DNA from: Gemmatimonadaceae bacterium
GTDB lineage: Bacteria > Gemmatimonadota > Gemmatimonadetes > Gemmatimonadales > Gemmatimonadaceae
Length of the DNA stretch: 64,000 nt
Direction of reading: 5' to 3'
Assembly: GCA_045804265.1 (NCBI GenBank)
Contig: JBJMNK010000116.1
Location: 1,867-65,866 of the forward strand
Shown: positions 1 through 64,000 of the stretch, piece after piece
Layout of the letters: every line of letters starts with the position of its first letter
How positions within the stretch are numbered: the first letter of the stretch is position 1
Notes under the pieces: model-generated
What the model was told of the DNA's origin: nothing
The model's input: the letters and a program-made list of their open reading frames with translations, nothing else
Databases searched by the model: none
Position numbers and translations under genes: made by a program

Positions 1-941
1 TAGCGGCTCAGGATCGGCGCGTAGGCGTCGACGCGCCGGTCGCGGAGGAATGGCCAGTTGCGACGGATCGTCTCCATCAGCTTCGGATCGAGCGTCGCGG
101 TCAGGATTGCCTCCTCGGTCCCCGCCTCGGCGATCAGCCGGCCGAACGGGTCGCTGATGAACGAGTGACCGAAGAAGGTGATGCCGTTCGTGTTCGGCTC
201 GTCCTCGTGGCCGATGCGATTCGGCGAGGCGACGAAGATTCCATTCGCAATCGCGTGCGACCGCTGCATCGTCCGCCACGCTTCCACCTGCGCGTCGCCC
301 CACTCTGCCTTCTCGGCTGGGTGCCATCCGATCGCGGTCGGATAGAACAGCACGTCAGCCCCGAGCAGGCTGGTGATGCGCGCGGCCTCGGGGTACCACT
401 GGTCCCAGCAGATGAGGACCCCGACGTTGGCGTAGCGCGTCTTCCAGACGTGGAAGCCGCTGGCCTGCTTCGCCAGCCGTCCGATCTGGTCGGCGCGGTC
501 GTCGTGCGTGCCGTGAACGTTAGGCACGGCGTCGCCGGGGGTGAAGTAGTACTTCTCGTTGAAGAGCGGGTCGTCGGGGATGTGCATCTTGCGATACACG
601 CCCAGCAGCGAGCCATCGGCGTCGATGATCGCCGCCGAGTTGCGGTAGACGCCGGCCGCCTGACGCTCGAACAGCGGCACGATGATCACGACCGCGAGCT
701 CCTTCGCGATCTTCTGCATGGCGGTCGTGGTCGGACCGGGAATCGGCTCGGCGTAGTCGAAGCGCTCGCACTGCTGCGACTTGCAGAAGTACGGCGCGTT
801 GAAGAGCTCCTTGAGGCAGATGATCTTCGCGCCACGGGCGGCGGCCTCGCGCACCTGCGCGACGCCACGCTCCACGTTCGCCGCGACGTCATTCGTCGCC
901 GCGTCCTGGATGATGCCGATGGTGAACGGGGAGGTTGTCAT
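1..941 (-). CDS. aguB: N-carbamoylputrescine amidase (carbon-nitrogen hydrolase), 3' end outside window
   Basis: The minus-strand frame is open from the window edge to the ATG at 941-939. It is absent from the ORF track because its stop lies outside the window. My translation reads MTTSPFTIGIIQDAATNDV...LKELFNAPYFC...YRKMHIPDDPLFNEKYYFTPGD...NVGVLICWDQWYPEAAR. This is the typical CN-hydrolase Glu/Lys/Cys signature of AguB-type amidases. Confidence 0.85.
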   Translation of the reverse strand, partial: MTTSPFTIGIIQDAATNDVAANVERGVAQVREAAARGAKIICLKELFNAPYFCKSQQCERFDYAEPIPGPTTTAMQKIAKELAVVIIVPLFERQAAGVYRNSAAIIDADGSLLGVYRKMHIPDDPLFNEKYYFTPGDAVPNVHGTHDDRADQIGRLAKQASGFHVWKTRYANVGVLICWDQWYPEAARITSLLGADVLFYPTAIGWHPAEKAEWGDAQVEAWRTMQRSHAIANGIFVASPNRIGHEDEPNTNGITFFGHSFISDPFGRLIAEAGTEEAILTATLDPKLMETIRRNWPFLRDRRVDAYAPILSR

Positions 942-974
942 GAAAACAAAGCTATTAGCCTTTAGCCGTCAGCG

Positions 975-1009
975 GAAAGCCACCGCGGTGCGTCACCGCG
1001 GTGGCTTTC
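975..1009 (-). terminator. GC-rich hairpin downstream of the peroxiredoxin gene (terminator-like, no clear U-tract)
   Basis: Perfect 16-bp stem GAAAGCCACCGCGGTG / CACCGCGGTGGCTTTC with a 3-nt loop. It lies between the stop of the gene at 1051 and the start of aguB. Confidence 0.45.
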
Positions 1010-1050
1010 ACGCAACTTTGCCGCCGTCTCTCGACGCTGACAGTTAAAGG

Positions 1051-1680
1051 CTAACGGCCGGTTTTCTGTTTCACCGCGCTGTCCTTTGGCGCGAGCGCAT
1101 CGACCGCGGCCGCGAGGTCGGTGTAGGACTTGGGCAAGAGCTCCTTGAAGGGCTGCGCAGCGTAGGTGACGCGCCCATCCGGCCCGACCACGAAGAGGCT
1201 GCGGTCGTCGAGCTTGTACTGCTCGTTGTGCGCGCCGTAGCGACGACCGATGTCACCGGTGGGGTCGCTGGCGAAGAGCATCGGGAACTGTTCGTCGCGG
1301 GCCCAGCTGGCGAGCGCGGTGTCGGGGTCGACACTGATGCCGATCACGGTGACGTGACGGCCGTTGTTGAAGAGCGTGGCGTACTGATCACGGTACGCCT
1401 CCATTTGAATCGTTCAGCCCTTTGTCCGCGCCTTGTAGAAGAACGCGATCACCACCGTCTGTCCACGGTAGTCGGAGAGTCGAACGGGCGAGGCGAGCAG
1501 TCCATACCGCGTCGCACCACGAAGCTCGAAGTCGGGCGCGATGGTGCCCACCGTTATGACGGGAGCAGGCGCCGCCGGCGCGGCGGCCTGTGTCGGCTGT
1601 TGCGCATGCCCCGATCGCGCGGCGAGCAGGAGCGCGGCGGCGACGGCGGACGCCGCAAGACGATGAGAGATGATGGCCAT
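1051..1680 (-). CDS. Secreted PrxQ/BCP-type peroxiredoxin (AhpC/TSA family) with in-frame TGA (1414-1416) at the peroxidatic Cys position; probable selenoprotein
   Basis: Track ORFs 1414..2118(-) and 1051..1404(-) are in the same frame and separated only by TGA plus 9 nt. The joined product is MAIISHRLAASAVAAALLLAARSGHAQQ (signal peptide)...GTIAPDFELRG...LSDYRGQTVVIAFFYKARTKG-[TGA]-TIQMEAYRDQYATLFNNGRHVTVIGISVD...LFASDPTGDIGRRYG. This reproduces the Prx motif PxxxTxxC as YKARTKG-U. Confidence 0.7.
1378..1399 (-). promoter_or_regulatory. SECIS-like stem-loop downstream of the in-frame UGA
   Basis: In mRNA sense the structure is GGCGUAC-CGUGAUCA-GUACGCC, a 7-bp stem with an 8-nt loop containing GU. 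The stem starts 14 nt after the UGA, so the loop begins 21 nt downstream. This is within the spacing range described for bacterial SECIS elements. Confidence 0.5.
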
Positions 1681-1945
1681 TGATCCCGAGGTGAGGGTTG
1701 TCGAACACCGGATGATGTACGGCAAGCACCACGCGCGAAAGGGTCCGGAGGTCGCGATCCGCAGCTTCGAAGATAGGCGGCTAAGCGGGCTCGTCTGCGT
1801 CGCGGGACATCTTGAGTTACTGCTGAGGACGACACCCGCCGTTAAGGCCGGAAATAGCCGCACAACTTGCGGCATTGGCCCTGCCTTTACATGGCCCGTC
1901 GGCCGGGCTGTTCCGGCCCGGATCCAATCGAGGAGGGCTTCGATC

Positions 1946-2416
1946 ATGCGTTCGATCATCAAATACATCGCGATTCCTGCCGTCGTTCTCGCCGCGGCCT
2001 GCCAGAGCAAGGACGAGGCGAAGCTGGATGATTCGCTGAGCAAGGACCTCGCGCTCGCGTCACAGGTCCAGCCGTATCCGCAGCAGCAGTTCGTGTCGCC
2101 GCAGGAGATGGGATACAACGGCTACGGCCAGCCGCAGCAATATCAGGTCGCGCAGCGTGGTGGCTACTACCAGACCGCTCCCGTCTACTCGGCGCCGGCC
2201 CCGGTTCGCCGGACCTCGAGCGCGAGCCGGTCGAGCGGGACGACCGTCGCACGCCAGCCGGTCCGCAACACCAAGCGCGACGCCGTCATCGGTGCCGTCG
2301 GTGGAGCAGCGGTCGGCGCAGTGACGAGCCGTGACAAGGTGAAAGGCGCGATCATCGGCGCCGCGGCCGGCGGAATCCTTGGTGGGATCATCGGCCACAC
2401 GGTCGACACGCACTGA
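1946..2416 (+). CDS. Lipoprotein with C-terminal glycine-zipper domain
   Basis: AGGAGG lies 9 nt upstream of the ATG. The lipobox is MRSIIKYIAIPAVVLAAAC. The C-terminus reads AVIGAVGGAAVGAVTS...GAIIGAAAGGILGGIIGH. The longer track ORF from 1670 has no supporting features upstream. Confidence 0.7.
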   Translation: MRSIIKYIAIPAVVLAAACQSKDEAKLDDSLSKDLALASQVQPYPQQQFVSPQEMGYNGYGQPQQYQVAQRGGYYQTAPVYSAPAPVRRTSSASRSSGTTVARQPVRNTKRDAVIGAVGGAAVGAVTSRDKVKGAIIGAAAGGILGGIIGHTVDTH

Positions 2417-2561
2417 TCTCGGCGCCGTGGGAGGCTATGACACGGCGACGAGAGATGAGAGATACCGCGATCGAGAGATGAGCGACGAGAGAGGGGCGAT
2501 CCTCCTCCGATCACTCCGTTGAAATGACCGATCGTTGTAGAAATTCATGACAGCGCGGGAC

Positions 2562-2604
2562 GAAACGCCGCGGTGGCTCGGGGGTCGAGCCACCGCGGCG
2601 TTTC
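2562..2604 (+). terminator. Strong GC hairpin (19-bp stem) downstream of the glycine-zipper lipoprotein gene
   Basis: GAAACGCCGCGGTGGCTCG-GGGGT-CGAGCCACCGCGGCGTTTC, followed by GGCGTTC. Confidence 0.45.
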
Positions 2605-2699
2605 GGCGTTCGGGCGCGGCGGCGCGCCGCCGGCGGAAGGGTGACGAAGAGCGGGGTGGGGGAGTCTGATATCGGACCCTCGTGCCCCCGGAATCCATC

Positions 2700-3095
2700 A
2701 TGTCGCCGACGAGCGAAGCGCAGCTAAATCTCATCATCGAAAAGCTCGTGAAGGACGTGGAGCTGTCGGTGCATGCGATGTATCGCGGCGACGTCAGGCA
2801 GAACACCGCCAAGGTTCGCACCGATACGCACCGCCGCGCGGCGTACGAGGCACTGCGCCCGCTGATCGGCGAGGGAAGTGCGCCGGCAGGCGCCCCGCCC
2901 GCACTGCCTAACGGCGGCGGGCTGACGGCTGCCGAAGCGACCGCGATCATGCGCTGCGTCTCGGCCTGGCTGCCGATGGGCGCGCCGAGTGCCGCCGCAC
3001 CCGACTCCCGCTGCGTTGCGGCGGCGCGCGAGCTGTTCCCGACCTGGGGTGAGCGCGAGCTGGCGCGTCAGGCAGTCAAGCGCGTGCACGGATGA
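2700..3095 (+). CDS. Hypothetical protein (start 2700 ATG or 2682 GTG)
   Basis: Open frame with GC3-rich codon usage ending 4 nt before the kinase start. I recognise no family. Confidence 0.5.
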   Translation: MSPTSEAQLNLIIEKLVKDVELSVHAMYRGDVRQNTAKVRTDTHRRAAYEALRPLIGEGSAPAGAPPALPNGGGLTAAEATAIMRCVSAWLPMGAPSAAAPDSRCVAAARELFPTWGERELARQAVKRVHG

Positions 3096-3099
3096 TCGG

Positions 3100-4893
3100 A
3101 TGATCGAGCCACCGACGAAACCAACGCAGACGTCGCCTGACGCGCTGACGATGCATGCCGGGATAGCCGGCGTGTGCTCGGCGTGCGGCTCGAGGGTGAG
3201 CGACCCGATGCATCCATGCCCGAAGTGCGGGGCGGCCGTGTCCGGAGGCGGTTCACCCGTCGCGCAGAACGAACGGATGCGCGTGCGGTTGCAGGAGTCG
3301 GTCGGCGACAGCTACAAGCTGCTCGAGCTGCTCGGGCGCGGCGGGATGGGCATCGTCTTCCGTGCGCGCGAAGTCGCACTCGATCGCGATGTCGCACTCA
3401 AGGTGCTCGCGCTCGACCCGATCCTCGCACCGGACGCATACACGCGCTTCGAGCGTGAGGCGAAGATGGCGGCGCGGCTCGACCATCCGCACATCGTGCC
3501 GATCTTCGCCGTCGGGCAGCGGCAGAACGTTGCGTTCTACACGATGCGGCTCGTCCGCGGTGGAAGCCTCGAGGACCTGATCGGCGCGGGGAAGCAGATC
3601 TCGCTCGATCATGTCGTGAAGCTGCTCAAGGAAGTCGCGGCCGCGCTCGATCATGCACACCGGCAGGGAATCGTCCATCGCGACATCAAGCCGGCGAACG
3701 TGCTCCTCAGCGAGAGCGGGCACGCGATGGTTGCCGACTTCGGAATCGCCAAGGCGCTGAGCAACACCGATAACGGGGCGACGGGCACAGGCATCATCGG
3801 GTCGCCGGGGTACATGTCACCCGAGCAGTGGCGAGGCGCGGACATCGATGGGCGCGCCGACCAGTACTCGTTAGGCATCGTCGCCTACGAGATGCTCACC
3901 GGGCGCCGCCCGTTCGAGACGCCGCAGGTGCAGGACCTGCTTCGGATGCACTTGTCGGCCGAGATGCCGCCGCTGTCGCACTCGCGTCCGGGACTTCCCG
4001 AGGGGGTGGATGAAGCGCTCCGTCGCGCGCTCTCGAAGGATCCTGCCCAGCGCTTTTCGACGGTCACGGCGTTCGTCGATGCGCTCGCCGGGCTGCGTCC
4101 GGCGAGCGTGGGCGCAACCCAGCGCGGCCCGCGCTACGACAAGCGGTCAGCCGCAGCGGCGCCGAAGCGCAGCCTCGTCGGCGCACTCGTGCCGATCGCG
4201 CTGATCGCGGCGGTGGGAGCGGCGTTCGTGTTCCCGCAGACGAGGGACCCGATCATGCTGGCGCTGCAGCCGGCGATCGTGTCGGTCGAGGGGATGGCGG
4301 GTGTTCGCGATGCGGGCCCGGTGACGCCGGATTCGGTCGCCGCCCGCGACAGCATCGCGCTCGCCGCGCAGCTCGCGCAGCACGACAGCCTCGCCAGCGC
4401 CGCCGGCGTGACGACAGCCGCGGTGATGGGAGGCGATACGCTGGCCCTTCGCGACTCGGCCGGCCGCGGCACATTGGCGCCGGCGCCGATCGGCCTCGAC
4501 ACCTCGCTCGTTGCGATGGCCGCAACGCGAACTGCGCCGCGCATGCAGTACGGCTGGCTGCGGATCGTGATCAACGGCGGAACGGCGCCGGCGAAGATCG
4601 ACGGCGTACGCCAAGGCTCGACTCCGATCATGCGCCGCGTCGAGGAAGGCGAGCACCTCGTTACAGTCGAAGGCGCGGGCGATTCGTTCCTTCCGTCGCA
4701 GATCACGGTCACCGTCTCCGCGGGCGACACGGCGACTGCGGTGTTCGCGACACCGGACGCGATGCGACGCGCGAAGAGCGCACGTGGCGCGATCGACAGT
4801 ACTGCACCGGTGCCGGCTTCGTCGCCCGGTGCGGCGGCGGCCGGGACGCCCGTGAGCGCGCCCGTGGACAGCGCCGCGCACCCCCCGCGCTGA
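3100..4893 (+). CDS. Ser/Thr protein kinase with N-terminal zinc-ribbon, TM segment and C-terminal PEGA-like domain
   Basis: Zinc-ribbon CSACG...CPKCG. Kinase motifs GRGGMGIVF, VALKVL, HRDIKPANVLL, DFGIAK and GSPGYMSPEQ. TM segment LVGALVPIALIAAVGAAFVF. C-terminal region GWLRIVINGG...GEHLVTVEG...ITVTVSAGDTA. The upstream part of track ORF 2989.. overlaps the preceding gene and was rejected. Confidence 0.9.
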   Translation: MIEPPTKPTQTSPDALTMHAGIAGVCSACGSRVSDPMHPCPKCGAAVSGGGSPVAQNERMRVRLQESVGDSYKLLELLGRGGMGIVFRAREVALDRDVALKVLALDPILAPDAYTRFEREAKMAARLDHPHIVPIFAVGQRQNVAFYTMRLVRGGSLEDLIGAGKQISLDHVVKLLKEVAAALDHAHRQGIVHRDIKPANVLLSESGHAMVADFGIAKALSNTDNGATGTGIIGSPGYMSPEQWRGADIDGRADQYSLGIVAYEMLTGRRPFETPQVQDLLRMHLSAEMPPLSHSRPGLPEGVDEALRRALSKDPAQRFSTVTAFVDALAGLRPASVGATQRGPRYDKRSAAAAPKRSLVGALVPIALIAAVGAAFVFPQTRDPIMLALQPAIVSVEGMAGVRDAGPVTPDSVAARDSIALAAQLAQHDSLASAAGVTTAAVMGGDTLALRDSAGRGTLAPAPIGLDTSLVAMAATRTAPRMQYGWLRIVINGGTAPAKIDGVRQGSTPIMRRVEEGEHLVTVEGAGDSFLPSQITVTVSAGDTATAVFATPDAMRRAKSARGAIDSTAPVPASSPGAAAAGTPVSAPVDSAAHPPR

Positions 4894-4981
4894 CGCATCC
4901 TCTCGCGGCGGTTCAGCAGAGGGCACGCTTCTGGCGCTTGCGTCCATCGAGCAGCCACCTGGTGAACCTCTCAGGAACCGA

Positions 4982-5689
4982 ATGTCGAACGACGAGCAGT
5001 CATCTTTCCCCGACCTCCCAGCGGGCGGGGCTTCGATGCCCGGCAACGCCGAGCGGCGAAGCGCACGCCATGTCGCGAATCGCGCCTACATGGCGATCAA
5101 GGCGCAGCGCGCCGCCGATCGCACTCGCGTCGAGGACATCGCCGAGTCGCTGAACGAGTTCGCATCGTCGACGCCGTTCCTGATCTTTCACGCAATCTGG
5201 TTCCTCATCTGGCTGCCCTGGAACATCGGCGCGTTTCGACCGATCGGGCTCGAGCCGTTCGATCCGTATCCGTTCGGTCTTCTCACGATGATCGTCTCGC
5301 TCGAGGCGATCTTCCTTTCGATCTTCGTCCTGCTCGCGCAGAAGCGGGAAGCAGCGATCGCCGAGCTGCGCGAGGAGCTCTCGCTGCAGGTTGGGCTCTG
5401 GACGGAACAGGAAGTGACGAAGACGCTGCAGCTGGTGACGGGCCTCTATCGCCGACTCGGACATCCGCTCGCCGAGGACGTGGAGCTGCGGCAGATGCTT
5501 GGCCCACTCGACGTCCACGGAATCGAGGCGAGACTGCTCGCCGAAATCGACTCGTCGAGCAGGAGTCGCTCTAGCTCCGGCCCGTCGATCTCGAAGCCGG
5601 AGCGCGCGAAAGCCGAGACGAGGCCGTCGCCTGACGCTGCGCCTGCGGCTGCGTCGCCGATCCCGCCGGCGAACTTGCCACCGCTGTGA
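4982..5689 (+). CDS. DUF1003 family membrane protein
   Basis: The core FASSTPFLIFHAIWFLIWLPWNIG...DPYPFGLLTMIVSLEAIFLSIFVLLAQ is typical of DUF1003. The low-complexity C-terminal tail overlaps the convergent lipid kinase gene. Confidence 0.75.
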   Translation: MSNDEQSSFPDLPAGGASMPGNAERRSARHVANRAYMAIKAQRAADRTRVEDIAESLNEFASSTPFLIFHAIWFLIWLPWNIGAFRPIGLEPFDPYPFGLLTMIVSLEAIFLSIFVLLAQKREAAIAELREELSLQVGLWTEQEVTKTLQLVTGLYRRLGHPLAEDVELRQMLGPLDVHGIEARLLAEIDSSSRSRSSSGPSISKPERAKAETRPSPDAAPAAASPIPPANLPPL

Positions 5690-6578
5690 CGAGCTGCAGC
5701 GCGGCGGGCACGCACTCGACGCGGAGCTCGGGGCTGCGTGCGTCATGCAGCTCGCCGTCCACCTGGAAGCGAGGAGCGGTGACGAAGCGCAAGGTGAACG
5801 TGGCGCGCCTAACGGTCTTCACCGCGTCCACCGATAGGTGACGTCCGGCCATCACCGAGTGGAAGACGAGCAGGCGTCGCAGTACCGGCACGTCCTCGAC
5901 GGTGACGAGGTCGATCATCCCGTCATCGGGACGCGCACCCGGCGCGATCGGGAGCCCGCCGCCATAGCGAAAGCCATTGGCAGCAACCGCGAGCAGCAGG
6001 GGGCGAGGCCCGTTGCCGTCGCCGGGGTCGAACTCGACCGCGCGATAGCGGAAGATCTGCTGCAGTGCCGCCAGCCGATATCGCAACGCACCGCGAACGA
6101 CACGCTCGATCCCGCTCAACTTCTGCAGCGCCTCGAGGACGCCGACATCGAAGCCGAAGCCGGCGACGTTGAGGGCGTGGCGCCCGTCGACGCGGAGCGT
6201 GTCGACCGCACGCACGGGCCCCTCGACCGCAAGGCGCGCGAGCGTGACCCACGCGCGCGACGTCCCGCCGATCGAGGCGACGAAGTCGTTGCCGGTGCCG
6301 CCCGCGAGGAGAAGGACGCGGCAGCTCGCGCCGGCGCCGGCGTCGACGATCGCGCCGGTCGCCTTGCTCCACGTCCCGTCGCCGCCGAGGATCGCGATCG
6401 TGTCCGCGCCGGCATCGAGTGCGCGCCTGACGCTGCGCACCTCGTCGCCGGGCGCGGTCGTGAGGATCGTCTCGCGGGCACCGACACCGTCGAAGGCGCG
6501 CCTAACGGTGGGAAGGAGGCGCGCCGCGAGGCCGCCACCGGCGGCGGGATTGGCGATGAGATAAATCGAGCGAGGCAC
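5571..6578 (-). CDS. Diacylglycerol/lipid kinase family protein (YegS/LCB5-like)
   Basis: MPRSIYLIANPAAGGG...TIAILGGDGTWSKA...LLAGGTGNDFVASIG matches DAGK catalytic domain motifs. Confidence 0.85.
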   Translation of the reverse strand: MPRSIYLIANPAAGGGLAARLLPTVRRAFDGVGARETILTTAPGDEVRSVRRALDAGADTIAILGGDGTWSKATGAIVDAGAGASCRVLLLAGGTGNDFVASIGGTSRAWVTLARLAVEGPVRAVDTLRVDGRHALNVAGFGFDVGVLEALQKLSGIERVVRGALRYRLAALQQIFRYRAVEFDPGDGNGPRPLLLAVAANGFRYGGGLPIAPGARPDDGMIDLVTVEDVPVLRRLLVFHSVMAGRHLSVDAVKTVRRATFTLRFVTAPRFQVDGELHDARSPELRVECVPAALQLVTAVASSPAGSATQPQAQRQATASSRLSRAPASRSTGRS

Positions 6579-6701
6579 GCGGTGACGTAACGCGGCGCGC
6601 TCGAGCGGGGCAAGAGGGACGACGTTCCTGTGCCGTAGATCACGTGCAGTGCCCGCGGATACACCGCGGGCAACAGGAGGCGCGAGAACGACGAGGCGCT
6701 G

Positions 6702-7274
6702 CTACTTCGCCTGGTACTTCGCGGCGAGCTTGCGAACGGTGGTCACGTTGCGAAAGGTCGCGGGTGAAGCGAGGAGTTTCTCGAGGCGGGCACCGGAGAA
6801 TTTCGAGTCGCTGGTTCGCGTACGGCAGAGCCAGAAGACTTCGCGGCCGACGATGCGGAAGTCGTCGATCTCGCTCACGTGCGCTTGCAGCTTCGTGAGC
6901 GCCGCTGATGAGGGAGCGGACTTCACGAAGCCGACCGAGAGCGTGTGGCCATCATCGAGTGGATCGGTGGCACCGAACGGTTGCTGCGCGACGACCGCGG
7001 CGAGCTCCGTCGGCGCGCGAAGAAAGGTTGCGACCTCGTAGCCCAGCTTCTTCGCGAGCTGGTGCTCGATCTCCTCTTCGAGCGACGTTGCACCGCCGGT
7101 GGGCGCGTCGAAGATCACGTTGCCGCTGGCGATGAACGTCTCGACGTTCGCGAGGCGCAGCGACTCGAAGTGCGTGCGCAACGCGTCCATCTTCACGACG
7201 TGGCCGCCGACGTTGATCGCGCGAAGAAAGGCGATGTAGCGTGTCAGCCCCGCGGCGGACTTTCTCGGGCTCAT
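6702..7274 (-). CDS. DUF1697 domain protein
   Basis: YIAFLRAINVGGHVVKMDALR...FIASGNVIF...TFRNVTTVRKL is characteristic of DUF1697. Confidence 0.8.
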   Translation of the reverse strand: MSPRKSAAGLTRYIAFLRAINVGGHVVKMDALRTHFESLRLANVETFIASGNVIFDAPTGGATSLEEEIEHQLAKKLGYEVATFLRAPTELAAVVAQQPFGATDPLDDGHTLSVGFVKSAPSSAALTKLQAHVSEIDDFRIVGREVFWLCRTRTSDSKFSGARLEKLLASPATFRNVTTVRKLAAKYQAK

Positions 7275-7310
7275 GGCGATCGTGGCTCGGCGGTGATGGT
7301 GCGCGGAGCG

Positions 7311-8132
7311 TCAGGCAGCGCCGCGCGCGGCGTGGCTCTCGATCGCGACATCGAACGCCTCGACGAGCCCCGCATCGTCGACGTGACCAACGGTGCGGCG
7401 GGCGATCGTGAGCACGCTGGCGTCGGCGTTGGCCATCGCGACCGGATGGCCGACGGCACGGAGCGCGGCGAGGTCGTTGTTCCCGTCGCCGACGAACATG
7501 ACGTCCTCGAGCGGGACGTCGTATTGCGCGGCGATCGATCGTACGGCCCGCGCCTTGTCGACGCCGGGTGCCGTCATGTTCACGAAGCAGGTATCGGGCA
7601 TCACCGGCGACGTCGACGCCGAGCGCTCGAGCGCGCCCGTCTCGTCGGCGAGCGCTGCGTCCTCCTCGTCGAGCGCGACGAGCCACTGGGCGCGGACGAT
7701 CGTTCCTTCGAGCGACTCGAACGGACGCGGCTCGAAGGGAACGCCGAGCAGGCGCGCGTGCTCGCGCGCACGCGGCGCCGTACTCTCGACCGCGTACGCG
7801 GAATCGGTGTAGAGCTCGAGGATCCGGCCGATGCTGCGCGCACGCTCGATGAGCGCACCAACCGACGCGCGTGGCAGTGGCGTGGAAAGCGATTGCGCGG
7901 TGGCGAGGTGGAGGACGCTCGCGCCATTCTGGAAGACGTGCCAGCCGTCGGCGTCGAGGCGTCGCGCGTAGCCGAGCGTGTCGCCAAAGGCGGGCCGGCC
8001 GGTACAGATCGCGAGGTGGATCTTCGCCGCACGGACGCGCTTCGCTCCTTCCCAGACGGCGGGGAGGACCGTACCTGACGAGCCGACGAGCGTCCCATCG
8101 ACGTCGGTGAACACGAGCTTGATCATGCCCAC
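7311..8132 (-). CDS. Cof-type HAD-IIB family hydrolase
   Basis: Motif I is LVFTDVDGTL. The C-terminal motif is FVGDGNNDLAALRAVGHPVAMANA. Confidence 0.85.
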   Translation of the reverse strand: MGMIKLVFTDVDGTLVGSSGTVLPAVWEGAKRVRAAKIHLAICTGRPAFGDTLGYARRLDADGWHVFQNGASVLHLATAQSLSTPLPRASVGALIERARSIGRILELYTDSAYAVESTAPRAREHARLLGVPFEPRPFESLEGTIVRAQWLVALDEEDAALADETGALERSASTSPVMPDTCFVNMTAPGVDKARAVRSIAAQYDVPLEDVMFVGDGNNDLAALRAVGHPVAMANADASVLTIARRTVGHVDDAGLVEAFDVAIESHAARGAA

Positions 8133-8150
8133 AGTCTAACGGCTGTCGGC

Positions 8151-10202
8151 GTGATCACCCACCGGTGGTCGAGGGGCCCGCCGCCATCAATGCTGTCACG
8201 GCGCAGGGCCAGCGCGGCGGACAGCGGTGACCCGGAGCGGGCGTCGGACGTCACCTGCATAGACGGGGCGCGAGCCCCTCGCGGGTCGCGCCGGCAGGGA
8301 GCCGGGCGACGCGCGGGGAGAGCGTCGCACCTCCTTTCCAGTCAGCACCGCTTGTCGAAACGTTTGCAGCTCGGGCTCGCCGCCCGCAGCGTCCGCTTGT
8401 TCGCCGCGCCTAACGCGCGCCGCATCAGCCTCACGCTCCTCCTCTCGCTGGCCGTCGCGGTCGCCTCCGCATACGAGCCGCTCCTCCTCAAGCGCGTCGT
8501 CGACCGGCTCGGCGTCGCCACCGCGCTGGGTGCCAGCGGGGTTGCATCGCGTCATGCGCTCGTCGCGGTGGTGATGCTCTTCGCCGCCGTGCTGACCGGC
8601 CGCATCCTCGGCGCAGCCTGGGTGAGCACGTCGGCGTGCGCGGTGCGGCTGAACATGGAGTACCAGGTTCGCCAGCGGGTCGCGGCGAAGCTCAGCGTCC
8701 TGTCATCGAAGACGCATGGCGAGATCGGGACCGGCGGGCTCCGCTACGCGATCGACGAGAGTGCGCCGCAGAGCGCGCGTGCATTCAGCGACATCGTCTT
8801 CCGGCTCTTTCCGACGATCGCTTACGTCGCGGTGGCCGCGTGGGGGATGACGCATCTCGACGGCGCGATCAGCGCCGCGGTGCTGCTGCTCGCGCCGATT
8901 CCGGCACTCGTCGCGCTCGTTGCCAAGCGCGCGCAGACGCGGCGCGACCGCATGCTGCACGGGTTCTGGATGCGCCTCTGGGGGCGCTACACCGAGATGC
9001 TCAACGGGATGGGCACGGTGCGCGCGTTCGGGATGGAGCGCGTCGAGGAACGGCAGCTGATGCGCCGGATGCGCTGGGCGTTCGCCAGCATCCAGCGCGG
9101 GGTCCATGTCGATGCGCGCGTGACGGTCGCCGCCGGACTGGCCGAGCTCGCGGCGCGCGTGGTCGTCCTGACGTTAGGCGGGTTCCTCGTCGTGCGGGGC
9201 GAGCTCACCGTCGGCTCGCTGCTCGCGTTCCTCGGCTACGTCGGCGGCGTCTTCGCGCCGATCCAGCAGATGGTCGACCTGTACCCGACGGCGCGCAAGG
9301 CGGGCGTCGCGCTCGAATCGGTGTTCACCGTGCTCGACGCGGAAGAGGAAGCGCCCGACGTGCCCGAGGCGATGCCGTGCGCACCGATCCGCGGCAAGGT
9401 TACGTTCGAGGGTGTCAGCTTCGGGTATCGCGAGCATCAGCGCGCGCTCGACCAGTTCGACGTCGTCGTGAACGCCGGCGAGACGGTCGCGCTGGTCGGT
9501 CCGTCGGGAAGCGGGAAGTCGACGGTGTTCCGGATGCTGCAACGCGTGCACAACCCGACCAGCGGCCGGGTGCTGATCGACGGGGCCGACCTGCGGACGC
9601 TCGAGATCGCGACGGTGCGGCAGCAGTTCGGCGTCGTCCCGCAGGACGTGGTCCTGTTCAACGACTCGATCGCGGCGAACATCTCGTACGGGCGCCCGAC
9701 CGCGAAGCGCGGCGAGGTGATGGCGGCGGCGATGGCCGCGAACGCGCACGAGTTCATCATGCGGCTGCCTAACGGCTACGACACGCGCGTCGGCGAGGGC
9801 GGACGCGGGCTGTCGGGGGGCCAGCGGCAACGCATCGCGATCGCCCGCGCGTTCCTGGTCAACCCGGCGGTGCTGCTGTTCGACGAAGCGACCGCGGCAC
9901 TCGACACCGAGAGCGAAGAGGCGGTGCAGCAGGCGCTGCGTGCCTTCCGCCGCGGGCGGACGACGTTCATCATCGCGCACCGCCTGAACACGGTGCGCGA
10001 TGCCGACCGCATCCTCGTGGTGAGCGACGGCCGCATCGTCGGCGACGGAACACACGACGCGCTCGTCGCGAGCTGCCCAGCGTATGCACGACTGGTACGG
10101 CACCAGCTCGGCGAAGCGCCCGAACCCCCTGCGGACGAGGCGACAGCGCCGCAGGCACCCGGCCTGCCGATCATGGACGTCGTCGCCGAGCGCGCCGCCT
10201 AG
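8151..10202 (+). CDS. ABC exporter, fused permease/ATP-binding protein (MsbA-like); start uncertain (8151 GTG, 8190 ATG or 8352 TTG)
   Basis: Six-TM exporter domain followed by Walker A GPSGSGKST, signature LSGGQRQRIAIARA and Walker B LLFDEATAALD. About 90 aa precede TM1. Only 18 nt separate 8151 from the divergent HAD gene, so a later start is plausible. Confidence 0.9.
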   Translation: MITHRWSRGPPPSMLSRRRASAADSGDPERASDVTCIDGARAPRGSRRQGAGRRAGRASHLLSSQHRLSKRLQLGLAARSVRLFAAPNARRISLTLLLSLAVAVASAYEPLLLKRVVDRLGVATALGASGVASRHALVAVVMLFAAVLTGRILGAAWVSTSACAVRLNMEYQVRQRVAAKLSVLSSKTHGEIGTGGLRYAIDESAPQSARAFSDIVFRLFPTIAYVAVAAWGMTHLDGAISAAVLLLAPIPALVALVAKRAQTRRDRMLHGFWMRLWGRYTEMLNGMGTVRAFGMERVEERQLMRRMRWAFASIQRGVHVDARVTVAAGLAELAARVVVLTLGGFLVVRGELTVGSLLAFLGYVGGVFAPIQQMVDLYPTARKAGVALESVFTVLDAEEEAPDVPEAMPCAPIRGKVTFEGVSFGYREHQRALDQFDVVVNAGETVALVGPSGSGKSTVFRMLQRVHNPTSGRVLIDGADLRTLEIATVRQQFGVVPQDVVLFNDSIAANISYGRPTAKRGEVMAAAMAANAHEFIMRLPNGYDTRVGEGGRGLSGGQRQRIAIARAFLVNPAVLLFDEATAALDTESEEAVQQALRAFRRGRTTFIIAHRLNTVRDADRILVVSDGRIVGDGTHDALVASCPAYARLVRHQLGEAPEPPADEATAPQAPGLPIMDVVAERAA

Positions 10203-10309
10203 CGGCGAGGGGAACCGAGGGGAGCTGCGACGACGACGCGGGCACGACCGTTGCCTCTCGTTCGGGAGTCAACCGTCGTGGCAGGTCATCTCCTCCGGAG
10301 CTAGGCAAC

Positions 10310-10561
10310 GTGATCATCACCATCATCGTCGGCATCATCGCTGGCTTTCTCGCCGGAAAGCTGATGAAGGGCTCGGGCTACGGTATCCTGATGGACCTGT
10401 TGCTCGGGTTGGTCGGAGGGCTGATTGGCGGGTGGGTCCTGCGTGCCGTTGGCGTCGGGGTGTCCGGCGGCATCATCTGGTCGATCGTCGTCGCGACGCT
10501 TGGCGCAGTGATCCTCGTCTGGCTGGTTCGCCTGATCACCGGGAATCGCGCCCGCGTCTGA
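10310..10561 (+). CDS. GlsB/YeaQ/YmgE family (transglycosylase-associated) stress membrane protein
   Basis: 83-aa protein IIVGIIAGFLAGKLMKGSGYGILMDLLLGLVGGLIGGW, typical of the family. GTG start. Confidence 0.8.
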   Translation: MIITIIVGIIAGFLAGKLMKGSGYGILMDLLLGLVGGLIGGWVLRAVGVGVSGGIIWSIVVATLGAVILVWLVRLITGNRARV

Positions 10562-10586
10562 CGCTGAATGAATCGATAGCGAAGTC

Positions 10587-10623
10587 GAACGCCCGCCTGC
10601 GATTGGTTCGCAGGCGGGCGTTC
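10587..10623. terminator. Bidirectional intrinsic-terminator-like hairpin between convergent genes
   Basis: GAACGCCCGCCTGCGA-TTGGT-TCGCAGGCGGGCGTTC, a perfect 16-bp stem followed by GATATTCC. Confidence 0.6.
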
Positions 10624-10651
10624 GATATTCCAGGGCGGTGCGCGGCGCTGT

Positions 10652-11260
10652 CTACCGTGCGCGGTGCGGTCGCGCCCGGAGGAGGACCTCCGACGCGATG
10701 CCAACCAGGATGACGCCGGCCATCAGCGCGAGCGGAGTCTTGCCAGTCATGCGATACGCACCCGACGTCACCAGCAGGGCGGTCGCGGCGGCGGGCGGGT
10801 GGTAGGCACGCAGCTGCGGCTGCACGAGGACCATCATCGCGAGCGCGCTTGCGCTCGCCCACACCCGCGGCATCGACATCGTCGCGGCGGCGAGCAGCGA
10901 TGGCGCGCTGGTCGCGTTGAGAAGCAGGAGCGCGAGATAGGCGCACCCGATCGCGACCAGGTGCCCGACGACGATCGAGCGGAAGCGGCTCGTCTCGTGC
11001 CCCGGATTGCTGGCGACGATGAGGATGGTCGGACCGAGGCCGGCGAAGAGCCACGGCTGGTGCAGCCAGAAGCCGATTGCGCCGACGACGATGATGAGCG
11101 CGGCGCAGACGCCGGGTGCCCAGGCCATCTCGATCAGGTGGGCCGCTGAGCGTCCGCGAAGCATGTCGGTGAAGCTCGACAGCTTGATGGGGGTGCCGGT
11201 GGTCCGCACCGCCGCAGGAGTCGGGTAGTTCGACATGGCATCAGGGGGTTGGGGAGGCAT
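10652..11260 (-). CDS. HPP family membrane protein (start possibly 11236)
   Basis: Multi-TM protein with the RAYHPPAAATALL (HPP) motif. Confidence 0.75.
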   Translation of the reverse strand: MPPQPPDAMSNYPTPAAVRTTGTPIKLSSFTDMLRGRSAAHLIEMAWAPGVCAALIIVVGAIGFWLHQPWLFAGLGPTILIVASNPGHETSRFRSIVVGHLVAIGCAYLALLLLNATSAPSLLAAATMSMPRVWASASALAMMVLVQPQLRAYHPPAAATALLVTSGAYRMTGKTPLALMAGVILVGIASEVLLRARPHRAR

Positions 11261-11552
11261 GGGGCGGCGCGATCCGAGCGCGACTCGCCCATGTATGCCG
11301 ACTCGCTGCCTCGGCTCGAGTCACGCCGGAAATCTCCGGTTTATGTGAGCCCCGTCACTGCAATCTGATGCGGCCTCGGCGGCGTAACTCGCCCGTAAGG
11401 CATCCGGCGACTGCGTCGGGGTCATTCGGGTCGTAGTCGTGACGATACGCTGACATCGGCACACGGTCTGCCCATAGAAGGAATTGGTGCGCGTGGTGGA
11501 CATGAGCGATCGCTCTCCCGCGCACCCGAAAAACCACAGGAGAAAAAGCACC

Positions 11553-12479
11553 ATGAAACGACATCTCTCGAATTCGATCGTCTGCGGCCTCGCGGCCGTG
11601 GTCACCCTGGGTCTCGCAGCGACTGCGAACGCCCAGAGTACCGATTCAACGAGAAGCACGACGTCCACGCGAAGCACCGCGACCAGCCGTTCGCGCGTGA
11701 CGTCGTCGCGGCGGATCCCGGTCCGCAAGGATGCGGCGAACAACAACACGACATCGAGCGAGTCGGCCGGTGCGGTGGCACCGACGCCTAACGCTGACTC
11801 GCTGGCGGCGGCGCAGCGGCAGGACTCGATCGCCAACGCCGAGCGGATGCGTCAGGACTCGATCGCGAACGCCGACCGGATGCGACAGGACTCGATCGCG
11901 GCAGTGCAGCGTGCGCGGCAGGACTCGATCGCGAACGCGGAGCGGATGCGCCAGGATTCGATCGCGCGCGCCGACTCGATCGCGCGGTGGAACCTCGCGC
12001 ACATGCGTCGCGCCGGCACGGGCCTGTACTTCCAGGTCGCGGGCGGCCCGAGCTACCCGAAGAGTGACTTCGACAACGCGTTCGATCGCGGCTTCAACGT
12101 GACCGGGTCGGTCGGCTACCACCCGATGACGTCACCCGTCGGTATTCGCTTCGATGTCGGCTACGATCGTTTCAACCCGACGACCTCGATCACCGGCACG
12201 AGTGACAAGCTGGCGCTCTGGTCCGGTCTAGCCGACGTGACGCTTCGCATCCCGAAGATGTGGGCGGTCTCGCCGTACCTCCTCGGCGGCGGCGGTGTCG
12301 CGCACTTCTCGGCGTACAACGGTGGGAACACGATGACGAAGGGCCAGTGGAACGCGGGCGGCGGCATCGGGTTCGGGCTCGGCAACGTGAAGCTGTTCGT
12401 CGAGTCGCGCTACATGCACGTCGCGACGCCGAACACGGCGACGAGCTACGTCCCGATCGTCCTCGGCATCTCGCTCTGA
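11553..12479 (+). CDS. Outer-membrane beta-barrel protein with Ser/Thr/Arg-rich spacer and five 11-aa repeats
   Basis: AGGAG lies upstream. Signal peptide MKRHLSNSIVCGLAAVVTLGLAATANA|QS. Repeats RQDSIANAERM x5. The C-terminal region has alternating beta-strand patterns (GLYFQVAGG...VGYDRF...GGGGVAHF...FVESRYMH...IVLGISL) typical of small OMP barrels. Confidence 0.7.
   Translation: MKRHLSNSIVCGLAAVVTLGLAATANAQSTDSTRSTTSTRSTATSRSRVTSSRRIPVRKDAANNNTTSSESAGAVAPTPNADSLAAAQRQDSIANAERMRQDSIANADRMRQDSIAAVQRARQDSIANAERMRQDSIARADSIARWNLAHMRRAGTGLYFQVAGGPSYPKSDFDNAFDRGFNVTGSVGYHPMTSPVGIRFDVGYDRFNPTTSITGTSDKLALWSGLADVTLRIPKMWAVSPYLLGGGGVAHFSAYNGGNTMTKGQWNAGGGIGFGLGNVKLFVESRYMHVATPNTATSYVPIVLGISL
11820..11987 (+). 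repeat. In-frame 33-nt tandem repeat, about 5 units
   Basis: Unit CAGGACTCGATCGCSAACGCSGASCGGATGCGN, repeated head-to-tail and encoding (R)QDSIANAERM. Confidence 0.8.
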
Positions 12480-13324
12480 TGCAGCACGGTTTGCGCACGG
12501 CGTTGGCCGCGCTCCTGGTGGTCGCCGGAACACCGGCGATCGCCTCGGCGCAGCGCCACGCCGCGCGCACGCCGCGCGCCGAGCGCGCGCGGCAGGTAAG
12601 GCTCGAACGCGGACCGGACACCGCGTACACGATCGAAAGCGCGCCCGAGCCCGACACGCTGCCGACTTTCCGTTCGCGCAGCGACAGCCTGATGTCGGCG
12701 CGAACGCTGCGCGCAGCGGTGCGCGATCGGGCGTTGCGGCTGGTGGTGTCGATCGACCAGAAGCAGCTCTGGGTGATCGAAGGGTCGGATACGCTGCACA
12801 CCGCGGCGGTCAACGTCGGGATGGGGCGGTTGCTCGAGTTCGGCGGGCGGCGCTGGACGTTCGCGACGCCGCGCGGCGTGCGGTCGATCATCGCCAAGTC
12901 GGCGGCGCCGAAGTGGCACCCGCCGGACTGGGCGTACGCGGAAGTCGCGCGCGAGTACGATCTCAAACTCGCGCATCTTCCGGCGAAGGGCTCGGTGACG
13001 CTGCGCGACGGCCGCAAGCTGCTCGTGCGCGACAGCCTCGTCGGGATCATGATGCCGGACGGCTTCGCGCCGCTGCCGGTGGACGAGCACATCGTATTCG
13101 ACTCGACGCTGTTCGTCCCGCCGTTAGGCACCGCCAACCGCGAGATCGATGGCGAGCTGGGGAACTACCGGCTCGACATGGGCAACGGGTACCTGTTGCA
13201 TGGAACGTCGAGCGGATCGACGCGGCGTGCGGCGACGACGCACGGCTGCGTGCGCCTCGGCGATGACGACCTGCAGTGGCTGTACGACTTCGTTCCCGTC
13301 GGGACGAAAGTCTACATCTACTAG
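12479..13324 (+). CDS. L,D-transpeptidase (YkuD domain)
   Basis: The ATG overlaps the upstream stop (ATGA at 12477-12481). Signal peptide MQHGLRTALAALLVVAGTPAIASA. Catalytic motif LHGTSSGSTRRAATTHGCVRL. Confidence 0.85.
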   Translation: MQHGLRTALAALLVVAGTPAIASAQRHAARTPRAERARQVRLERGPDTAYTIESAPEPDTLPTFRSRSDSLMSARTLRAAVRDRALRLVVSIDQKQLWVIEGSDTLHTAAVNVGMGRLLEFGGRRWTFATPRGVRSIIAKSAAPKWHPPDWAYAEVAREYDLKLAHLPAKGSVTLRDGRKLLVRDSLVGIMMPDGFAPLPVDEHIVFDSTLFVPPLGTANREIDGELGNYRLDMGNGYLLHGTSSGSTRRAATTHGCVRLGDDDLQWLYDFVPVGTKVYIY

Positions 13325-13331
13325 AGCAGTC

Positions 13332-13355
13332 GGGGCGCAGTCGCGCCTGCGCCCC
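13332..13355 (+). terminator. Short GC hairpin after the L,D-transpeptidase gene
   Basis: GGGGCGCAG-TCGCGC-CTGCGCCCC, 8 nt after the stop. Confidence 0.4.
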
Positions 13356-13572
13356 ACGCTGACGCCGCGCGTGACATGTCACACAACATCGCACCGGACT
13401 CGGCGCGGCCACATCGCGCCACGCGCGCAATCACGTCACCGTTAGGCGCCCAGTCGTGCGCGGTCCACGGTACGGGCACGGCGTCTGCCTTGCCATCTGT
13501 TTACCGCGCGTGGCGGCCACCATCGGTCCGCGACACCGGCGCGCAGCAACCACAGGAGCAGGAGGTAGCAGC

Positions 13573-14814
13573 ATGAGACGCCCATCGGCGATGACGATCG
13601 TCTGCGGCATTACGGCCGCGATCACACTCGGAATGGCGAGCACCGCGCGTGCGCAATCGGGCTCGACGAGCTCGACGTCCAGCACAAGCGCTGACACGAC
13701 CCACCGCGGGACGCGCGTGCGCAGCTCGACGAGGAAGGGGAAGTCGTCGAGCGGGTCGACCGCACGGAGATCATCACGCAGCTCTTCGGCGAGCGGGTCG
13801 AGCAGCTCGACGCGGCGAACGGGGTCGGCGCGTCGATCCTCGTCGAGCCGCACGTCGCCGCGTGACACGAGCATGAGCGGGAGCCGGAACGGGATGAGCG
13901 GCGGGAACAGCGGGTTGGTGAACGGCACGTCAAATGGCTCGATCGGGACGACCGGAGCGGGGAACGCGAACGGCTCCTACAATGGCTCGTACAACGGGTC
14001 GGCGGGCTACAACAATGGAGCGGTGAACGGCGCCAACGGCAGCCAGTATCCGTGCAACTACGGCCTGTCGAATGGCGGCGTGAATGGCACGATGAATGGC
14101 ACGATGAATGGCACGATGAATGGCACGATGAATGGCACGATGAACGGTACGACCAACGGCACGATTAATGGCACGGCGAATAGCTCGATGAATGGAACCG
14201 CGCCCGGCACGAACAACGGTTCAGTGAACGGCACGTCTAGCGCGACCACGAATGGGGGCGTTGCAGGAAACGCGTATCCGCAAGGGAATAACGCCGGCAC
14301 GAACGGCACCAATACCGCCAGCACGTATCCGGGTACCAGCGTCGCGGCGAACGGCGGCACGACGGGCGGCACGAGCAACAACGGCACGAACGTCGGCGTC
14401 AGCGGCGGCGTCAACAGCGGGATGAACAGCGGCGTGAACAACGGGACCACTGGCGGCGTGAACAACGGAACGAACGCTGGCGTCTACAACGGCACGAATG
14501 GTGGCGTGAACAACGGGACGGGAACAAACAGCGTGAACTGCACGCCTAACGGTTCGAACAGCGGCTACCAGGGTACGAACCAGGGGAACGGTCAGGGCAC
14601 GAACACCAATGGCTATCCCGGCACGGCGCCGCGCAATGGCACGAACGGGACGAACGGGACCAATGGTACGAACGGCACTCGCCAGCCGAATGGATCGGGC
14701 AGCGGGTCGACCGGAAGCTCCACCGGCACCACCGGTAACACCGGCGTCGGCACCGGTACCGGGACTGGCACCGGCAGTGGGAGCACCGGCACCGGCGGGC
14801 GGCCGCCGCGGTAG
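13573..14814 (+). CDS. Secreted low-complexity Asn/Gly/Thr-repeat protein with Ser/Arg-rich N-terminal spacer
   Basis: GGAGCAGGAGG lies upstream. Signal peptide MRRPSAMTIVCGITAAITLGMASTARA|QS. An S/T/R-rich segment follows, then about 300 aa dominated by NGT/NGS/NNG units (for example VNGTMNGTMNGTMNGTMNGTMNGTTNGTINGT and RNGTNGTNGTNGTNGT). The frame was chosen because it alone has an RBS and a signal peptide. Confidence 0.65.
   Translation: MRRPSAMTIVCGITAAITLGMASTARAQSGSTSSTSSTSADTTHRGTRVRSSTRKGKSSSGSTARRSSRSSSASGSSSSTRRTGSARRSSSSRTSPRDTSMSGSRNGMSGGNSGLVNGTSNGSIGTTGAGNANGSYNGSYNGSAGYNNGAVNGANGSQYPCNYGLSNGGVNGTMNGTMNGTMNGTMNGTMNGTTNGTINGTANSSMNGTAPGTNNGSVNGTSSATTNGGVAGNAYPQGNNAGTNGTNTASTYPGTSVAANGGTTGGTSNNGTNVGVSGGVNSGMNSGVNNGTTGGVNNGTNAGVYNGTNGGVNNGTGTNSVNCTPNGSNSGYQGTNQGNGQGTNTNGYPGTAPRNGTNGTNGTNGTNGTRQPNGSGSGSTGSSTGTTGNTGVGTGTGTGTGSGSTGTGGRPPR
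14080..14175 (+). repeat. In-frame 12-nt tandem repeat, 8 units (xNGT)
   Basis: GTGAATGGCACG, then ATGAATGGCACG x4, then ATGAACGGTACG, ACCAACGGCACG and ATTAATGGCACG. A second 9-nt repeat (AAYGGNACN x5) lies at 14635-14679. Confidence 0.8.
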
Positions 14815-14895
14815 ATCGCACTCGGCGATGGGCCGCACGAACGACGAACAAGCCGATCGGGCCGCTCACGCCTGACGACGAGAAGGAAGTGAACG

Positions 14896-14953
14896 GGAGG
14901 CACAGAGGGCACAGAGGAGTTCGATCAAAACCCTCTGTGCCCTCTGTGCCTCC
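14896..14953. repeat. Family A palindromic element (22-bp arms GGAGGCACAGAGGGCACAGAGG, 14-nt loop)
   Basis: Perfect inverted repeat between convergent genes. Near-identical copies lie at 40864-40924 and 63251-63313. Confidence 0.8.
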
Positions 14954-15133
14954 TGTGGTTGTGTCGTTGCAGTTCGATCTGCTTCGGTCGTCGCCGCTGC
15001 TTCACGGCGTTCGGTTGCGTGATACCAGGCTGACCAGCCGATCGCCCTTGGTCGCGCGACCAGCCGCAACCGCCCGACTCATGATCTGCTGACGGGGCGC
15101 TGCGCTCTGCCGCCATCCCGCGTGCCTCGCTGC

Positions 15134-16078
15134 CTAACGCTGTGGCGCCGGCGCGACCGGCAGCTGCTTCTCCAGCGTGACGTCGAGGGAACGAAGAAAC
15201 GACTCGACCGCGCTCGTGTACCCGGGATCGAGGCCAAGGCGGGCGTCGGCGTCGGCGTGGGATAGATCCTCGCGCAGCACCGACACGCGAACGCCGAGCG
15301 AGTCACCCTTCGCCGCAAATCGATCCGCCCGGTTACAACTCGCAGGGCGCCGGATCGAGCAGACGAGCAGGATCGGCCGCGCCGCGCCGGTCAGCGCGGC
15401 GATCGGCGACACGGAACGCCAGTACGCAGTGTCGCGCCCAAACGCACGATCGTACAAACGCACGTGCGGCGCGCGCATGATCTCCGGAATATCGAGCGCG
15501 CCACTCTCGATCGAGACGACTCCGAGCCATGGGATGATCGGCAGCTCGCGCGTCAGCGACGGCGATGTCGCCAGCAGCGTGACCAGGTGCGCGCCCGCGG
15601 AGTGCCCCATGAGGATGAATCTGGCCGCGCTTCCACCCCACTCGGTGACGCGCTGCTGCGCGACAGCGATCGCGCGCGCGACGTCCTTCGCCTGCTCGAG
15701 CGGGTCGGCCTCGGGCAGCATGCGATAGTTCGTCGAGATCACGATGAAGCCGCGGGGCACCCAGCGCGCGACCTTGTTCCCGGTCACGCCGCGCGCTGAC
15801 TTGTCGCCGTACGCCCACCCGCCGCCGTGCACCATGAAGATCACCGGCGCATCCTTCGCGTCAGGCGGCGCGTACACGTCGAAGCGCTGTCGGAGGTCAG
15901 GACCGAAGCGAACGTTGCGCACGATGCGCGGCGCGGCGGGCGCGGCCTGTCGCGACACAGCCTGTGGTTGCGCGGCCTGCAAGGAGTGGCCGAATGACGC
16001 GCGACACAGCCCGATGCTGACGAGCGCGATCGCGCCAAGGCGGACAGCGCCCGCGGCGCGCGATTGCAACGTTTCCAC
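15134..16078 (-). CDS. Alpha/beta hydrolase (esterase/lipase family), secreted
   Basis: Oxyanion motif VHGGGWAYGD, nucleophile elbow GHSAGAH, and an N-terminal signal-like segment. Confidence 0.85.
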   Translation of the reverse strand: METLQSRAAGAVRLGAIALVSIGLCRASFGHSLQAAQPQAVSRQAAPAAPRIVRNVRFGPDLRQRFDVYAPPDAKDAPVIFMVHGGGWAYGDKSARGVTGNKVARWVPRGFIVISTNYRMLPEADPLEQAKDVARAIAVAQQRVTEWGGSAARFILMGHSAGAHLVTLLATSPSLTRELPIIPWLGVVSIESGALDIPEIMRAPHVRLYDRAFGRDTAYWRSVSPIAALTGAARPILLVCSIRRPASCNRADRFAAKGDSLGVRVSVLREDLSHADADARLGLDPGYTSAVESFLRSLDVTLEKQLPVAPAPQR

Positions 16079-16173
16079 CCCGAAAAATTATCCAGTGCGA
16101 CGAGGCGGCGCAGGTCGGCGCAGATCACCAATCATGCGCCGCTCTCGTCGATCGCGCCGAGCGCTGACCGCGC

Positions 16174-16683
16174 TCAGCGCTCGTCGGCGGTCGGCCCGTA
16201 CATCTGGGGCACCTTCTCGTCGAGCAGCCGCAGGTAGAGGCCGAGCTGCGCGCGATGGTGCACGATGTGGTTGAGCACCATCGACCGCAGCATCTGGTAG
16301 CGCGGCGCGCTCATCATCGTTACGCCCGTCTTCTTCAGCGTCCACGGAACGTTGAAATCGTCGTCCGACGCCGCGGCGAGCGCGGCTCGTCCTGCCGTCG
16401 CGTTGCGGTCGAATTCCGCGAGCAGTGTCGCGGTTGTCTCGATGCTGTAGCCCGGGAACCGCGGACCGCTCGCGGGCATGATGTCGAGCTCAGTGCGCTG
16501 CATCATCATCGGCGCCCAGCCGGGGAGGCGAGCGACGAGCTGCGCGAGATGCGCCAGCGGAAACGACTTCGCGTGGGGCTTCCACTCGCCGCGGCCGTCA
16601 GGCACCCGCTCGAGCACGCGGCGCGTGCTCGGAATCTCGGCGTCGTATTCGGGGAGCAGCAGTTCAGCGATGCGCATGATCAT
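16174..16683 (-). CDS. DinB family protein
   Basis: HLAQLVARL...LNHIVHHRAQLGLYLRL is the typical DinB/YfiT-like four-helix His pattern. The start was chosen at MIMRIAELL. Confidence 0.8.
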   Translation of the reverse strand: MIMRIAELLLPEYDAEIPSTRRVLERVPDGRGEWKPHAKSFPLAHLAQLVARLPGWAPMMMQRTELDIMPASGPRFPGYSIETTATLLAEFDRNATAGRAALAAASDDDFNVPWTLKKTGVTMMSAPRYQMLRSMVLNHIVHHRAQLGLYLRLLDEKVPQMYGPTADER

Positions 16684-16829
16684 CGACCTGGTGAATGGTG
16701 GCGCAGGAGCAGCAGCCACGCGGTGATCCTGCTTGGCGCGCACGGGAAGACGAAGCTACGACGCATGGAACTCCCGCGATAGCGAGGGTGCGGGCTGGCC
16801 GCGGAGGTGGATCGGGGATAAGCTGCGCC

Positions 16830-18275
16830 ATGAAACGTCCTGCCCTGCTCATCATGACGCTGGCCGCGGCGGGCTGCGCCACGACGGTGCCGCGCTCGAC
16901 GAGCGTGGCCGACGGTGCAGGCAGCAGTTCGGCGTCGATCCCCGCGCGATCGACCTACTGCAACCCACTCGATCTGGACTATCGCTTCGCGCTCGACACG
17001 CCGAGCCGCCGCGACGCGGCGGATCCGGTGATCGTGTTCTTCGACGACGAGTACTATCTCTTCGCGTCGAACAGCGGCGGGTACTGGCACTCGCGCGACA
17101 TGCGCGAATGGGCGCTCGTAACTCCAGACGGTCTCCCACGCATAGACGATGTACCGGCGATCCTCGTCCGCGATCGACGCGTCTACTACACGGCGAGCGA
17201 GTCGATGGCGCTCTACACGAGCGACGCGCCAGGGACGGGATCGTGGCGCAAGGTGGCTGATCTCGCGAGCTATGCCGAGCCTGCGCTGTTCGCCGACGAC
17301 GATGGGCGCGTGTACCTCTACTATCGCTCGGCCGCCGGCGACGCGATCTCGGCGGTGGAGCTCGATCCTCATGACGCGTTCAAGGTGCTCGGCGCGCCGC
17401 ACGACGTCGTGCGTATGCGCGCGGCGGCGCGGCCATGGATGACGAAGCACGACGGGCAGTACCATCTCGAGCTGTCGGGCGGTGTTGCGACTGCCGGCGG
17501 TGCGCGGGAACGCGCCTTCGTTTCAAGCGCGCCAACGGGCTCGTTCGCCGAGCTCCCGGGCGCTCGCGTGGCGTCCGGGCGCGAGGATCTCCCTCCCGCG
17601 GGACGCTCGTCGACGTTCCGCGATCGCGGCGGCCATCTCTGGCGCGCGACGACGATGCCTCTGTCGGCAGGGCACGCCCCCGAGCGACGGTTAGGCATCC
17701 TCCCCGCCGGCTTCGACAGCAGCGGGACGCTGCGGGTAGACGCGTCGCACGAGGATTATCCGCGACTCCTGCCTGACGTCGCGGACGCGCAGCTCCATCA
17801 TGGCCTGACGGGTTGGACGCTCCTGTCGGCGAGAAGGATCGCGACTGCATCCTCGAGCCTCGCGGACCATCTGCCTGCGCTCGCGTTCGATGAGGATGCG
17901 AGCACCTGGTGGAGCGCGGCGAGCGGTGGCGTCGGCGAGTGGCTCCGCGTGGACCTCGGATCGATCGTCCGGGTCACCGCCATCCAGATCAACTTCGCCG
18001 AGCAGGACACTCACACCCTCGGTCGTGACGACGACAGCTACCAGCAGTACATCGTCGAATCCTCGATCGACGGCAGTCGCTGGACGACGCGGCTCGACGA
18101 GAGCGCGGCGAAGCGCGACACCCCGCATCATTACGTGCAGCTCGACACGGCGCGGAACGCGCGCTACGTGAGGATCACCAACGTTCACGCGGCCTCGGGA
18201 GGGACGTTCGCCCTGCGCGGGCTGCGGATCTTCGGCGTCGGATCAGCGCTGCCGCAACGTCCATCATCAAGATGA
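16830..18275 (+). CDS. Glycoside hydrolase family 43 protein with C-terminal F5/8 type C (discoidin) domain, lipoprotein
   Basis: Lipobox MKRPALLIMTLAAAGC. GH43-like region DPVIVFFDDEYYLFASNSGGYWHS. C-terminal region WWSAASGGVGEWLRVDLGSIVRVTAIQINF...YVRITNV. Confidence 0.85.
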   Translation: MKRPALLIMTLAAAGCATTVPRSTSVADGAGSSSASIPARSTYCNPLDLDYRFALDTPSRRDAADPVIVFFDDEYYLFASNSGGYWHSRDMREWALVTPDGLPRIDDVPAILVRDRRVYYTASESMALYTSDAPGTGSWRKVADLASYAEPALFADDDGRVYLYYRSAAGDAISAVELDPHDAFKVLGAPHDVVRMRAAARPWMTKHDGQYHLELSGGVATAGGARERAFVSSAPTGSFAELPGARVASGREDLPPAGRSSTFRDRGGHLWRATTMPLSAGHAPERRLGILPAGFDSSGTLRVDASHEDYPRLLPDVADAQLHHGLTGWTLLSARRIATASSSLADHLPALAFDEDASTWWSAASGGVGEWLRVDLGSIVRVTAIQINFAEQDTHTLGRDDDSYQQYIVESSIDGSRWTTRLDESAAKRDTPHHYVQLDTARNARYVRITNVHAASGGTFALRGLRIFGVGSALPQRPSSR

Positions 18276-18859
18276 AGAATCTCTGGAGCTCCACCGCCCG
18301 CGACGACTGGCAAGGCGCTCTGGGTCGCTACGCCGCCGTCGTCGCGGCGCAGGGGGTCGGCCCGCTTCCGGCGCTCGACTCATGGTATCGCGACAAGTTG
18401 CCGGGGCTGATCGGGGCGCGCCGGCGCCCGCACGTGACGCACCCCGAGCTGGTCCGGGTGACCGAGTGGAAGATGGCGCGCGGTGTATGGCGAGCGCGGA
18501 ACCTGGCGCTGGTGCGGGGCAACGATCCGGGGCTCGTGGAAGAGACGAGCGCCGAAGCGTTAGGCGCTATCCCCGATGAGAGCGCGCCGATCTCGACGCT
18601 CGCCGAGCTGGCCGGCGTCGGGCCGGCGACGGCGTCGGCCGTCGTGGCGGCGGCCCGTCCGGATCTCTATCCGTTCTTCGACGAGCTGGTCGGGGCGCAG
18701 GTCCCAGGGCTCGGCAAGCTGGCCTTCTCGCTCGGCTACTACAAGCGCTATGCGGCGGCGCTGCGCGAGCGGGCGCGGGAGCTGGGCGAGGCGTGGACCC
18801 CCGTCATGGTCGAGCGCGCGTTATGGGCGAACGTCGGAGGAAAGAAGGGGGCGAAGTGA
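18272..18859 (+). CDS. Hypothetical protein with helix-hairpin-helix-like segment
   Basis: ATGA overlap with the upstream stop. LAELAGVGPATASAVVAA resembles an HhH motif. I cannot name a family with confidence. Confidence 0.6.
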   Translation: MKNLWSSTARDDWQGALGRYAAVVAAQGVGPLPALDSWYRDKLPGLIGARRRPHVTHPELVRVTEWKMARGVWRARNLALVRGNDPGLVEETSAEALGAIPDESAPISTLAELAGVGPATASAVVAAARPDLYPFFDELVGAQVPGLGKLAFSLGYYKRYAAALRERARELGEAWTPVMVERALWANVGGKKGAK

Positions 18860-19714
18860 GGTGACGCGGACCCAATCGACGAGCACATCGCCCTGCCCGT
18901 TCCTGATGCGGTCGACCGTTTCCCGCGGAAGGCCGGGGTAGGGAAGTCGCACGCCGTTCGTCTTCAGCGGGTAGGCACCGCCTAACGCGAGGTTGAGGAT
19001 GAGGAACTTCGGATTGTCGTAGGCCCAGCGCCCATAGTTCTCGATCATCGGACGTGTCGCCCGATAGACGAGCGTCTGGTCGATGCGGAAGGTGATGGTG
19101 TCGGGGCGCCAGTCCACGGTGTAGACGTGCCAGTGCGTGACGTCGTCGCCAGCGGGGAGATAGAGGCGATTGAAGAGCGGCGTGTCGCCCGAATAGCCCG
19201 GCCCGTGAAGCGCGACGCTCGCCCAGTCGGGCTCACCGACGTTCTCCATCACGTCGATCTCCCCGGTCGCCGGCCAGTCGCCGGCGCCGAGCAGCCAGAA
19301 CGCCGGCCAGAAGCCACTACCCGCGGGCAGCTTCATTCGCGCCGAGGCGACGCCGTACGTGAAGTCGAAGTGATGGTGCGAGTCGAGGTGGGCCGAGACG
19401 AAGTCGTGGCGATTGCCGTCGGCCGAGACATACCCGGGCGCGTAGCGCGGCCGGATGACGAGCGCGCCGTTCGACGCGCCACGCGCCTCGGCGCCACGCG
19501 CGATGAACAGCGTCGGTGCGCTATCGACGTACGCCTGCTGCTCGTCGTTGTACGCGGCGCCGCGGACTTCGACGTTCCACTTCGTGCGGTCGAGCGCCGG
19601 GCCGGCGAAGTCGTCGAAGAAGACGACGTCGGACGGCGCAGGCGCGGATGCGGGGCGTCGGGTGCATCCCGCGGCGGCGATCACAACCAATGCAACGAAT
19701 CCCGTTAGGCGCAT
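18821..19714 (-). CDS. Glycoside hydrolase family 16 (beta-glucanase/laminarinase-like) lipoprotein
   Basis: Lipobox MRLTGFVALVVIAAAGC. GH16 catalytic motif GEIDVMENVG (ExDxxE), plus WPAFWLLG. Confidence 0.85.
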   Translation of the reverse strand: MRLTGFVALVVIAAAGCTRRPASAPAPSDVVFFDDFAGPALDRTKWNVEVRGAAYNDEQQAYVDSAPTLFIARGAEARGASNGALVIRPRYAPGYVSADGNRHDFVSAHLDSHHHFDFTYGVASARMKLPAGSGFWPAFWLLGAGDWPATGEIDVMENVGEPDWASVALHGPGYSGDTPLFNRLYLPAGDDVTHWHVYTVDWRPDTITFRIDQTLVYRATRPMIENYGRWAYDNPKFLILNLALGGAYPLKTNGVRLPYPGLPRETVDRIRNGQGDVLVDWVRVTSLRPLLSSDVRP

Positions 19715-19730
19715 CGAACCTCCTGACTGG

Positions 19731-19837
19731 GCTGTAAGCGATAAGCTATAAGCAGTCAGCGGATCGCGTCGCGGACCGCGTCACCGCAGGCCGGTTGCGC
19801 CGTCCGCTGACAGCTCATGGCTTACAGCTTATCGCGG
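19731..19837. repeat. Long imperfect palindrome with arms made of tandem xxxTAAG octamers
   Basis: GCTGTAAGCGATAAGCTATAAGCAGTCAGCGGA...TCCGCTGACAGCTCATGGCTTACAGCTTATCGCGG, lying between two same-strand genes. Confidence 0.6.
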
Positions 19838-19841
19838 ACTC

Positions 19842-21407
19842 CTACCAGTCCGTCGGCTTGTAGTCCTTGAGGAAGTGCCCCCAGACATGTTGTCCCGTAT
19901 TGAAGCCGTCGATGATCGGGTCGACGATGCGCGCGGCGCCATCGACGATGTCGAGCGGGGGATGGAAGCGGTGCTCGGCGACTTTTCGCGCGGCGATCTC
20001 CGCCGGGTCTTCGTCGGTGACCCAGCCGGTGTCGACGCTGTTCATGTGAATGCCGTCGGCGATGTAATCGGCGGCGGAGGTGCGCGTCATCATGTTCAGC
20101 GCGGCCTTCGCCATGTTCGTGTGCGGATGTCGCGTCGTCTTGAAGGTGCGATAGAACTGCCCTTCCATCGCCGAGACGTTGACGATGTGCTTGTCGCGCT
20201 CCGGCGTCTTCATCATCAGCGGCTTGAGGCGCGCGTTGAGGATGAATGGCGCGACGGCGTTGACGAGCTGTACCTCGAGCAACTCGACCGACGGCACTTC
20301 GGCGAGCATCAATCGCCACGAGTTGCGGCCGCGGAGGTCCACCTGCTGCATGTCCTGGTCGAGCCGTCCCTCGGGGAAGAGATCCTTCTGCGCGATGCGT
20401 TCCTCGGGGAGGAGCGCGACCTGTGAAAGCGCCGCGGCATGCGCGAGCCCGGCCGCGTCGGCGATCCCGGCGTCGAGCGCGAGCGAGCGGTCGCCCTCGG
20501 GGAGCATCGAGTATCCGCGCAGCCCCTCATAACGGCCGACCAGCTTGCGCACGTGCGCCGGCATCTCGCTCAGCGCCGCCATCTCGCCGGCCATCATGTG
20601 CTGGTAGAAGTCGGGCGGCCGCCTAACGGTCTGGCAGGCGTTGTTGACGATGAAGTCGAGCCGCTGGTGCGAGGTGACCAGCTCGTGGCAGAACGCCTCG
20701 ACGCTCGGCGTGTGCCGGAGGTCGAGGCCGAAGATCTCGAGGCGGTCGGACCAGTCCTCGAAGTCCGGCTCCTGCGCGTAGCGCGCCGCCGAGTCGCGCG
20801 GGAAGCGTGTGGTGACGATGAGGTGCGCGCCGGCGCGAAGCAGCTTGATCCCCGCCTGGTACCCGATCTTGACGCGACCGCCGGTGAGCAGCGCGACGCG
20901 ACCGCGGAGGTCGGCGGTCTCCGTGCGCTTGGCGAAGTTCAGCGTGGCGCAGGACGGGCAGAGCTGGTCGTAGAAGTGGTGCAGCTCGGCGTAGTCCCGC
21001 TTGCAGATGTAGCAGTTCTGGGTGATGCCATGATCGGCGCTGCCCGATTGACCAGGGAGCTCACCGATGCTGGCCGGCGGGAAAACGTTAGGCGAGGTAT
21101 AGACCGGCTGCCGCCGCAGCTTGCGGATCCCGGTCTCGGCGAGCGCACTCTCGGCGCGCTGGACCTTCTCGGCCTTGCGAGCCCGCTTGGTGAACTTGAG
21201 GAGCTGGCGCCGCTCGACCGCGTCAGGGCGCGAGACGCGCCCCGCCGCCTGAAGGAAGCGAGTCCGCTCCTCCGACGGGACGTGGCCAAGCAGCGCGCGA
21301 TCGGCGGCAACCGCCTCGAGCAGCTCGGTGGCCGCGCGAAGCTGGTCGAGCAGGGTGACGCCGTCGAGCCGGGGTGCAGCGGGCGCTTCGGGAAGACTTG
21401 TGGACAT
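19842..21407 (-). CDS. SDR family oxidoreductase with long N-terminal extension
   Basis: The Rossmann motif reads ALLTGGRVKIGYQAG. An SDR core follows. The N-terminal region contains a CxxC...CxxC pair (CYICKRD...CPSC). Confidence 0.8.
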   Translation of the reverse strand: MSTSLPEAPAAPRLDGVTLLDQLRAATELLEAVAADRALLGHVPSEERTRFLQAAGRVSRPDAVERRQLLKFTKRARKAEKVQRAESALAETGIRKLRRQPVYTSPNVFPPASIGELPGQSGSADHGITQNCYICKRDYAELHHFYDQLCPSCATLNFAKRTETADLRGRVALLTGGRVKIGYQAGIKLLRAGAHLIVTTRFPRDSAARYAQEPDFEDWSDRLEIFGLDLRHTPSVEAFCHELVTSHQRLDFIVNNACQTVRRPPDFYQHMMAGEMAALSEMPAHVRKLVGRYEGLRGYSMLPEGDRSLALDAGIADAAGLAHAAALSQVALLPEERIAQKDLFPEGRLDQDMQQVDLRGRNSWRLMLAEVPSVELLEVQLVNAVAPFILNARLKPLMMKTPERDKHIVNVSAMEGQFYRTFKTTRHPHTNMAKAALNMMTRTSAADYIADGIHMNSVDTGWVTDEDPAEIAARKVAEHRFHPPLDIVDGAARIVDPIIDGFNTGQHVWGHFLKDYKPTDW

Positions 21408-21465
21408 CCATGAAATCTAACCGCTCCAAGCGACCGGGAGTGCGTGCCGGTGCTACGAGGTTCGC

Positions 21466-22716
21466 CTACTCGTAGCGGAGTGCCTCGACCGGGTCCAATC
21501 TCGCTGCCCGTGCCGCCGGGAGCAGCCCGAAGACGATGCCGGCGAAGGCGCTGCCGAAGAGGGCGGCCGCGATGGCGGCGGGTGGAGCGGCGGCGTTGAT
21601 CGGCGTCGTCGAGCGAATGAGGTATGTGAGCCCGCCACCGACGACGAGACCGACAATCGCGCCGATGGTGGTGAGCGTCGCGGCCTCGACGAGGAACTGC
21701 CAGAGGATCGTCCCCTTCGTGGCGCCTAACGCCTTCCGGACGCCGATCTCGCGCGTCCGCTCGGTGACCGAGATCATCATGATCGCGACCACGCCGACAC
21801 CGCCGACGCAGAGGCCGATCGCGGAGAGGGTGATCATGACGATGAAGAAGACGCCGACGATCTTGTTGTACAGCTCCATGATCTTCTCGGGCGTCGACGT
21901 GAAGAAGTCGTTCTGCTGGGCGGGGCGGAGGTGACGGGTCGTGCGCAGGGCGGCGATCGTCTCGTCCATCGCGGCGTCGCGAGCGACCCCTTCGCGCGGC
22001 GTCACGGTGAGGTCCATCCAGTCGTCGTCGACGTTCATGTGACGGACGGCCGTCAGGTAGGGCATCACCAGCTTCCCCTTCGAGCCGGAGTCGAAGGCAT
22101 TGGCGAGCGGCTCGTAGACGCCGATCACCAGGAACGCCTTGCCGCGCAGGCGGATCGTCTTGCCGATGGCGTCGCCACCGGCGAACAACCGGTCGGCGAC
22201 CTTCTGGTTGATCAGCACGACGTTGGCCGCGTTGTCGTCCTCCTGCTGGGTGAAGTCGCGGCCGGCAATGATGTCGCCGCCGTTCACCTCGATCCAGCCG
22301 GTGGTGTAGGCGGCAAGGTCGACACCCGGGAGGTCGCGGTCACCGTAGCGCGCGGAGCTCGAGGACCCGATGTGCGCGACGACCGCCTTGATGCTCGGCA
22401 GCTGCGCGATGTCCTTCCCCTGATCGAGCGTGAGCGGCGCATTGTGCCGCCAGGGGCAGCTGTCGGCGCTTCCGTTGCAGCTGTTGATCTCCGGCGGCCA
22501 GCGAGTGAGGAAGAAGGTCGTCGGGCCCGCGGCAGCGATGCTCTGTCGGACCCCTTCGTTGATCCCGTGCACCGCCGCCGACATGACGGTGACGACGAAG
22601 ACGCCGACCGCGATGCCGAGGATGGTGAGGCCGGCGCGGACCTTGTTCGAGCGGATCGCGTCGATCGCGATACGGACGCCCTCGAGCAGCGAGTAGACCC
22701 TGGTGCCGATGGACAT
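21466..22716 (-). CDS. ABC transporter permease, MacB/FtsX type
   Basis: The layout is an N-terminal TM, a large periplasmic domain and a C-terminal FtsX 3-TM domain. Motif ERTREIGVRKALGATKGTILWQFLVEA. Confidence 0.85.
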   Translation of the reverse strand: MSIGTRVYSLLEGVRIAIDAIRSNKVRAGLTILGIAVGVFVVTVMSAAVHGINEGVRQSIAAAGPTTFFLTRWPPEINSCNGSADSCPWRHNAPLTLDQGKDIAQLPSIKAVVAHIGSSSSARYGDRDLPGVDLAAYTTGWIEVNGGDIIAGRDFTQQEDDNAANVVLINQKVADRLFAGGDAIGKTIRLRGKAFLVIGVYEPLANAFDSGSKGKLVMPYLTAVRHMNVDDDWMDLTVTPREGVARDAAMDETIAALRTTRHLRPAQQNDFFTSTPEKIMELYNKIVGVFFIVMITLSAIGLCVGGVGVVAIMMISVTERTREIGVRKALGATKGTILWQFLVEAATLTTIGAIVGLVVGGGLTYLIRSTTPINAAAPPAAIAAALFGSAFAGIVFGLLPAARAARLDPVEALRYE

Positions 22717-22719
22717 TGG

Positions 22720-23961
22720 CTACTCCGACCGCATCGCGGCGATGGGGTCGAGCCGCGACGCACGGCTCGCCGGATATGCGCCGGCGGTGATGCCGACACC
22801 GGCGCCGATGACGACGCCGAGCGCGATGGACCACGGCGCGACGGCGGCAGGGAGCGGGGAGACGGCGGCGATCAGCTGCGAGAGGCCGATGCCTAACGCG
22901 ATGCCGAGGATCGCCCCGACGACGCTCAGCGCCGCCGACTCGGCGAGGAACTGGCGCAGGATGTCGCGGTTGCGCGCGCCCAACGACTTGCGGATCCCGA
23001 TCTCGCGCGTGCGCTCGGCGACGGCGACGAGCATGATGTTCATGATGACGATGGACCCGACGATCAGGCCGATCGCGGGGAGCGCGATCCCGGCGAGCAC
23101 GAGATACTGCTTGATCTTGAGCCACCCGGAGAGCGCACTCTCGGAGCTCTCGAAGGAGAAGTTGTCCGGCTGCGCGGGGCGGAGGTGGCGGCGCCGGCGC
23201 ATCGTCTCCCGCACCATCTCCTGGAGCGGCTTGAGCTTCGACGGGTCCGGCGCCTGCACGACGACACCGTAGAGGTTCTGCCTGACGTTGGTGATCCGTC
23301 CCATGTACGAGTGGAAGGGCGCGATCACCTGGCGGTCGAGCGAGAGGCCGAAGACGGTGCCCTGTTTCTCGAGCACGCCGATCACGGTGAAGGGAAACTT
23401 GTTGACCTTGAGCTCGCGGCCGATCGGGTCGAGGTTCGGGAAATAATGCTCGGCGATCTCGGTCCCGATGACGACCACCGACGACCCGAGCTGGTCGTCC
23501 TGGTCGGTGAAGAGCCGCCCCTCAGTGACTGCGAGGTTCTTGATCCGGAAGAAATCGGGGGTCACCGCCTGGGCGAGTATCTGCGGACCGCCGGGGGTGA
23601 AGTGCGAGCTGCCGTCGCCCCAGGTAATCCCGTGCATCGCCCAGCCCGCGCCACTCGGCAGCGCCTCGCGGACGGCGAGCGCGTCGTCCACCGAGATCTT
23701 GGGACGCCTGAGCCACATCTTCCACGTCTCTTCCGTCTCGTCGGTGTTGATGTCCGGGAAGCGGCGCAGGTTGAAAGTGTTGACGCCGAGGAATTTCCCG
23801 GCGAAGTCCTCCTCGACGTAGCGGCTCATCCCCTGCACGATCGACACGACCGCGATCAGGAACATCACGCTGATGGTGACGCCAATCAGCGTGAAGAAGC
23901 TCTTCAGCTTCTGGACGCGAAGCTGCTGAAGGGCGAGACGAACGGCTTCGAAGACTGGCAT
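22720..23961 (-). CDS. ABC transporter permease, MacB/FtsX type (paralogue of the adjacent gene)
   Basis: Same architecture as the adjacent gene. Motif ERTREIGIRKSLGARNRDILRQFLAES. Confidence 0.85.
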   Translation of the reverse strand: MPVFEAVRLALQQLRVQKLKSFFTLIGVTISVMFLIAVVSIVQGMSRYVEEDFAGKFLGVNTFNLRRFPDINTDETEETWKMWLRRPKISVDDALAVREALPSGAGWAMHGITWGDGSSHFTPGGPQILAQAVTPDFFRIKNLAVTEGRLFTDQDDQLGSSVVVIGTEIAEHYFPNLDPIGRELKVNKFPFTVIGVLEKQGTVFGLSLDRQVIAPFHSYMGRITNVRQNLYGVVVQAPDPSKLKPLQEMVRETMRRRRHLRPAQPDNFSFESSESALSGWLKIKQYLVLAGIALPAIGLIVGSIVIMNIMLVAVAERTREIGIRKSLGARNRDILRQFLAESAALSVVGAILGIALGIGLSQLIAAVSPLPAAVAPWSIALGVVIGAGVGITAGAYPASRASRLDPIAAMRSE

Positions 23962-24043
23962 GACGTTGTACCGGCGGGGGGATTCCGGGCTTTACGCGGG
24001 GAGGGCTGAGTTGGTGTCAGCGATCGCGATGCATGGTGATTCT

Positions 24044-24261
24044 GAACTGCGGAGATGGGGCCCTACGAAACCGCGGCGCCATGGATCGGGAGAAAGCCCG
24101 GTAGGCGACAGGGCGCGGAGCGCGGATAAGAAATCGCAATGCGCCGTGGTCCTCGTTCCGCCGGCAAGCCGGTTTCACCTCCCCTGGCCCCGCGCCGTGT
24201 CAGCTATCCGGCTTTCTCCCGATCCGCCCTCCGCGTTTTCGTAGGGCCCCTGTCCGCAGTT
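24044..24261. repeat. Family B MITE-like element (about 75-bp imperfect terminal inverted repeats)
   Basis: The left arm is AACTGCGGAGATGGGGCCCTACGAAACCGCGG...GGATCGGGAGAAAGCCCGG. It pairs with the right arm CCGGCTTTCTCCCGATCC...TTTTCGTAGGGCCCCTGTCCGCAGTT. The right arm is closely similar to 56170-56250. Confidence 0.65.
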
Positions 24262-24284
24262 TCGAGTTCGCCCTGCATCGACAC

Positions 24285-24566
24285 TCAGCCACCGCTGACG
24301 GCGGGGACAATTGTTATCGTCGCTCCCTCGTCGAGCTTTGTCCCGAGTCCGTCAAGAAACTTGATGCTCTCGTCGCCGACGAAGACGTTGACGTGGCGAC
24401 GGAGCTCGCCCTGCTCGGTGAGGACGCGATCGGTGAGGGCAGGGAGTCTCGCGGCCACGGCCGCGAGGGCGTCGGCCACGGTTGCACACCGCTCGCTGAC
24501 CACCAGGGTGCCGACGCCCCTGCTATAGGGCGTCAGCGCGTTAGGCACGATCACCGAGATTGCCAT
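24285..24566 (-). CDS. MoaD/ThiS family sulfur-carrier-like protein (C-terminal GG)
   Basis: 93-aa beta-grasp-like sequence ending ...TITIVPAVSGG. Confidence 0.8.
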   Translation of the reverse strand: MAISVIVPNALTPYSRGVGTLVVSERCATVADALAAVAARLPALTDRVLTEQGELRRHVNVFVGDESIKFLDGLGTKLDEGATITIVPAVSGG

Positions 24567-24588
24567 GTCGCTCGTCGTCGCGGGTCGG

Positions 24589-25719
24589 TCAGGCAGTGCC
24601 GACGACGGCGGCCTTCACGCAGCAGACCGGTGGCAGCGCATCGGCCAGCTCCATCCAGCTTTCACCGGCGTCGTTCGAGCCGAAGACCTTGCCGCTGCGC
24701 GTGCCGAAGTAGACACCAGCCGGGTCGTGGCTGTCGGCGGTGAGCCCGTCGCGAAGGACGTTCTCGTAGGCCTGCTCCTGCGGGAGCCCGTTCGCGAGGG
24801 GCTGCCATGACTTGCCGGCGTCGCGCGTGCGATAGACGCGGAGCTTCCCATCGGGGACGACGCGGAACTCGTCGGACTTGATCGGGACGATGTAGACGGT
24901 GTCGGGATCGTGCGGGTGCATCTGCATCGCGAAGCCGAAGTCCGACGGGACGCCGTTGGCGATGTCCTGCCATGTGTCGCCCCAATCGTCGCTCCGGTAC
25001 AAGCCCCAGTGGTTCTGGAGGAAGAGGCGTTCGGGGCGCGAGGGATGGTTCACCACCTTGTGCACGCACTGCCCGAACTCGGGATACTTGTTGGGGAGGA
25101 AGACGGCGCGGACGCCGTTGTTGCGCGGACGCCAGCTCTTGCCGCCATCGTCGGTGCGATAGAAGCCGGCGGTCGAGATGGCGATCGCCATCCGCTGCTT
25201 GTCCTTTGGGTCCGAGACGATCGTATGGAGACAGAGCCCGCCCCCACCGGGCATCCAGTACTGCCGATGCTCGTGCTTGAGCAGTCCGTCCACCGGCGCC
25301 CAGCTCTCGCCGGCGTCGCGCGACTCGAAGAGTGCGGCCGGTTCGACGCCGCACCAGACGACGTCCGGCTCGTCGGCGCGCCCGGGGGTGATCTGCCATA
25401 CCTGAGCGAGCGAGAGCCCCGAGTCCTCGGGGAAGCGCACTGCCTGACGTTCGGGGCCGGTCCACGTCCGTCCGAAATCGTCGCTGAGGCGGATCGTGCT
25501 CCCCCAGTGATTGCTGTGCGCACCGACCAGCGTTCGCGTGCGCCCGCCGCGCTGATCGTACGCGATCGAGTAGATCGCCTCACCGGGAAAATGCGGCCCG
25601 TCCACCTTCCACTTCTTCCGCGACTTGTCGGCGGAGAGGATGAATGCGCCCTTCATCGTCCCGACGAGAAGTAGCACGTCGCCGTCGCGTGGACTGGTCG
25701 AAGCAGTGGCTGTGGTCAT
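24589..25719 (-). CDS. BNR/Asp-box repeat beta-propeller protein (sialidase-fold, function unknown)
   Basis: Repeated SxDxGxTW-type boxes: SDDFGRTW, SRDAGESW, TDDGGKSW, SDDWGDTW, TRDAGKSW and SNDAGESW. The start was set at MTTATAS. The upstream part of the track ORF is Arg-rich. Confidence 0.8.
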   Translation of the reverse strand: MTTATASTSPRDGDVLLLVGTMKGAFILSADKSRKKWKVDGPHFPGEAIYSIAYDQRGGRTRTLVGAHSNHWGSTIRLSDDFGRTWTGPERQAVRFPEDSGLSLAQVWQITPGRADEPDVVWCGVEPAALFESRDAGESWAPVDGLLKHEHRQYWMPGGGGLCLHTIVSDPKDKQRMAIAISTAGFYRTDDGGKSWRPRNNGVRAVFLPNKYPEFGQCVHKVVNHPSRPERLFLQNHWGLYRSDDWGDTWQDIANGVPSDFGFAMQMHPHDPDTVYIVPIKSDEFRVVPDGKLRVYRTRDAGKSWQPLANGLPQEQAYENVLRDGLTADSHDPAGVYFGTRSGKVFGSNDAGESWMELADALPPVCCVKAAVVGTA

Positions 25720-25721
25720 CG

Positions 25722-26225
25722 TCAGGGTTGGTTGAAGCGGACCGAGCGCAGCACGGTGAGCAGTGCGCGTTGCCCGTTGGGAGTGTTGGCGGCGCCGCCC
25801 ATCCAGAGATGCGTGCCCGCGCCGACGTCGCGCCACGCCGCGGCCGCGCCGAACGCAAGCCGATCCGGCCAGGTGAGCATCACGACCGCGGGACGACCAC
25901 CGATCGATCCCGGACATTCGAGGTGCATGTCCGTCGCGTCGGCGGTCGATCGCAGGTCATCGGCGGAATTTCCATAGTCGATGCTCAGCGTCAGCCCCTC
26001 GGCTTCGAAGCCGCGCACGTGCGATCGCACCTGCTCGACCTTGTTCTCACGAAAGCCGGGCGGAAGGAGGAACGAGAATCCGTTCTCGTCAGCGACCCGG
26101 CTCCAGCCGCTGGTGTCGGCGGACGCCGTCAGGCAGTTGAGCTGGGAGCTCGTCCCGCTGGACAGCGGGACGCAGGCGACGCTGCCTAACGCGAGGATGA
26201 GCGAAAGCTGGCGGACGGACGGCAT
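25722..26225 (-). CDS. Hypothetical lipoprotein
   Basis: MPSVRQLSLILALGSVAC lipobox. No recognisable family. Confidence 0.55.
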   Translation of the reverse strand: MPSVRQLSLILALGSVACVPLSSGTSSQLNCLTASADTSGWSRVADENGFSFLLPPGFRENKVEQVRSHVRGFEAEGLTLSIDYGNSADDLRSTADATDMHLECPGSIGGRPAVVMLTWPDRLAFGAAAAWRDVGAGTHLWMGGAANTPNGQRALLTVLRSVRFNQP

Positions 26226-26327
26226 GCGGCTGGAATCGGAGGCGTGAATCATCGGCGATCGCCGGAAGACGAACATGCACACCACGCGAACCGGTCGCCA
26301 GAGCACCCACCGCCCCGGCGGCGCGAA

Positions 26328-26981
26328 TCACGGCTTCAGCTCATCGATGTCGGGGCGGCGATGCGTGCCGCTTTCGCGCAGCTCGAAGGCGGGAAGCATC
26401 AGCTCCCAGCGAATCGCCGCGAGCCGGAGGAGCGCGACGAGTGCCATCCCCGACAGGACCGCGGGGCGCTGCGCGACGCCGGCTCGAACCAAGCCGACGT
26501 AGACGCTGGTGCCGGCGATCGCAGCGGTCGCGTACAGGCTGCCCCGCTGCAGCACCATCGGGATCTGCGCGGTGAGGACGTCGCGAATCACGCCGCCCGC
26601 GGCGCCGGTGACGGTGCCGAGCAGCACACAGGCGACGGCAGGCATCCCGGCACGCTCGGCGATCTGCGCACCGGCGACGCTGAACAACGCCAGGCCTAAC
26701 GCGTCGGCGATGTCCAGCGTCTGCCAGGGGACGCGCGCCCAGCGGGTGTAGAGCAGCGTCACCACCGCGGCACTGACGATCACGAGGAGGTACGACGGGT
26801 CGGCAAGCCAGAAGATCGGCCGCCGGTCGAGCAGCAGGTCGCGGATCGTCCCACCACCGATCGCGGTCACCGCCGCGAGCACGACGACACCGATGAGGTC
26901 GAGCCGGCGTCGTCCGGCCGCGAGCGCGCCGCTGATCGCGAAGACCGCGACGCCGATCAGGTCGAGCAGGTGCAGCATCAC
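26328..26981 (-). CDS. Trimeric intracellular cation channel family protein (UPF0126/YadS-like)
   Basis: Two UPF0126 repeats: FAISGALAAGRRRLDLIGVVVLAAVTAIGGGTIRDLL and FSVAGAQIA...LLGTVTGAAGGVIRDVL. Confidence 0.85.
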   Translation of the reverse strand: MMLHLLDLIGVAVFAISGALAAGRRRLDLIGVVVLAAVTAIGGGTIRDLLLDRRPIFWLADPSYLLVIVSAAVVTLLYTRWARVPWQTLDIADALGLALFSVAGAQIAERAGMPAVACVLLGTVTGAAGGVIRDVLTAQIPMVLQRGSLYATAAIAGTSVYVGLVRAGVAQRPAVLSGMALVALLRLAAIRWELMLPAFELRESGTHRRPDIDELKP

Positions 26982-26984
26982 GCG

Positions 26985-28883
26985 TTATGGTGTGACGCGC
27001 GATCGGAGCCACTCGCTGCGGCGTGTTCGCATTGCGTCGGTGAGCGGCAACCCGGCCTTCTCGTACGTCATCACGGTGATCGCCGGCGACTCGGCCAGCG
27101 TTACCGGCACCGTGTGGCGCTCGCCGCGCTGCTCGACGTCCACCATGATGACGTCGCCCGGCTTGTGACGGTTGACGATCGCCGACAAAGCCGCAATGCT
27201 CGCTGTCCCCTCGCCGTCGATCGCATAGATCAGGTCTCCGCTGGCGATGCCCGCTGCCCACGCTCCGCCGTCTTCGCCTGTCCAGTTGACGGAGACACGT
27301 GTCGTGTCATCGTCCATCGACGCTCCGAAGAACGGATGACCGGCGCCGGTGTGCTGCACGCTCACGCCGACCGTCGCGAGGAGCCGCTGGTAATCGGGTG
27401 CGTCCTTCCCCTCGATGTAGCGGCGGAAGAAGTCGTTCGCGAATTCGTTGTCATGGGTGACGTCACCGAGGACACGGCGGAGGTCGGCCAGCGTGTAGGG
27501 ACGCGACGGCGCGAGCGCCTTGCTTTGATACTGGCCATACGCGCGCCACATCGCGCGCATGTAGTCCTCGAGCGTGAGCCTGTAGCGATCGCGGAGCGTG
27601 AGGTCGAGCGCGAGCCCGAGCGCGGAGCCATAGGTGTAGTACGAGATGAAGGTGTTGGCGCCATTGGTCGGATCGATCGAGACCGCCGCGTCGACGAACG
27701 GAGCCTGCATGCTCATCTCGACCGCGGAGAAGTGCTTGCGACCGGGGGCAGTGAGCACCGTGTTCACGGCGGCGGTGAGCCCGGCGACATAGTCGTCGTC
27801 GTTGTAGTAGCCGGCGCGGCGCACGAAGAGCCGGTCGAAGTAGCTGGTGAATCCTTCGGCGAACCAGAGCTCGCCCGACATGTTCTCACGCTCGAAGTCG
27901 AAGGGCTCGAGTGCGCGCGGGCGCAGCCGCTTGACGTTCCACGAATGAAAGAACTCGTGCGAGAGCGTGTTGAGGTTCGCTCGCCGCTGCGCGGCGTCGG
28001 CGAGCGAGCGGCGACTCGTGATGACCGTCGAGTTGCGATGCTCCATACCGTCGCCATCCGCCCACGGCAGGTAGTCGGCAAGAAAGGTGTACGTGCCGAA
28101 GTCATAGCCGGCCGGCGTGCCCCACGCCGCGACTTCCTCGGCGACTACCTTCTTCGCCATCGCGGCGAAGGTATCCGCCTGGGCTTCAGTCCCGAGGTGG
28201 TGGAGCGCGAGCCGCCACGTCGAGCGCTTCCCAGCGGTCGAGTCGGTCCAGCTGCGGAAGGTCAGCGGTCCCACTTCGACCGGAGAGTCCATGAACCATT
28301 CCAGGTTCGGCGCGGTGAACGTGCTGGAATCGGCGGTGGGCACGAGCTGCGTGGCGATACGCCAGCCGGCGCGCGGATGCAGCGTCAGGCGGAACGGCGC
28401 GGCGTCCATCCCGCGCGCCCACATGAAGAGCGCGGGCATGTTGATGTGCGCGTGCGTGCGATCGACGCCGAGGTACGTGCCGTCGGTGAGATCGCCAAAG
28501 ACCGTGTAGCTGACGCGGACGACGCCGTCGCCGCGCGCCACGTCCCACCCGTGCGGATCAGGGCGCGTGATCGCGAGCGACCGGCCGTGTCCGTCCACCG
28601 CGCTCACGTCGTAAACGTTCTTGGCGAACGAATGGAGTGCGTAGCGTCCCGGCGACGAGCGACTCATCCGCAGGTGGAGCAGCTGGCCGGCCGGGATGCC
28701 CCGGTAGGTCGCGGTCACTCGCGCCTCGTGAACCTCGGCGCGCGGGAACGACACGTCGTACTCGGTGCGCGACTGCTGCGCGACGAGAGGAGTGGCGAGT
28801 GCCGCTGATGCGGCAAGAACGACGAGCGACGCGGATGCGAAGTTCACGACGGGCGGGACGAAGGTGAAGGCGCGAGCTGCCAT
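26985..28883 (-). CDS. M61 family metallopeptidase (glycyl aminopeptidase-like) with C-terminal PDZ domain
   Basis: Signal peptide MAARAFTFVPPVVNFASASLVVLAASAALA. Zinc motif HEFFHSWNVKRLRP. PDZ-like region GDLIYAIDG...PGDVIMVDVEQRG. Confidence 0.85.
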   Translation of the reverse strand: MAARAFTFVPPVVNFASASLVVLAASAALATPLVAQQSRTEYDVSFPRAEVHEARVTATYRGIPAGQLLHLRMSRSSPGRYALHSFAKNVYDVSAVDGHGRSLAITRPDPHGWDVARGDGVVRVSYTVFGDLTDGTYLGVDRTHAHINMPALFMWARGMDAAPFRLTLHPRAGWRIATQLVPTADSSTFTAPNLEWFMDSPVEVGPLTFRSWTDSTAGKRSTWRLALHHLGTEAQADTFAAMAKKVVAEEVAAWGTPAGYDFGTYTFLADYLPWADGDGMEHRNSTVITSRRSLADAAQRRANLNTLSHEFFHSWNVKRLRPRALEPFDFERENMSGELWFAEGFTSYFDRLFVRRAGYYNDDDYVAGLTAAVNTVLTAPGRKHFSAVEMSMQAPFVDAAVSIDPTNGANTFISYYTYGSALGLALDLTLRDRYRLTLEDYMRAMWRAYGQYQSKALAPSRPYTLADLRRVLGDVTHDNEFANDFFRRYIEGKDAPDYQRLLATVGVSVQHTGAGHPFFGASMDDDTTRVSVNWTGEDGGAWAAGIASGDLIYAIDGEGTASIAALSAIVNRHKPGDVIMVDVEQRGERHTVPVTLAESPAITVMTYEKAGLPLTDAMRTRRSEWLRSRVTP

Positions 28884-30370
28884 CGGGCGGCGTAGCGGCG
28901 AAGCGCGGCGAGATCGGCGGTCTCGTCGGCGAACCCGACATAGCCGTCCGGCCGAATGAGGTACAGCGCACTGCGCGCCAGCCCGGCTGCCTCGGCGGCT
29001 GGCGACCAGGGAAAGACGTGCAGCGTGAGGCCTAACGCCGCGCACGTCGCCGGCGCATCGGGCGGCGGGTCGCCGTAAACGTGGAGCTGCCAGGCGAGGG
29101 CGGTCAGCGCCGCGAAGTTGTCATGGGCCGATCCCCGCACCCAGGGCAGCCGGTCGCCGGCGTGCACGCGCCCGGCCCTGCCGGTGCTGAGGGGGCTGCT
29201 TCGATACTGGATCACGAGCTGCGACACGGTGCGGAACATGAACCGCCGGATAGCGGCCACGCGGGCGAGTACCGGCACGACTCGCGGGACGATCCTCGTG
29301 CGGACGAAGGCGGCGAGCTTTCCCTGCGCCGTCGCGAGGGTGAACAGCCGGTCCGTCGTCGCGACGAGTCGCTGGGCGAAGGCGATCCGCTCCGGCTCGT
29401 AGCTGTCGAGCAGCTGTCCGGATCCTCGCCCCTGGATCACGGCGGCGAGCTTCCACGAGAGATTGATCGCGTCGGAGATGCCGGTGTTCATCCCCTGACC
29501 GCCGACCGGGCTATGGATGTGCGCTGCATCGCCGAGGAGGAAGGCGCGACGTTCGCGGAAACGCGACGCGACGCGGTGATGCACGTGATAGGTCGAGAAC
29601 CAGTTGACCTTCGACACGGTAACACCGACCTGCTGCAGCACGACGTGGCTCACCTCGTCGAACGTCACGTCGCGTTGATCGGCCCCACCACGATCGCGGG
29701 CGACACCGATCAGCCGAGTACGCCCGGGGCCCTTTATCGGGAAGACGATGAGGAAGTCGGCAGTGTCGAGCGCGACATGCACCTCCCCGTTGGTCGTCGG
29801 GCCCGTGCCCTGCACATCGGCGACGTAGAAGTACTGCGAGTACGTGCCGCCAGTGAAGTCGATGCCGATCGACCGGCGCACGGCGGAGCGCGCGCCGTCG
29901 CAGCCGGCAACGTAGAGCGCGTCGCACCGCTCGGTGCTGCCGTCCCCCTGGAGGAGCATCGCGTGGACACCGCTCTCATCCTGCGTGAGCGAGGTGAGTG
30001 TCGTCGAGCGCTCGACGACCACGCCGAGCCGGGAGAGCTCGGCGATCAGCAGTCGCTCATGCTCGTCCTGCGGGAAGATGAGGACGAACGGGAAGGGTGT
30101 CATCCCCTCGCCGGTCGGCGCGAGCGGGACGACCGCGGCACGCCGGCCGGCGATCCAGAGGTTGAGCGCTTCGCCCTTGAACCCTCGAGCGATGACGGCG
30201 CTCGCGATGCCGAGCTGGTCGTACATCTCGAGGACGCGCGCCTGAACGGCGAGGGCGCGCGAGGTCGTCGAGGGCTCCGCGGCGCGGTCGATGATCCGCA
30301 CGCGCACGTCGAGGCGGGTGAGCCAGATGGCGAGCGCAAGCCCGGTCGGGCCGGCGCCGACGATGAGCAC
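28844..30370 (-). CDS. FAD-dependent monooxygenase (aromatic-ring hydroxylase family); start uncertain
   Basis: VLIVGAGPTGLALA dinucleotide fold. DAAHIHSPVGGQGMNTGISDAINLSWKL motif. The GTG at 30370 sits just before the GxGxxG. The track ATG at 30532 would overlap the divergent gene and passes through an AT-rich stretch. Confidence 0.8.
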   Translation of the reverse strand: MLIVGAGPTGLALAIWLTRLDVRVRIIDRAAEPSTTSRALAVQARVLEMYDQLGIASAVIARGFKGEALNLWIAGRRAAVVPLAPTGEGMTPFPFVLIFPQDEHERLLIAELSRLGVVVERSTTLTSLTQDESGVHAMLLQGDGSTERCDALYVAGCDGARSAVRRSIGIDFTGGTYSQYFYVADVQGTGPTTNGEVHVALDTADFLIVFPIKGPGRTRLIGVARDRGGADQRDVTFDEVSHVVLQQVGVTVSKVNWFSTYHVHHRVASRFRERRAFLLGDAAHIHSPVGGQGMNTGISDAINLSWKLAAVIQGRGSGQLLDSYEPERIAFAQRLVATTDRLFTLATAQGKLAAFVRTRIVPRVVPVLARVAAIRRFMFRTVSQLVIQYRSSPLSTGRAGRVHAGDRLPWVRGSAHDNFAALTALAWQLHVYGDPPPDAPATCAALGLTLHVFPWSPAAEAAGLARSALYLIRPDGYVGFADETADLAALRRYAARWQLAPSPSSRPS

Positions 30371-30494
30371 CTGGGGCGCGGCGGGAGCGTTAGGCAGGGC
30401 GGGTCTCGTGTGACGAACGGAGGAGGGCGGGGCGCCCCTAATTCTTACTGTTTCCTGGCTTGCGCGATACCCCTGTTTTCGCGTACGTGACGGA

Positions 30495-32945
30495 ATGCAA
30501 ATCCGCTTCGTGACCCTCGCGCTCGTGTGCACGATTGCAATCGGCAGTCGCGCCGCGGCAGAGTGCCCCGCCAGGGACCCGGCCGGCGCGTGTCTCGTGG
30601 CGATTGCCCCGACCGCGAGCGATGCCAGCGACGTCTATGTCGGGCGCGCGGGCCAGACGAGGGTAAGGCCGCCGCGGCTCGAGGAGAGCGGCTCGAGCGT
30701 GGATGGGGTGCTCGACGACGCACAGTGGCAGCACGCGGCGCTGCTCACGGGGTTTTCGGAGTTCTCGCCGCTCGACGGGGTCGCGGCCGAGGATTCGAGC
30801 GAGGTGCTCGTCTGGTACTCGGCGACGGCGATCCATTTCGGCATCCGCGCGTTCGAGCCGCACGGCGCGGTGCGGGCGACGCTGGCGAACCGCGACAACA
30901 TCGCGAGCGACGACAACATCCAGCTGCTGCTCGGGACGTTCAACGACGGGCGGCAGGCGATGGTGTTCGGCGTGAACCCGCTCGGCGTGCAGATGGACGG
31001 CGTGCTGGTCGAGACGAACCAGTCGCACGGGAACGACTTCAACGCCAAGGCGACGTCACGCGACCAGGCGGACCTCAGCCCGGACTTCGTCTTCGAGTCG
31101 AAGGGGCGCCTAACGGCGTACGGCTACGAGGTCGAGGTGCGCATCCCGTTCAAGAGCCTCAAGTACCCCAACGCGGCCGAGCAGGCGTGGGGACTCAACA
31201 TCGTGCGGATCGTCCAGCACTCCGGACACGAGGATTCGTGGGCGCCGGCGAAGCGCGCGTCGCTCTCGTTCCTCGGCCAGTCGGGGACCGTCGAGGGGAT
31301 GACCGACCTGCGGCGCGGGCTTGTAGTGGACGTGACGCCGGAGATCACGCAGCGCACGACGGGTGCACCGCTGACGGCGCCTGGTGCCGGTGGCTGGGAC
31401 TATTCGGCCGCTAATCCGCAGATCGGGGGCACCGTTCGCTGGGGGGTCACGAACAACATGACGCTCAACGCGACGGCGAATCCCGATTTCTCGCAGGTGG
31501 AGTCGGATGCCGGGCAGGTGGTGTTCGACCCGCGCGCAGCGTTGTACTTCACCGAGAAGCGGCCGTTCTTCCTCGACGGGAGCGAGCAGTTCTCGACACC
31601 GCACAACCTGGTCTACACGCGGCGGATCGTGCAGCCGGTCGCGGCGGCGAAGCTGACCGGGAAGATGTCGGGATTGAACCTCGCGCTGCTGTCGGCGGTG
31701 GACCGTCGTACCGCGTCGCTGACCGGTGATGGGCATCCCGTGTTCAACATCGTGCGGCTGCAGCGCGATCTCGGCGGGCAGTCGCGGGTCGGCATGACGT
31801 ACACCGATCGCATCGACGGCTCGGGGTACAACCGCGTCGCCGACGCCGACGGACGCTACGTGTTCCGCGGGATCTACAGCGTGCAGGGGCAATATGCGCG
31901 CAGCTTCACGAAGGATGTCGCGAGCGCGCCGATGGTGGCGGCGCCGTTATGGAACACGGTGGTGAGTCGCAACGGGAAGGCGTTCGGGCTGCGCTACTCG
32001 CTCGACGGGGTGAGCGACCGGTTCCGCACGCGCAGCGGCTTCATCTCGCGCGGCGGGATCGTCACACTCGGACTCGATCATCGCTTCACCTGGACCGCGC
32101 CGGCGGGTGCGTGGCTCGAGACGTTCAGCTTCAGCCCGGTGGTGAACACGACGTGGCGCTACGAGCGGTTCGTGCAGCAGAAGGACGCGATCGAGAAGCT
32201 TCTGCACTTCAACCTCTCGGCCACTGCGCGCGGCGGATGGAACGCGGGGTTCGGGCTGCTGACCGAGACGTTCGGCTTCGACCCCGATCTCTACGCGAAC
32301 TATCGGATCCTGCGCGGGCCGGGCGACACGATCGCGTTTCGCGGCGTGGGGCGAATCCCGAACCAGGATTGGGTCTTCTCGGCGAGCACTCCGGAGTGGC
32401 AGAAGCTGTCGGCGAACGCGCTCTATCTCTGGGGGCGGGACGAGAACTTCTTCGAGTGGCAGTCGGCGAACATCGTCTTCGCGAGCTACGGACTCACGTT
32501 GCGGCCGAACCAGAAGCTGCGTGTCGATGGGAGCTACCAGCTGCAGACGTACCGGCGGCGCCCGGAAGGCACGATGGTCGGCGAGTTCAAGATTCCGCGG
32601 CTCAAGCTCGAGTACCAGCTCCAGCGCGCGATCCTGCTGCGTCTCGTCGGCGAGTATGACTCGGGCGCGCAGGCGGCGCTGGTCGACGCCGGGCGAACCG
32701 GGCTTCCGCTGCTGGTGAACAACGCGCTCGCGCCGGCGCAGACCGACAGCCGCTTCCGCGGCGACTTTCTCTTCTCGTACACACCGGTGCCCGGCACGGT
32801 GTTCTTCGTCGGCTATGGCGCAGGGTACGAGGACGTGCGCGACGTACCGAAGCAGTTCAGCTTCCCGCGATCGTTAGGCCTGGCGGGCTACGCGCGTGAC
32901 GGCGACGCACTGTTCATCAAGGCGAGCTACCTGATACGGATGTAG
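30495..32945 (+). CDS. DUF5916/CBM9-like domain outer-membrane protein
   Basis: Signal peptide, then VDGVLDDAQWQHAA...WYSATAIHFGIRAFE...DNIQLLLGTFNDGRQAMVFGVNPLG, then a long beta-rich C-terminus ending in F/Y-rich strands. It is a paralogue of 53286..56003. Confidence 0.8.
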   Translation: MQIRFVTLALVCTIAIGSRAAAECPARDPAGACLVAIAPTASDASDVYVGRAGQTRVRPPRLEESGSSVDGVLDDAQWQHAALLTGFSEFSPLDGVAAEDSSEVLVWYSATAIHFGIRAFEPHGAVRATLANRDNIASDDNIQLLLGTFNDGRQAMVFGVNPLGVQMDGVLVETNQSHGNDFNAKATSRDQADLSPDFVFESKGRLTAYGYEVEVRIPFKSLKYPNAAEQAWGLNIVRIVQHSGHEDSWAPAKRASLSFLGQSGTVEGMTDLRRGLVVDVTPEITQRTTGAPLTAPGAGGWDYSAANPQIGGTVRWGVTNNMTLNATANPDFSQVESDAGQVVFDPRAALYFTEKRPFFLDGSEQFSTPHNLVYTRRIVQPVAAAKLTGKMSGLNLALLSAVDRRTASLTGDGHPVFNIVRLQRDLGGQSRVGMTYTDRIDGSGYNRVADADGRYVFRGIYSVQGQYARSFTKDVASAPMVAAPLWNTVVSRNGKAFGLRYSLDGVSDRFRTRSGFISRGGIVTLGLDHRFTWTAPAGAWLETFSFSPVVNTTWRYERFVQQKDAIEKLLHFNLSATARGGWNAGFGLLTETFGFDPDLYANYRILRGPGDTIAFRGVGRIPNQDWVFSASTPEWQKLSANALYLWGRDENFFEWQSANIVFASYGLTLRPNQKLRVDGSYQLQTYRRRPEGTMVGEFKIPRLKLEYQLQRAILLRLVGEYDSGAQAALVDAGRTGLPLLVNNALAPAQTDSRFRGDFLFSYTPVPGTVFFVGYGAGYEDVRDVPKQFSFPRSLGLAGYARDGDALFIKASYLIRM

Positions 32946-32970
32946 TGGTGATCGCAGCGCGCGGACCGAG

Positions 32971-33561
32971 TCAGGGATGACGCGTGGCCTGATAGCCGAT
33001 CTTGGCGCCAACTCCCTGCAACGGCGCGACGACAACCACACCGAGCACCATCGCGTAGGGGTCGTTCCAGGCAAGCCCGACGAGCGTCGTCGGGATCGCC
33101 GCGCCTAACGCTGTGGCCAGCAGCGATCCGTGCGACCCGTCGCTGCGGCCGATGGCGTAAGCAACCGAGGTGCTCCCGACGAAAGAACCGATCGCGTAAG
33201 CGACGTTCGCTTTCGGGCTGTACCCCTCGTCGCCTTTCACGCGCCGATCGGGCGAATCGACTTTGCTGTAAGGCCTGGCGGCGAGGAGCCCGACGGCAAT
33301 CGCGCCGAGCATGCCGCCGGCGATCTGCAGACGCCGCGTTCGGCCGGACGCTTTCGCCGGGGCATCGCTCTCATCGAGTGCGAAGGTCGCGATGGAAGCG
33401 CCAACCGGAAATGCACCGGTCGCGGGCACCGACGCGTGCAGGCGCGCCATTGACGGCGTGAGGAACGCCGGCTCCGCGATGCGCTGTGCCAGCGCCGTCG
33501 GCGCGTACAAGGCGACGACGGCAGCGAGTACCATCGCGCAAGCCGAGCGATTCGCGAGCAT
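32971..33561 (-). CDS. Hypothetical membrane protein
   Basis: Signal/TM segment MLANRSACAMVLAAVVALYAPTALA plus further hydrophobic segments. No family recognised. Confidence 0.5.
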   Translation of the reverse strand: MLANRSACAMVLAAVVALYAPTALAQRIAEPAFLTPSMARLHASVPATGAFPVGASIATFALDESDAPAKASGRTRRLQIAGGMLGAIAVGLLAARPYSKVDSPDRRVKGDEGYSPKANVAYAIGSFVGSTSVAYAIGRSDGSHGSLLATALGAAIPTTLVGLAWNDPYAMVLGVVVVAPLQGVGAKIGYQATRHP

Positions 33562-33623
33562 GAGATCTTCTCCGCGGCTGGTCGAGCGACAAAACCTCGC
33601 GGCCAGCAGCCGCGTCACTCTGG

Positions 33624-35075
33624 TCAGGGCTTGCCACCTGGCGGCTGGGTGCAGCTGGCGCCGGTCGTGTTCTCGAGCGACGGACGCGCCGGCTCGGCGG
33701 GCACATTGACGTCGATCGTGACGTCGGTCGGCTTTCCCGGCTCGATCACGACCGGCTTGAGGATCTTGTTCTTGAGGAACCAGATCTTGTCTCCGCACAT
33801 GAAGTCGGTGATCTCGACCTCGTACTTCCCCGGAGGACGGACGACGGCCGGGCCCCAGCCATCGGGATTCGCGCCGGTGCGCAGCGTCCCGTAGAGCCAG
33901 TGGCCGTCAGGGAGGTGCAGCGAGTACTTCGTCGGGAAGTAGTTGTTCGAGGCGATGTCGTAGATGCGGACACGGAGTGGCGCCGCGCCCGGTGCGGTGC
34001 TCGTCGCCGGCGCGGAGGTCGCGGGCGCGGCCGCGCTGGTGCTCGCCGGGGCTGCGGCGGCCAGCGAGGCGGCGGGCGCCGCACGAGTGGCCGCAGCGTT
34101 AGGCGGACCGGCCACCGCGTCAGGCGCCGCGTTGGTCACGCCAGGGGCGCTGGTCGTCGCGGCGGGCGGAGCCGAGGCAGCGTTAGGCACCGTGCGCGCG
34201 GCGACGCGGATCGCCGCCGCCGAGTCCTTCTTCGCCTGCGCGAGCGCCACTGCCTGTGCCTTCGCCGAGTCGCGCGCCTGCTGCCTGGCCAGCGCGTCCG
34301 CCTTCGCCTTTGCCAGCGTCGCCGCGCGCGCAACCACTCGCGCACTGTCGGCCGCTTTCGCCTTGGCGATCGCCTCGGCGCGCGCCTGTGCGCGAAGCTG
34401 CGCCTTCGTCAGCGGCTTCGGTGGTGGCGCGGCGGCGACGGCGACGGGGGCAGGGCGTCCATCGGGAATCGCCGCGACATTCACGGGGTCCTTCGAGATG
34501 CGTCGCAGGACGAAGTGTCCTTCGCCGTCGGTGCCGCGGCGGTCCCATCTCCCTTTGGCGGAGTCGCCGAAGAAACGTCCCCACATCGAGATGCCGCCGT
34601 GATCGATCCGCGGAATGAAGTCGATGTTCACCGAGTCGCCGCGTACGTTGCCGCTGATCTCCGTCACCATCGACGTGTCGCCCGGCCCGAACGCGGTGAC
34701 GTTTGCCGGTCGCAGGAACGAGCGGCCGAAGAACGATTGCAGGTCGAGGTTGTGGCGGCCGAAGCGATCGCGCGGGTTCCACCACGCAGTGTTGCTGAAG
34801 GCGATTTCGCCGTTGATCTGGCCGGCCATCGGCTCGGTTCGCGCGCTCGGCGTGTCGAGATAGAGCTCGAGTCTCCAGCGTCCCTCGAGCGCCTTGCTCG
34901 GTCCGTCCGCGCCTGGCTGCTGCGCGGCAGCGGGTGCGGTCGCGGCGGCGAGCGCGATCGTCAGGCAGCGCAGCGCGCGCCAGGTCGAGTGGGCCCGCGC
35001 ACCGTACGAACGTGCATCCAATCCCGAAGGCAGCTGCATGCTTTCACGCTGACATCCCATCCGCGTCCTCACCAT
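33624..35075 (-). CDS. Hypothetical secreted protein with Ala/Lys-rich linker and C-terminal beta-sandwich-like domain
   Basis: Signal-like region LTIALAAATAPAAAQQ. Central AKAKA/AQA low-complexity region. C-terminal region LRVRIYDIASNNYFP...GKYEVEITDF. The start is uncertain (35075 or 35039). Confidence 0.55.
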   Translation of the reverse strand: MVRTRMGCQRESMQLPSGLDARSYGARAHSTWRALRCLTIALAAATAPAAAQQPGADGPSKALEGRWRLELYLDTPSARTEPMAGQINGEIAFSNTAWWNPRDRFGRHNLDLQSFFGRSFLRPANVTAFGPGDTSMVTEISGNVRGDSVNIDFIPRIDHGGISMWGRFFGDSAKGRWDRRGTDGEGHFVLRRISKDPVNVAAIPDGRPAPVAVAAAPPPKPLTKAQLRAQARAEAIAKAKAADSARVVARAATLAKAKADALARQQARDSAKAQAVALAQAKKDSAAAIRVAARTVPNAASAPPAATTSAPGVTNAAPDAVAGPPNAAATRAAPAASLAAAAPASTSAAAPATSAPATSTAPGAAPLRVRIYDIASNNYFPTKYSLHLPDGHWLYGTLRTGANPDGWGPAVVRPPGKYEVEITDFMCGDKIWFLKNKILKPVVIEPGKPTDVTIDVNVPAEPARPSLENTTGASCTQPPGGKP

Positions 35076-35222
35076 TCGAAAAAGACCGGAGCCCAGGCCA
35101 GGAGCATCGCCCTCCCCGGATACGGGTGGGCGGCTCGCAGTGCTGACGTCGCTAGTGCACAGGACACGCCAGCGGGGGCCGCCGGCGTCCGGCGTTCGCC
35201 AGGCCGCGCCCGCTTGGTGGAC

Positions 35223-36557
35223 TCAGCGGGTCAGGACCAGGACAATCCCGGCGACGCCCACTACCAGCACGAGCCCGACGCCGACCAGCGCGAAGCGCAG
35301 CCAGCGCTGGTACGGAACACCGGCAGCGAGAAGGACGGCCATCAGTGCGCCGTTGGTCGGGGTGAGCAGCTCGGTGAGTCCGGCGCCCATCTCGTAGGCC
35401 AGCACCGCCGACAGCCGCGGGAGGCGAAGCAGGTCGGCGAGCGGAACGAACACCGGCATCGTCAGCACGGCCTGTCCGCTGACGCTCGGCACGAATACGT
35501 GGATCAGCGACTGGGCCGGGATCATCAGGAGCACGGCACCCGCCGGTGGTGCGCTGCCTAACGGTCCGGCCATCGCCTGCAGGATCGTGTCGATGACGTG
35601 ACCGTCGGTGAGGACGAGCGAGATGCTGCGCGCGAGCCCGATCAGCACTCCCGCCGAGATGACGCTCTGCATCCCCTCGATGTAGGCGGTGGTCGTACCG
35701 CCAACTCCCAGTCCGCCGACCATTCCAGCGAGGACGCCGCCGACGAGGAAGAGCGCCGAGAGCTCGTTGAATCCCCAACCCAGCTTCAGCGAGCCGTAGA
35801 CGTAGACCACCACCGGCGCCGCGACGAGAACGAGCACGAAAACGTCGCGCGCGGACACGGGAACGCGACCGACCGTCGAGACCTCGGGCATCGCGGTGCG
35901 CATCTTCGCGGCGTGACGCATCGTCCACGCGATCCAGAGCGTGATCGCAACCACGAACATCACCAGTCGCAGCGCGCCGGCGGTCGTCACCGGAAGCTGC
36001 GCGAGCTGCAGAGCGATTCCCGCCTGGAACGGATTGCTCGGTCCGAACGCGCTCCCGATCATCGCCGCACCGGCGCTCATCGCGACGACGCTGACCGCGT
36101 CGATGCCGAGTCCGGTGCCGAGAATGAGCAGCACGGGGACGAGCGGGATGATCTCTTCCTGCATGTTCTCGAGCGCGCCCATCGCGGCGAAGAAGAGCGC
36201 GATGATCGGGATCGCGACCAGCCCGCGGTCGCGGAGCCCGCCGACGAGGGCGCCGACCAGCCTGCCTAACGATCCGATCCGGTCGACGACGACCCACGCG
36301 CCGCCGGCGAGGAGGATCAGCGCGATCACGTCGGCCGCCTCGACGATGCCGCGCGGCACGGCGACGACGGCGGCGAACGGCCCGACCGGCGCGCGCGCCA
36401 CCGAGTGGTAGGTGCCGGCGACAACGACATTCCGATGGGTGACGGGATCTTCGCGCCGGTCGTAGTCGCCGGCGGGAAGGATCCACGTCAGGACCGCGGC
36501 AACGCCGATCGCGCAGAGGAGAAGGACGAGCGGGTGCGGCAGCTGGAAGCGCTTCAC
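35223..36557 (-). CDS. YfcC family (C4-dicarboxylate anaerobic carrier-like) membrane transporter
   Basis: The GTG at 36557 lies 5 nt after the upstream stop. MKRFQLPHPLVLLLCAIG...ILPAGDYDR...GALENMQEEIIPLVPVLL is typical of YfcC proteins. Confidence 0.8.
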   Translation of the reverse strand: MKRFQLPHPLVLLLCAIGVAAVLTWILPAGDYDRREDPVTHRNVVVAGTYHSVARAPVGPFAAVVAVPRGIVEAADVIALILLAGGAWVVVDRIGSLGRLVGALVGGLRDRGLVAIPIIALFFAAMGALENMQEEIIPLVPVLLILGTGLGIDAVSVVAMSAGAAMIGSAFGPSNPFQAGIALQLAQLPVTTAGALRLVMFVVAITLWIAWTMRHAAKMRTAMPEVSTVGRVPVSARDVFVLVLVAAPVVVYVYGSLKLGWGFNELSALFLVGGVLAGMVGGLGVGGTTTAYIEGMQSVISAGVLIGLARSISLVLTDGHVIDTILQAMAGPLGSAPPAGAVLLMIPAQSLIHVFVPSVSGQAVLTMPVFVPLADLLRLPRLSAVLAYEMGAGLTELLTPTNGALMAVLLAAGVPYQRWLRFALVGVGLVLVVGVAGIVLVLTR

Positions 36558-36561
36558 GGCC

Positions 36562-37263
36562 TCAGGCCGCGACGTGGAACAGCCGGCCGACGCCGGCGGT
36601 GATCGCCATCGCCAGTCCGCCCCACAGTGCAACCCGGAAGGCGCCGACCCATGGCGACGCGCCGCCCGTGCGCGCGGCGACTCCACCGAGCACGGCGAGC
36701 ATCACGATGCTGAAGACGACGACGAGTGGCGTGACGAGCCGCCAGGGTGCGATCGCGGCGAGCAGCACGGGAATGAGCGCGCCGATGGCGAAGCTCACCG
36801 CCGACGCCAGCGCGGCCTGCAGTGGCCGCGCCGAGAGAACTTCCGAGAGGCCGATCTCGTCGCGGGCGTGCGCGCCTAACGCGTCGTGGGCCATCAGCTG
36901 CGTCGCCACCTGCTCGGCAAGGTCGCGCGTGAGGCCACGTCCCTCGTAGATGGCGGTCAGCTCCTCGCGCTCGCCCGGCTCGTTTGCGGCGAGCGCTCGG
37001 CGCTCCACCTCCAGATCGGCGCGCTCGGTGTCGAGCTGCGATCCGACCGACACGTACTCGCCCGCGGCCATCGACATCGTGCCGGCGGCGAGCCCGGCGA
37101 CGGCGGCGGTGAGCACCGCCCCGCGAGCCGCGCTCGCCGCGGCAACGCCGACGATCAGGCTCGACGTCGAGATCAGCCCGTCGTTCGCGCCGAGCACCGC
37201 GGCGCGCAACCAGCCGACGCGGTGCGTGCGGTGCGCTTCACCGTGCATCGTCGATTCCGTCAT
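36562..37263 (-). CDS. VIT1/CCC1 family iron/manganese transporter
   Basis: VLGANDGLISTSSLIVGVA...MAAGEYVSV motifs. ATGA overlap with the upstream acylase stop. Confidence 0.85.
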   Translation of the reverse strand: MTESTMHGEAHRTHRVGWLRAAVLGANDGLISTSSLIVGVAAASAARGAVLTAAVAGLAAGTMSMAAGEYVSVGSQLDTERADLEVERRALAANEPGEREELTAIYEGRGLTRDLAEQVATQLMAHDALGAHARDEIGLSEVLSARPLQAALASAVSFAIGALIPVLLAAIAPWRLVTPLVVVFSIVMLAVLGGVAARTGGASPWVGAFRVALWGGLAMAITAGVGRLFHVAA

Positions 37264-39506
37264 TGGCCCGGATGGTAGGTGCGTTCGGTGTGCCCGACGA
37301 GCTGCGACGGATAGTAATAGACCTCGCGCAGGTTGCCACTGGCGTAGCGGAGCGCTTCGTCGTTGAAGTGCGGCGAGTCGGGGTGGCCACTCTCGCCACC
37401 AGCAGTGACCGCGCGGGCGCGAACGCTGTCGCCGAATTCGACGATCGCGACGAAGCTGTTGCCGCTGGTGCCGTAATACTTCTTCGTCCCCGGGTATCGA
37501 CGCGCGCCGAACGATGCGAGCGATCCCCACTGTGACGAAGTGAACGGGACCGGGATGCTCGGTGCGGCGTCGTTGAACGGCTGGACGATGTCGCCCGTCA
37601 GGCGCTGGAAGCGATTGATATCGCCCCACGGCGTGCGCCAGCTCCCGAAGTCACTCTCGAGGCGCGCCGACGCGTCGGCGAGCGCCTGCAGCTTCTCCTG
37701 CGCCGACATGCGCGTCGCCATGTAGTCGTAGGTGGACATGACCTCGTCGCGCTCTTCGGCGCGGGCGGCGCCCCAGAGTCGCTCGCCCCAGAAGACCGCG
37801 AGCGCGGTCGGTATCGATGTCGCCGACCAGCGGTAGTCCCACGAGCGGAGCAGCGCAACCTGGTCGGCGAGCTTCGCCTTGAGCGGATTCGACGCCGGCG
37901 TCGAGTCATAGGCGGCGGTCAGCGTCGGGATGAGCTGCGCGAACGCCGGGAGATACGAGTCGAATGCGGCGGTGTTGAGCGACGCGGCGGTGAAGTCGTG
38001 CTTGCCCTCGAGCAGCATGCGCGCGTGGATCCCGCGCGGATTCTCGCCGGCGGTGTCCATGTACCTCGGATAATTCTCGCGCTTCGGGCTGTAGGGACCG
38101 GCAGCCGAGTAGGGCCAGTCGTTGGTGTTGAAGATCCAGCCGTTAGGCGGGTTGAGCACGTGCGGCGCCGAGTCGAGCGGGGTGAGTCCCTTCCAGTCGG
38201 TGGCCGGGTCGCTGCCATCCACTGGGCGCGTGTAGTCGAAGCGGGCGTCGCGCCGCGGGATGAACTGCGGGTGGAGGTAGGCGATGTTCCCGCTGGCGTC
38301 GGCAAAGATCGTGTTGTTCGACGAGTTCGCGCGGAGCTGCGCGACCTTGACGAAGGAGATGAAGTCGGTCGCCTTGGTGCGCAGCCACGACTGCTCGAGC
38401 GCGGGCATCGGCGTGTTCATCAGCGCCACGCTGATCCACTTGCCGTTCGCCTCGCGCACGATCGGGCCGTGGTGGGTGCGGTAGACGGTGAAGCGACGTT
38501 GCTGCATGCTGCCGTCGGCGCCACGGTACGGCACCGTTATGACCGAGCTCGTGACCGGGCGTTCCTCGCTTCCATAGCGATAGGTGAGCCGCCCGCCGCG
38601 ATCGGTGATCGTCTCGGCGAATTCGTCGATGACGTCGACCCCGCTCGACGTGTGCATCCAGCCGGCGTGCGCGTTGAAGCCCTGGTAGATGAAGAACTGT
38701 CCCCACGTCGCCGCGCCGTAGGCATCGAGCCCTTCGTCGCTCGACATCTGCAGCTCGGAGCGGAAGAAGAACGACGTGTGCGGGTTGATCAGGAGCAGTG
38801 CGTGGTGGTTCGCGGTGTTGGAGGGGGCGATCGCGATGCCATTGGACCCGGTGGGCTCAGTGAACACCGTACGATCGGGCTCGCTCTCGCGCGCGGCGAG
38901 GAGCGCGCCGTCGTTAGGCGAGGCCATGGCGCCGACCATGTGCTTGCCGTAGAAGGCGCCGAGCTGCGAGATGGAGATGCTCTCGATGTCGCCGCCGATG
39001 CTTCCCTCGCTGAACGAGAGCGCCATCCAGGGCTCGAAACGCGTTATGACGCGGGGCTTCACCGAAGGATGCGTCGCGAGATAGTAATTCAGCCCGTCGG
39101 CCCAGGCGTTCATCAACTGCTGCAGCCAGACGGGACTCGCCGCGTACTGTGCCTTCAGGGTGTCGGGGTCGATGAAGAGCTTCATCCGCAGGTCCTGGTA
39201 GACCGCGGACTCGCCCTCGGCCTCGGCGAGACGGCCCATCGCGTTGATGAAGTTCGTCTCGACGCGATTGAAGTCGTCCTCGGCCTGCGCGTAGATCATC
39301 CCGAACACCGCGTCGGCGTCGGTCTTCCCGTGGACGTGCGCGATCCCCCAGTCGTCGCGGACGATCGTCACGCCCTGCGCGCGTTGCTGAAGGCGAGCGA
39401 GATCCGAGGCAGGCGTGGAGCTCGCAGGGGTGGTCGACGTGGCGACGGGCGCGCAGGCGGCGAGCAGGACGAGTGCGGCGGCTCGCAGGCGAACGGGAAG
39501 ACTCAT
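37260..39506 (-). CDS. Penicillin acylase family (S45 Ntn-hydrolase; AHL-acylase-like) protein
   Basis: Signal peptide. Autoprocessing site and nucleophile context FTEPTGSNGIAIAPSNTANHHALLLINPH. The length of about 750 aa is typical. Confidence 0.85.
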   Translation of the reverse strand: MSLPVRLRAAALVLLAACAPVATSTTPASSTPASDLARLQQRAQGVTIVRDDWGIAHVHGKTDADAVFGMIYAQAEDDFNRVETNFINAMGRLAEAEGESAVYQDLRMKLFIDPDTLKAQYAASPVWLQQLMNAWADGLNYYLATHPSVKPRVITRFEPWMALSFSEGSIGGDIESISISQLGAFYGKHMVGAMASPNDGALLAARESEPDRTVFTEPTGSNGIAIAPSNTANHHALLLINPHTSFFFRSELQMSSDEGLDAYGAATWGQFFIYQGFNAHAGWMHTSSGVDVIDEFAETITDRGGRLTYRYGSEERPVTSSVITVPYRGADGSMQQRRFTVYRTHHGPIVREANGKWISVALMNTPMPALEQSWLRTKATDFISFVKVAQLRANSSNNTIFADASGNIAYLHPQFIPRRDARFDYTRPVDGSDPATDWKGLTPLDSAPHVLNPPNGWIFNTNDWPYSAAGPYSPKRENYPRYMDTAGENPRGIHARMLLEGKHDFTAASLNTAAFDSYLPAFAQLIPTLTAAYDSTPASNPLKAKLADQVALLRSWDYRWSATSIPTALAVFWGERLWGAARAEERDEVMSTYDYMATRMSAQEKLQALADASARLESDFGSWRTPWGDINRFQRLTGDIVQPFNDAAPSIPVPFTSSQWGSLASFGARRYPGTKKYYGTSGNSFVAIVEFGDSVRARAVTAGGESGHPDSPHFNDEALRYASGNLREVYYYPSQLVGHTERTYHPGQ

Positions 39507-39699
39507 GGCGCGGATCGGAGAGGTGAATCGCGAAGCTCGATGGCGTGCGCCAAAGATACGCGCCGATCCCGCGGGTGGCGATTGTCAAAGATCTGGCGCG
39601 TGTTGGACGAGCGTCTTCCGATGCGGATCGAGAGGTATCTCGATCAGCATCGCGATCGCTCAACGGTTACGCGTGCCGGATGGCCGTAACGGTGGAACG

Positions 39700-40041
39700 A
39701 CAATCACGCGGATTACGCGGACTACACGGATCGCTCCTCGACGGGGGAGCTCCATGCGACGGGGCTGAACAATTTGGGGGCACGCGAGGCGAGATCGTCG
39801 CACCCTGCGTGCCCCAATCAGTTCACCCCGCCATCCCGACCTTTGCCCTCGCGGCAGTTCTTAGCGGTGGAAATGAAGTTGCTGATATTCAACAGCTAAT
39901 GAACCGCTGAGAACCGCTGCGCCATTCGAAGGCTCGCGGTCGCATGCAGGCCGAAGCGTTTCGCCGGATGCCGACGACCGGAGCGGAGCCCGGCCCGCCG
40001 GTTGGAGCAATCCGCGTGATCCGCGTAATCCGCGTGATTGT
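39700..40041. repeat. 342-bp MITE-like element with 35-bp terminal inverted repeats built from tandem CACGCGGAT-like 9-mers
   Basis: The left TIR is ACAATCACGCGGATTACGCGGACTACACGGATCGC. The reverse complement of the right TIR is ACAATCACGCGGATTACGCGGATCACGCGGATTGC. An internal hairpin TTGGGGGCACGC...GCGTGCCCCAA lies at 39774-39817. Confidence 0.65.
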
Positions 40042-40113
40042 AGGTCACCCGTTGACCTCCTTCCGCGCGCACGACCACAGGCCGCGCATGCGCCTAACGA
40101 TACAGCCCGCGGG

Positions 40114-40716
40114 TCAGTGCGGCTTGGTCGCTCCTTTCCGCTCCGGCGAGGCGATCGCCTCGAGGAGGAGGCGCTCGAGCTCTTCGTCCTTCGTCTCGGC
40201 CAATCGCGCGGGCGCGCAGGGGAGGCGGCGACGCGCGGGGCGGTCGAGCGACTCGAAGCAGATCCACCCGCGCTGGAATTCGCCGAGGTAATGCTTCGGA
40301 CGCCCGGTGCGCGAGAGCCCGGGGATGACTGGCCACGCCCGCCACTGCTCGCCTCTGCTGTCGCGGAACTCGCGGACAGTGTGTTCACCGAGCTGCTCGC
40401 GGGCATCGTCGAGGTCGGCGAGAAGCGTCGTTTCACGGGCGTCGGCGGAATCCGAGGGTGGTGGGGACTGGTGGGCCTTCTCCTTCTCCTGCTCCTTCGC
40501 CTGATCCTGAGCGATGTGGCGCCGAAGCGAGATCGCTTCACCGGCAGCTACCGCCGCGGCGAGCAGCGAGTCCTCGATCTCGCGGATCTCCGCGCTCGTC
40601 TTGGTGGCGACGCCACCAGCTTCAGCAGCGCAGGCATCGTGCAGCCGGCGCGAGAGCTCGTCTTCCGCTTCCTGAAGAATCGGCTTGAGCTGGTCGTTCT
40701 TCGCGGGTTCGGTCAT
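40114..40716 (-). CDS. Hypothetical protein
   Basis: Open frame with normal codon bias: MTEPAKNDQLKPILQEAEDELSRRLHD...WRAWPVIPG...GWICFESLDRPARRRL. No family name recalled. Confidence 0.5.
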   Translation of the reverse strand: MTEPAKNDQLKPILQEAEDELSRRLHDACAAEAGGVATKTSAEIREIEDSLLAAAVAAGEAISLRRHIAQDQAKEQEKEKAHQSPPPSDSADARETTLLADLDDAREQLGEHTVREFRDSRGEQWRAWPVIPGLSRTGRPKHYLGEFQRGWICFESLDRPARRRLPCAPARLAETKDEELERLLLEAIASPERKGATKPH

Positions 40717-40863
40717 GCGATCCTCAGTACGCGCTCGATTGCAGTGCCCGGCCATTCCGACCAGAAAGAAGTGCAGGGGTCGAGCCAGAATTTGGGGTCA
40801 GGTCACGTATACACCGTGCCTCGCCAAACCAGTCCTGCCCTCCTGATCAACGGATGAATTGAA

Positions 40864-40924
40864 CAGGAGGCACAGAGAGCACAGAGAGGTTTGATCAATC
40901 CCTCTGTGCCCTCTGTGCCTCCTG
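40864..40924. repeat. Family A palindromic element
   Basis: CAGGAGGCACAGAGAGCACAGAGAGG-TTTGATCAATC-CCTCTGTGCCCTCTGTGCCTCCTG. Confidence 0.8.
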
Positions 40925-41174
40925 TGGATTTGCCGTTGAAGTTGCAGGTGCTGTAAGTGATTCAGCTTCTGAGTGCCCTCGCTTCCTCCCGTGATCTGCC
41001 CTTCTCCCAACGTCGCTCTCGATGACTCCGCGCGGCGACGAGGAACCGGCGAGCCGGTGAAGCGGACGACCGGTCATCGTCAGGCCGGCGGACCGGAGAC
41101 GAGTTCGACAGGACGGTTCAGAGCGTACGGTCGCGCGACGGCTGCGATGGCGCGAACCCTCCGCATTTCGTGGA

Positions 41175-41203
41175 TTGACATCGCGGCCTGAAACGCCCAT
41201 AGT
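41175..41203 (+). promoter_or_regulatory. Sigma70-like promoter candidate (TTGACA-17 nt-CATAGT)
   Basis: TTGACA lies at 41175-41180 and CATAGT at 41198-41203, about 220 nt upstream of the 41423 CDS. Whether E. coli-type consensus applies to this organism is unknown. Confidence 0.3.
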
Positions 41204-41422
41204 CGGCACGACGGACTCCTCGAGTCCCGGTGCGATGTGCCGCGAACCGTTGCTTCTCATTCTGATCCAGCCGGCCTGACACGGAGCGCTGCTCGCGCCC
41301 TGACAGGTCGGCTTTTTCATTTGCCGGTCTTCGATGTGAAGATGACCGGTGTTGCTCCACCCGGGCCATTGCGCCACTGAATCGATCAGCGCCGTCACGG
41401 CCCGACTGATCGGGAGGCCACG

Positions 41423-41986
41423 ATGACATATCACATGGCGGCACTGACACTCTGCGTCTTCACGGCTGGCATCAGCGCATGCGCCGACCGTGCTACGGCT
41501 CCCGACGCAGACGGGGGTGCGGCCCGCAGTCCGGCGCGCGCGGAAACTTTCGCGGTCACTTCCGCTGGCGCCGAACAGGCGTGGGGAACGAGCGCGTTCA
41601 TCGGCGATGGAAGCGAGTACCGGGAGTGCCTCGGCGAGGTCGTACACATCCACAATGAGATGCCCATCCGCTGGCACCGGGTGATCGCGCCATCGGGCAA
41701 CGTAATGTTCAGTGATCCCTTCATTCCGAACGCAGGAACCGGGCAAACAGAAGGGCTGACGAGCGGCAGGATCTGGACGCTCGATCGCGTCGTGAGCCCG
41801 GAAGTGATCAATACGAATGCCGGGGTCGAACAGCACTTCGTGGCGGTGCTGTACTGGGCGCGCCCGACGGGACCGAACTTCACCATGGAAAACACTTATC
41901 GTTTCGTACAGAACGCGAACGGTGACGTCACGATGAACAGCTTCGAGGCGCGCTGCGTGTTGCAGGGTCGCACGCCTAACGTGTAG
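41423..41986 (+). CDS. Hypothetical lipoprotein
   Basis: GGGAGG lies upstream of the ATG. Lipobox ALTLCVFTAGISAC. No family recognised. Confidence 0.55.
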   Translation: MTYHMAALTLCVFTAGISACADRATAPDADGGAARSPARAETFAVTSAGAEQAWGTSAFIGDGSEYRECLGEVVHIHNEMPIRWHRVIAPSGNVMFSDPFIPNAGTGQTEGLTSGRIWTLDRVVSPEVINTNAGVEQHFVAVLYWARPTGPNFTMENTYRFVQNANGDVTMNSFEARCVLQGRTPNV

Positions 41987-42041
41987 GCGGGGGCTCCAGC
42001 TCGCCCTGGGTATCCGCCCCCCAATGTTCGCGGCCCAATTA

Positions 42042-42076
42042 GCCTCGACTCCGGCGGATGGCGGCGGAGTCGAGGC
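42042..42076 (+). terminator. Hairpin downstream of hypothetical lipoprotein gene
   Basis: GCCTCGACTCC-(13 nt)-GGAGTCGAGGC. Confidence 0.35.
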
Positions 42077-42117
42077 AACTACTCTCCGTAACGCTTCCCG
42101 AGCAATAACTTCCAGTC

Positions 42118-44226
42118 GTGACGCGACCCATCCACGCTCTCGACTCGCCATTCGTGCGCACCGCCGCCGCTGCAACGATCCTGCTCCTCTGCGCCGCTGC
42201 CCCGCTCTACGCCCAGACGCAGCCCTCCCCCGCGATCGATCCCCCTTCCGCGACCGCGACCCGCCCGATCCCCGGCCCCGTCTACGAGATCCCCGAGTAT
42301 TCGCGCGCGGTGACCAACGGTACGCGCTCGCGCGACGGTCGCCCCGGTACGAAGTACTGGGTGAACCGCGCGTCATACTCGATCGACGCCACCCTCGACG
42401 ACGCGCGGCATCGTGTGATCGCGCACGAGGTGGTCCTCTATCGCAACAATTCGCCGGACACGCTGCGCCGGGTCGCGGTGCATCTCCGACAGAATGCCTT
42501 CGTCGCCGGCAACGCCCGCAACCAGCCGGCCCCAGTGACGAACGGGATGTTGCTCTCGCGCGTGGCGGTGAACGGCCAGCAGGTCATCGCGCGGTCTAAC
42601 GGTCCGGCGGCGCTGCCGATCACGTCGGTCGGGAAGCGTCGGGTGTCGACGGAGACTGGCTACATAATCGACGGCACCGTGATGTGGCTGCAGCTCGCCG
42701 CGCCGATCCTCCCGGGCGAGAGCGCAAGACTGGAATTCGCCTGGAGCTACGAGCCGCCACTCTCGCCATCCGATGGTCGGCAGGGGCGTGAGGAGCAGCT
42801 ATACATGGCCGGCTACTGGTACCCGCAGGTCGCGGTCTACGACGACGTCACCGGATGGGTGGCCGACCAGTACACGTTAGGCGCCGAGTTCTACATGGAT
42901 CACGCCGACTACGACGTGCGCCTGACGGTGCCGCATGGCTGGGTGATCGGCGCGACCGGGACGCTGCAGAACGCGAGCGAGGTCCTGTCGGCGAGCGCTC
43001 GCTCGCGACTGGCCGATGCTCGGCGCACGGGCGCGGTCATCCATGTCGTCGAGCCGGGGAAGGGGGCAGCATCCGCGTTCACCGGCAAGGGGACGACGGC
43101 GACCTGGCACTTCGTCGCGTCCGACGTCCGTGACTTCTTCTGGGGGACGAGCAACCGTTATGTCTGGGACGCGACGCGCGCGCTCGTCGCCCGCGACGGT
43201 GCGCCGGCCGGCGGTGCGCCGGCCGGCGGTGCGCCGGCCGGCGGTGCGCCGGATACGGTCGACATCTTCAGCTTCTACCGGCGGAGCGCGGCGGCGGCGG
43301 CCTGGCCGTTAGGCGGGGCGCGGCTCACCCGCGACGCGATCGAGCAGCTCTCGAAGTACCTCTGGAAGTACCCGTGGCCGGTCATGTCGTCGATGGAAGG
43401 GGTGCTGGAGAGCGGCGGGATGGAGTACCCGATGGTGACGACGATGCAGCCGTGGGCGGACACGCTCTCGCTCGCCGGTGACCTCATGCACGAGACGGGA
43501 CACATGTGGTTCCCGATGCAGGTCGGGTCGAACGAGACGCGCTATCCGTGGATGGACGAGGGATTCACCCAGTTCGACGTCGCGCAGGCGATGCGGCCAC
43601 TCTATGGCGAACCGCGTGCAGGCGGACGGCCCGGCGACTCGGAGCCGGGACAGCGCGAGCTCTACCTCCGCGTCGCGCGCAGCGGGCGAGACATGACGCT
43701 GATGTGGAACGGCGACCTGTACCCGCCGAACCTCTACTTCATCATGTTCTACGACAAGACCGCGGCGGCGCTGGCCGCGCTGCGCGGCGTGATCGGCGAG
43801 GAGACGTTCCACCGCGCATACCGTGAATACGGCCGCCGCTGGACGGGGAAGCACCCCTACCCGTACGATTTCTTCAACACCGTGAACGACGTCGCCGGCC
43901 AGGATCTGTCATGGTTCTGGCAGAGCTGGTTTTATCAGCCCTGGCCGCTGGACCAGGCGGTAGCTTCGGTGCAGGCCGCCGGCGACTCGACGGCGATCAC
44001 CATCGAGGACCGCGGCCTCGCGCCGATGCCCGTCCGCCTGACGGTGACGCGGAGCGACGGGACGAAGCAGCAGCTCATGCTGCCCGTGACGGTGTGGCTG
44101 GGTGGCTCGCGGCGGCAGGTCGTGCGCGTCGCATCGCGCCCGGCGGTGACGAGAGTCGAGATCGATCCTGAAGGCTTCTTTCCTGACATGAACAGGCAGA
44201 ACCAGCTCTGGGAGAACAGCAAATGA
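42118..44226 (+). CDS. M1 family metallopeptidase (secreted)
   Basis: Zinc motif HETGHMWFPMQVGSNETRYPWMDEGF (HExxH-18-E). Signal-like N-terminus. GTG start. Confidence 0.85.
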   Translation: MTRPIHALDSPFVRTAAAATILLLCAAAPLYAQTQPSPAIDPPSATATRPIPGPVYEIPEYSRAVTNGTRSRDGRPGTKYWVNRASYSIDATLDDARHRVIAHEVVLYRNNSPDTLRRVAVHLRQNAFVAGNARNQPAPVTNGMLLSRVAVNGQQVIARSNGPAALPITSVGKRRVSTETGYIIDGTVMWLQLAAPILPGESARLEFAWSYEPPLSPSDGRQGREEQLYMAGYWYPQVAVYDDVTGWVADQYTLGAEFYMDHADYDVRLTVPHGWVIGATGTLQNASEVLSASARSRLADARRTGAVIHVVEPGKGAASAFTGKGTTATWHFVASDVRDFFWGTSNRYVWDATRALVARDGAPAGGAPAGGAPAGGAPDTVDIFSFYRRSAAAAAWPLGGARLTRDAIEQLSKYLWKYPWPVMSSMEGVLESGGMEYPMVTTMQPWADTLSLAGDLMHETGHMWFPMQVGSNETRYPWMDEGFTQFDVAQAMRPLYGEPRAGGRPGDSEPGQRELYLRVARSGRDMTLMWNGDLYPPNLYFIMFYDKTAAALAALRGVIGEETFHRAYREYGRRWTGKHPYPYDFFNTVNDVAGQDLSWFWQSWFYQPWPLDQAVASVQAAGDSTAITIEDRGLAPMPVRLTVTRSDGTKQQLMLPVTVWLGGSRRQVVRVASRPAVTRVEIDPEGFFPDMNRQNQLWENSK

Positions 44227-46193
44227 TCGCGAGCAACAGGCGCGGGCGGTGGAGCATGCAGCTTCTGGAGCCGGCGCTGGTCGGTGCCGCGGCGCTCGTC
44301 GTATCGCCTAACGCGTCGGCAGCCCAGGCGCCGGCTGCGCGAGTTGCGACGCCATCGCTATACCAGCCCCGCGCGGTCCGCGCCGCCTATGCGAAGGGAA
44401 CGCGTTCCCCGGACGGACGTCCCGGCGCGAAGTACTGGCAGAACCACGGGCGCTACGCGATCACCGTCACGGCCGCGCCGCCGAGTCGCGCGATCACGGG
44501 GACAGAGCAGATCACCTACTGGAACGCGAGCCCCGATTCGCTGCACACGCTGATCATCAAGCTGCTGCTCAACACTCACAAGCCAGGCGCTCCGCGCGAC
44601 GGCGGCGCTGATTCGCTGTACCTGACGTCGGGGGTGCACATCGACCGCGTCACGGTGAACGGCCAGCCTTTCCCATGGCAGGAGTCCGGGCGCTACTTCA
44701 CCTGGGCACCGCTGCGCCTGACGTCTCCGGTCGCGCCGGGGGACTCGATCCGCCTGACGTTCGACTGGCACTTCGACCTCTCGCGCGAGAGTGGCCGCGA
44801 GGGGATGATCGACTCGACCACCGCCTTCCTCGCCTACTTCTATCCCCGCGTTGCCGTCTACGACGACTACAATGGCTGGGACACGATGACGTTCACGGGG
44901 AGTCAGGAGTTCTACAGCGACTTCAACGACTACGACGTCACCGTGAACGCGCCGGCGAACTTCATCGTCTGGGGGACGGGCACGTTAGGCAACGCGTCGG
45001 CGGTGCTGCAGCCGGCGGTGGTCGATCGTTACCAGCGATCGCTGACCGCCGACACCACCGTGCACGTGGTGACGAAGGAGGATCTCGCCGCGCATCGCGT
45101 CACCGCGCAGCAGCCGCAGAACGCCTGGCACTTCTCGGCGCGCAACGTCCCCGACATGGCGTTCGCGATCAGCGACCACTACGACTGGGACGCGACCAGC
45201 GTCGACGTCGATGACGCGACGCAGCGCCGCGCCAGCGCCAACGCGGCGTTCGCCGATTCGTCGAAGGACTACCACCGGGTCGCGCAGTACGCGCGCCACT
45301 CGCTCGACTGGCTCTCGCACAACTGGCCGGGCGTCCCGTACCCGTACGAGAAGTCGACCGTCGTGCAGGGCTTCGCCGGGATGGAGTACCCGATGATGGC
45401 CAACGACGAGACGTACAGCGACACGGTCTTCTCCCGCTTCGTCGCCGAGCACGAGATCGCGCACACGTACTTCCCCTTCTACATGGGGATCAACGAGACG
45501 CGCTACGCCTTCATGGACGAAGGCTGGGCGACGACGTTCGAGTACCTGATCGGCACCGCCGATCTCGGCCACGAACGGGCAACCGAGTTCTTCAAGCAAT
45601 TCCGCGTCAACAGCTGGATCAGCAGCTCCTCGCCGGTCGAGGACCTGCCGATCATCACCCCCGAGGACGTCCTCCGCGCCGAGGCGTGGGGGAACAACGC
45701 CTATGGCAAGGCGGCGTTAGGCTATCTCGCGCTGAAGGACATGCTCGGCGACGACGTGTTCCGGGCGTCGCTGCACGCGTTCATGGACCGCTGGCACGGC
45801 AAGCACCCCATCCCCTGGGACTTCTTCAACACCGTCAACGACGTCTCGAAGAGGAATCTCGACTGGTTCTGGAACAGCTGGTACTTCCAGAACAGCTACA
45901 TCGACATCGGCGTGACCGGAGCGACGAAGACGCGCGGCGGCTACAGCCTGACGCTGGCGAACATCGGCGGGATGCCAGCGCCGGTGGACCTGAAGCTGAC
46001 GTATAGTGACGGCGGCAGCGCGACCGTGCACGAGACGTCGGCGATCTGGCAGGCGAACCAGCAGCGTGCTAGCATAACGCTCCCGACGAAGAAGGGGCTG
46101 CGGTCAGTCGCGCTCGACCACTCGATCTGGGTCGACGCCGACACGACGAACGATTCCTGGCCGACCCACCCCCACCCACCCGCGACCCACTGA
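44223..46193 (+). CDS. M1 family metallopeptidase (paralogue, secreted)
   Basis: ATGA overlap with the upstream stop. Zinc motif HEIAHTYFPFYMGINETRYAFMDEGW. Confidence 0.85.
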   Translation: MIASNRRGRWSMQLLEPALVGAAALVVSPNASAAQAPAARVATPSLYQPRAVRAAYAKGTRSPDGRPGAKYWQNHGRYAITVTAAPPSRAITGTEQITYWNASPDSLHTLIIKLLLNTHKPGAPRDGGADSLYLTSGVHIDRVTVNGQPFPWQESGRYFTWAPLRLTSPVAPGDSIRLTFDWHFDLSRESGREGMIDSTTAFLAYFYPRVAVYDDYNGWDTMTFTGSQEFYSDFNDYDVTVNAPANFIVWGTGTLGNASAVLQPAVVDRYQRSLTADTTVHVVTKEDLAAHRVTAQQPQNAWHFSARNVPDMAFAISDHYDWDATSVDVDDATQRRASANAAFADSSKDYHRVAQYARHSLDWLSHNWPGVPYPYEKSTVVQGFAGMEYPMMANDETYSDTVFSRFVAEHEIAHTYFPFYMGINETRYAFMDEGWATTFEYLIGTADLGHERATEFFKQFRVNSWISSSSPVEDLPIITPEDVLRAEAWGNNAYGKAALGYLALKDMLGDDVFRASLHAFMDRWHGKHPIPWDFFNTVNDVSKRNLDWFWNSWYFQNSYIDIGVTGATKTRGGYSLTLANIGGMPAPVDLKLTYSDGGSATVHETSAIWQANQQRASITLPTKKGLRSVALDHSIWVDADTTNDSWPTHPHPPATH

Positions 46194-46198
46194 CGCCG

Positions 46199-47614
46199 AT
46201 GAACGCGCCAACCGTTCCCCCCATGGAAGACGCGTCACCGGAAAAACCACAGCTCGTCCGCCGATTCGGGTTGCTCCCGGCGACGGCGCTGAACATGACG
46301 AACATGATCGGCGTCGGGCCGTTCATCACGATCCCGCTGCTGATGTCCGCGTTAGGCGGCCCCCAGGCGATGCTCGGCTGGATCGTCGCGCTGGTGATCG
46401 TGATCTGCGACGGGATGGTGTGGAGCGAGCTCGGTGCGGCGATGCCGGGCTCGGGGGGATCGTTCCACTATCTCCGCGAGGCGTTCGGCCGCGAGCGCCT
46501 CGGGCGGCTGATGGCGTTCCTCTTCGTCTGGCAGTTCGTGCTCAGCGGCCCGCTCGAGATCGCGTCCGGTTACATCGGCTTCGCCGACTACGCGAGCTAC
46601 ATCTGGAAGGGGCTCACGCGGCCGGGGGTGATCGCGCTCATAACGGTGGTCGGCGTGGTGAACATCGCGCTGCTCTACCGGCGCATCCATTCGATCGCGA
46701 AGATCACCGTCTCGCTCTGGATCGGGACGCTGATCACCGTGCTCGCCGTGATCGTCACCGGCGCGATGCACTTCGACCCGCACGTCGCCTTCGACTTTCC
46801 CCCCGGCGCGTTCAGCTTCTCGCTCGGCTTCTTCCTCGGGCTCGGCGCCGCGTCGCGCATCGGGATCTACGACTACCTCGGCTACTACGACGTCTGCTAC
46901 ATCGGTGACGAAGTGCGCGACCCGGGCCGCGTGATTCCGCGCTCGATCCTGATCAGCACCGCGGCGGTCGCCGTGATCTACTTCGGCATCAACCTGTCGG
47001 TCGTCGGAGTAGTACCGTGGCGCGAGTTCGTGCCGGCGGCGGCGCACGCCGAATCGAGCTTCATCGTCTCGATCTTCATGGAGAAGATCTATGGCGGGAC
47101 GGTGGCGACGGTGTTCACGCTGCTCGTCCTCTGGACGGCGTTCGGCTCGGCGTTCGCGTTGCTGCTCGGCTACTCACGAATACCCTACGCGGCGGCGGAG
47201 AGCGGCTACTTCTTCCGGGCCTTCGCGCGGCTCCATCCAACGAAGGAATTTCCCTACATCTCGCTGCTGGTCCTTGGGGTGCTGTCGATCATCGCGGGTT
47301 TCTTCTCGTTGGGCACGGTGATCGATGCGTTGATCGTGACGCGAATACTGGTGCAGTTCATGGGACAGATCGTCGGGCTGATCGTGCTGCGAAAGCGGGC
47401 GCCGACGATGAACCGTCCCTACCGCATGTGGCTCTATCCAGTGCCGGCGCTGGTCGCGCTGCTCGGCTGGATCTTCGTCTTCGCCACGACGCAGGCCGAG
47501 GTCATCCTGTTCGGGGTCGGAGTTCTCGCGTTAGGCGGTGTGGCGTTCATGCTCTGGTCCTGGAACACGAAACGGTGGCCATTCGGCCTCGGGGGGAGGG
47601 AAGTCACTACATGA
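46199..47614 (+). CDS. APC superfamily amino acid permease
   Basis: A protein of about 12 TM segments. LNMTNMIGVGPFITIP and WSELGAAMPGSGGSFHYLREAFG motifs. Confidence 0.85.
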   Translation: MNAPTVPPMEDASPEKPQLVRRFGLLPATALNMTNMIGVGPFITIPLLMSALGGPQAMLGWIVALVIVICDGMVWSELGAAMPGSGGSFHYLREAFGRERLGRLMAFLFVWQFVLSGPLEIASGYIGFADYASYIWKGLTRPGVIALITVVGVVNIALLYRRIHSIAKITVSLWIGTLITVLAVIVTGAMHFDPHVAFDFPPGAFSFSLGFFLGLGAASRIGIYDYLGYYDVCYIGDEVRDPGRVIPRSILISTAAVAVIYFGINLSVVGVVPWREFVPAAAHAESSFIVSIFMEKIYGGTVATVFTLLVLWTAFGSAFALLLGYSRIPYAAAESGYFFRAFARLHPTKEFPYISLLVLGVLSIIAGFFSLGTVIDALIVTRILVQFMGQIVGLIVLRKRAPTMNRPYRMWLYPVPALVALLGWIFVFATTQAEVILFGVGVLALGGVAFMLWSWNTKRWPFGLGGREVTT

Positions 47615-50277
47615 AGCGGATCGCGCAGGGGATCGTCGGTGTAGCGTTCGCAGTCGGATCGGTGGCCGCGGCAGGGGTAGCCGGTGCGCAGCAGCGGCAG
47701 ATGTTGCACGCGGGATGGCGACTCCAGTCGTCGGAGAAGGTGGGGACAGATGGAGCGCGCATCTCGACACGCTCCTACAAGGCAACGGGATGGTACCAGG
47801 CGACGGTCCCGTCGACGGTGGTCGGCACGCTCGTCGACGACAGCGTCTATCGCAACCCGTTCTTCGGGATGAACATGCGGCAGCTCCCGGGGATGGACTA
47901 TCCGATCGGGGCGAGCTTCGTGCACCGGCCGATGGCCGACTCGAGCGCGTTCGCGAAGCCGTGGTGGTATCGCACGACGTTCACCGTGGGCTCCGCACTG
48001 CGCGGACGCCGCCTGACGCTGCACTTCGACGGGATCAACTACCGGGCGAACGTGTGGCTCAATGGAAAGCTGCTCGCCGATTCGTCGGCCATCGCCGGGA
48101 GCTACCGGCACTTCGACCTCGACGTCACCGGCGCGGCCAGCACGACGGCGCCTAACGTCCTGGCGGTCGAGATCTTCGCGCCGACACCGGCCGACCTGCA
48201 GACGACGTGGGTGGACTGGAACCCGTCGCCGCCGGACAAGGACATGGGGATCTGGCAGCCGGCCTGGCTCGCGGCGAGCGGTGACGTCGTCGTCCGCGAT
48301 CCGATGGTGACGAGCCACGTCGACACCGCGTCGCTACGCAGCGCCGACCTGACCGTCGCCGCCGACCTGGTGAACCTGACGGCGCAGCCGGTGACGGGAG
48401 AGCTGCGCGGACACATCGGCGGCGTGAAGTTCAGCAAGCCGATCGCCCTCGCCGCGCACGACAGCGCGTTCGTGCACTTCACCCCCGACAGCTTCCCGCA
48501 GCTCCACTTCGCGAACGCGAAGCTCTGGTGGCCGGTGGAGCTCGGCGGTACCAAGCCGGCGCTCTACGACCTCGACATCGAGTTCGTCCGCAACGGCCGA
48601 GTGTCGGACAGCCGGCACATCCCGTTCGGTATCCGCGAGATCACCTCCGAGACGACGCCCACCGGCGGACGGCTCTTCCGCGTGAACGGCCGACGGATCC
48701 TGATCCGCGGCGGCGGCTGGGCGCCGGACATCTTCTTCCGCCCGCAGCCCGAGCGTCAGGCAGCGCAGCTGCAGTACGCGCTCGACATGCACCTCAACAC
48801 GCTGCGCCTCGAGGGGAACTACGAGAACGATCAGTTCTGGCAGCGCACCGACAGTCTCGGCATCCTCGTGATGACCGGGTGGGTGTGCTGCAGCGCGTGG
48901 GAGGAGTGGCCGAAGTGGGGCGACGAGCAGTTCGCGATCGCCGCCGCATCGTTAGGCGACCAGATCCGGCGAGTGCGCGGACATCCGAGCGCGCTGGTCT
49001 GGCTGAACGGCAGCGACAATCCGCCGCCGGCGAAGGTCGAGCAGATGTATCTCGACATCGAGCAGAAGGAAGGATGGCCGAACCCGACGATCTCGTCGGC
49101 GAGCGCGAAGCCCGCCGAGTTCTCCGGCGCGAGCGGAGTGAAGATGACCGGACCGTACGACTGGGTGCCGCCGTCGTACTGGCTGCAGGACAGCACGCAC
49201 GGCGGCGCCTGGGCATACAACACCGAGACGAGCCCTGGTGCAGCAGTGCCGGTGATCGAGAGCATGCGCCGCATGCTCCCGGCGAGTGACCTGCAGTGGC
49301 CGCTCGACAGCGTCTGGCTCTTTCACGCCGCGGGCGGGCAGTTCACGCACCTCCTCGACAAGTACAACACCGCGCTCTCCACGCGTTATGGTGAGCCGAA
49401 GAGCGTCGAGGACTACACCGAGACGTCGCAGCTGATGACGTACGAAGGCGAGCGGGCGATGTTCGAGGCCTACCGCCGCAACGAGTTCCGCGCGACCGGC
49501 GTGATCCAGTGGATGTTCAACAACGCCTGGCCGTCGATCTACTGGCACCTCTTCGACTGGTACCTGCAGCCGGCCGGTGGCTACTTCGGCACGAAGAAGG
49601 CGAACGAGCCGGTGCACGTGCTCTACTCGTACGACGACCGCTCGGTCGCGGTGGTGCAGAGCGGCCCGTCGCGCGCGCCGATCAAGGGCGCGCGGCTGCA
49701 GGCGCGGATCGTCGGGCTCGACGGCACGATCCAGCTCGCGCGCGATACGGTGATCGACATCGCGCCGGACACCAGCGCGCGCGTGCTCCATCTCCCCGAG
49801 CCGACCGACACGAGCGTGGTCTCGTACTTCGTCGACCTGCGACTGAGCGACGCGAAGGGCCGACCACTGAGCACGAACTTCTACTGGCTGTCGAAGCACC
49901 CCGACGTGCTGTCCGACAGCTCGACGTGGTACATGACGCCGGTAAAGCAGTACGCGGACTACACCGCACTGCGGACGATGCCGCGCGGAACGTTAGGCGC
50001 GAAGGCGACGTTCAGCGGTGGTGAGAAGGCGGGCGAGCAGCTGGCGCGCGTGACGCTGACCAACCCGGGGAAGACGCTCGCCTTCTTCGTCCGGCTGCAG
50101 GTGACGGGACGCAAGGGCGAGGAAGCGCTGCCGGTGCGCTGGTCGGACAACTACGTGACACTGCTGCCGGGGGAGAAGCGCGTTGTGACGGCGCGGTACG
50201 CGACGGCGGATCTGCACGACGGCGCGCCGAAGGTGGTGGTGAGCGGGTGGAATGTTGGAAGGAGCGTGGCGCGGTAG
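47611..50277 (+). CDS. Glycoside hydrolase family 2 protein (beta-mannosidase/exo-glucosaminidase-like), secreted
   Basis: ATGA overlap with the permease stop. Signal peptide MKRIAQGIVGVAFAVGSVAAAGVAGA. GH2 sugar-binding region LHFDGINYRANVWLNGKLL. TIM-barrel region NTLRLEGNYE...VWLNGSDN. The 198-codon upstream extension of the track ORF was rejected. Confidence 0.85.
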   Translation: MKRIAQGIVGVAFAVGSVAAAGVAGAQQRQMLHAGWRLQSSEKVGTDGARISTRSYKATGWYQATVPSTVVGTLVDDSVYRNPFFGMNMRQLPGMDYPIGASFVHRPMADSSAFAKPWWYRTTFTVGSALRGRRLTLHFDGINYRANVWLNGKLLADSSAIAGSYRHFDLDVTGAASTTAPNVLAVEIFAPTPADLQTTWVDWNPSPPDKDMGIWQPAWLAASGDVVVRDPMVTSHVDTASLRSADLTVAADLVNLTAQPVTGELRGHIGGVKFSKPIALAAHDSAFVHFTPDSFPQLHFANAKLWWPVELGGTKPALYDLDIEFVRNGRVSDSRHIPFGIREITSETTPTGGRLFRVNGRRILIRGGGWAPDIFFRPQPERQAAQLQYALDMHLNTLRLEGNYENDQFWQRTDSLGILVMTGWVCCSAWEEWPKWGDEQFAIAAASLGDQIRRVRGHPSALVWLNGSDNPPPAKVEQMYLDIEQKEGWPNPTISSASAKPAEFSGASGVKMTGPYDWVPPSYWLQDSTHGGAWAYNTETSPGAAVPVIESMRRMLPASDLQWPLDSVWLFHAAGGQFTHLLDKYNTALSTRYGEPKSVEDYTETSQLMTYEGERAMFEAYRRNEFRATGVIQWMFNNAWPSIYWHLFDWYLQPAGGYFGTKKANEPVHVLYSYDDRSVAVVQSGPSRAPIKGARLQARIVGLDGTIQLARDTVIDIAPDTSARVLHLPEPTDTSVVSYFVDLRLSDAKGRPLSTNFYWLSKHPDVLSDSSTWYMTPVKQYADYTALRTMPRGTLGAKATFSGGEKAGEQLARVTLTNPGKTLAFFVRLQVTGRKGEEALPVRWSDNYVTLLPGEKRVVTARYATADLHDGAPKVVVSGWNVGRSVAR

Positions 50278-50320
50278 CGAAAGACTGGCGGTCACTGCTC
50301 TCGGGGGCGAGCAGCGACTG

Positions 50321-50670
50321 TTGCTGCTTGGTTCGTTCGAGCCGTTGGCGTTCTGGTATGTCGGCCTTGGTCCTCAGCATTCGACCGGCGTACAGTCTGC
50401 GGGGGAGGCACCGAGGCACCGAGGGCACCGAGGACTGCACGCCAGACCAGTATCGTTGCGCTACTGCCAAACGACTTGGGGCAAGCAGGTGAGATGGTCT
50501 CGCCCCGCTTGCCCCCAAGCTGTTCGGGGCTGGCGCGAACGGCTCAGCCCCTGCGGGGCTGTCCTCGGTGTCTCGGTGTCTTGCAAGAATAGACTGTCAC
50601 GCAGATGGGATGCTGAGGACAACGGCCGACATACGACGACGCCAGCGGCTCGAACGAATCGATCAGCAAA
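50321..50670. repeat. About 350-bp element with ~110-bp imperfect terminal inverted repeats ending in tandem GGCACCGAG 9-mers
   Basis: The left arm is TTCGTTCGAGCCGTTGGCG...GTATGTCGGCC...TCCTCAGCAT...GGCACCGAGGCACCGAGGGCACCGAGG. It pairs with the right arm CCTCGGTGTCTCGGTGTC...ATGCTGAGGA...GGCCGACATAC...CGGCTCGAACGAA. A central hairpin CTTGGGGCAAGC...GCTTGCCCCCAAG lies at 50475-50519. Confidence 0.65.
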
Positions 50671-50732
50671 AGCCTGAACCCCAGTGCACCCTCGAGCATG
50701 ATCGCTGAGCTTCCGGCTCTTATATTTCGCGT

Positions 50733-51131
50733 ATGCTCAATCCTGCGCCCACCCCGTACGACCAGATCGGCGGCGATGCCGCCGTCAGGCAGCTCGTCGA
50801 CCGCTTCTATGACCTGATGGACTCGGCGCCAGAGGCGAAGCATGTGCGTGCGCTCCATGCCGCGAGCCTCAAGGCGTCGCGCGAGAAGCTGTACATGTTC
50901 CTCACCGGGTGGCTCGGTGGTCCGCAGCTGTACGTCGAGAAGCACGGACACCCGCGGCTCCGGCAGCGGCACTTTCCGTTCGCGATCTCGAGCCGGGAGC
51001 GCGACGAGTGGCTCTGGTGCATGGACCGGGCGATGGACGAGCAGCCGATGCCGGCCGAGCTGCACGCGATGCTGAAGCAGAAGCTCCACGCGCTCGCCGA
51101 TCACATGCGGAACCAGCCCGACTCAGCGTGA
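50733..51131 (+). CDS. glbO: Group II truncated haemoglobin
   Basis: PYDQIGGDAAVRQLVDRFYDLM...LTGWLGGPQLY...GHPRLRQRHFPF is typical of trHbO. TATATT lies 6 nt upstream of the ATG, so the transcript may be leaderless. Confidence 0.85.
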   Translation: MLNPAPTPYDQIGGDAAVRQLVDRFYDLMDSAPEAKHVRALHAASLKASREKLYMFLTGWLGGPQLYVEKHGHPRLRQRHFPFAISSRERDEWLWCMDRAMDEQPMPAELHAMLKQKLHALADHMRNQPDSA

Positions 51132-51797
51132 GCGCGCGACCCTCGACGTCGTGTCGGTGACCAGCTTCGCGGTGACGATGTAGTCGAGGTGCGGGAACAT
51201 CCGCAGCAGGTAGTTGTTGCCTAACGTCGAGATGAGCTGCTGCTTCGGCGTGTCGCCGTACTCGTCGTCGAGCGAGTCGACGACCTCCATCCCCGAGACG
51301 ACCCGACCGAAGGGGACGAAGCCCTGCGTGTCGAGCTTCGGGTTGTCCTTGAGGTTGATGAAGAGCTGGTGCGAGCGCGTGTTCGGGCCGCTGGTGGTGA
51401 ACACGAGCGTCCCGCGGGCGTTGCTCTGCGTTCGCGGGTCATCGGGGAGCGGACGCTTGTCCCACTCCTCGTTGACCTTTTTCTCGTTGTTGATCCCGAA
51501 CTGCGCAATGTAGCCCGGGAGGACGCGGAAGAAGCGGTTGTCGTCGAAGAAACCGGTCGTCGCCAGCGCGTAGAAGCGATCGACGCCGTTAGGCGCCCAG
51601 CCGCGGTTGGCCTGGACGACGAAGCTGCCCTTGCTGGTGGTGAAGGCGACACGGAAGGAATCCGGGGCCGGGCCGGTGGGAACCGCCGCCGGCCTGGACT
51701 TCTCGCCGCAGGCAGCGAGAAGCGTGGCGACGCCGAGCACCACGACCCATGCAACCCTCCGCGCCCTCCGTGGCTCCTGTCGAGACATCGTCATTCT
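51123..51797 (-). CDS. Peptidylprolyl isomerase, cyclophilin type, lipoprotein
   Basis: Lipobox VVLGVATLLAAC. Cyclophilin core FFDDNRFFRVLPGYIAQFG...RGTLVFTTSGPNTRSHQLFINL. Confidence 0.85.
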   Translation of the reverse strand, partial: RMTMSRQEPRRARRVAWVVVLGVATLLAACGEKSRPAAVPTGPAPDSFRVAFTTSKGSFVVQANRGWAPNGVDRFYALATTGFFDDNRFFRVLPGYIAQFGINNEKKVNEEWDKRPLPDDPRTQSNARGTLVFTTSGPNTRSHQLFINLKDNPKLDTQGFVPFGRVVSGMEVVDSLDDEYGDTPKQQLISTLGNNYLLRMFPHLDYIVTAKLVTDTTSRVARSR

Positions 51798-51838
51798 CTC
51801 CCGCCGTGAACGCGCGCTGAGACAGAGTGCCGCCGCGC

Positions 51839-52531
51839 TCACCGCGCGCCTCCCGTACCTGACACGGCGCCGTCGACGACCGCGATCGTCAGCCCATCCC
51901 ATCCCTTGCTCCCCACCGTCTGGATCGTCGTCGCCGTCACACGGGGATTGCTCCGCAGCATCTCGTTCAGCTTCCGCACCCCGCGCACGCTCGGGTCGGT
52001 GCTCGATGCATCCACGATCGCGCCGTCGCGGATGACGTTGTCGACGACGATCACCGCGCCGGGCGTCGCCAGCTTCATCGCCCAGTCGAAGTAGGACGGG
52101 ATGTTCGGCTTGTCGGCGTCGATGAAGATGAAATCGAATGGACCCTCCTGCTCCGAGCGGAGGCGGGGCAGCGTCTCGAGCGCGGCGCCGAGCCTGACGT
52201 CCACCACTCTATCGAGCCCGGCGCGGGCAATGTTGGCGCGGGCGACCGTCGCGTGCTTCTCGTCGGCCTCGAGCGTGACCAGCCGCCCGCCAGCCGGGAG
52301 CGCCCGCGCGAGCCAGATGGTGCTGTAGCCGCCTAACGTTCCGATCTCGAGGATCTTCCGCGCCCCGCGCAGGCGGGCGAGCATCGCCAGCAGCTTCCCC
52401 TGGTTCGGGGCGACGGCGATCTGCGGCAGGCCGGCTGCCGCGCTCGCCTCGAGCGCCGCGTCGAGCGTGTCGTCAGGGTCGACGAGCGCCTCGGTGATGT
52501 AGCGATCGACTTCGGTCCACTGCTCTTCCAT
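51839..52531 (-). CDS. Class I SAM-dependent O-methyltransferase (caffeoyl-CoA OMT family)
   Basis: ILEIGTLGGYSTIWLA...FDFIFIDADKPN...GAVIVVDNV motifs. Confidence 0.85.
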   Translation of the reverse strand: MEEQWTEVDRYITEALVDPDDTLDAALEASAAAGLPQIAVAPNQGKLLAMLARLRGARKILEIGTLGGYSTIWLARALPAGGRLVTLEADEKHATVARANIARAGLDRVVDVRLGAALETLPRLRSEQEGPFDFIFIDADKPNIPSYFDWAMKLATPGAVIVVDNVIRDGAIVDASSTDPSVRGVRKLNEMLRSNPRVTATTIQTVGSKGWDGLTIAVVDGAVSGTGGAR

Positions 52532-52734
52532 GTCGACACCCCGTACGCGCTCCGCGAACGCACGCCATCCAGCTCTCTCGCCCCGTCCGCAATCTGCTCG
52601 CGTCGCTCGGCACCCGGTAGCCGCGGCGAAGGAGCCGTCGCGCCCGGCAGGGTCGACGACGATGCAGCGCGGCGGAACGCCTTTCGCATTTCTCCGCACC
52701 CCATCACCAACCGCGACCCACGACGGAGAAGCTT

Positions 52735-53088
52735 ATGCGCAAACCAATCAGCCCTCGGATTCACGGAGTCATCGACTACAGCACCTCGGCGATGGTCGCC
52801 GCCGCACCGGCGGTGTTCGACTTCCCCAAGCCGGCGGCCCGGCTGTTCGAGGGACTCGCGGCCGGGTACACGGGACTCTCGTCGGTGACCGACTATCCGC
52901 TGGCCGTGAAGCGGAAGGTCCCGTTCAAGGCACACGGTGCGACCGAGCTCGCGATCGCGGCGGTGCTCCCGGTGCTGCCATGGGCACTCGGCTTCGCCGA
53001 CAACAAGGCGGCGCGCAATCTCTGCTTCGCGCTGACCGGGGTGACGCTCCTCGTCGCCGCACTGACGGACTGGGACTCGGACCAGTAG
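52735..53088 (+). CDS. Hypothetical small membrane protein
   Basis: 117 aa with 3-4 hydrophobic segments. GGAGAAG lies upstream of the ATG. Confidence 0.5.
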   Translation: MRKPISPRIHGVIDYSTSAMVAAAPAVFDFPKPAARLFEGLAAGYTGLSSVTDYPLAVKRKVPFKAHGATELAIAAVLPVLPWALGFADNKAARNLCFALTGVTLLVAALTDWDSDQ

Positions 53089-53153
53089 CCGCGCCGGCGA
53101 GACCGGCGAGAGCTCAGGGGGATCAGCCAGGGGCGGGCCAAAAACTCGCCCTT

Positions 53154-53184
53154 GCTGATTTTTCAACAGTGTTGAATATTCAGC
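53154..53184. promoter_or_regulatory. AT-rich 31-bp palindrome (operator- or terminator-like)
   Basis: GCTGATTTTTCAACA-G-TGTTGAATATTCAGC. The stretch is unusually AT-rich for this DNA. It lies between the gene ending at 53088 and the gene starting at 53286. Confidence 0.35.
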
Positions 53185-53285
53185 ACTAACGGTGCGCGGC
53201 AGGGACTCCTGTTGACCGGCGCGGGCCAAGTGTCAACGCCGCGTCAACCCTTCGACCGCACCGCCTGTCAAACACCGTCGGCCCG

Positions 53286-56003
53286 ATGCCGGGCACACTG
53301 GCCCCGATCACCAGCCCCCCTCGCATGCGCTCTCCATTCCTTTTCGTCCTCGCCTTCGGCACGTTCTCCGTCCCGGCCTGGGCGCAGCAGGGCACCAAGG
53401 CGCCTAACGTCACGACACCGCCGCGGACGATGAGCGCCGTTCGGCGGAACGGGCCGATCGTCCTCGACGGAAAGCTCGACGAGGCCGCGTGGGCGGCGGC
53501 GACGCCGAGCGGGGATTTCCTGCAGAGCTATCCCGCACCGGGGAAGCCGGCACCCGATCGCACCGAGGTTCGCGTCCTCTACGACGACGCGGCGCTGTAC
53601 GTCGGGATCCGGATGTTCGATGCGCACCCCGATTCGATCGCCGCCGGCCTCGCGCGGCGCGACGCGACCGCGGCGACCGGGATCTACTCCGACTGGGTGC
53701 ACCTGATCATCGACTCGTATCACGACCGCCGCACCGCGTTCCGTTTCTCGACCACGCCGCGCGCCGTGCAGAAGGACGTCTACACCTCGAACGACGGGAA
53801 CGAGGACATCAACTGGGACGCGATCTGGGAGGTCGGCACGCGCGTCGACTCGGCCGGATGGGTCGCCGAATACCGGATCCCACTCAGCCAGCTCCGCTTC
53901 GGCGACGAGCAGGGCGAGAGCCGAACGTGGGGATTCCAGGTCCAGCGCGACATCGCCCGCCGCAACGAGCGCGACACGTGGGCCCCGTGGACGCCTAACG
54001 ACGGCGGCTTCGTCTCGCGGTTCGGCGACCTGGTCGGGATCAGCGGCATCCGCGCGCCGGAGCGGCTCGAGGTCATCCCCTACGTCAGCTCGACGTTCAC
54101 CCGCGCGCCGGGCGACCCGGCCGATCCCTTCTTCCATGCGACGAACAGCCAGCCCAAGGTCGGCGGCGACCTCCGCTACGGCCTGCCGTTAGGCCTGACG
54201 CTGAGCGCGACGATCAACCCCGACTTCGGCCAGGTCGAGGTCGACCCGGCGGTGGTCAACCTGTCGGCGTTCGAGATCTCCTTCCCGGAGAAGCGGCCGT
54301 TCTTCCTCGAGGGGAGCGACGTCTTCAGCTTCGGCCAGGTCGTCAGGCAGAACGACTACGGCGGCCAGAGCTTCCTCTACTCGCGCCGGGTGGGGCGGCA
54401 GCCGCAGCTCGGCATCCCCGACAGCGCCCAGTTCGCCGACTTCCCGACCCAGACCACCATCGCCGGCGCGGCCAAGGTCACGGGCAAGAACGGACCGTGG
54501 ACGGTCGGCATCCTCGACGCCGTGACCACCGAGCAGCAGGCACAGCTCCTCTCGGAGAACGGCACGCGCTTCGAGCGGGCGGTCGAGCCGCTGACCAACT
54601 ACTTCGCCGGGCGGCTGCGCCGCGACTTCCGCGCCGGGGCGACCACGGTCGGCGCGATGATCGAGAACACCAACCGCGCGTTAGGCGACACGGTCTTCAC
54701 CCCGCGGCTGCGCGCGAACGCGACCTTCGGCGGGATCGACTTCGAGCACAACATGAAGAAGCGGGCATGGGCGCTGAGCGGGTTCGCCGCCGCGAGCACC
54801 GTCCGCGGCAGCGCCGACGCGATCGCGGCGACGCAGCGCAACAGCACGCACAACTTCGCCCGCCCCGACGCACCATACCTCAGCTACGACCCGACGCGGA
54901 CCTCGCTCGACGGCTACATCAGCGAGCTGGCACTGGCCAAGCGCGGCGACGTGTTCGGCTCGATCGCGGTGAAGACGACCAGCCCCGGGCTCGAGCTCAA
55001 CGACCTCGGCTTCCAGAGTCGCACCGGGTACAAGGCAGTCTCGACGCTGATCGGGAAGTCGAGCTACACCGCAACGAAGCACCTGCAGAGCTGGACCACG
55101 TTCGTCTACCAGAACGACGCGTGGAACTACGGCGACCGTCCGATCTTCCACGGCTACGCCGGGCAGGCCAGCGCCACACTGAGAAACTTCTGGGGGGGTG
55201 ACGTCGGTGTCACCTACGCACCGAAGTTCTACGACGACAACCTCCTCCGAGGCGGCCCCGAGGCGGCGCAGCCGACGAGCACCTACGCGAACGTCAACGT
55301 CAACAGCGATTCGCGAAAGCCGGTCGTGATGAACCTCGGGCTCGCGTACGCGCACGATGTGCTCTCCGGTTATTCCAAAGGGGCGAACCTCTCGCTCGAC
55401 CTGCGGCCGACGTCGAACATCCATGTCAACCTCGGGCCCAGCTTCAGCCAGCTCTATGACACCGAGCAGTATCGCGCCTCAGTGAGCGACCCGCTGGCGA
55501 CCAACACCTTCGGCCGCCGTTATGTCCTCGCGGCGCTGCGGCAGAACACCCTCTCGCTCGACACACGGATGGACGTGACGTTCACGCCGCGCCTGAGCTT
55601 CGTCATGTACGCGCAGCCGTTCGTCTCCGCGGGACGCTACAACTCGTTCAAGGAGTTCCTCACCCCCGGGCAGACCGCGTTCAAGGTCTACGACCCGGCG
55701 AAGGGCGAGATCTCCTACAACGCGACGACGCAGCGCTACACGATCGATCCCGACGGCACCGCCGGCCCGGCGCCGAGCTTCACCATCGGCCAGCCGAACT
55801 TCAACATCCGCTCGCTGCGAGGCAACGCCGTGCTGCGCTGGGACTATCGTCCCGGCTCGGCGTTCTACGTCGTCTGGCAGCAGGAGCGCAGCGGCTTCCT
55901 GCCGTTAGGCCAGTTCGAGACCCGCCGCGACGTCGGCGCGATCTTCCGCACCGTGCCGACGAACGTGTTCCTGATCAAGGCGACGTACTGGATCGGCCGC
56001 TGA
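53286..56003 (+). CDS. DUF5916/CBM9-like domain outer-membrane protein (start 53286 or 53325)
   Basis: Signal peptide MRSPFLFVLAFGTFSVPAWA. LDGKLDEAAWAAA...VLYDDAALYVGIRMFD...DWVHLIIDSYHDRRTAFRFSTTPR. It is a paralogue of 30495..32945. Confidence 0.8.
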   Translation: MPGTLAPITSPPRMRSPFLFVLAFGTFSVPAWAQQGTKAPNVTTPPRTMSAVRRNGPIVLDGKLDEAAWAAATPSGDFLQSYPAPGKPAPDRTEVRVLYDDAALYVGIRMFDAHPDSIAAGLARRDATAATGIYSDWVHLIIDSYHDRRTAFRFSTTPRAVQKDVYTSNDGNEDINWDAIWEVGTRVDSAGWVAEYRIPLSQLRFGDEQGESRTWGFQVQRDIARRNERDTWAPWTPNDGGFVSRFGDLVGISGIRAPERLEVIPYVSSTFTRAPGDPADPFFHATNSQPKVGGDLRYGLPLGLTLSATINPDFGQVEVDPAVVNLSAFEISFPEKRPFFLEGSDVFSFGQVVRQNDYGGQSFLYSRRVGRQPQLGIPDSAQFADFPTQTTIAGAAKVTGKNGPWTVGILDAVTTEQQAQLLSENGTRFERAVEPLTNYFAGRLRRDFRAGATTVGAMIENTNRALGDTVFTPRLRANATFGGIDFEHNMKKRAWALSGFAAASTVRGSADAIAATQRNSTHNFARPDAPYLSYDPTRTSLDGYISELALAKRGDVFGSIAVKTTSPGLELNDLGFQSRTGYKAVSTLIGKSSYTATKHLQSWTTFVYQNDAWNYGDRPIFHGYAGQASATLRNFWGGDVGVTYAPKFYDDNLLRGGPEAAQPTSTYANVNVNSDSRKPVVMNLGLAYAHDVLSGYSKGANLSLDLRPTSNIHVNLGPSFSQLYDTEQYRASVSDPLATNTFGRRYVLAALRQNTLSLDTRMDVTFTPRLSFVMYAQPFVSAGRYNSFKEFLTPGQTAFKVYDPAKGEISYNATTQRYTIDPDGTAGPAPSFTIGQPNFNIRSLRGNAVLRWDYRPGSAFYVVWQQERSGFLPLGQFETRRDVGAIFRTVPTNVFLIKATYWIGR

Positions 56004-56035
56004 CCGCAGTACCGTTGCGCGTGTCCGCCGTCGTA

Positions 56036-56250
56036 CTGCAGGAGGGCGGGGCCTATGAAACGGCGGAGTGGGGAGCAAGGAATTCCCGGAGAGCGAACCG
56101 GCGCGGGCAAGGGGCGAGAAAACGCGTTGGTGTCGCTCCGCGTTCAGATTGCGCTTTGGAAGTTTCTTCTCCCCGGGCCCCGCGCCTTGTCGCCTTTCGG
56201 GCTATCTCCCGATCCACGGGCTCCGCTGTTTGGTAGGGCCCGCACCCCTG
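56036..56250. repeat. Family B MITE-like element (degenerate copy)
   Basis: The right arm is CCCCGCGCCTTGTCGCCTTTCGGGCTATCTCCCGATCCACGGGCTCCGCTGTTTGGTAGGGCCC. It aligns with 24188-24250. The left arm is a degenerate inverted copy. Confidence 0.6.
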
Positions 56251-56315
56251 TTGTTTCGCGCACCGCTCACCAGATGCACGGAACAACGGTTGACCTGCGT
56301 GACAGGGGACTGGCG

Positions 56316-57659
56316 TTAGGCGCCGATGCCCGCCGCCAGCAGCGTGAATGCCAGTCCCGCCACGCCGATGATCGTCTCCGCGACTGTCCACGTCGCCAGC
56401 GTCTGCGGGACGGTCATGTCGAAGTATTCCTTGATCAGCCAGAACCCCGAATCGTTGACGTGTGACAGCACGAGCGATCCGGCGCCGGTCGCGATCACGA
56501 GGAGCTCAGCGCTCGTGCCGGGAACCAGAAGGGCGATCGGGGCGACGATGCCGGCGGCGGTCGTCATCGCGACGGTTGCCGAACCGGTCGCGACGCGGAT
56601 CAGGGCGGCGATCGACCAGGCGAGCAGCAGGGGCGACGCGTGCGAGGTCGCGGCGATTCCGGCGATGGCGCTGCCGACACCGCTCGCGATCAGCACCCTG
56701 TTGAAGCCGCCGCCGGCGCCGATGACGAGGATGATCGCCGCGGTCGGGGCGAGGCAGTCGTTGGTGAACTTGAGGATGTCGTGGCGGGTGAATCCCTGCC
56801 GCGCGCCTAACGACCAGAAGGAGATCAGCAGCGCGATCAGCAGCGAGACGACCGGGTTGCCGGCGAAGTCGAGCGCCTGGCGAACGCGGTCGCTGCTGCC
56901 TGACGTCATGTCGGCCACGCTCGCCGCCATCATCAGGATGACGGGCACGAGCACCGTCAGCACCGCGACGGCGAACGACGGCATCGCCGTCGGCGCCGTC
57001 CCTTCCAGAATTGCGGCCATCGGGTTGTCGCGCGCGAGCCGGATGCGCGGCGCTACCCACGACGCGTAAATCGGCCCGGCCAGCGCCGCCGTCGGCAGCC
57101 CGATCAGCAGCGACCAGAGGATCGTCTTCCCGACGTCGGCGTGATATGCGCCGACCGCGAGCATCGCCGCCGGATGCGGCGGCACCATCCCGTGCACCAC
57201 CGACAGCCCGGCGACGAGCGGGATCCCGATCTTCACCAGCGAGAGCCCGGTGCGCCGCGCGATCGTGAACACGAGCGGGATGAGCAGGACGAACCCGACC
57301 TGGAAGAAGACCGGGATCCCGACGATGAAGGCGACGAACATGATCGCCCAGTGGACGCGCCGCTCGCCGAACCGACCGATCAGCGTCGTCGCGATTCGCG
57401 TCGCGCCCCCCGACTCGGCCATCATCTTCCCGAGCATCGTCCCCAGCCCGACGACGACGGCGATGAAACCGAGTGCGGTTCCGACGCCCTCCTGGAAGGC
57501 GCCGACGACGCCGCCTAACGGCATCCCGGCCGCCCCGCCGAGCGCGAGCGAGACGACCACCAGAGCGACGAACGGGTGCAGCCGGAAGCGCGCGATGAGG
57601 ATGATCAGCGCGACGACCGCGCCGCCGGCGAGGAGGAGGAGCCGGGCGTCGTGCGTCAC
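56316..57659 (-). CDS. GntP family permease (gluconate:H+ symporter family)
   Basis: 447 aa and about 12 TM segments. Its overall pattern, including GAFQEGVG, matches GntP-family permeases. GTG start overlapping the gluconokinase stop. Confidence 0.9.
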   Translation of the reverse strand: MTHDARLLLLAGGAVVALIILIARFRLHPFVALVVVSLALGGAAGMPLGGVVGAFQEGVGTALGFIAVVVGLGTMLGKMMAESGGATRIATTLIGRFGERRVHWAIMFVAFIVGIPVFFQVGFVLLIPLVFTIARRTGLSLVKIGIPLVAGLSVVHGMVPPHPAAMLAVGAYHADVGKTILWSLLIGLPTAALAGPIYASWVAPRIRLARDNPMAAILEGTAPTAMPSFAVAVLTVLVPVILMMAASVADMTSGSSDRVRQALDFAGNPVVSLLIALLISFWSLGARQGFTRHDILKFTNDCLAPTAAIILVIGAGGGFNRVLIASGVGSAIAGIAATSHASPLLLAWSIAALIRVATGSATVAMTTAAGIVAPIALLVPGTSAELLVIATGAGSLVLSHVNDSGFWLIKEYFDMTVPQTLATWTVAETIIGVAGLAFTLLAAGIGA

Positions 57660-58246
57660 GCGTCATCCTCCGATGGTGGCTTGCCCACGCCCCGCGGTGC
57701 GGTGCGAGCCCCCATGTTCGCCCTGATGCGCGACGTCAGCTGCGCGATGATCTCGTCCGGCGCCTGCTCGGCGTCGTAGATCCAGGCGCCCTCGTCGGGC
57801 GACGGGATTTCGAGCGTCGCGAGCTGGCTGTCGAGCAGCACCGCCGGCATGTAATGTCCGTGCCGGTTCTCCAGTCGCTCGGCGATCAGCGGGCGCGGCG
57901 CGGTGAGGAGTATGAACTGCACGTCGGGATCGCCGCCGCGCAGCAGGTCGCGATAGCTGCGCTTGAGCGCCGACGCGGCGATGACGAGTCCCTTGCCGGC
58001 GCGCCGGGCGTCGAGCAGCCGCGCGGCGAGCGCGGCGAGCCAGCCCTGGCGGTCGGCATCGGTGAGCGGGGTCCCCGACCGCATCCGCGCCACGTTCTCC
58101 GGCGGATGGTAGTCGTCGCCCTCGGCGAAGTCGCTGCCTAACGCGCGGGCGAGCCGCGAGCCGATCAGCGACTTTCCCGCGCCGGAGACTCCCATCACGA
58201 CGTAGCGACCAGTGTCCAGTGCGGCCTCGAGTGCAGAGGGTGGCAT
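57656..58246 (-). CDS. gntK: Gluconokinase
   Basis: P-loop VVMGVSGAGKSLIGSRLA, then DDYHPPENVARM and SALKRSYRDLL. Only the last 196 codons of the 675-aa track ORF are credible. Confidence 0.85.
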   Translation of the reverse strand: MPPSALEAALDTGRYVVMGVSGAGKSLIGSRLARALGSDFAEGDDYHPPENVARMRSGTPLTDADRQGWLAALAARLLDARRAGKGLVIAASALKRSYRDLLRGGDPDVQFILLTAPRPLIAERLENRHGHYMPAVLLDSQLATLEIPSPDEGAWIYDAEQAPDEIIAQLTSRIRANMGARTAPRGVGKPPSEDDA

Positions 58247-58381
58247 CGAGCGAGTGGAAAGTACAGCCGAAGCTAGCGAAGTGCTCGGGTCCGTTCGACG
58301 AGCGCCGGCGCGAGGGCTCGCTGGCCGCTCGCGCCAGGATGTGGTACGTTCGCGAAGGCGTTGCTCCCCCCCGGAGGGCCC

Positions 58382-60244
58382 ATGCTGCTCCTCGCACTCG
58401 CACTCGCCGCCTCGACTACGATCGCCGGCACGACCACGCACCCGGTCGCCGACGTCGTGCCTAACGACAACCGCATACCGGCTGGACGTCTCGACGGGGG
58501 AGTCCTCACTCTCCGCGTCGTCGCCGAGGACGCAACCTTCTACCCGGAGACGAAGCGCGGGCCGGGAATCGCCGTGTATGCGTTCGCCGAGGAAGGAAGC
58601 GGACCGACCGTGCCGGGGCCGTTGATTCGCGTGCCGGCAGGCACCGAGATTCGTGTCTTCCTGCGCAATGCGCTCGCCACGCCGCTCTGCGTCCGTGGGC
58701 TGCAGGACCACACGACCTCGATGCTCGACACGGTCGACATCGCAGCGGGTGCGACGCGCGAGGTGCGCTTCCGCGCGAACTCGGCGGGAACATTCATCTA
58801 CTGGGCGCGCGCGACGCAGGATGGGACCGGGTTTGGCTGGAGCCAGGACTCGCAGCTCACCGGCGCTTTCATCGTCGACCCGCCGAACACGAAGCCGCGC
58901 GCCGATGAGCGGATCATGGTCATGACGCTCTACGCCGACACGCTCGACCAGAACGGGCATGAGGTGCGTCGCGAGCCGATCACCATCAACGGCGTCGCCT
59001 GGCCGTGGACGGAGCGCCTGACGTACACAGTCGGCGACACGGTGCGCTGGCGCGTCCTCAACGCCACTATCGCGAACCACCCGATGCACCTGCACGGGTT
59101 CTACTTCGACGTCACCAGCAAGGGCGACACGACGCGCGACACCGTCTACACGCCGGTACAGCGCCGCAAGGCAGTGACCGAGATGCTCACTCCCGGCGCG
59201 ACGATGTCCGTTGCCTGGATCCCGACGAGGCCGGGGAACTGGCTCTTCCACTGCCATCTCATCTATCACATCGACGCCAGCCGCAGGCTCGCCGACGCGG
59301 TGCCGGTGGGCTACGAGCACAATCACGCCTTCGACGGGATGTCGGGGCTGGTGATGGCGATCCAGGTCGCACCGGCGCACGGCGCGGTCGCCACCGCGCC
59401 CGACCCAATTGCCCGCCGGCGCATCTACCTCTTCATCGACGAAAGGCCTAACGTTTTCGGCGACCGTCCCGGCTACGCTTTCGTGCTCCAGCGCGACAGC
59501 ATGCCGCCAGCGGTGGATTCGGCGCCATCCCCCAGCTCGACGCTGGTGCTCCACCGCAACGAGCCGACCGAGATCGTCGTCGTCAACCGGCTGCAAGCCG
59601 GTCACGCCAGCATCCACTGGCATGGCATCGAGCTCGAGAGCTTCTATGACGGCGTCGGTGGCTGGAGCGGAGCAGGGGATCATCTCGCGCCGGTGATCGC
59701 CCCGGGTGATTCATTCGTCGTGCGGATGACTCCCGATCGCGCCGGGACTTTCATCTATCACACGCATGTCGACGAGGGGAAGCAGCTCACGTCCGGGCTC
59801 TATGGCCCGCTGATCGTCCTCGCCGAGGGCGCCGCGGTGGACACCACCGATCGCATCTTCCTCATCGGCGACCCGGGCCCGACCGACACGCCGCGCCTCG
59901 TCGTCGCGCCCTTCATCAACGGTTCGACCACACCACCGCCGCTCGAGCTGCGCGCCGGCACTACGCATCGCATCCGCTTCGTCAGTATCTCCGGGGCGTT
60001 CGTGCGTCGTGTGCGGCTCATCTCCGAGACTGGCATCGAGCGCTGGCGCGCCGTAGCCAAGGACGGCGCCGACCTTCCGCTCCGTCAGGCCACCATGCGC
60101 AACGCGCAAGTCGACCTCGGCCCCGGCGAGACCGCCGACTTCGAGGTGCGCCGGGACAAGCCCGAAGTCCTGACAATGGAGATCGTGACCGCGCCGGCGC
60201 AGAAGCGGCCGCACCTGATGAAGATCCCGGTGATCGTGCGGTGA
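58382..60244 (+). CDS. Multicopper oxidase family protein (secreted)
   Basis: GGAGGG lies upstream of the ATG. Copper ligand motifs HPMHLHG, HCHLIYH, IHWHGIE and YHTHVDE. Confidence 0.8.
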   Translation: MLLLALALAASTTIAGTTTHPVADVVPNDNRIPAGRLDGGVLTLRVVAEDATFYPETKRGPGIAVYAFAEEGSGPTVPGPLIRVPAGTEIRVFLRNALATPLCVRGLQDHTTSMLDTVDIAAGATREVRFRANSAGTFIYWARATQDGTGFGWSQDSQLTGAFIVDPPNTKPRADERIMVMTLYADTLDQNGHEVRREPITINGVAWPWTERLTYTVGDTVRWRVLNATIANHPMHLHGFYFDVTSKGDTTRDTVYTPVQRRKAVTEMLTPGATMSVAWIPTRPGNWLFHCHLIYHIDASRRLADAVPVGYEHNHAFDGMSGLVMAIQVAPAHGAVATAPDPIARRRIYLFIDERPNVFGDRPGYAFVLQRDSMPPAVDSAPSPSSTLVLHRNEPTEIVVVNRLQAGHASIHWHGIELESFYDGVGGWSGAGDHLAPVIAPGDSFVVRMTPDRAGTFIYHTHVDEGKQLTSGLYGPLIVLAEGAAVDTTDRIFLIGDPGPTDTPRLVVAPFINGSTTPPPLELRAGTTHRIRFVSISGAFVRRVRLISETGIERWRAVAKDGADLPLRQATMRNAQVDLGPGETADFEVRRDKPEVLTMEIVTAPAQKRPHLMKIPVIVR

Positions 60245-60259
60245 TCGCGCGTTAGGCGG

Positions 60260-60979
60260 TCAGTCGGTCACAGCCACCGGCACGAGCGCGTCCGCCGCGT
60301 CGTACCCGGGATTGTTGATCCGCGGCGAGATGCGATCGGCGTCCAGCTCGGCCATCGGGTACGGATTCGTCTCGAGCAGCCGCTGCACCGCGTCGGCGTC
60401 GGTCAGGTCGGGGTCGAGCCAGTCGGCGTAGCGCTCGGGGGTGAGCAGCCGCGCCATGCGATGGTGGAACTTCCCGAACCAGTCGTCGGCCGCGCCGACG
60501 ATCACCGTGCAGCTCCACAGCTCTTCGCCCTTGTCCGCCGAGCACCAGCGATCCCAGAGGCCGGCCATCGCGAACGGAACGCTGTCGGGGTGGCGGATGC
60601 GGAACGGGATCCGCGCACCCTTCGCGCCCGTCCACTCGATGATCCCGTCGACGATCACCAGGCAGCGCTGCCGCTGCCACGCGCGACGGAACGTCGGCGC
60701 GCTGCTCGCGCGCTCCAGGCGTGCGTTGAAGGTGCTGTAGTCGCGGTCGAAGCGCGCGACTTCCTCGGCGCTGCGCAGGTGTCCCGGCACGAGGTTCCAG
60801 TGCATCGGTCGCAGCGTGAGCTGGCCGCTGTCGGGATCGACGTGGACGACGGGAATGTCCTGCCGCGGCGAAAGATTGAAACGCGGCTGGAACAAGTCAT
60901 AGCTGTTCGTCCGCTCGGTGAAGCTGAAGCGGTCGGGGAGGATCTCCCCCGTCTCGGTGATCGTCGCGCGTCCACACAT
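60260..60979 (-). CDS. SOS response-associated peptidase (SRAP/YedK family, abasic-site sensor)
   Basis: The protein starts MCGR (catalytic Cys2). NLSPRQDIPVV...FNARLE...RRCLVIVDGIIEW...FAMAGLW motifs. Confidence 0.85.
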   Translation of the reverse strand: MCGRATITETGEILPDRFSFTERTNSYDLFQPRFNLSPRQDIPVVHVDPDSGQLTLRPMHWNLVPGHLRSAEEVARFDRDYSTFNARLERASSAPTFRRAWQRQRCLVIVDGIIEWTGAKGARIPFRIRHPDSVPFAMAGLWDRWCSADKGEELWSCTVIVGAADDWFGKFHHRMARLLTPERYADWLDPDLTDADAVQRLLETNPYPMAELDADRISPRINNPGYDAADALVPVAVTD

Positions 60980-61108
60980 GGTGCGGATAGTATCGCCGGG
61001 TCGCACGCTGCCACAACCGCGTCACCCTCAGCCTTGCGGGGCGCTCATGGAAGGGGCATGCTCTTCAGCCCAGCGGATTCCCTATCAGCGAAATGCGCGG
61101 AGGACATC

Positions 61109-62521
61109 ATGAACATCGAAGCGCTCGAGCGCGAGTTCCGAGGCGAGATCCTGACGGCTGAATCGCCCGGCTACGAGGAGGCCCGCCACATCTGGAATGC
61201 GATGATCGACAAGCGACCGGCCGCGATCGCGCGCTGCCGCAATGCGGACGACGTCGTCGCTGCGGTCCGCTTCGCGGCGCGGGAGGGAATCTTCCCCGCA
61301 GTGCGCGGCGGCGGTCACAATGCCGCCGGACTGGCGATGGTCGATGATGGACTCGTGATCGACGTCTCGCCGATGAAGCGCATACGCGTTGACACCGACG
61401 CGCGGACTGCCGTGGCCGAGACCGGGCTCACCTGGGGCGAGTTCGACCGCGCGACGCAGGCACACGGGCTGGCGGTCACCGGCGGACTGATCTCGAGCAC
61501 GGGGATCGCCGGGCTCACGTTAGGCGGCGGCGTCGGCTGGCTGATGGGGCAATGCGGACTCTCCTGCGACAACACGCTCTCGTACGACGTGGTCACTGCG
61601 AACGGCGAGATGATCACCGCCAGCGCCGACGAACATCAGGACCTGTTCTGGGCGCTGAAGGGCGGTGGTGGCAACTTCGGCGTCGTCACTTCGATCACGT
61701 ATCGCCTCTATCCGGTCACGCAGGTGATCTCGGGAATGCTGATTCACCCGATCGCGCGGGCGCGCGAGGTGCTCACCTTTTATCGCGATTTCGTCTCCGC
61801 CGGCCTCCCCGATGAACTGGTGATCTACGCTTCGGCCATCACGACGCCGGAAGGGGTGCCGGTGATCGCGCTGATCCCCGCGTACACTGGAAAGGACCTC
61901 GCGGAAGGCGAGCGTATCCTCGCGCCGCTGCGCGCGTTCGGTCCGCCGGTCGTCGACATGGTGCAACGGATGCCCTACCTCGCGATGCAGTCGATGATCG
62001 ATCCAGCATGTCCTTACGGAAAGATGCGCAGCTACTGGAAGTCGCACTTCCTCAGCGCGCTCCCCGACGCGGCGATCGAAACCTTCGTGCAGCACGCCGA
62101 GCAATGCACGTCGCCGCGTACGTTCGTGATCATCGAGCACGCGCACGGCGCGGCGGCTCGCGTCGCGCCCGACGCGACCGCGTTCCCGGTTCGCGAGCAC
62201 GAGTTCAACCTCGTCGTGCTCAGCCTCTGGGACGACGCGAGCGACGACGCGCGGCAGATTGCGTGGACACGCGCCTTCTATCAGGCGATGCAGCCCTGGT
62301 CGGCGGCGCTGGTGTACGTCAACGCCCTCAGCGACGACGACGGCGGTCGTGTCGCCGAAGCGTACGGACAGAACTTCGAGCGGCTCGCCGACGTGAAGGC
62401 GAAGTACGATCCGGGAAACATGTTCCGGCGGAACCAGAACGTACCGCCGGCGCGGGTTTCAGGCGGGGCAGGGCTGCCGATGCGCGACGAGTCGGCGGTG
62501 TGGAGCGCGCCGCCGGCCTGA
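61109..62521 (+). CDS. FAD-binding oxidoreductase (FAD-linked oxidase / BBE-like family)
   Basis: GGAGGA lies upstream of the ATG. VRGGGHNAAGLA...GGLISSTGIAGLTLGGGVGWL...DLFWALKGGGGNFGVVT. C-terminal BBE-like region KAKYDPGNMFRRNQNV. Confidence 0.85.
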   Translation: MNIEALEREFRGEILTAESPGYEEARHIWNAMIDKRPAAIARCRNADDVVAAVRFAAREGIFPAVRGGGHNAAGLAMVDDGLVIDVSPMKRIRVDTDARTAVAETGLTWGEFDRATQAHGLAVTGGLISSTGIAGLTLGGGVGWLMGQCGLSCDNTLSYDVVTANGEMITASADEHQDLFWALKGGGGNFGVVTSITYRLYPVTQVISGMLIHPIARAREVLTFYRDFVSAGLPDELVIYASAITTPEGVPVIALIPAYTGKDLAEGERILAPLRAFGPPVVDMVQRMPYLAMQSMIDPACPYGKMRSYWKSHFLSALPDAAIETFVQHAEQCTSPRTFVIIEHAHGAAARVAPDATAFPVREHEFNLVVLSLWDDASDDARQIAWTRAFYQAMQPWSAALVYVNALSDDDGGRVAEAYGQNFERLADVKAKYDPGNMFRRNQNVPPARVSGGAGLPMRDESAVWSAPPA

Positions 62522-62539
62522 CTCGTCGCGCGCCTCTGC

Positions 62540-63076
62540 CTAACGTGCTGCTGGCCGCGCGCGGACGAGCGTGAGCCGGGCGAATGGCGACAGCTGCCCC
62601 GCGTTGTCGTTGTCCATCCGCCACGTCCAGCTGTCCGCGCGACGGTCGTAGGTCATGGTGTTGTGGAAGCTGGTGGTCGCGTCGTGATGAAAGACGAACG
62701 GGATCGAGTCGCCGCTCGGCGCGACCTGCGCCAGCGAACCCGGCGCGATCCCACCATAGACGTCGAGCCAGACGCACGCGTACTGCTTCGCGTCGCCGTT
62801 CCACCCGACGTAGATGTCAGCCTGGTACTGCGGGTCCCCGTTGCCGCCCTTCTCGCGCGAGACCTCGTGCAGATGCACGTACTGGTGGCCGAGCACCCAC
62901 TCGGCGGTGACGTCGTGCGTGGTCGGCTGGTCGTCGATGGTGCCGGTGAGCGTCCAGCGTCCGACCATGCGATCAAGCAGCGGGTCGCTGAGCGTCGGCT
63001 GTTGCGCGAGCGCAGGACGCGGGTGCAGCGACGCGATGGTGAGCAGCGCGGCGACGGCGAGGGAGAGGTGGCGCAT
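62540..63076 (-). CDS. DUF1579 domain secreted protein
   Basis: Signal peptide MRHLSLAVAALLTIASLHPRPALA. GRWTLTGT...WVLGHQYVHLH pattern. Confidence 0.7.
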   Translation of the reverse strand: MRHLSLAVAALLTIASLHPRPALAQQPTLSDPLLDRMVGRWTLTGTIDDQPTTHDVTAEWVLGHQYVHLHEVSREKGGNGDPQYQADIYVGWNGDAKQYACVWLDVYGGIAPGSLAQVAPSGDSIPFVFHHDATTSFHNTMTYDRRADSWTWRMDNDNAGQLSPFARLTLVRARPAAR

Positions 63077-63157
63077 GGGGGCTCCTCGAGGATGTCGGTG
63101 ATTCGTGTTCCGGAATCAACGGGTCGCGGGTGCGTCCGGTAAGTACCGGGGGAGACG

Positions 63158-63313
63158 GAAGCAACGGCAACAGCATTTCCACAGGAGCCACAGAGGGCGC
63201 AGACCGTCTGGATGAAGTGGCACGACTGAAGCAACGGCAACAGCATTTCCACAGGAGCCACAGAGGGCACAGAGGGGTCTGATCAAACCCTCTGTGCCCT
63301 CTGTGGCTCCTGT
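63158..63313. repeat. Family A palindromic element with a 70-bp-period direct duplication of its left flank and arm
   Basis: GAAGCAACGGCAACAGCATTTCCACAGGAGCCACAGAGGGC occurs at 63158-63199 and again at 63228-63269. The second copy continues into the hairpin ACAGGAGCCACAGAGGGCACAGAGGGG-TCTGATCAAA-CCCTCTGTGCCCTCTGTGGCTCCTGT. Confidence 0.75.
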
Positions 63314-63858
63314 TCAATTCGTGCTCGTTGTCTGTAGTGGGAGGAACGGCTGCTTCGATCTGAGGCTCATCGGTGCCTCGGGCGCACTGGTTGCTCGTCT
63401 TGACCCGCCCTCGCGCCTCCTCACCTCCCGAAACGCGAAACGTCAGCCCCACATCGACAGTCTATCGAATGTGTCCGCCTCTTCGAGCCGGATTCGCCGA
63501 CACGGATCGACGGCTCCCCGGGTCGGGACGCCGAACATCAGACTCCTCCCAACCTCACCCCACATGCGCGAGCTCACCCCCATCTACTCCGCCGCAACGC
63601 CGGCTCGGCTGCGCTCGACGCTCGTGGGATTCCTCGCGCTGATGCTCGCGCTCGGCGTCGTCGCATCGATCGCCAGCGTCTGACGCTCGCCGCGCGGCCC
63701 GCGTGTCCCGGGTCGCCGCACGTTAGGCAGCCGATGACCGGAAAATGTGAGCTGCGCCCACTTGTGAAGACAGTGGCCGCCTGGCGATCATGATCACTCT
63801 CGTCGCGGAAGGCGCGCGAGCTCACCAGAGTGGAGATGCGGGAATGGAACGGCGACTG

Positions 63859-64000
63859 ATGAAGAGCCTCGCAGCGATCGCGGCGGGGGCGGTGCTCGTT
63901 GGCGCGATCGCGGCCTGCGACAACGACGGCCACACGATCTCGGGACCGCAGGTGACCCAGTACACCCTGACGTCGATCGACAGCGAGCCGCTCCCGCACG
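63859..64000 (+). CDS. Hypothetical lipoprotein, 5' fragment running off the window (start 63859 or 63844)
   Basis: MKSLAAIAAGAVLVGAIAAC lipobox. The frame stays open to the window end. Confidence 0.5.
   Translation, partial: MKSLAAIAAGAVLVGAIAACDNDGHTISGPQVTQYTLTSIDSEPLPH

Follow-up and report, generated by a model that had tools for sequence, protein, structure and literature searches.

In the Antarctic notothenioid antifreeze glycoprotein (AFGP) gene the secretory signal was given by a trypsinogen-like protease and a 9-nt Thr-Ala-Ala unit was amplified (PMC6410882). Bacterial proteins with prion-like domains are reported to be enriched at the cell periphery (PMC4606120). Of the enzymes that act on N-x-S/T sequons, classical PglB needs an acidic residue at position -2, while some Desulfovibrio PglBs are relaxed (PMC4894442). 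The gene described here was found in a window of 64,000 nucleotides (64 kb, the whole stretch of DNA that was analysed) from a soil bacterium of the Gemmatimonadaceae and resembles the AFGP gene in its mode of origin. Its export signal would have been taken from a pre-existing, functionally unrelated gene that is still a near neighbour. Its body would have grown as a coding unit of 9-12 nt was amplified in frame, in the manner of a microsatellite, and the product would be a low-complexity secreted polymer, secretion being predicted here. A donated signal peptide, an amplified short unit and absence from outgroups, the marks of AFGP-type partial de novo birth, were all found. Unlike the AFGP gene it is bacterial and has no introns, and its unit is NGT/TMNG rather than TAA. 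The resemblance, known here from sequence alone, implies neither homology nor antifreeze function.

We consider it on balance probable that this is a young orphan gene which arose by insertion, partial duplication and repeat growth and whose product is a hydrophilic, disordered protein exported to the envelope or matrix. At present it is an orphan low-complexity ORF, a kind common in metagenome-derived genomes. If expressed, it would be an unusually clean bacterial case of a new secreted-protein gene arising. It would also make gene birth, repeat-length variation and Asn-rich disordered envelope proteins approachable in a poorly studied soil phylum. Its insertion breakpoints are exact, the export signal can be traced to a donor only two genes off, and the repeat arrays visibly differ in age. 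The features are listed in Table 1.

Table 1. Features of the insertion locus and of the Asn-Gly-Thr protein gene (window coordinates).
Feature	Position	Strand	Basis or remarks
OMP-like gene (parent)	11553..12479	+	signal peptide, conserved TSxRRIPVRKD motif, RQDSIANAERM repeats, C-terminal beta-barrel-like region
YkuD L,D-transpeptidase gene	12479..13324	+	PF03734, E 6e-20; ATG overlaps the TGA of the OMP-like gene (TGATG)
1.8-kb lineage-specific insertion	13325..15133	.	between the stop codons of the convergent YkuD L,D-transpeptidase and alpha/beta-hydrolase genes
Diverged partial duplicate of the parent 5' end (11489-11699)	13506..13719	+	covers ribosome-binding region, signal peptide and start of Ser/Thr-rich segment
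Shine-Dalgarno-like AGGAGG	13560-13565	+	read from sequence; spacing 7 nt to ATG
Asn-Gly-Thr protein ORF	13573-14814	+	413 aa
Signal peptide, residues 1-27	13573..13653	+	predicted cleavage between ARA and QS
Basic Ser/Thr/Arg-rich segment, residues 28-100	13654..13872	+	composition
Asn/Gly/Thr/Ser-rich low-complexity core, residues 101-375	13873..14697	+	composition, motif counts; all 32 N-x-S/T sequons inside
12-nt tandem array, T-M-N-G units	14081..14195	+	TRF: 9.6 copies, 84% matches
24/48-nt tandem array, N-G-G-V-N-N-G-T units	14403..14520	+	TRF: 4.9 copies, 76% matches
9-nt array, G-T-N units	14641..14675	+	TRF: 3.9 copies, 80% matches
Gly/Thr/Ser tail GSGSTG...GTGTGTGTG...GGRPPR and stop codon	14698..14814	+	includes 6/9-nt repeats
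Period 6/9 array	14720-14776	+	TRF
Long perfect-stem hairpin, dispersed palindromic repeat element	14886..14962	.	inverted repeat 32+32 nt

The insertion was absent from every related Gemmatimonadaceae locus retrieved (L001-L006, L021, L022-L027) and its breakpoints were clean. The YkuD and alpha/beta-hydrolase genes are 6-75 bp apart in L001-L006, and L022-L027 have the gene order of the window without the insert. The closest relative, L021, had 84% nucleotide identity over window positions 11434-13322; its alignment ended at 13322 and restarted at 15129, with 21 bp between. The relatives compared were at most 87% identical in YkuD and the age of the insertion is thus only loosely bounded. 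The OMP-like gene and YkuD were adjacent in all relatives. The hairpin downstream of the ORF had a folding energy of -58 kcal/mol (z = -8.9), with further copies at 40856-40952 and 63202-63372, and may serve as a transcript-end structure for the ORF. No promoter-like site was detected in the promoter scan, and terminator-like sites were found at chance level only, on the minus strand. A mobile-element origin was rejected: there was no phage match, plasmid matches were trivial and G/T-rich, the window held no tRNA and Rfam gave only generic hairpin matches.

The 5' part of the gene was traced to the OMP-like gene, which has orthologs in all relatives and scored 25 bits against PF13505 (OMP_b-brl), under the cut-off of 28.7. 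The duplicate matched its parent by blastn with 64% identity over 225 nt (E 4.5e-11) and by tblastn with 37% over 98 aa (E 9e-13), the similarity being gone by about residue 98. The two signal peptides are homologous (54% identity over 28 aa), and that of the OMP-like gene is kept in relatives. The start of the Ser/Thr/Arg segment, RVRSSTRKGKSS, aligns to RVTSSRRIPVRKD of the OMP-like family. Judged by these alignments, the OMP-like gene, which lies two genes upstream on the same strand at the same locus, supplied the ribosome-binding region, the signal peptide and the first ~55-98 residues, and the copy has since diverged from it. Only the 5' ~215 nt matched, and a tandem duplication of the whole OMP-like and YkuD unit, which has a similar length, was rejected. 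The parent RRIPVRKD motif is degraded in the copy (SSTRKGKSS). Since the Asn-Gly-Thr protein also lacks the RQDSIANAERM repeats and the C-terminal beta-barrel of its parent (no Pfam match to OMP_b-brl was obtained), it is not a functional member of the parent family.

The N-terminus reads MRRPSAMTIVCGITAAITLGMASTARA followed by QS, with a Sec-type n/h/c layout and an A-x-A site, as judged by eye. The clear ribosome-binding site and signal peptide of the preliminary description were retained on the spacing of AGGAGG, this layout and the homology to the signal peptide of the neighbour. A lipoprotein reading of Cys11 was ruled out, there being no lipobox and an h-region too short ahead of the Cys. 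The basic stretch noted after the signal peptide was also found, with 41% Ser, 18% Arg and 16% Thr, a net charge of about +13 and a GRAVY of -1.44.

Residues 101-375 contained 27% Gly, 23% Asn, 15% Thr, 9% Ser and 3.6% Tyr and were almost uncharged. Asn made up 15% of the whole ORF, compared to 2.8% in the conserved genes of the window. The whole protein has 2 Asp, no Glu and 7 Gln. Hydrophobic residues amounted to only 8%, with a GRAVY of -0.95. About 300 residues had been described as almost entirely N, G, T and S; about 310 residues are indeed dominated by these four, but they account for about 74%, the rest being A, V, M, Y, P and Q. Four x-Y-P-x motifs were spaced roughly 20-100 residues apart. 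The C-terminus, GGRPPR, has no terminal aromatic residue or beta-barrel.

Such a core could belong to a functional amyloid or prion-like matrix protein, in which the uncharged N/G/S/T/Y sequence would form extracellular cross-beta or gel-like assemblies comparable to curli-type or FUS-like domains. The near-zero charge together with 23% N, 27% G, 25% S+T and 3.6% Y corresponds to the described prion-like signature (N/Q with G, S and Y). The recurring x-Y-P-x motifs and the peripheral enrichment of bacterial prion-like proteins cited above also speak for it. However, high Gly and Thr, plus Pro, may disfavour ordered amyloid, and Pfam revealed neither curli-like repeats nor secretion partners among the window ORFs. 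The AF2 model gave scattered, low-confidence beta bridges only, and we regard an amyloid as very unlikely. The likeness to prion-like domains of bacterial envelope proteins (PMC4606120) and to hydrophilin/LEA-type proteins extends to Asn and Gly content, few charged or hydrophobic core residues, predicted disorder and a predicted peripheral location. In contrast to those domains, the low-complexity sequence is nearly the whole mature protein and not an appendage to a folded domain, and it is Asn-only where prion-like domains are Q/N.

The repeats were analyzed by TRF. All periods were multiples of 3 with essentially no indels. The sequence contained 22 NGT and 8 NGS motifs, 32 N-x-S/T sequons and 39 Asn-Gly dipeptides, so that the earlier counts by eye (at least about 20 NGT and more than 30 sequons) were accurate. 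The number of NG[ST] motifs, 30, compares to 4.8 ± 2.1 when the residues of that segment are shuffled, and the motif therefore exceeds a composition effect. Two arrays had been described as perfect. The 12-nt array, placed at 14080-14175, is present but perfect over 64 nt only (14081-14144, 5.3 copies), the wider array having the lower match given in Table 1. The 9-nt array, placed at 14635-14679, is perfect as a GTN peptide but not as DNA, because the DNA differences between its core units are synonymous.

The region had no stop codons in the frame of the ORF, compared to 4-19 in the other five frames. GC3 stayed at 0.82 along the ORF, codons for Gly, Thr and Ser were used as in the genome, and the synonymous-codon score (0.25) was the highest of the six frames. 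A reading in another frame had been raised as an objection; the stop counts, the GC3 and the repeat periods all back the frame given here. Two antisense ORFs at the ends of the 135-205 aa range considered were rejected. In the one of 205 aa the third codon positions fell on the phase of low GC (0.44). The one of 135 aa, rich in Pro, Val and Phe, shared the GC3 phase but had 7 stops across the region in its frame and no start signals. Long ORFs are common in 67% GC DNA.

Selection on the Asn tract had been argued from its persistence in GC-rich DNA, and the evidence was divided. Between repeat units 20 of the 45 changed codons were synonymous against an expected 24-26% (p 0.002-0.007), an excess among older units that suggests some constraint at the peptide level. 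On the other side, five identical 12-mers and an AAT share of 32% of Asn codons, compared to 9% genome-wide, point to recent slippage.

These data also bear on whether the ORF is a proto-gene, non-functional or barely functional. The insertion would then have brought in a pseudogenised 5' copy of the OMP-like gene, microsatellite expansion would have stayed in frame by chance, and the product would not be made or would bring no benefit. The ln RSCU of 0.25, compared to 0.43 ± 0.07 for conserved genes, is about 2.6 SD lower, which together with the AAT excess is as expected of a proto-gene. A region-spanning ORF arose in 9 of 1000 dinucleotide shuffles, and the perfect repeats (very recent slippage), the degraded parent motif and the absence of the gene from all relatives and of any homolog fit as well. 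However, the signal peptide is still intact, and a canonical AGGAGG is retained at the ideal distance from the start codon. Several independent arrays and the non-repeat linkers share one frame over 1.24 kb with no stops. The excess of synonymous differences between units and the fit of GC3 and of Gly, Thr and Ser codon choice to the genome in this frame only also count against a proto-gene. It is possible but rather unlikely, and the frame given is probably translated into a real repeat-rich protein that is exported.

Homology searches returned compositional matches. Among 5.8 billion proteins the word-indexed search found one match, a eukaryotic-looking protein with MNGT repeats, and no true homolog. 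When 1.84 billion representatives were scanned in full with HMMER, 93 matches came up, nearly all on the repeat core (about residues 130-260). None of the 93 reached the signal peptide, and the nine examined were of the periodic xxG[ST] type. Only MNGT microsatellites in unrelated SMC- and XerD-like genes were found in the metagenome contig scan. Pfam and NCBIfam gave nothing specific, with no Pfam domain in the Asn-Gly-Thr protein, and the PDB sequence search gave only a Plasmodium Asn-rich insert. All of these compositional or periodic matches (eukaryotic-looking protein, Plasmodium insert, SMC/XerD microsatellites) were rejected as homologs. The end of the L008 contig, with NGT[MIT] repeats and 65% GC, was also rejected, as its neighbours were unrelated, phage-like and alphaproteobacteria-typical (ORFs read by eye). 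The gene appears from these searches to be a taxonomically restricted orphan.

The structure and disorder prediction proposed in the preliminary description was run with AF2. No fold was predicted; the mean pLDDT was 35, which is weak evidence for disorder as the model was run without an alignment, and the pTM was 0.25. The core had a pLDDT of about 30-60 with isolated beta bridges, and no strand reached 3 residues. In Asn-ladder ice-binding proteins regular repeats form a beta-solenoid that presents a flat face for binding. It is exceedingly unlikely that the protein is a beta-solenoid that binds ice, minerals or surfaces and compares to the Asn-rich ice-recrystallisation inhibitors of plants. 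The periodic N/G/S/T/V-rich sequence, with its 8-residue GGVNNGTN units, recalls Lolium-type xxNxVxG repeats in composition, and members of the host family are often found in dry or cold soils. Against this, there was no regular long-period repeat that would fit a solenoid (the periods are 2, 3, 4 and 8 residues), AF2 gave no fold and the Plasmodium insert was the only PDB match, with no related solved structure. Ice or mineral binding, suggested earlier, was left unsupported.

For a young gene encoding an exported envelope or matrix protein the following course can be proposed. A 1.8-kb segment would have entered the very short gap that separates two conserved, convergently oriented genes. 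The OMP-like gene would have supplied the 5' end of this segment, now diverged, with the ribosome-binding region, the Sec signal peptide and the first Ser/Thr/Arg-rich residues. The remaining coding sequence would have grown by in-frame slippage or expansion of 6-, 9-, 12- and 24-nt units encoding NGT, TMNG, GGVNNGTN and GT/GS. Sec would export the product, and cleavage after ARA27 would give a mature N-terminus of Q28 or pyro-Glu. The resulting polymer would be strongly basic, very hydrophilic and intrinsically disordered, without membrane anchor, beta-barrel or enzymatic domain. The mature chain would have a Ser/Arg head of +13 followed by an uncharged Asn/Gly/Thr/Ser/Tyr body. From composition alone we infer that it most likely forms a hydrated and sticky part of the envelope or matrix. 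Its cationic head may attach to soil surfaces or to anionic polymers of the envelope or matrix, and the prion-like or hydrophilin-like N/G/S/T/Y body may hold water or self-associate.

The sequons raise the question of N-glycosylation. A repeat unit of NG[ST] gives dense N-x-S/T automatically, and the high sequon density is a by-product of that unit. Known cytoplasmic NGT substrates are two-partner-secretion or autotransporter adhesins, often with an adjacent NGT gene. Asn-Gly is the most labile deamidation site, and by general chemistry a flexible chain with 39 such dipeptides would deamidate fast unless protected. Protection could come from a dedicated N-glycan scaffold, in which most NG[ST] Asn residues would be glycosylated by a periplasmic PglB-type OST, or by a cytoplasmic HMW1C-like NGT (GT41) before export, giving a mucin-like glycopolymer. 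Both enzyme types would find suitable features. A Sec-type signal peptide and sequons in a chain with a pLDDT of about 30 are predicted, as for PglB substrates, and 32 N-X-S/T sequons, 30 of them NG[ST], would be open to an HMW1C-like NGT before export. Some bacterial OSTs take a minimal N-X-T, the native Desulfovibrio gigas site being TANGT (PMC4894442), and NGTs hyperglycosylate sequon-rich adhesins according to a preprint (bioRxiv 10.1101/2020.09.10.281741).

Predicted export, flexibility and many sequons are thus shared with PglB targets and with the HMW1/EtpA-type adhesins modified by HMW1C-like NGTs. Unlike these, the Asn-Gly-Thr protein has no D/E at -2, no TPS, autotransporter or beta-helix domain and no transferase linked in the window. 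None of the 32 sequons fits the classical extended PglB sequon D/E-X-N-X-S/T, the -2 residues being T, G, S, V, L, N, P or Q. OST/STT3, GT41 and TpsB were not found by Pfam among the target ORF and the 34 other ORFs of the window, nor was any other glycosyltransferase, in agreement with the preliminary description. Pfam also gave no two-partner or autotransporter domain, typical of known NGT substrates, in the protein. No enzyme is conserved alongside this orphan gene as a partner, and no link between Gemmatimonadetes and PglB was found in the literature searched. The scaffold idea had been drawn from sequon counting only and is improbable.

A bolder version of AFGP-style birth is also quite improbable. 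In it a working envelope or matrix polymer, of recent origin in one Gemmatimonadaceae lineage, would carry 30 NG[ST] sites that are hyper-N-glycosylated by an undescribed system of relaxed specificity in this phylum or that act as a deamidation 'timer'. As a timer, the secreted protein would shift from strongly cationic to anionic over time. If expressed, the protein, with 30 NG[ST] sites on a single exported chain, would make a sensitive natural reporter of any N-glycosylation in Gemmatimonadaceae.

The Asn-Gly-Thr repeat ORF lies between the YkuD and alpha/beta hydrolase genes (table). Its n-region carries two Arg residues, followed by a hydrophobic core of 16 residues and an A-R-A site, and this layout predicts a Sec signal peptide. 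Inspection of the sequence around Cys11 found no lipobox. The protein contains 22 NGT, 8 NGS, and 32 N-x-S/T motifs. NG[ST] occurred 30 times, whereas residue shuffles gave 4.8 ± 2.1; the motif thus reflects more than composition alone. Asn makes up 15% of the protein compared to 2.8% in conserved genes of the window. The preliminary description of a sequon-rich repeat protein with a ribosome-binding site and predicted signal peptide was real and statistically non-trivial, with small corrections to its repeat arrays.

Features of the repeat ORF and its surroundings (window coordinates unless residues are stated; tandem arrays called by Tandem Repeats Finder)
Feature	Position	Strand	Remarks
OMP-like gene	11553-12479	+	Signal peptide, conserved TSxRRIPVRKD motif, RQDSIANAERM repeats, weak PF13505 barrel match
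YkuD L,D-transpeptidase	12479-13324	+	ATG overlaps TGA of OMP-like gene (TGATG)
AGGAGG	13560-13565	+	7 nt 5' of repeat ORF ATG
Repeat ORF	13573-14814	+	Uninterrupted, 413 codons
Predicted Sec signal peptide	Residues 1-27		MRRPSAMTIVCGITAAITLGMASTARA
Ser/Thr/Arg segment	Residues 28-100		Ser 41%, Arg 18%, Thr 16%, net charge ~+13
Repeat core	Residues 101-375		Gly 27%, Asn 23%, Thr 15%, Ser 9%; minor A, V, M, Y, P, Q
Tail	Residues 376-413		Gly/Thr/Ser; C-terminal end GGRPPR
Period-12 array	14081-14195	+	
Period-24/48 array	14403-14520	+	
Period-9 array	14641-14675	+	
Period-6/9 array	14720-14776	+	
Dispersed palindromic element, ~75 bp	14886-14962, 40856-40952, 63202-63372		At least 3 copies; ...GGCACAGAGGGCACAGAGG-loop-CCTCTGTGCCCTCTGTGCC...
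Alpha/beta hydrolase	15134-16078		Convergent, downstream of repeat ORF

The frame starting at 13573 had no stops across 1.24 kb while the other five frames had 4 to 19. An ORF spanning the region arose in 9 of 1,000 dinucleotide shuffles. GC3 was 0.81-0.84 in each quarter of the ORF, similar to the 0.8-0.92 of conserved window genes (window GC content 67.6%). Synonymous codon choice for Gly, Thr, and Ser was almost identical to that of the genome, and AAT made up 32% of Asn codons compared to 9% genome-wide. The mean ln RSCU of 0.25 was the highest of the six frames, with conserved genes higher at 0.43 ± 0.07. In a rough consensus-based count, 20 of 45 changed codons among repeat units were synonymous compared to an expectation of 24-26% with mutation either unbiased or transition-biased (p 0.002-0.007). 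Taken together, these signals favor a gene that is translated and to some degree constrained at the peptide level, but less codon-adapted and probably young. A non-functional proto-gene is considered unlikely.

No relatives of the protein were found in protein, metagenome, Pfam, NCBIfam, or PDB searches, the last three returning nothing specific. The word-indexed search gave one match, a eukaryotic-looking protein with (M/K)NGT repeats. A HMMER scan covering all 1.84 billion representatives yielded 93 weak matches, nearly all on the repeat core and none covering the signal peptide. The nine of these inspected were periodic xxG[ST]/xxDG sequences in unrelated or dubious proteins. The metagenome scan returned only MNGT-coding 12-nt microsatellites in unrelated genes (SMC-like, XerD-like, and eukaryotic-looking). 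On these searches the ORF appears to be an orphan gene for a low-complexity, predicted secreted protein and belongs to no known family. Its origin is unusually easy to read.

Just 6-75 bp lie between the YkuD and hydrolase genes in six related MAG loci, and gene order was the same in six Logan contigs. The closest relative found, L021, has a YkuD protein 87% identical and 84% nucleotide identity over 11434-13322. Its alignment stops at 13322 and restarts at 15129 with 21 bp between. The short spacers and these breakpoints mark 13325-15133 as a clean lineage-specific insertion of 1.8 kb. The insertion had no match to phage sequences and only trivial matches to plasmids. No tRNA was found near it, and no Rfam family.

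One part of the insertion (13506-13719) is a diverged duplicate of 11489-11699, the 5' end of the OMP-like gene (BLASTn identity: 64% over 225 nt, E 4.5e-11; tBLASTn identity: 37% over 98 aa, E 9e-13). The copy takes in the ribosome-binding region and signal peptide together with the beginning of the Ser/Thr/Arg segment. The two signal peptides align as IVCG[IL].A..TLG.A.TA.AQS, and between the two proteins RVRSSTRKGKSS aligns with RVTSSRRIPVRKD. Duplication of the OMP-like and YkuD genes as a whole unit was rejected as the rest of the insertion resembles neither gene. Every array period in the ORF is a multiple of three and the arrays are almost indel-free. The 12-nt repeat, previously described as perfect, is so over 14081-14144 (64 nt) and imperfect beyond. 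The 9-nt repeat proved imperfect as DNA, its GTN units varying at synonymous sites.

Gene birth by signal capture and microsatellite expansion is the best-supported account. The neighbor's translation start and export signal would have been copied and fused to other sequence, which would then have grown by in-frame slippage into several arrays of differing ages. One array remains perfect; others show decay mostly at synonymous sites. The mechanism would be the one described for the notothenioid antifreeze glycoprotein, which took its secretory signal from a trypsinogen-like gene and arose with amplification of a 9-nt unit (PMC6410882). The evolutionary anatomy of the locus is neat, and the ORF falls among known kinds, namely repeat proteins of restricted taxonomic range and genes born partly de novo. 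Independent expansions of the same M-N-G-T-coding 12-nt unit were seen in unrelated bacterial genes, one SMC-like and one XerD-like, and in short contigs of high GC content (metagenome contigs L014-L016, L017 at ~1500-1600, and L018 at ~1940-2030), which suggests that ATGAACGGCACC/G is recurrently slippage-prone.

The product would be Sec-exported, cleaved, and disordered, combining a polycationic Ser/Arg head with an uncharged, highly hydrophilic Asn/Gly/Thr/Ser/Tyr body. Hydrophobic residues make up 8% (GRAVY -0.95), and no anchor, barrel, or catalytic domain was found. AlphaFold2 without an alignment gave a mean pLDDT of 35, a pTM of 0.25, and zero secondary-structure elements, an outcome consistent with disorder but weak taken alone. 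An ice- or mineral-binding solenoid is highly improbable. We infer that the protein may serve as a polymer of the envelope or matrix, either hydrated or adhesive. In composition it is like prion-like and hydrophilin-type low-complexity regions; for the former, enrichment at the periphery of bacterial cells has been reported (PMC4606120).

The proposal of a dedicated, N-glycosylated glycan scaffold had been based on sequon counts, which cannot decide the matter because an NG[ST] repeat necessarily consists of sequons. The protein has 39 Asn-Gly dipeptides, and Asn-Gly in a flexible chain is highly prone to deamidation. The unmodified protein would be chemically short-lived, a point of general chemistry in favor of glycosylation. 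All 32 sequons lack an acidic residue at -2 (the protein has two Asp and no Glu), which speaks against a classical PglB substrate. Most bacterial OSTs need an acidic residue there, but some Desulfovibrio OSTs take a minimal N-X-T, and one native site is TANGT (PMC4894442). The targets known for cytoplasmic NGTs are two-partner or autotransporter adhesins, and the lack of such a domain in the repeat protein speaks against an NGT substrate. In agreement with the preliminary description, no glycosyltransferase was found among the repeat ORF and 34 other window ORFs scanned, and the scan gave no STT3 homolog either. No paper linking Gemmatimonadetes with PglB was found in the literature searched. 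The scaffold is judged improbable. As a probe for N-glycosylation in the phylum of the Gemmatimonadaceae, the protein would be well suited. Glycoside hydrolases in the window (16695-19777, 46909-50274) include GH43 with an F5/8 type C domain, GH16, and a GH2 exo-beta-D-glucosaminidase-like protein, and two large DUF5916/CBM9 proteins are encoded at 30414-32942 and 53190-56000. Polysaccharide-degrading rather than glycan-building functions abound in the region.

The OMP-like and YkuD genes are neighbors in every Gemmatimonadaceae relative (L001-L007, L021-L027). In the OMP-like protein TSxRRIPVRKD looks invariant, the RQDSIANAERM repeats are coiled-coil-like, and the barrel-like region is at the C-terminus. 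Speculatively, the pair is a candidate outer-membrane-to-peptidoglycan tether operon. The 33-nt RQDSIANAERM-type repeats (11800-12000) vary in number and sequence among relatives (L001-L007, L021, L022) and give off-diagonal BLASTn matches, indicating that the OMP-like gene also evolves through in-frame repeat change. A DinB-family gene (16174-16743, minus strand) between the hydrolase and GH43 genes has a counterpart in L006 only and is missing at that spot in L022-L026 and from L001 and L003, making it a second presence/absence polymorphism in the neighborhood.

A hairpin 3' of the repeat ORF stop (32+32 nt, -58 kcal/mol, z = -8.9) is one of at least three window copies of a dispersed palindromic element, which also has a half-site-like match at 50415-50433. 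The arm motif occurred 7 times compared to 0.03 expected. The copies are seemingly outside called ORFs, and the element was absent from the 20 related loci compared. It looks REP/MITE-like. Two minus strand ORFs, 33624-35219 (531 aa) and 40114-40794 (226 aa), had high GC3 and no Pfam family, the former with a long low-complexity, Ala/Pro-rich middle.

Follow-up and report, generated by a model that had tools for sequence, protein, structure and literature searches.

Modular palindromic repeats built around a common 43-nt palindrome in one genus of soil Gemmatimonadaceae

Two inverted-repeat elements in a 64,000-nucleotide stretch of DNA from a Gemmatimonadaceae bacterium (the window) were found to carry the same short palindrome, designated H, between arms of unrelated sequence. 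The most probable explanation, to which we assign a probability of roughly 0.6, is that these elements are selfish, self-nesting, genus-restricted and non-coding modular palindromic repeats of the MITE or mosaic-BIME kind, for which H would act as a shared site of exchange or integration in cis.

The consensus of H, TTGGGGCACGCGTGGTGAGATGATCTCACCACGCGTGCCCCAA, is 43 nt long, or approximately 63 nt with its feet. The copies in elements 1 and 2 were identical at 35 of 45 positions, and at 37 of 44 when one was compared with the reverse complement of the other (78-84%), and their local alignment score was high when measured against shuffles (z = 10.6). Comparison of the arms of element 1 with those of element 2 gave z values of -0.8 to 0.5 in all four cases. 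These results bore out the sequence-only reading, which had described a homologous central hairpin enclosed by unrelated arms.

The stem of H is stable, with 18-20 bp, and approximately 90% of the alignment cells pair. In 33 aligned copies the feet read …GAAC-NN-CTT, adjoining GGGG, on one side and CCCC, adjoining AAG-NN-GTTC…, on the other. The two-fold symmetry continues across the centre (GAGAT-N-ATCTC), that is, the apparent loop is palindromic too, and H scored alike on both strands in nhmmer searches. Symmetry through the centre suits a dimeric DNA site or a two-end junction; an RNA loop needs none. H resembles a DNA site for recombination or recognition more than it does an RNA gene, and of the two kinds of cargo that had been proposed for it, a structured RNA or a protein-binding site, the latter is the more likely. 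The expected compensatory substitutions were found in part: pairing was maintained, one pair was clearly compensated (C-G 21, A-U 8) and the covariation score exceeded that of 500/500 shuffles, but neither the double-change pairs nor the pair types were in excess of those in the shuffles (123/500 and 128/500).

Conservation along the elements was uneven. Across 20 A-type copies, the 9-mer arms had a mean pairwise column identity of 0.83-0.92 and H one of 0.77-0.91, compared to 0.45-0.71 in the inner arms and approximately 0.5 in the outer module. The claim of a conserved core between variable arms held, in that the identity of H exceeded that of the adjoining inner arms, and the profile suggests that constraint acts on two parts only, H and the 9-mer arms. 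Gene conversion among the 40 copies, rather than selection, could also be the source of the conservation of H.

Searches with nhmmer located H at 40 loci (E<1e-3) in this 4-Mb genome, designated G000, with a best E-value of 7e-13, and covariance-model E-values reached 1e-23; chance palindromy was ruled out by these E-values and the 40 loci. The covariance-model search for further hairpins, which had been put forward as a check, detected H in 12/12 genomes of the genus (MAGs that are 72-100% complete) and in 0/28 other relatives, bar one weak match. In a family-wide sample, H was present in 7/7 genomes of the genus and gave a single weak match among 76 other genera, and the records with multiple matches in a scan of public genomes were all Gemmatimonadaceae MAGs. 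H is confined to a single genus of uncultured Gemmatimonadaceae from soil, with essentially no occurrence elsewhere; the literature that was searched contained nothing on such repeats in Gemmatimonadota. Copy number differed approximately tenfold among species, from 13 to at least 130 strand-hits. As judged by a GC3-based gene call, all H loci were intergenic; they occurred in every gene orientation, and many lay directly after stop codons.

The elements are 260-540 nt long, with terminal inverted repeats and no coding capacity. H was central in at least seven arm types, mostly of tandem 8-9-mers, as well as in chimeras, and in sister species it was set between other 8-9-mer arms. Every arm type was also found without H, as a>a< palindromes with unrelated interiors, b>b< palindromes, abutted c>c< ends and simple k palindromes; a single k-armed copy bore H (G000 C71:3540-3700). 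The a-type unit pair had 68 matches in the genome. Our interpretation of these arrangements is modular: an arm would comprise a short terminal motif and 2-5 tandem 8-9-mers (types a, b, c and k, with more in sister species), to which would be added variable inner arms and the perfect-style palindrome H, the sole sequence common to the families. Copies within one family were old, with approximately 70-87% identity, so that any current mobility is putative. The features in the window are listed in Table 1.

Table 1. Modules of elements 1 and 2 and simple palindromes in the window.
Feature	Position	Strand	Remarks
Simple k palindrome without H	14886-14960		
Candidate target-site duplication, left copy CCCGCGGGT	39568-39576		Identical 9-mer at 40106-40114
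Outer module m, A-type	39577-39687	+	Common to G000 C111:25717-, C85:439-566 (91%) and C30
Left TIR a>	39688-39737	+	Terminal GGTGGAACGACAAT plus three CACGCGGAT-like 9-mers; pairs with 40004-40053
A-type inner arm i2 (…GCTCCATGCGACGGGGCTGAACAATT)	39738-39773	+	Aligns with left inner arm of family A
H, chimeric (element 1)	39774-39817		Left half A-type; right half (TCGCACCC…) C-type, as in C8/C131
C-type inner arm i5 and end c<	39818-39867	+	c< is CGCGGCAGTTCTTAGCGG at 39850-39867
Spacer x	39868-39903	+	Probably two C-type outer termini abutted, from likeness to C-type flanks
C-type end c> (CCGCTGAGAACCGCTGCG) and inner arm i6	39904-39965	+	Expected second H missing after i6
A-type inner arm i3 (AAGCGTTTCGCCGGATGCCGACGA…)	39966-40003	+	Aligns with right inner arm of family A
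Right TIR a<	40004-40053	-	Pairs with 39688-39737
Outer right module, A-type	40054-40105	+	Common to C30:74054-, C136:2348- and C114
Candidate target-site duplication, right copy CCCGCGGGT	40106-40114		
Simple k palindrome without H	40856-40945		GGCACAGAG units, GATCAA centre; same arm design, empty
Element 2, complete B-type element	50306-50674		Repeated block
B-type outer left arm	50318-50391	+	Pairs with 50599-50672 (74 nt, 81%)
Tandem GGCACCGAG units b>	50405-50433	+	Pair with 50560-50581
B-type left inner arm i4	50434-50475	+	
H, B-type variant (element 2)	50476-50518		CAAGC…GCTTG, centre GATGGTC; covariance model 68.4 bits, E 3.5e-20
Inner arm i1 (AAGCTGTTCGGGGCTGGCGCGAACGGCTCAGCCCC…)	50519-50559	+	Accompanies H into several different outer arms
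B-type outer right arm	50599-50672	-	Pairs with 50318-50391
Simple k palindrome without H	63231-63320		Partial tandem copy at 63154-63216

Element 2, delimited at first as 50321-50670 and with a repeated block of 50306-50674, has a plain B-type structure. It folds as a very long hairpin (z = -15.4), and full-length relatives with 73-77% identity were present in G000 (C26, C2, C32 and C127), G007 and G002. Its inner arm i1 also adjoins H in C5_7185, C70_298, L003, L004, L064, L088 and L119.

Element 1 had been delimited as 39700-40041 with 35-bp terminal inverted repeats. It is indeed an inverted-repeat element, but a longer one that lacks symmetry: its repeated block spans 39574-40111, of which 39577-40105 is likely to be the inserted unit, and the inverted arms, composed of 9-nt CACGCGGAT-like units, are 50 nt long and 84% complementary. 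It also folds as a very long hairpin (z = -9.7), in which H is off centre because of a second, C-type piece at 39818-39965. The chimeric H of this element has a self-complementarity of only 78%, compared to approximately 90% for the H family. To its right, the i5-c< piece is 83% identical to the stretch right of H in C131:7208-7300 and C8, and the c>-i6 piece matches C5:17186-17228, C139:14818-14865 and copies in G004, G005 and G008. The intervening spacer resembles both flanks of C-type copies (…GCGG-TNCAATTGCAGTTGC and GCAAC…TGAA-CCGC). The order that follows H, i5-c<-x-c>-i6, is that of a C-type element (c>-i6-H-i5-c<) opened at H, with its ends joined; no repeat of the exact c< x c> piece with this spacer was found elsewhere, only of its two halves. 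The A-type outer right module contains a single GCCTAACG, at 40092-40099.

Several elements varied in presence between species. Element 1 was absent from G011 and G007, where its two flanks abut and one related copy of CCCGCGGGT occupies the site. The site of element 2 was empty in G001, G010 and G006 and held different mosaics in G007 and G004, and three further A-type copies were absent, each in 3-4 species. When the genus was searched with the concatenated flanks of 14 elements (5.6 kb), four sites had empty orthologues. Candidate target duplications comprised one 9-bp case, that of element 1, and none was visible at five B-type copies; in the other filled and empty pairs, the intergenic DNA was too diverged for junction placement. 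The last T of the right-hand CCCGCGGGT copy of element 1 opens the stop codon of a minus-strand ORF (40114-40755). No pair of a, b, c or k ends 0.5-6 kb apart enclosed an autonomous element, a weak absence in a draft MAG; draft MAGs usually lose copies of autonomous elements. The draft genome contained no internal repeats of more than 400 bp, only contig-end overlaps.

Composite layouts like that of element 1 were found in other genomes. In G004:C28 the complete form was present, outer-i1-H-(i5 c< x c> i6)-H'-i1-outer, and H' bears the degenerate left half that is typical of C-type H, exactly what crossing over at the centre of H would predict. The layout b>-i1-H-(k'< x k'>)-H-i1-b<, the outer arms of which match, occurred at five loci from the genus MAGs, and a one-H derivative of it occupied the globin site of G007. 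G004 also carries an A-type element between two H copies (H-A-type element-H) within outer arms. Since several of the permuted composites are amplified families, they represent few independent integration events, approximately 3-4.

The mechanism that we propose places the action of H at the DNA level: elements would swap halves and integrate into each other at H, by either homologous or site-specific recombination. An H-bearing guest would enter the H of another element circularly permuted, with its own ends abutted, and the donors would be circles or head-to-tail dimers. The predicted product has the order host-left, H, permuted guest, H, host-right, from which one H may be lost later. Element 1 and the globin-site copy of G007 each require this extra step, the loss of one H. 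For element 1, an A-type element would have inserted between two genes and taken up a permuted C-type element at H, with subsequent loss of the second H. H and the 9-mer arrays would be the parts required in cis. A more specific version of this scheme, which is possible but unlikely, makes H the att-like crossover site of a putative hairpin- or palindrome-specific recombination activity that excises circles and reintegrates them, permuted, into other H copies; a tyrosine recombinase might be responsible, including the integron-type integrases that are common in the order. If that version were true, the system would be cassette-like and consist of non-coding palindromes only, and nested, Russian-doll-like structures as long as 680 nt would be explained.

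It is doubtful that H, together with its inner arms, is instead a tiny palindrome, mobile in its own right, which inserts at the apex of existing arm palindromes without any recombination at H, which would make elements 1 and 2 nested composites of independent elements. Such an origin is consistent with the empty palindromes found for every arm type, with the 27 simple k copies in the genome as opposed to one with H, and with the movement of i1 along with H into different outer arms. It leaves unexplained, however, the inside-out, end-joined guests between two H copies, the half-and-half H of element 1 and the degenerate half in the H' of G004:C28, and H was not seen on its own with defined ends or a target duplication. 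A role in binding host proteins has been proposed for some REP/BIME elements, and H could be a domesticated site at which a DNA-binding protein of the host attaches, for instance gyrase, a nucleoid-associated protein or a factor in replication or segregation, the arms being incidental. The two-fold symmetry across its centre, its conservation above that of the neighbouring sequence and its presence throughout the genus (12/12) are in keeping with this role. It is nevertheless improbable, given the approximately tenfold spread in copy number among species (13 to at least 130 strand-hits), the gain and loss at orthologous positions, the fact that H always lies within other repeat modules and never alone, and the lack of an identified candidate protein. 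The interpretation in the sequence-only reading was sustained in part: H is a conserved module between unrelated arms, has further instances and keeps its pairing. The contrast of functional cargo with simple selfish repeats was not supported: H is restricted to one genus, dispersed between genes, variable in presence and involved in chimeras and in nested or permuted insertions.

The sequence-only reading had also raised the possibility of a small structured RNA as the cargo, which was not upheld, and we consider it very improbable that H is a functional part of a structured RNA, either a small RNA or an mRNA-stabilising or mRNA-terminating hairpin, carried by the elements. The stable 18-20-bp stem, with its high degree of pairing (approximately 90% of cells), one compensated pair and a covariation score above all 500 shuffles, and the many copies just 3' of stop codons are what such an RNA might display. 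Against it, Rfam 15 gave no gathering-level matches in the window and nothing on either element, even at E<=1; a promoter and terminator scan detected no signal in H or the arms, and no U-tract; H occurs in both orientations, and its sense strand relative to the neighbouring genes folded no better than the antisense strand (6/14 negative, mean +1.5 kcal/mol); the double-change counts were within the shuffle range; the "loop" is palindromic; and H is found in one genus only. DNA palindromes, moreover, maintain pairing without any RNA. Sub-threshold matches to plant miRNAs on the k palindrome at 40856-40945 simply reflect its long hairpin.

The genome has one Y1 transposase gene (C124:33044-33799; Pfam Y1_Tnp, 55.5 bits, above the cut-off), the best NCBIfam match of which is REP_Tyr_transpos, and H could in principle be a REP or REPIN that is moved by this REP-associated tyrosine transposase (RAYT). 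As in REP/REPIN-RAYT systems (PMC3116915, PMC3733652, PMC5581495), H is a short, high-copy extragenic palindrome that forms larger, hairpin-capable doublets, and at 43 nt and 40 intergenic loci it resembles the 20-40 nt imperfect extragenic palindromes of high copy number by which REPs are recognised; the general logic proposed, with a single-copy enzyme mobilising elements in trans, is also alike. The foot of H, AACGACTT, is weakly similar to a RAYT-flanking repeat, AACGACTC. REPs, in contrast, are tagged at one palindrome foot by a conserved tetranucleotide, GTAG or CGTC (PMC3733652), and the feet of H have neither tag. The RAYT gene is flanked not by H but by the repeat GGGGTCAGAGTCGTTGAA (56 copies), with no H match on C124, and RAYT homologues were detected in only 2/12 genomes of the genus (MAGs 72-100% complete), all 12 of which have H, and in three other genera that lack H. 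A RAYT link was ruled out by flank, tag and distribution, and we regard this origin as having next to no likelihood.

Among other known systems, the BIMEs of enterobacteria, which are bound by the host proteins IHF, gyrase and Pol I, are similar in being intergenic mosaics of a short palindromic unit and other conserved motifs in several arrangements; comparable fixed arrangements were evident in our module maps and in the sister-genome composites. BIMEs likewise form arrays of alternating palindromes in many copies and are lineage-restricted (for background on REPs see PMC3337134, PMC3116915). The mosaics described here are far longer (350-680 nt) and consist of nested palindromes that are close to perfect, in which H is partnered by tandem 8-9-mer arms, and the RAYT-linked repeat is a different sequence. 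With MITEs and nested MITEs the elements share a small size, terminal inverted repeats, no coding capacity, presence or absence at orthologous sites in related genomes, mutual insertion and broken draft assemblies. Unlike MITEs, they have no cognate transposase that could be found and show target duplication once at most, their best-conserved internal part is a central palindrome common to families with unrelated ends, and their guests are circularly permuted.

Integron attC sites are imperfect palindromes that function in recombination, as is proposed for H, and circular units integrate to give site-unit-site arrays. Their core sites, at the palindrome ends, are R'' (RYYYAAC) and R' (GTTRRRY). 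The feet of H are (C/T)NGAAC and GTTC(A/G)G(C/G), so that GTTCRGY departs from the GTTRRRY core at position 4, where R' has a purine and H a C. Furthermore, the H stem lacks consistent extrahelical bases, H is dispersed among housekeeping genes, and the units have no ORF, the H-H intervals of 180-300 nt being non-coding palindromes and not ORF cassettes. Integron integrases (TIGR02249) with scores above the cut-off were present in 8/12 genomes from the genus and 27/41 genomes across the order, and in six genomes no H lay within 1.5 kb of intI. Since intI is equally common order-wide and H is not nearby, there is no specific association between H and integrons; with H limited to the genus, an integron link was ruled out. 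The pdif (XerC/D) modules of Acinetobacter plasmids are comparable in that short, approximately symmetric recombination sites bound modules in varied contexts and orientations, but H shows no dif 11-6-11 layout and the modules here are non-coding chromosomal palindromes. Elhai et al. in 2008 reportedly described very small dispersed repeats (SDRs) in Nostoc and other cyanobacteria. These are alike in being tiny palindromic repeats within other repeats or hairpins, with conserved structure, and differ in their length, approximately 21-27 nt, and in lying in heptamer tandem arrays; we know of no description of permuted whole-element integration for SDRs.

No new RNA gene and no new cellular function emerge from these findings. 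If the interpretation as modular repeats that exchange at H is right, unrelated miniature elements in this genus would be tied together by one short palindrome, at which they swap halves and nest, and perfect palindromes of several hundred bases would be built next to ordinary genes, which would explain the fragmentation of MAGs at such sites. The H-insert-H junctions would form a natural set for testing recombination at hairpin sites, and the system would bear on how REP/BIME-type mosaics come to be assembled, a question of long standing.

The two hairpins that the sequence-only reading had described inside elements 1 and 2 of the window were both recovered at the stated positions in the source genome, a draft of 3.99 Mb in 159 contigs with 67.6% G+C (the window being C116:1867-65866). 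Direct alignment of the two gave 78% identity, and alignment of one to the reverse complement of the other gave 84%; their local score had a z of 10.6, whereas the four arm-versus-arm comparisons gave z values of -0.8 to 0.5, confirming that similar hairpins lie within unrelated arms. Each element folded as one long hairpin that was far more stable than its shuffles (z = -9.7 for element 1 and -15.4 for element 2). The extents needed revision; element 1 is asymmetric and larger than had been described (repeated block 39574-40111), and the repeated block of element 2 is 50306-50674.

A simple pattern search of the genome was enough to reveal 16 such TTGGGG…CCCCAA palindromes, and a profile built from them detected 40 loci at E<1e-3. 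The consensus of this shared core palindrome (H) is TTGGGGCACGCGTGGTGAGATGATCTCACCACGCGTGCCCCAA; its feet (GAAC-NN-CTT … AAG-NN-GTTC) are conserved and bring its length to about 63 nt. Searches beyond the source genome used a covariance model made from 33 copies. Such a search had been proposed earlier as the way to find further instances. The model detected H in 12/12 genomes of the genus, the number of strand-hits per genome ranging from 13 to at least 130, and H was absent from 28 relatives outside the genus bar one weak match. In a family sample of 251 genomes, H was present in all seven genomes of the genus and gave one single match across 76 other genera. An exact-pattern scan was also carried out on one genome per species (18 fixed bases, 596 Gb). 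Every record with multiple matches was a 'Gemmatimonadaceae bacterium' MAG, several of them labelled as soil MAGs, and isolated single matches elsewhere were close to the chance expectation for a pattern and volume of this size.

Among 20 oriented copies of family A (H-bearing elements with a-type arms), mean pairwise column identity was 0.83-0.92 in the 9-mer arms, 0.77-0.91 in H, 0.45-0.71 in the inner arms and approximately 0.5 in the outer module; the unit arrays and H are kept while the remainder drifts. Pairing held for 89.7% of the cells in the alignment of H. The search for compensatory substitutions gave a divided result: percentage pairing and covariation score were above all 500 shuffles and one pair was clearly compensated (C-G 21, A-U 8), distinguishing A-type from B-type variants, but the counts of pairs and of pair types with double changes were not above shuffles (123/500 and 128/500). 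The alignment shows that the palindrome is maintained, and the pairing data would fit the DNA or the RNA level alike.

Several results argue against H as an RNA, and the suggestion that the conserved core is a functional RNA cargo was not supported. The elements had no Rfam family match at gathering level or at E≤1 and contained no sigma-70-like promoter or U-tract terminator, and H scored alike on both strands. Since the symmetry continues through the centre (GAGAT-N-ATCTC), the 'loop' is itself part of the palindrome. For 14 elements between co-directional genes, sense-strand folding was no better than antisense (6/14 negative, mean +1.5 kcal/mol). With a simple GC3-based gene call, the elements lay between genes in all arrangements, convergent in nine cases, tandem in 15 and divergent in three.

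The modular anatomy was determined by clustering 190 nt on either side of each H, mapping short diagnostic motifs genome-wide and inspecting the sequences by reading. An arm module consists of a terminal motif followed by two to five tandem 8-9-mers. Type a arms (CACGCGGAT units) belong to about 24 H-bearing elements, including the ends of element 1; type b (GGCACCGAG units) to element 2 and four or five more; type c (CCGCTGAGAACTGCCGCG ends) to about five; type k has GGCACAGAG units. The inner arms to the left and right of H are unlike: family A has i2/i3, family B i4/i1 and family C i6/i5. Singleton arm types enclose H at C5_7185, C71_3610, C142_12891 and C32_6521, and H lies between arms of two types in the chimeras C155_30852, C70_298 and element 1. 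In sister species H is enclosed by other units, such as AAAAAGAGT, GTCACGGAG, GACGCAGAG and CCACGGAGG. Because H lies in so many arm types, the idea of one core with unrelated arms is right and extends beyond the two elements. Copies without H exist for every arm type: seven loci with a>a< pairs (> and < denoting left and right arms) whose interiors are unrelated and unique, one b>b< pair enclosing a centre of 40 nt, c>c< with ends directly abutted, and 27 simple k palindromes. At E≤1 the k palindrome at 40856-40945 matched only plant microRNA precursor families in Rfam (22-29 bits versus cut-offs of 62-96), an identity that was rejected as an artefact of any long perfect hairpin.

Coordinates of the principal features (window positions unless a contig or locus is named)
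Feature	Position	Strand	Remarks
Hairpin, element 1	39774-39817
Hairpin, element 2	50476-50518
Inverted arms, element 1	39688-39737 / 40004-40053		50 nt, 84% complementary; 9-nt CACGCGGAT-like units
Outer arms, element 2	50318-50391 / 50599-50672		74 nt, 81%; inner GGCACCGAG units
Inserted unit, element 1	39577-40105
CCCGCGGGT copies bounding element 1	39568-39576 and 40106-40114
Penicillin-amidase gene	37260-39506	minus	flank of element 1
Conserved 213-codon ORF	40114-40755	minus	flank of element 1
k palindromes without H	14886-14960, 40856-40945, 63231-63320
Region of the RAYT-like Y1 transposase gene	C124:32923-33839		= L001:1341-2257
Integron-type integrase copy	C50:6617-7192		= L176:3618-4193

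To the left of H, element 1 has the usual A-type order of outer module m, a> and i2. Its H is 78% self-complementary compared to about 90% in the family; the left half has one mismatch to the A-type consensus, and the right half (TCGCACCC) has one mismatch to the C-type variant of contigs C8/C131 versus three to the A type. To the right of H the order is i5, c<, a 36-nt spacer, c>, i6, then i3 and a<, with no second H. The spacer looks like two abutted C-type outer termini. A C-type element reads c>-i6-H-i5-c<, and the insert reads as such an element in circularly permuted form, with the break at H and the two termini joined.

Similar layouts were found in sister genomes. Contig C28 of G004 reads outer arm-i1-H-[i5 c< x c> i6]-H'-i1-outer arm, where x is the spacer between abutted termini. 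H is perfect, and H' joins a good right half to the degenerate left half that is seen in C-type H copies beside i6; a crossover between a host H and a C-type H, placed centrally in H, would be expected to give this outcome. At five loci from MAGs of the genus the composite b>-i1-H-[iX k'< x k'> iY]-H-i1-b< was present, its outer arms matching each other with local scores of 59-74 over about 115 nt, and G007 carries a derivative with a single H at the globin site. G004 also has palindromes of about 680 nt with the order outer-i1-H-[m a> cargo a<]-H-i1-outer. Near-perfect palindromes of this length in SMAG_U5915 contigs (L064:734-1428, L088:1335-2014 and L119:2276-2962) show three nesting levels, namely outer 8-9-mer arms, two H copies and a central A-type element, with predicted energies of -358 to -453 kcal/mol as RNA. 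One locus, L140, carries head-to-tail k>-H-k< units with abutted ends. Since several composites are amplified families, the independent integration events number only about three or four.

Orthologous sites revealed gain and loss. Element 1 is absent in G011 and G007, where its flanks abut and about 80 nt lie between the 213-codon ORF and the penicillin-amidase gene in an operon-like arrangement. In the source genome the 529-bp element, a very stable hairpin, separates these genes (39506-40114) and may have a polar effect on the amidase gene. The two copies of CCCGCGGGT, of which relatives have one related copy, are a candidate 9-bp target duplication, the sole one established. Element 2 lies upstream of a truncated-globin gene; in G001, G010 and G006 a divergent gene abuts globin at this site, and in G007 and G004 the site holds differing mosaics, in one of which H has decayed. 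Searches with concatenated flanks showed three more A-type copies to be missing, each in three to four species, and a fourth site to be variably occupied; the intergenic DNA at these sites was too diverged for the junctions to be read. Three consecutive intergenic gaps at C34:19766-23584, all within 4 kb, each hold one A-type H element; the first two elements are absent in three to four sister species and the third site is variably occupied. The left flank of another element (C111:25712-26070) contains a putative tRNA gene (C111:25560-25640, GGGGCCCTTAGCTCAGCTGG…TTCGAACCCCGCAGGGCCCA) that ends about 70 nt before it. Contig ends overlap in 17 pairs (e.g. C2/C14, C96/C140, C8/C131), over lengths of 400-840 bp and with 85-98% identity; several terminate in H elements, which suggests assembly breaks at repeats together with some strain heterogeneity in the MAG.

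No autonomous element was visible in the source draft genome. Its one RAYT-like gene (252 aa) exceeded the Pfam Y1_Tnp cut-off and scored 68.7 bits with NCBIfam REP_Tyr_transpos, below the cut-off of 80. It was rejected as the mobiliser of H, since only 2/12 genomes of the genus contain it and its two flanks carry, instead of H, GGGGTCAGAGTCGTTGAA doublets that surround a small hairpin. GGGGTCAGAGTCGTTGAA has 56 genomic copies, frequently next to elements of type a or k. Membership of the REP/RAYT class was likewise rejected, as H differs in tag, flank and distribution. Integron-type integrases (TIGR02249) exceeded the curated cut-off in 8/12 genomes of the genus and 27/41 across the order, and are equally common in both; the match of the source-genome copy is limited to positions 123-314 of the model and, at 254 bits, falls slightly short of the cut-off. 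In six genomes H did not lie within 1.5 kb of integron-type integrase genes, and attC identity was rejected on core sites, arrays next to intI and ORF cassettes. Contigs with intI are short, which would be expected if assemblies broke at cassette arrays. The 8-mer GCCTAACG, within which the consensus of the classic integron core site (GCCTAAC / GTTAGGC) can be read, occurs with its complement 3479 times genome-wide (0.87 per kb), one copy being at 40092-40099 in element 1, within its right-hand outer module; the likeness may be coincidence. CGTTAGGC is found in the degenerate left half of C-type H copies. Of the features of MITEs, the elements have inverted ends, small size and insertion polymorphism; beyond the candidate duplication at element 1, none was seen at B-type ends and no parent element was found.

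The observation of H is solid, and H is the only homology between the families. It would act as a place of recombination at which elements exchange halves; alternatively, a circle or dimer-derived copy would integrate into the H of another element. Ordinary homologous recombination across 43-63 bp could be responsible, as could a site-specific activity, and the two crossovers that could be placed, both in the central few bases of H, are too few to choose between them. Since both are conserved, H and the 9-mer arrays may be the parts required in cis. The most economical reading is that the elements are selfish non-coding palindromic modules restricted to one genus. In its workings the system resembles BIMEs and nested MITEs, and it has something of cassette integration at a palindromic site; the new part would be the permuted integration at a palindrome that the elements share, as we infer it from a handful of structures.
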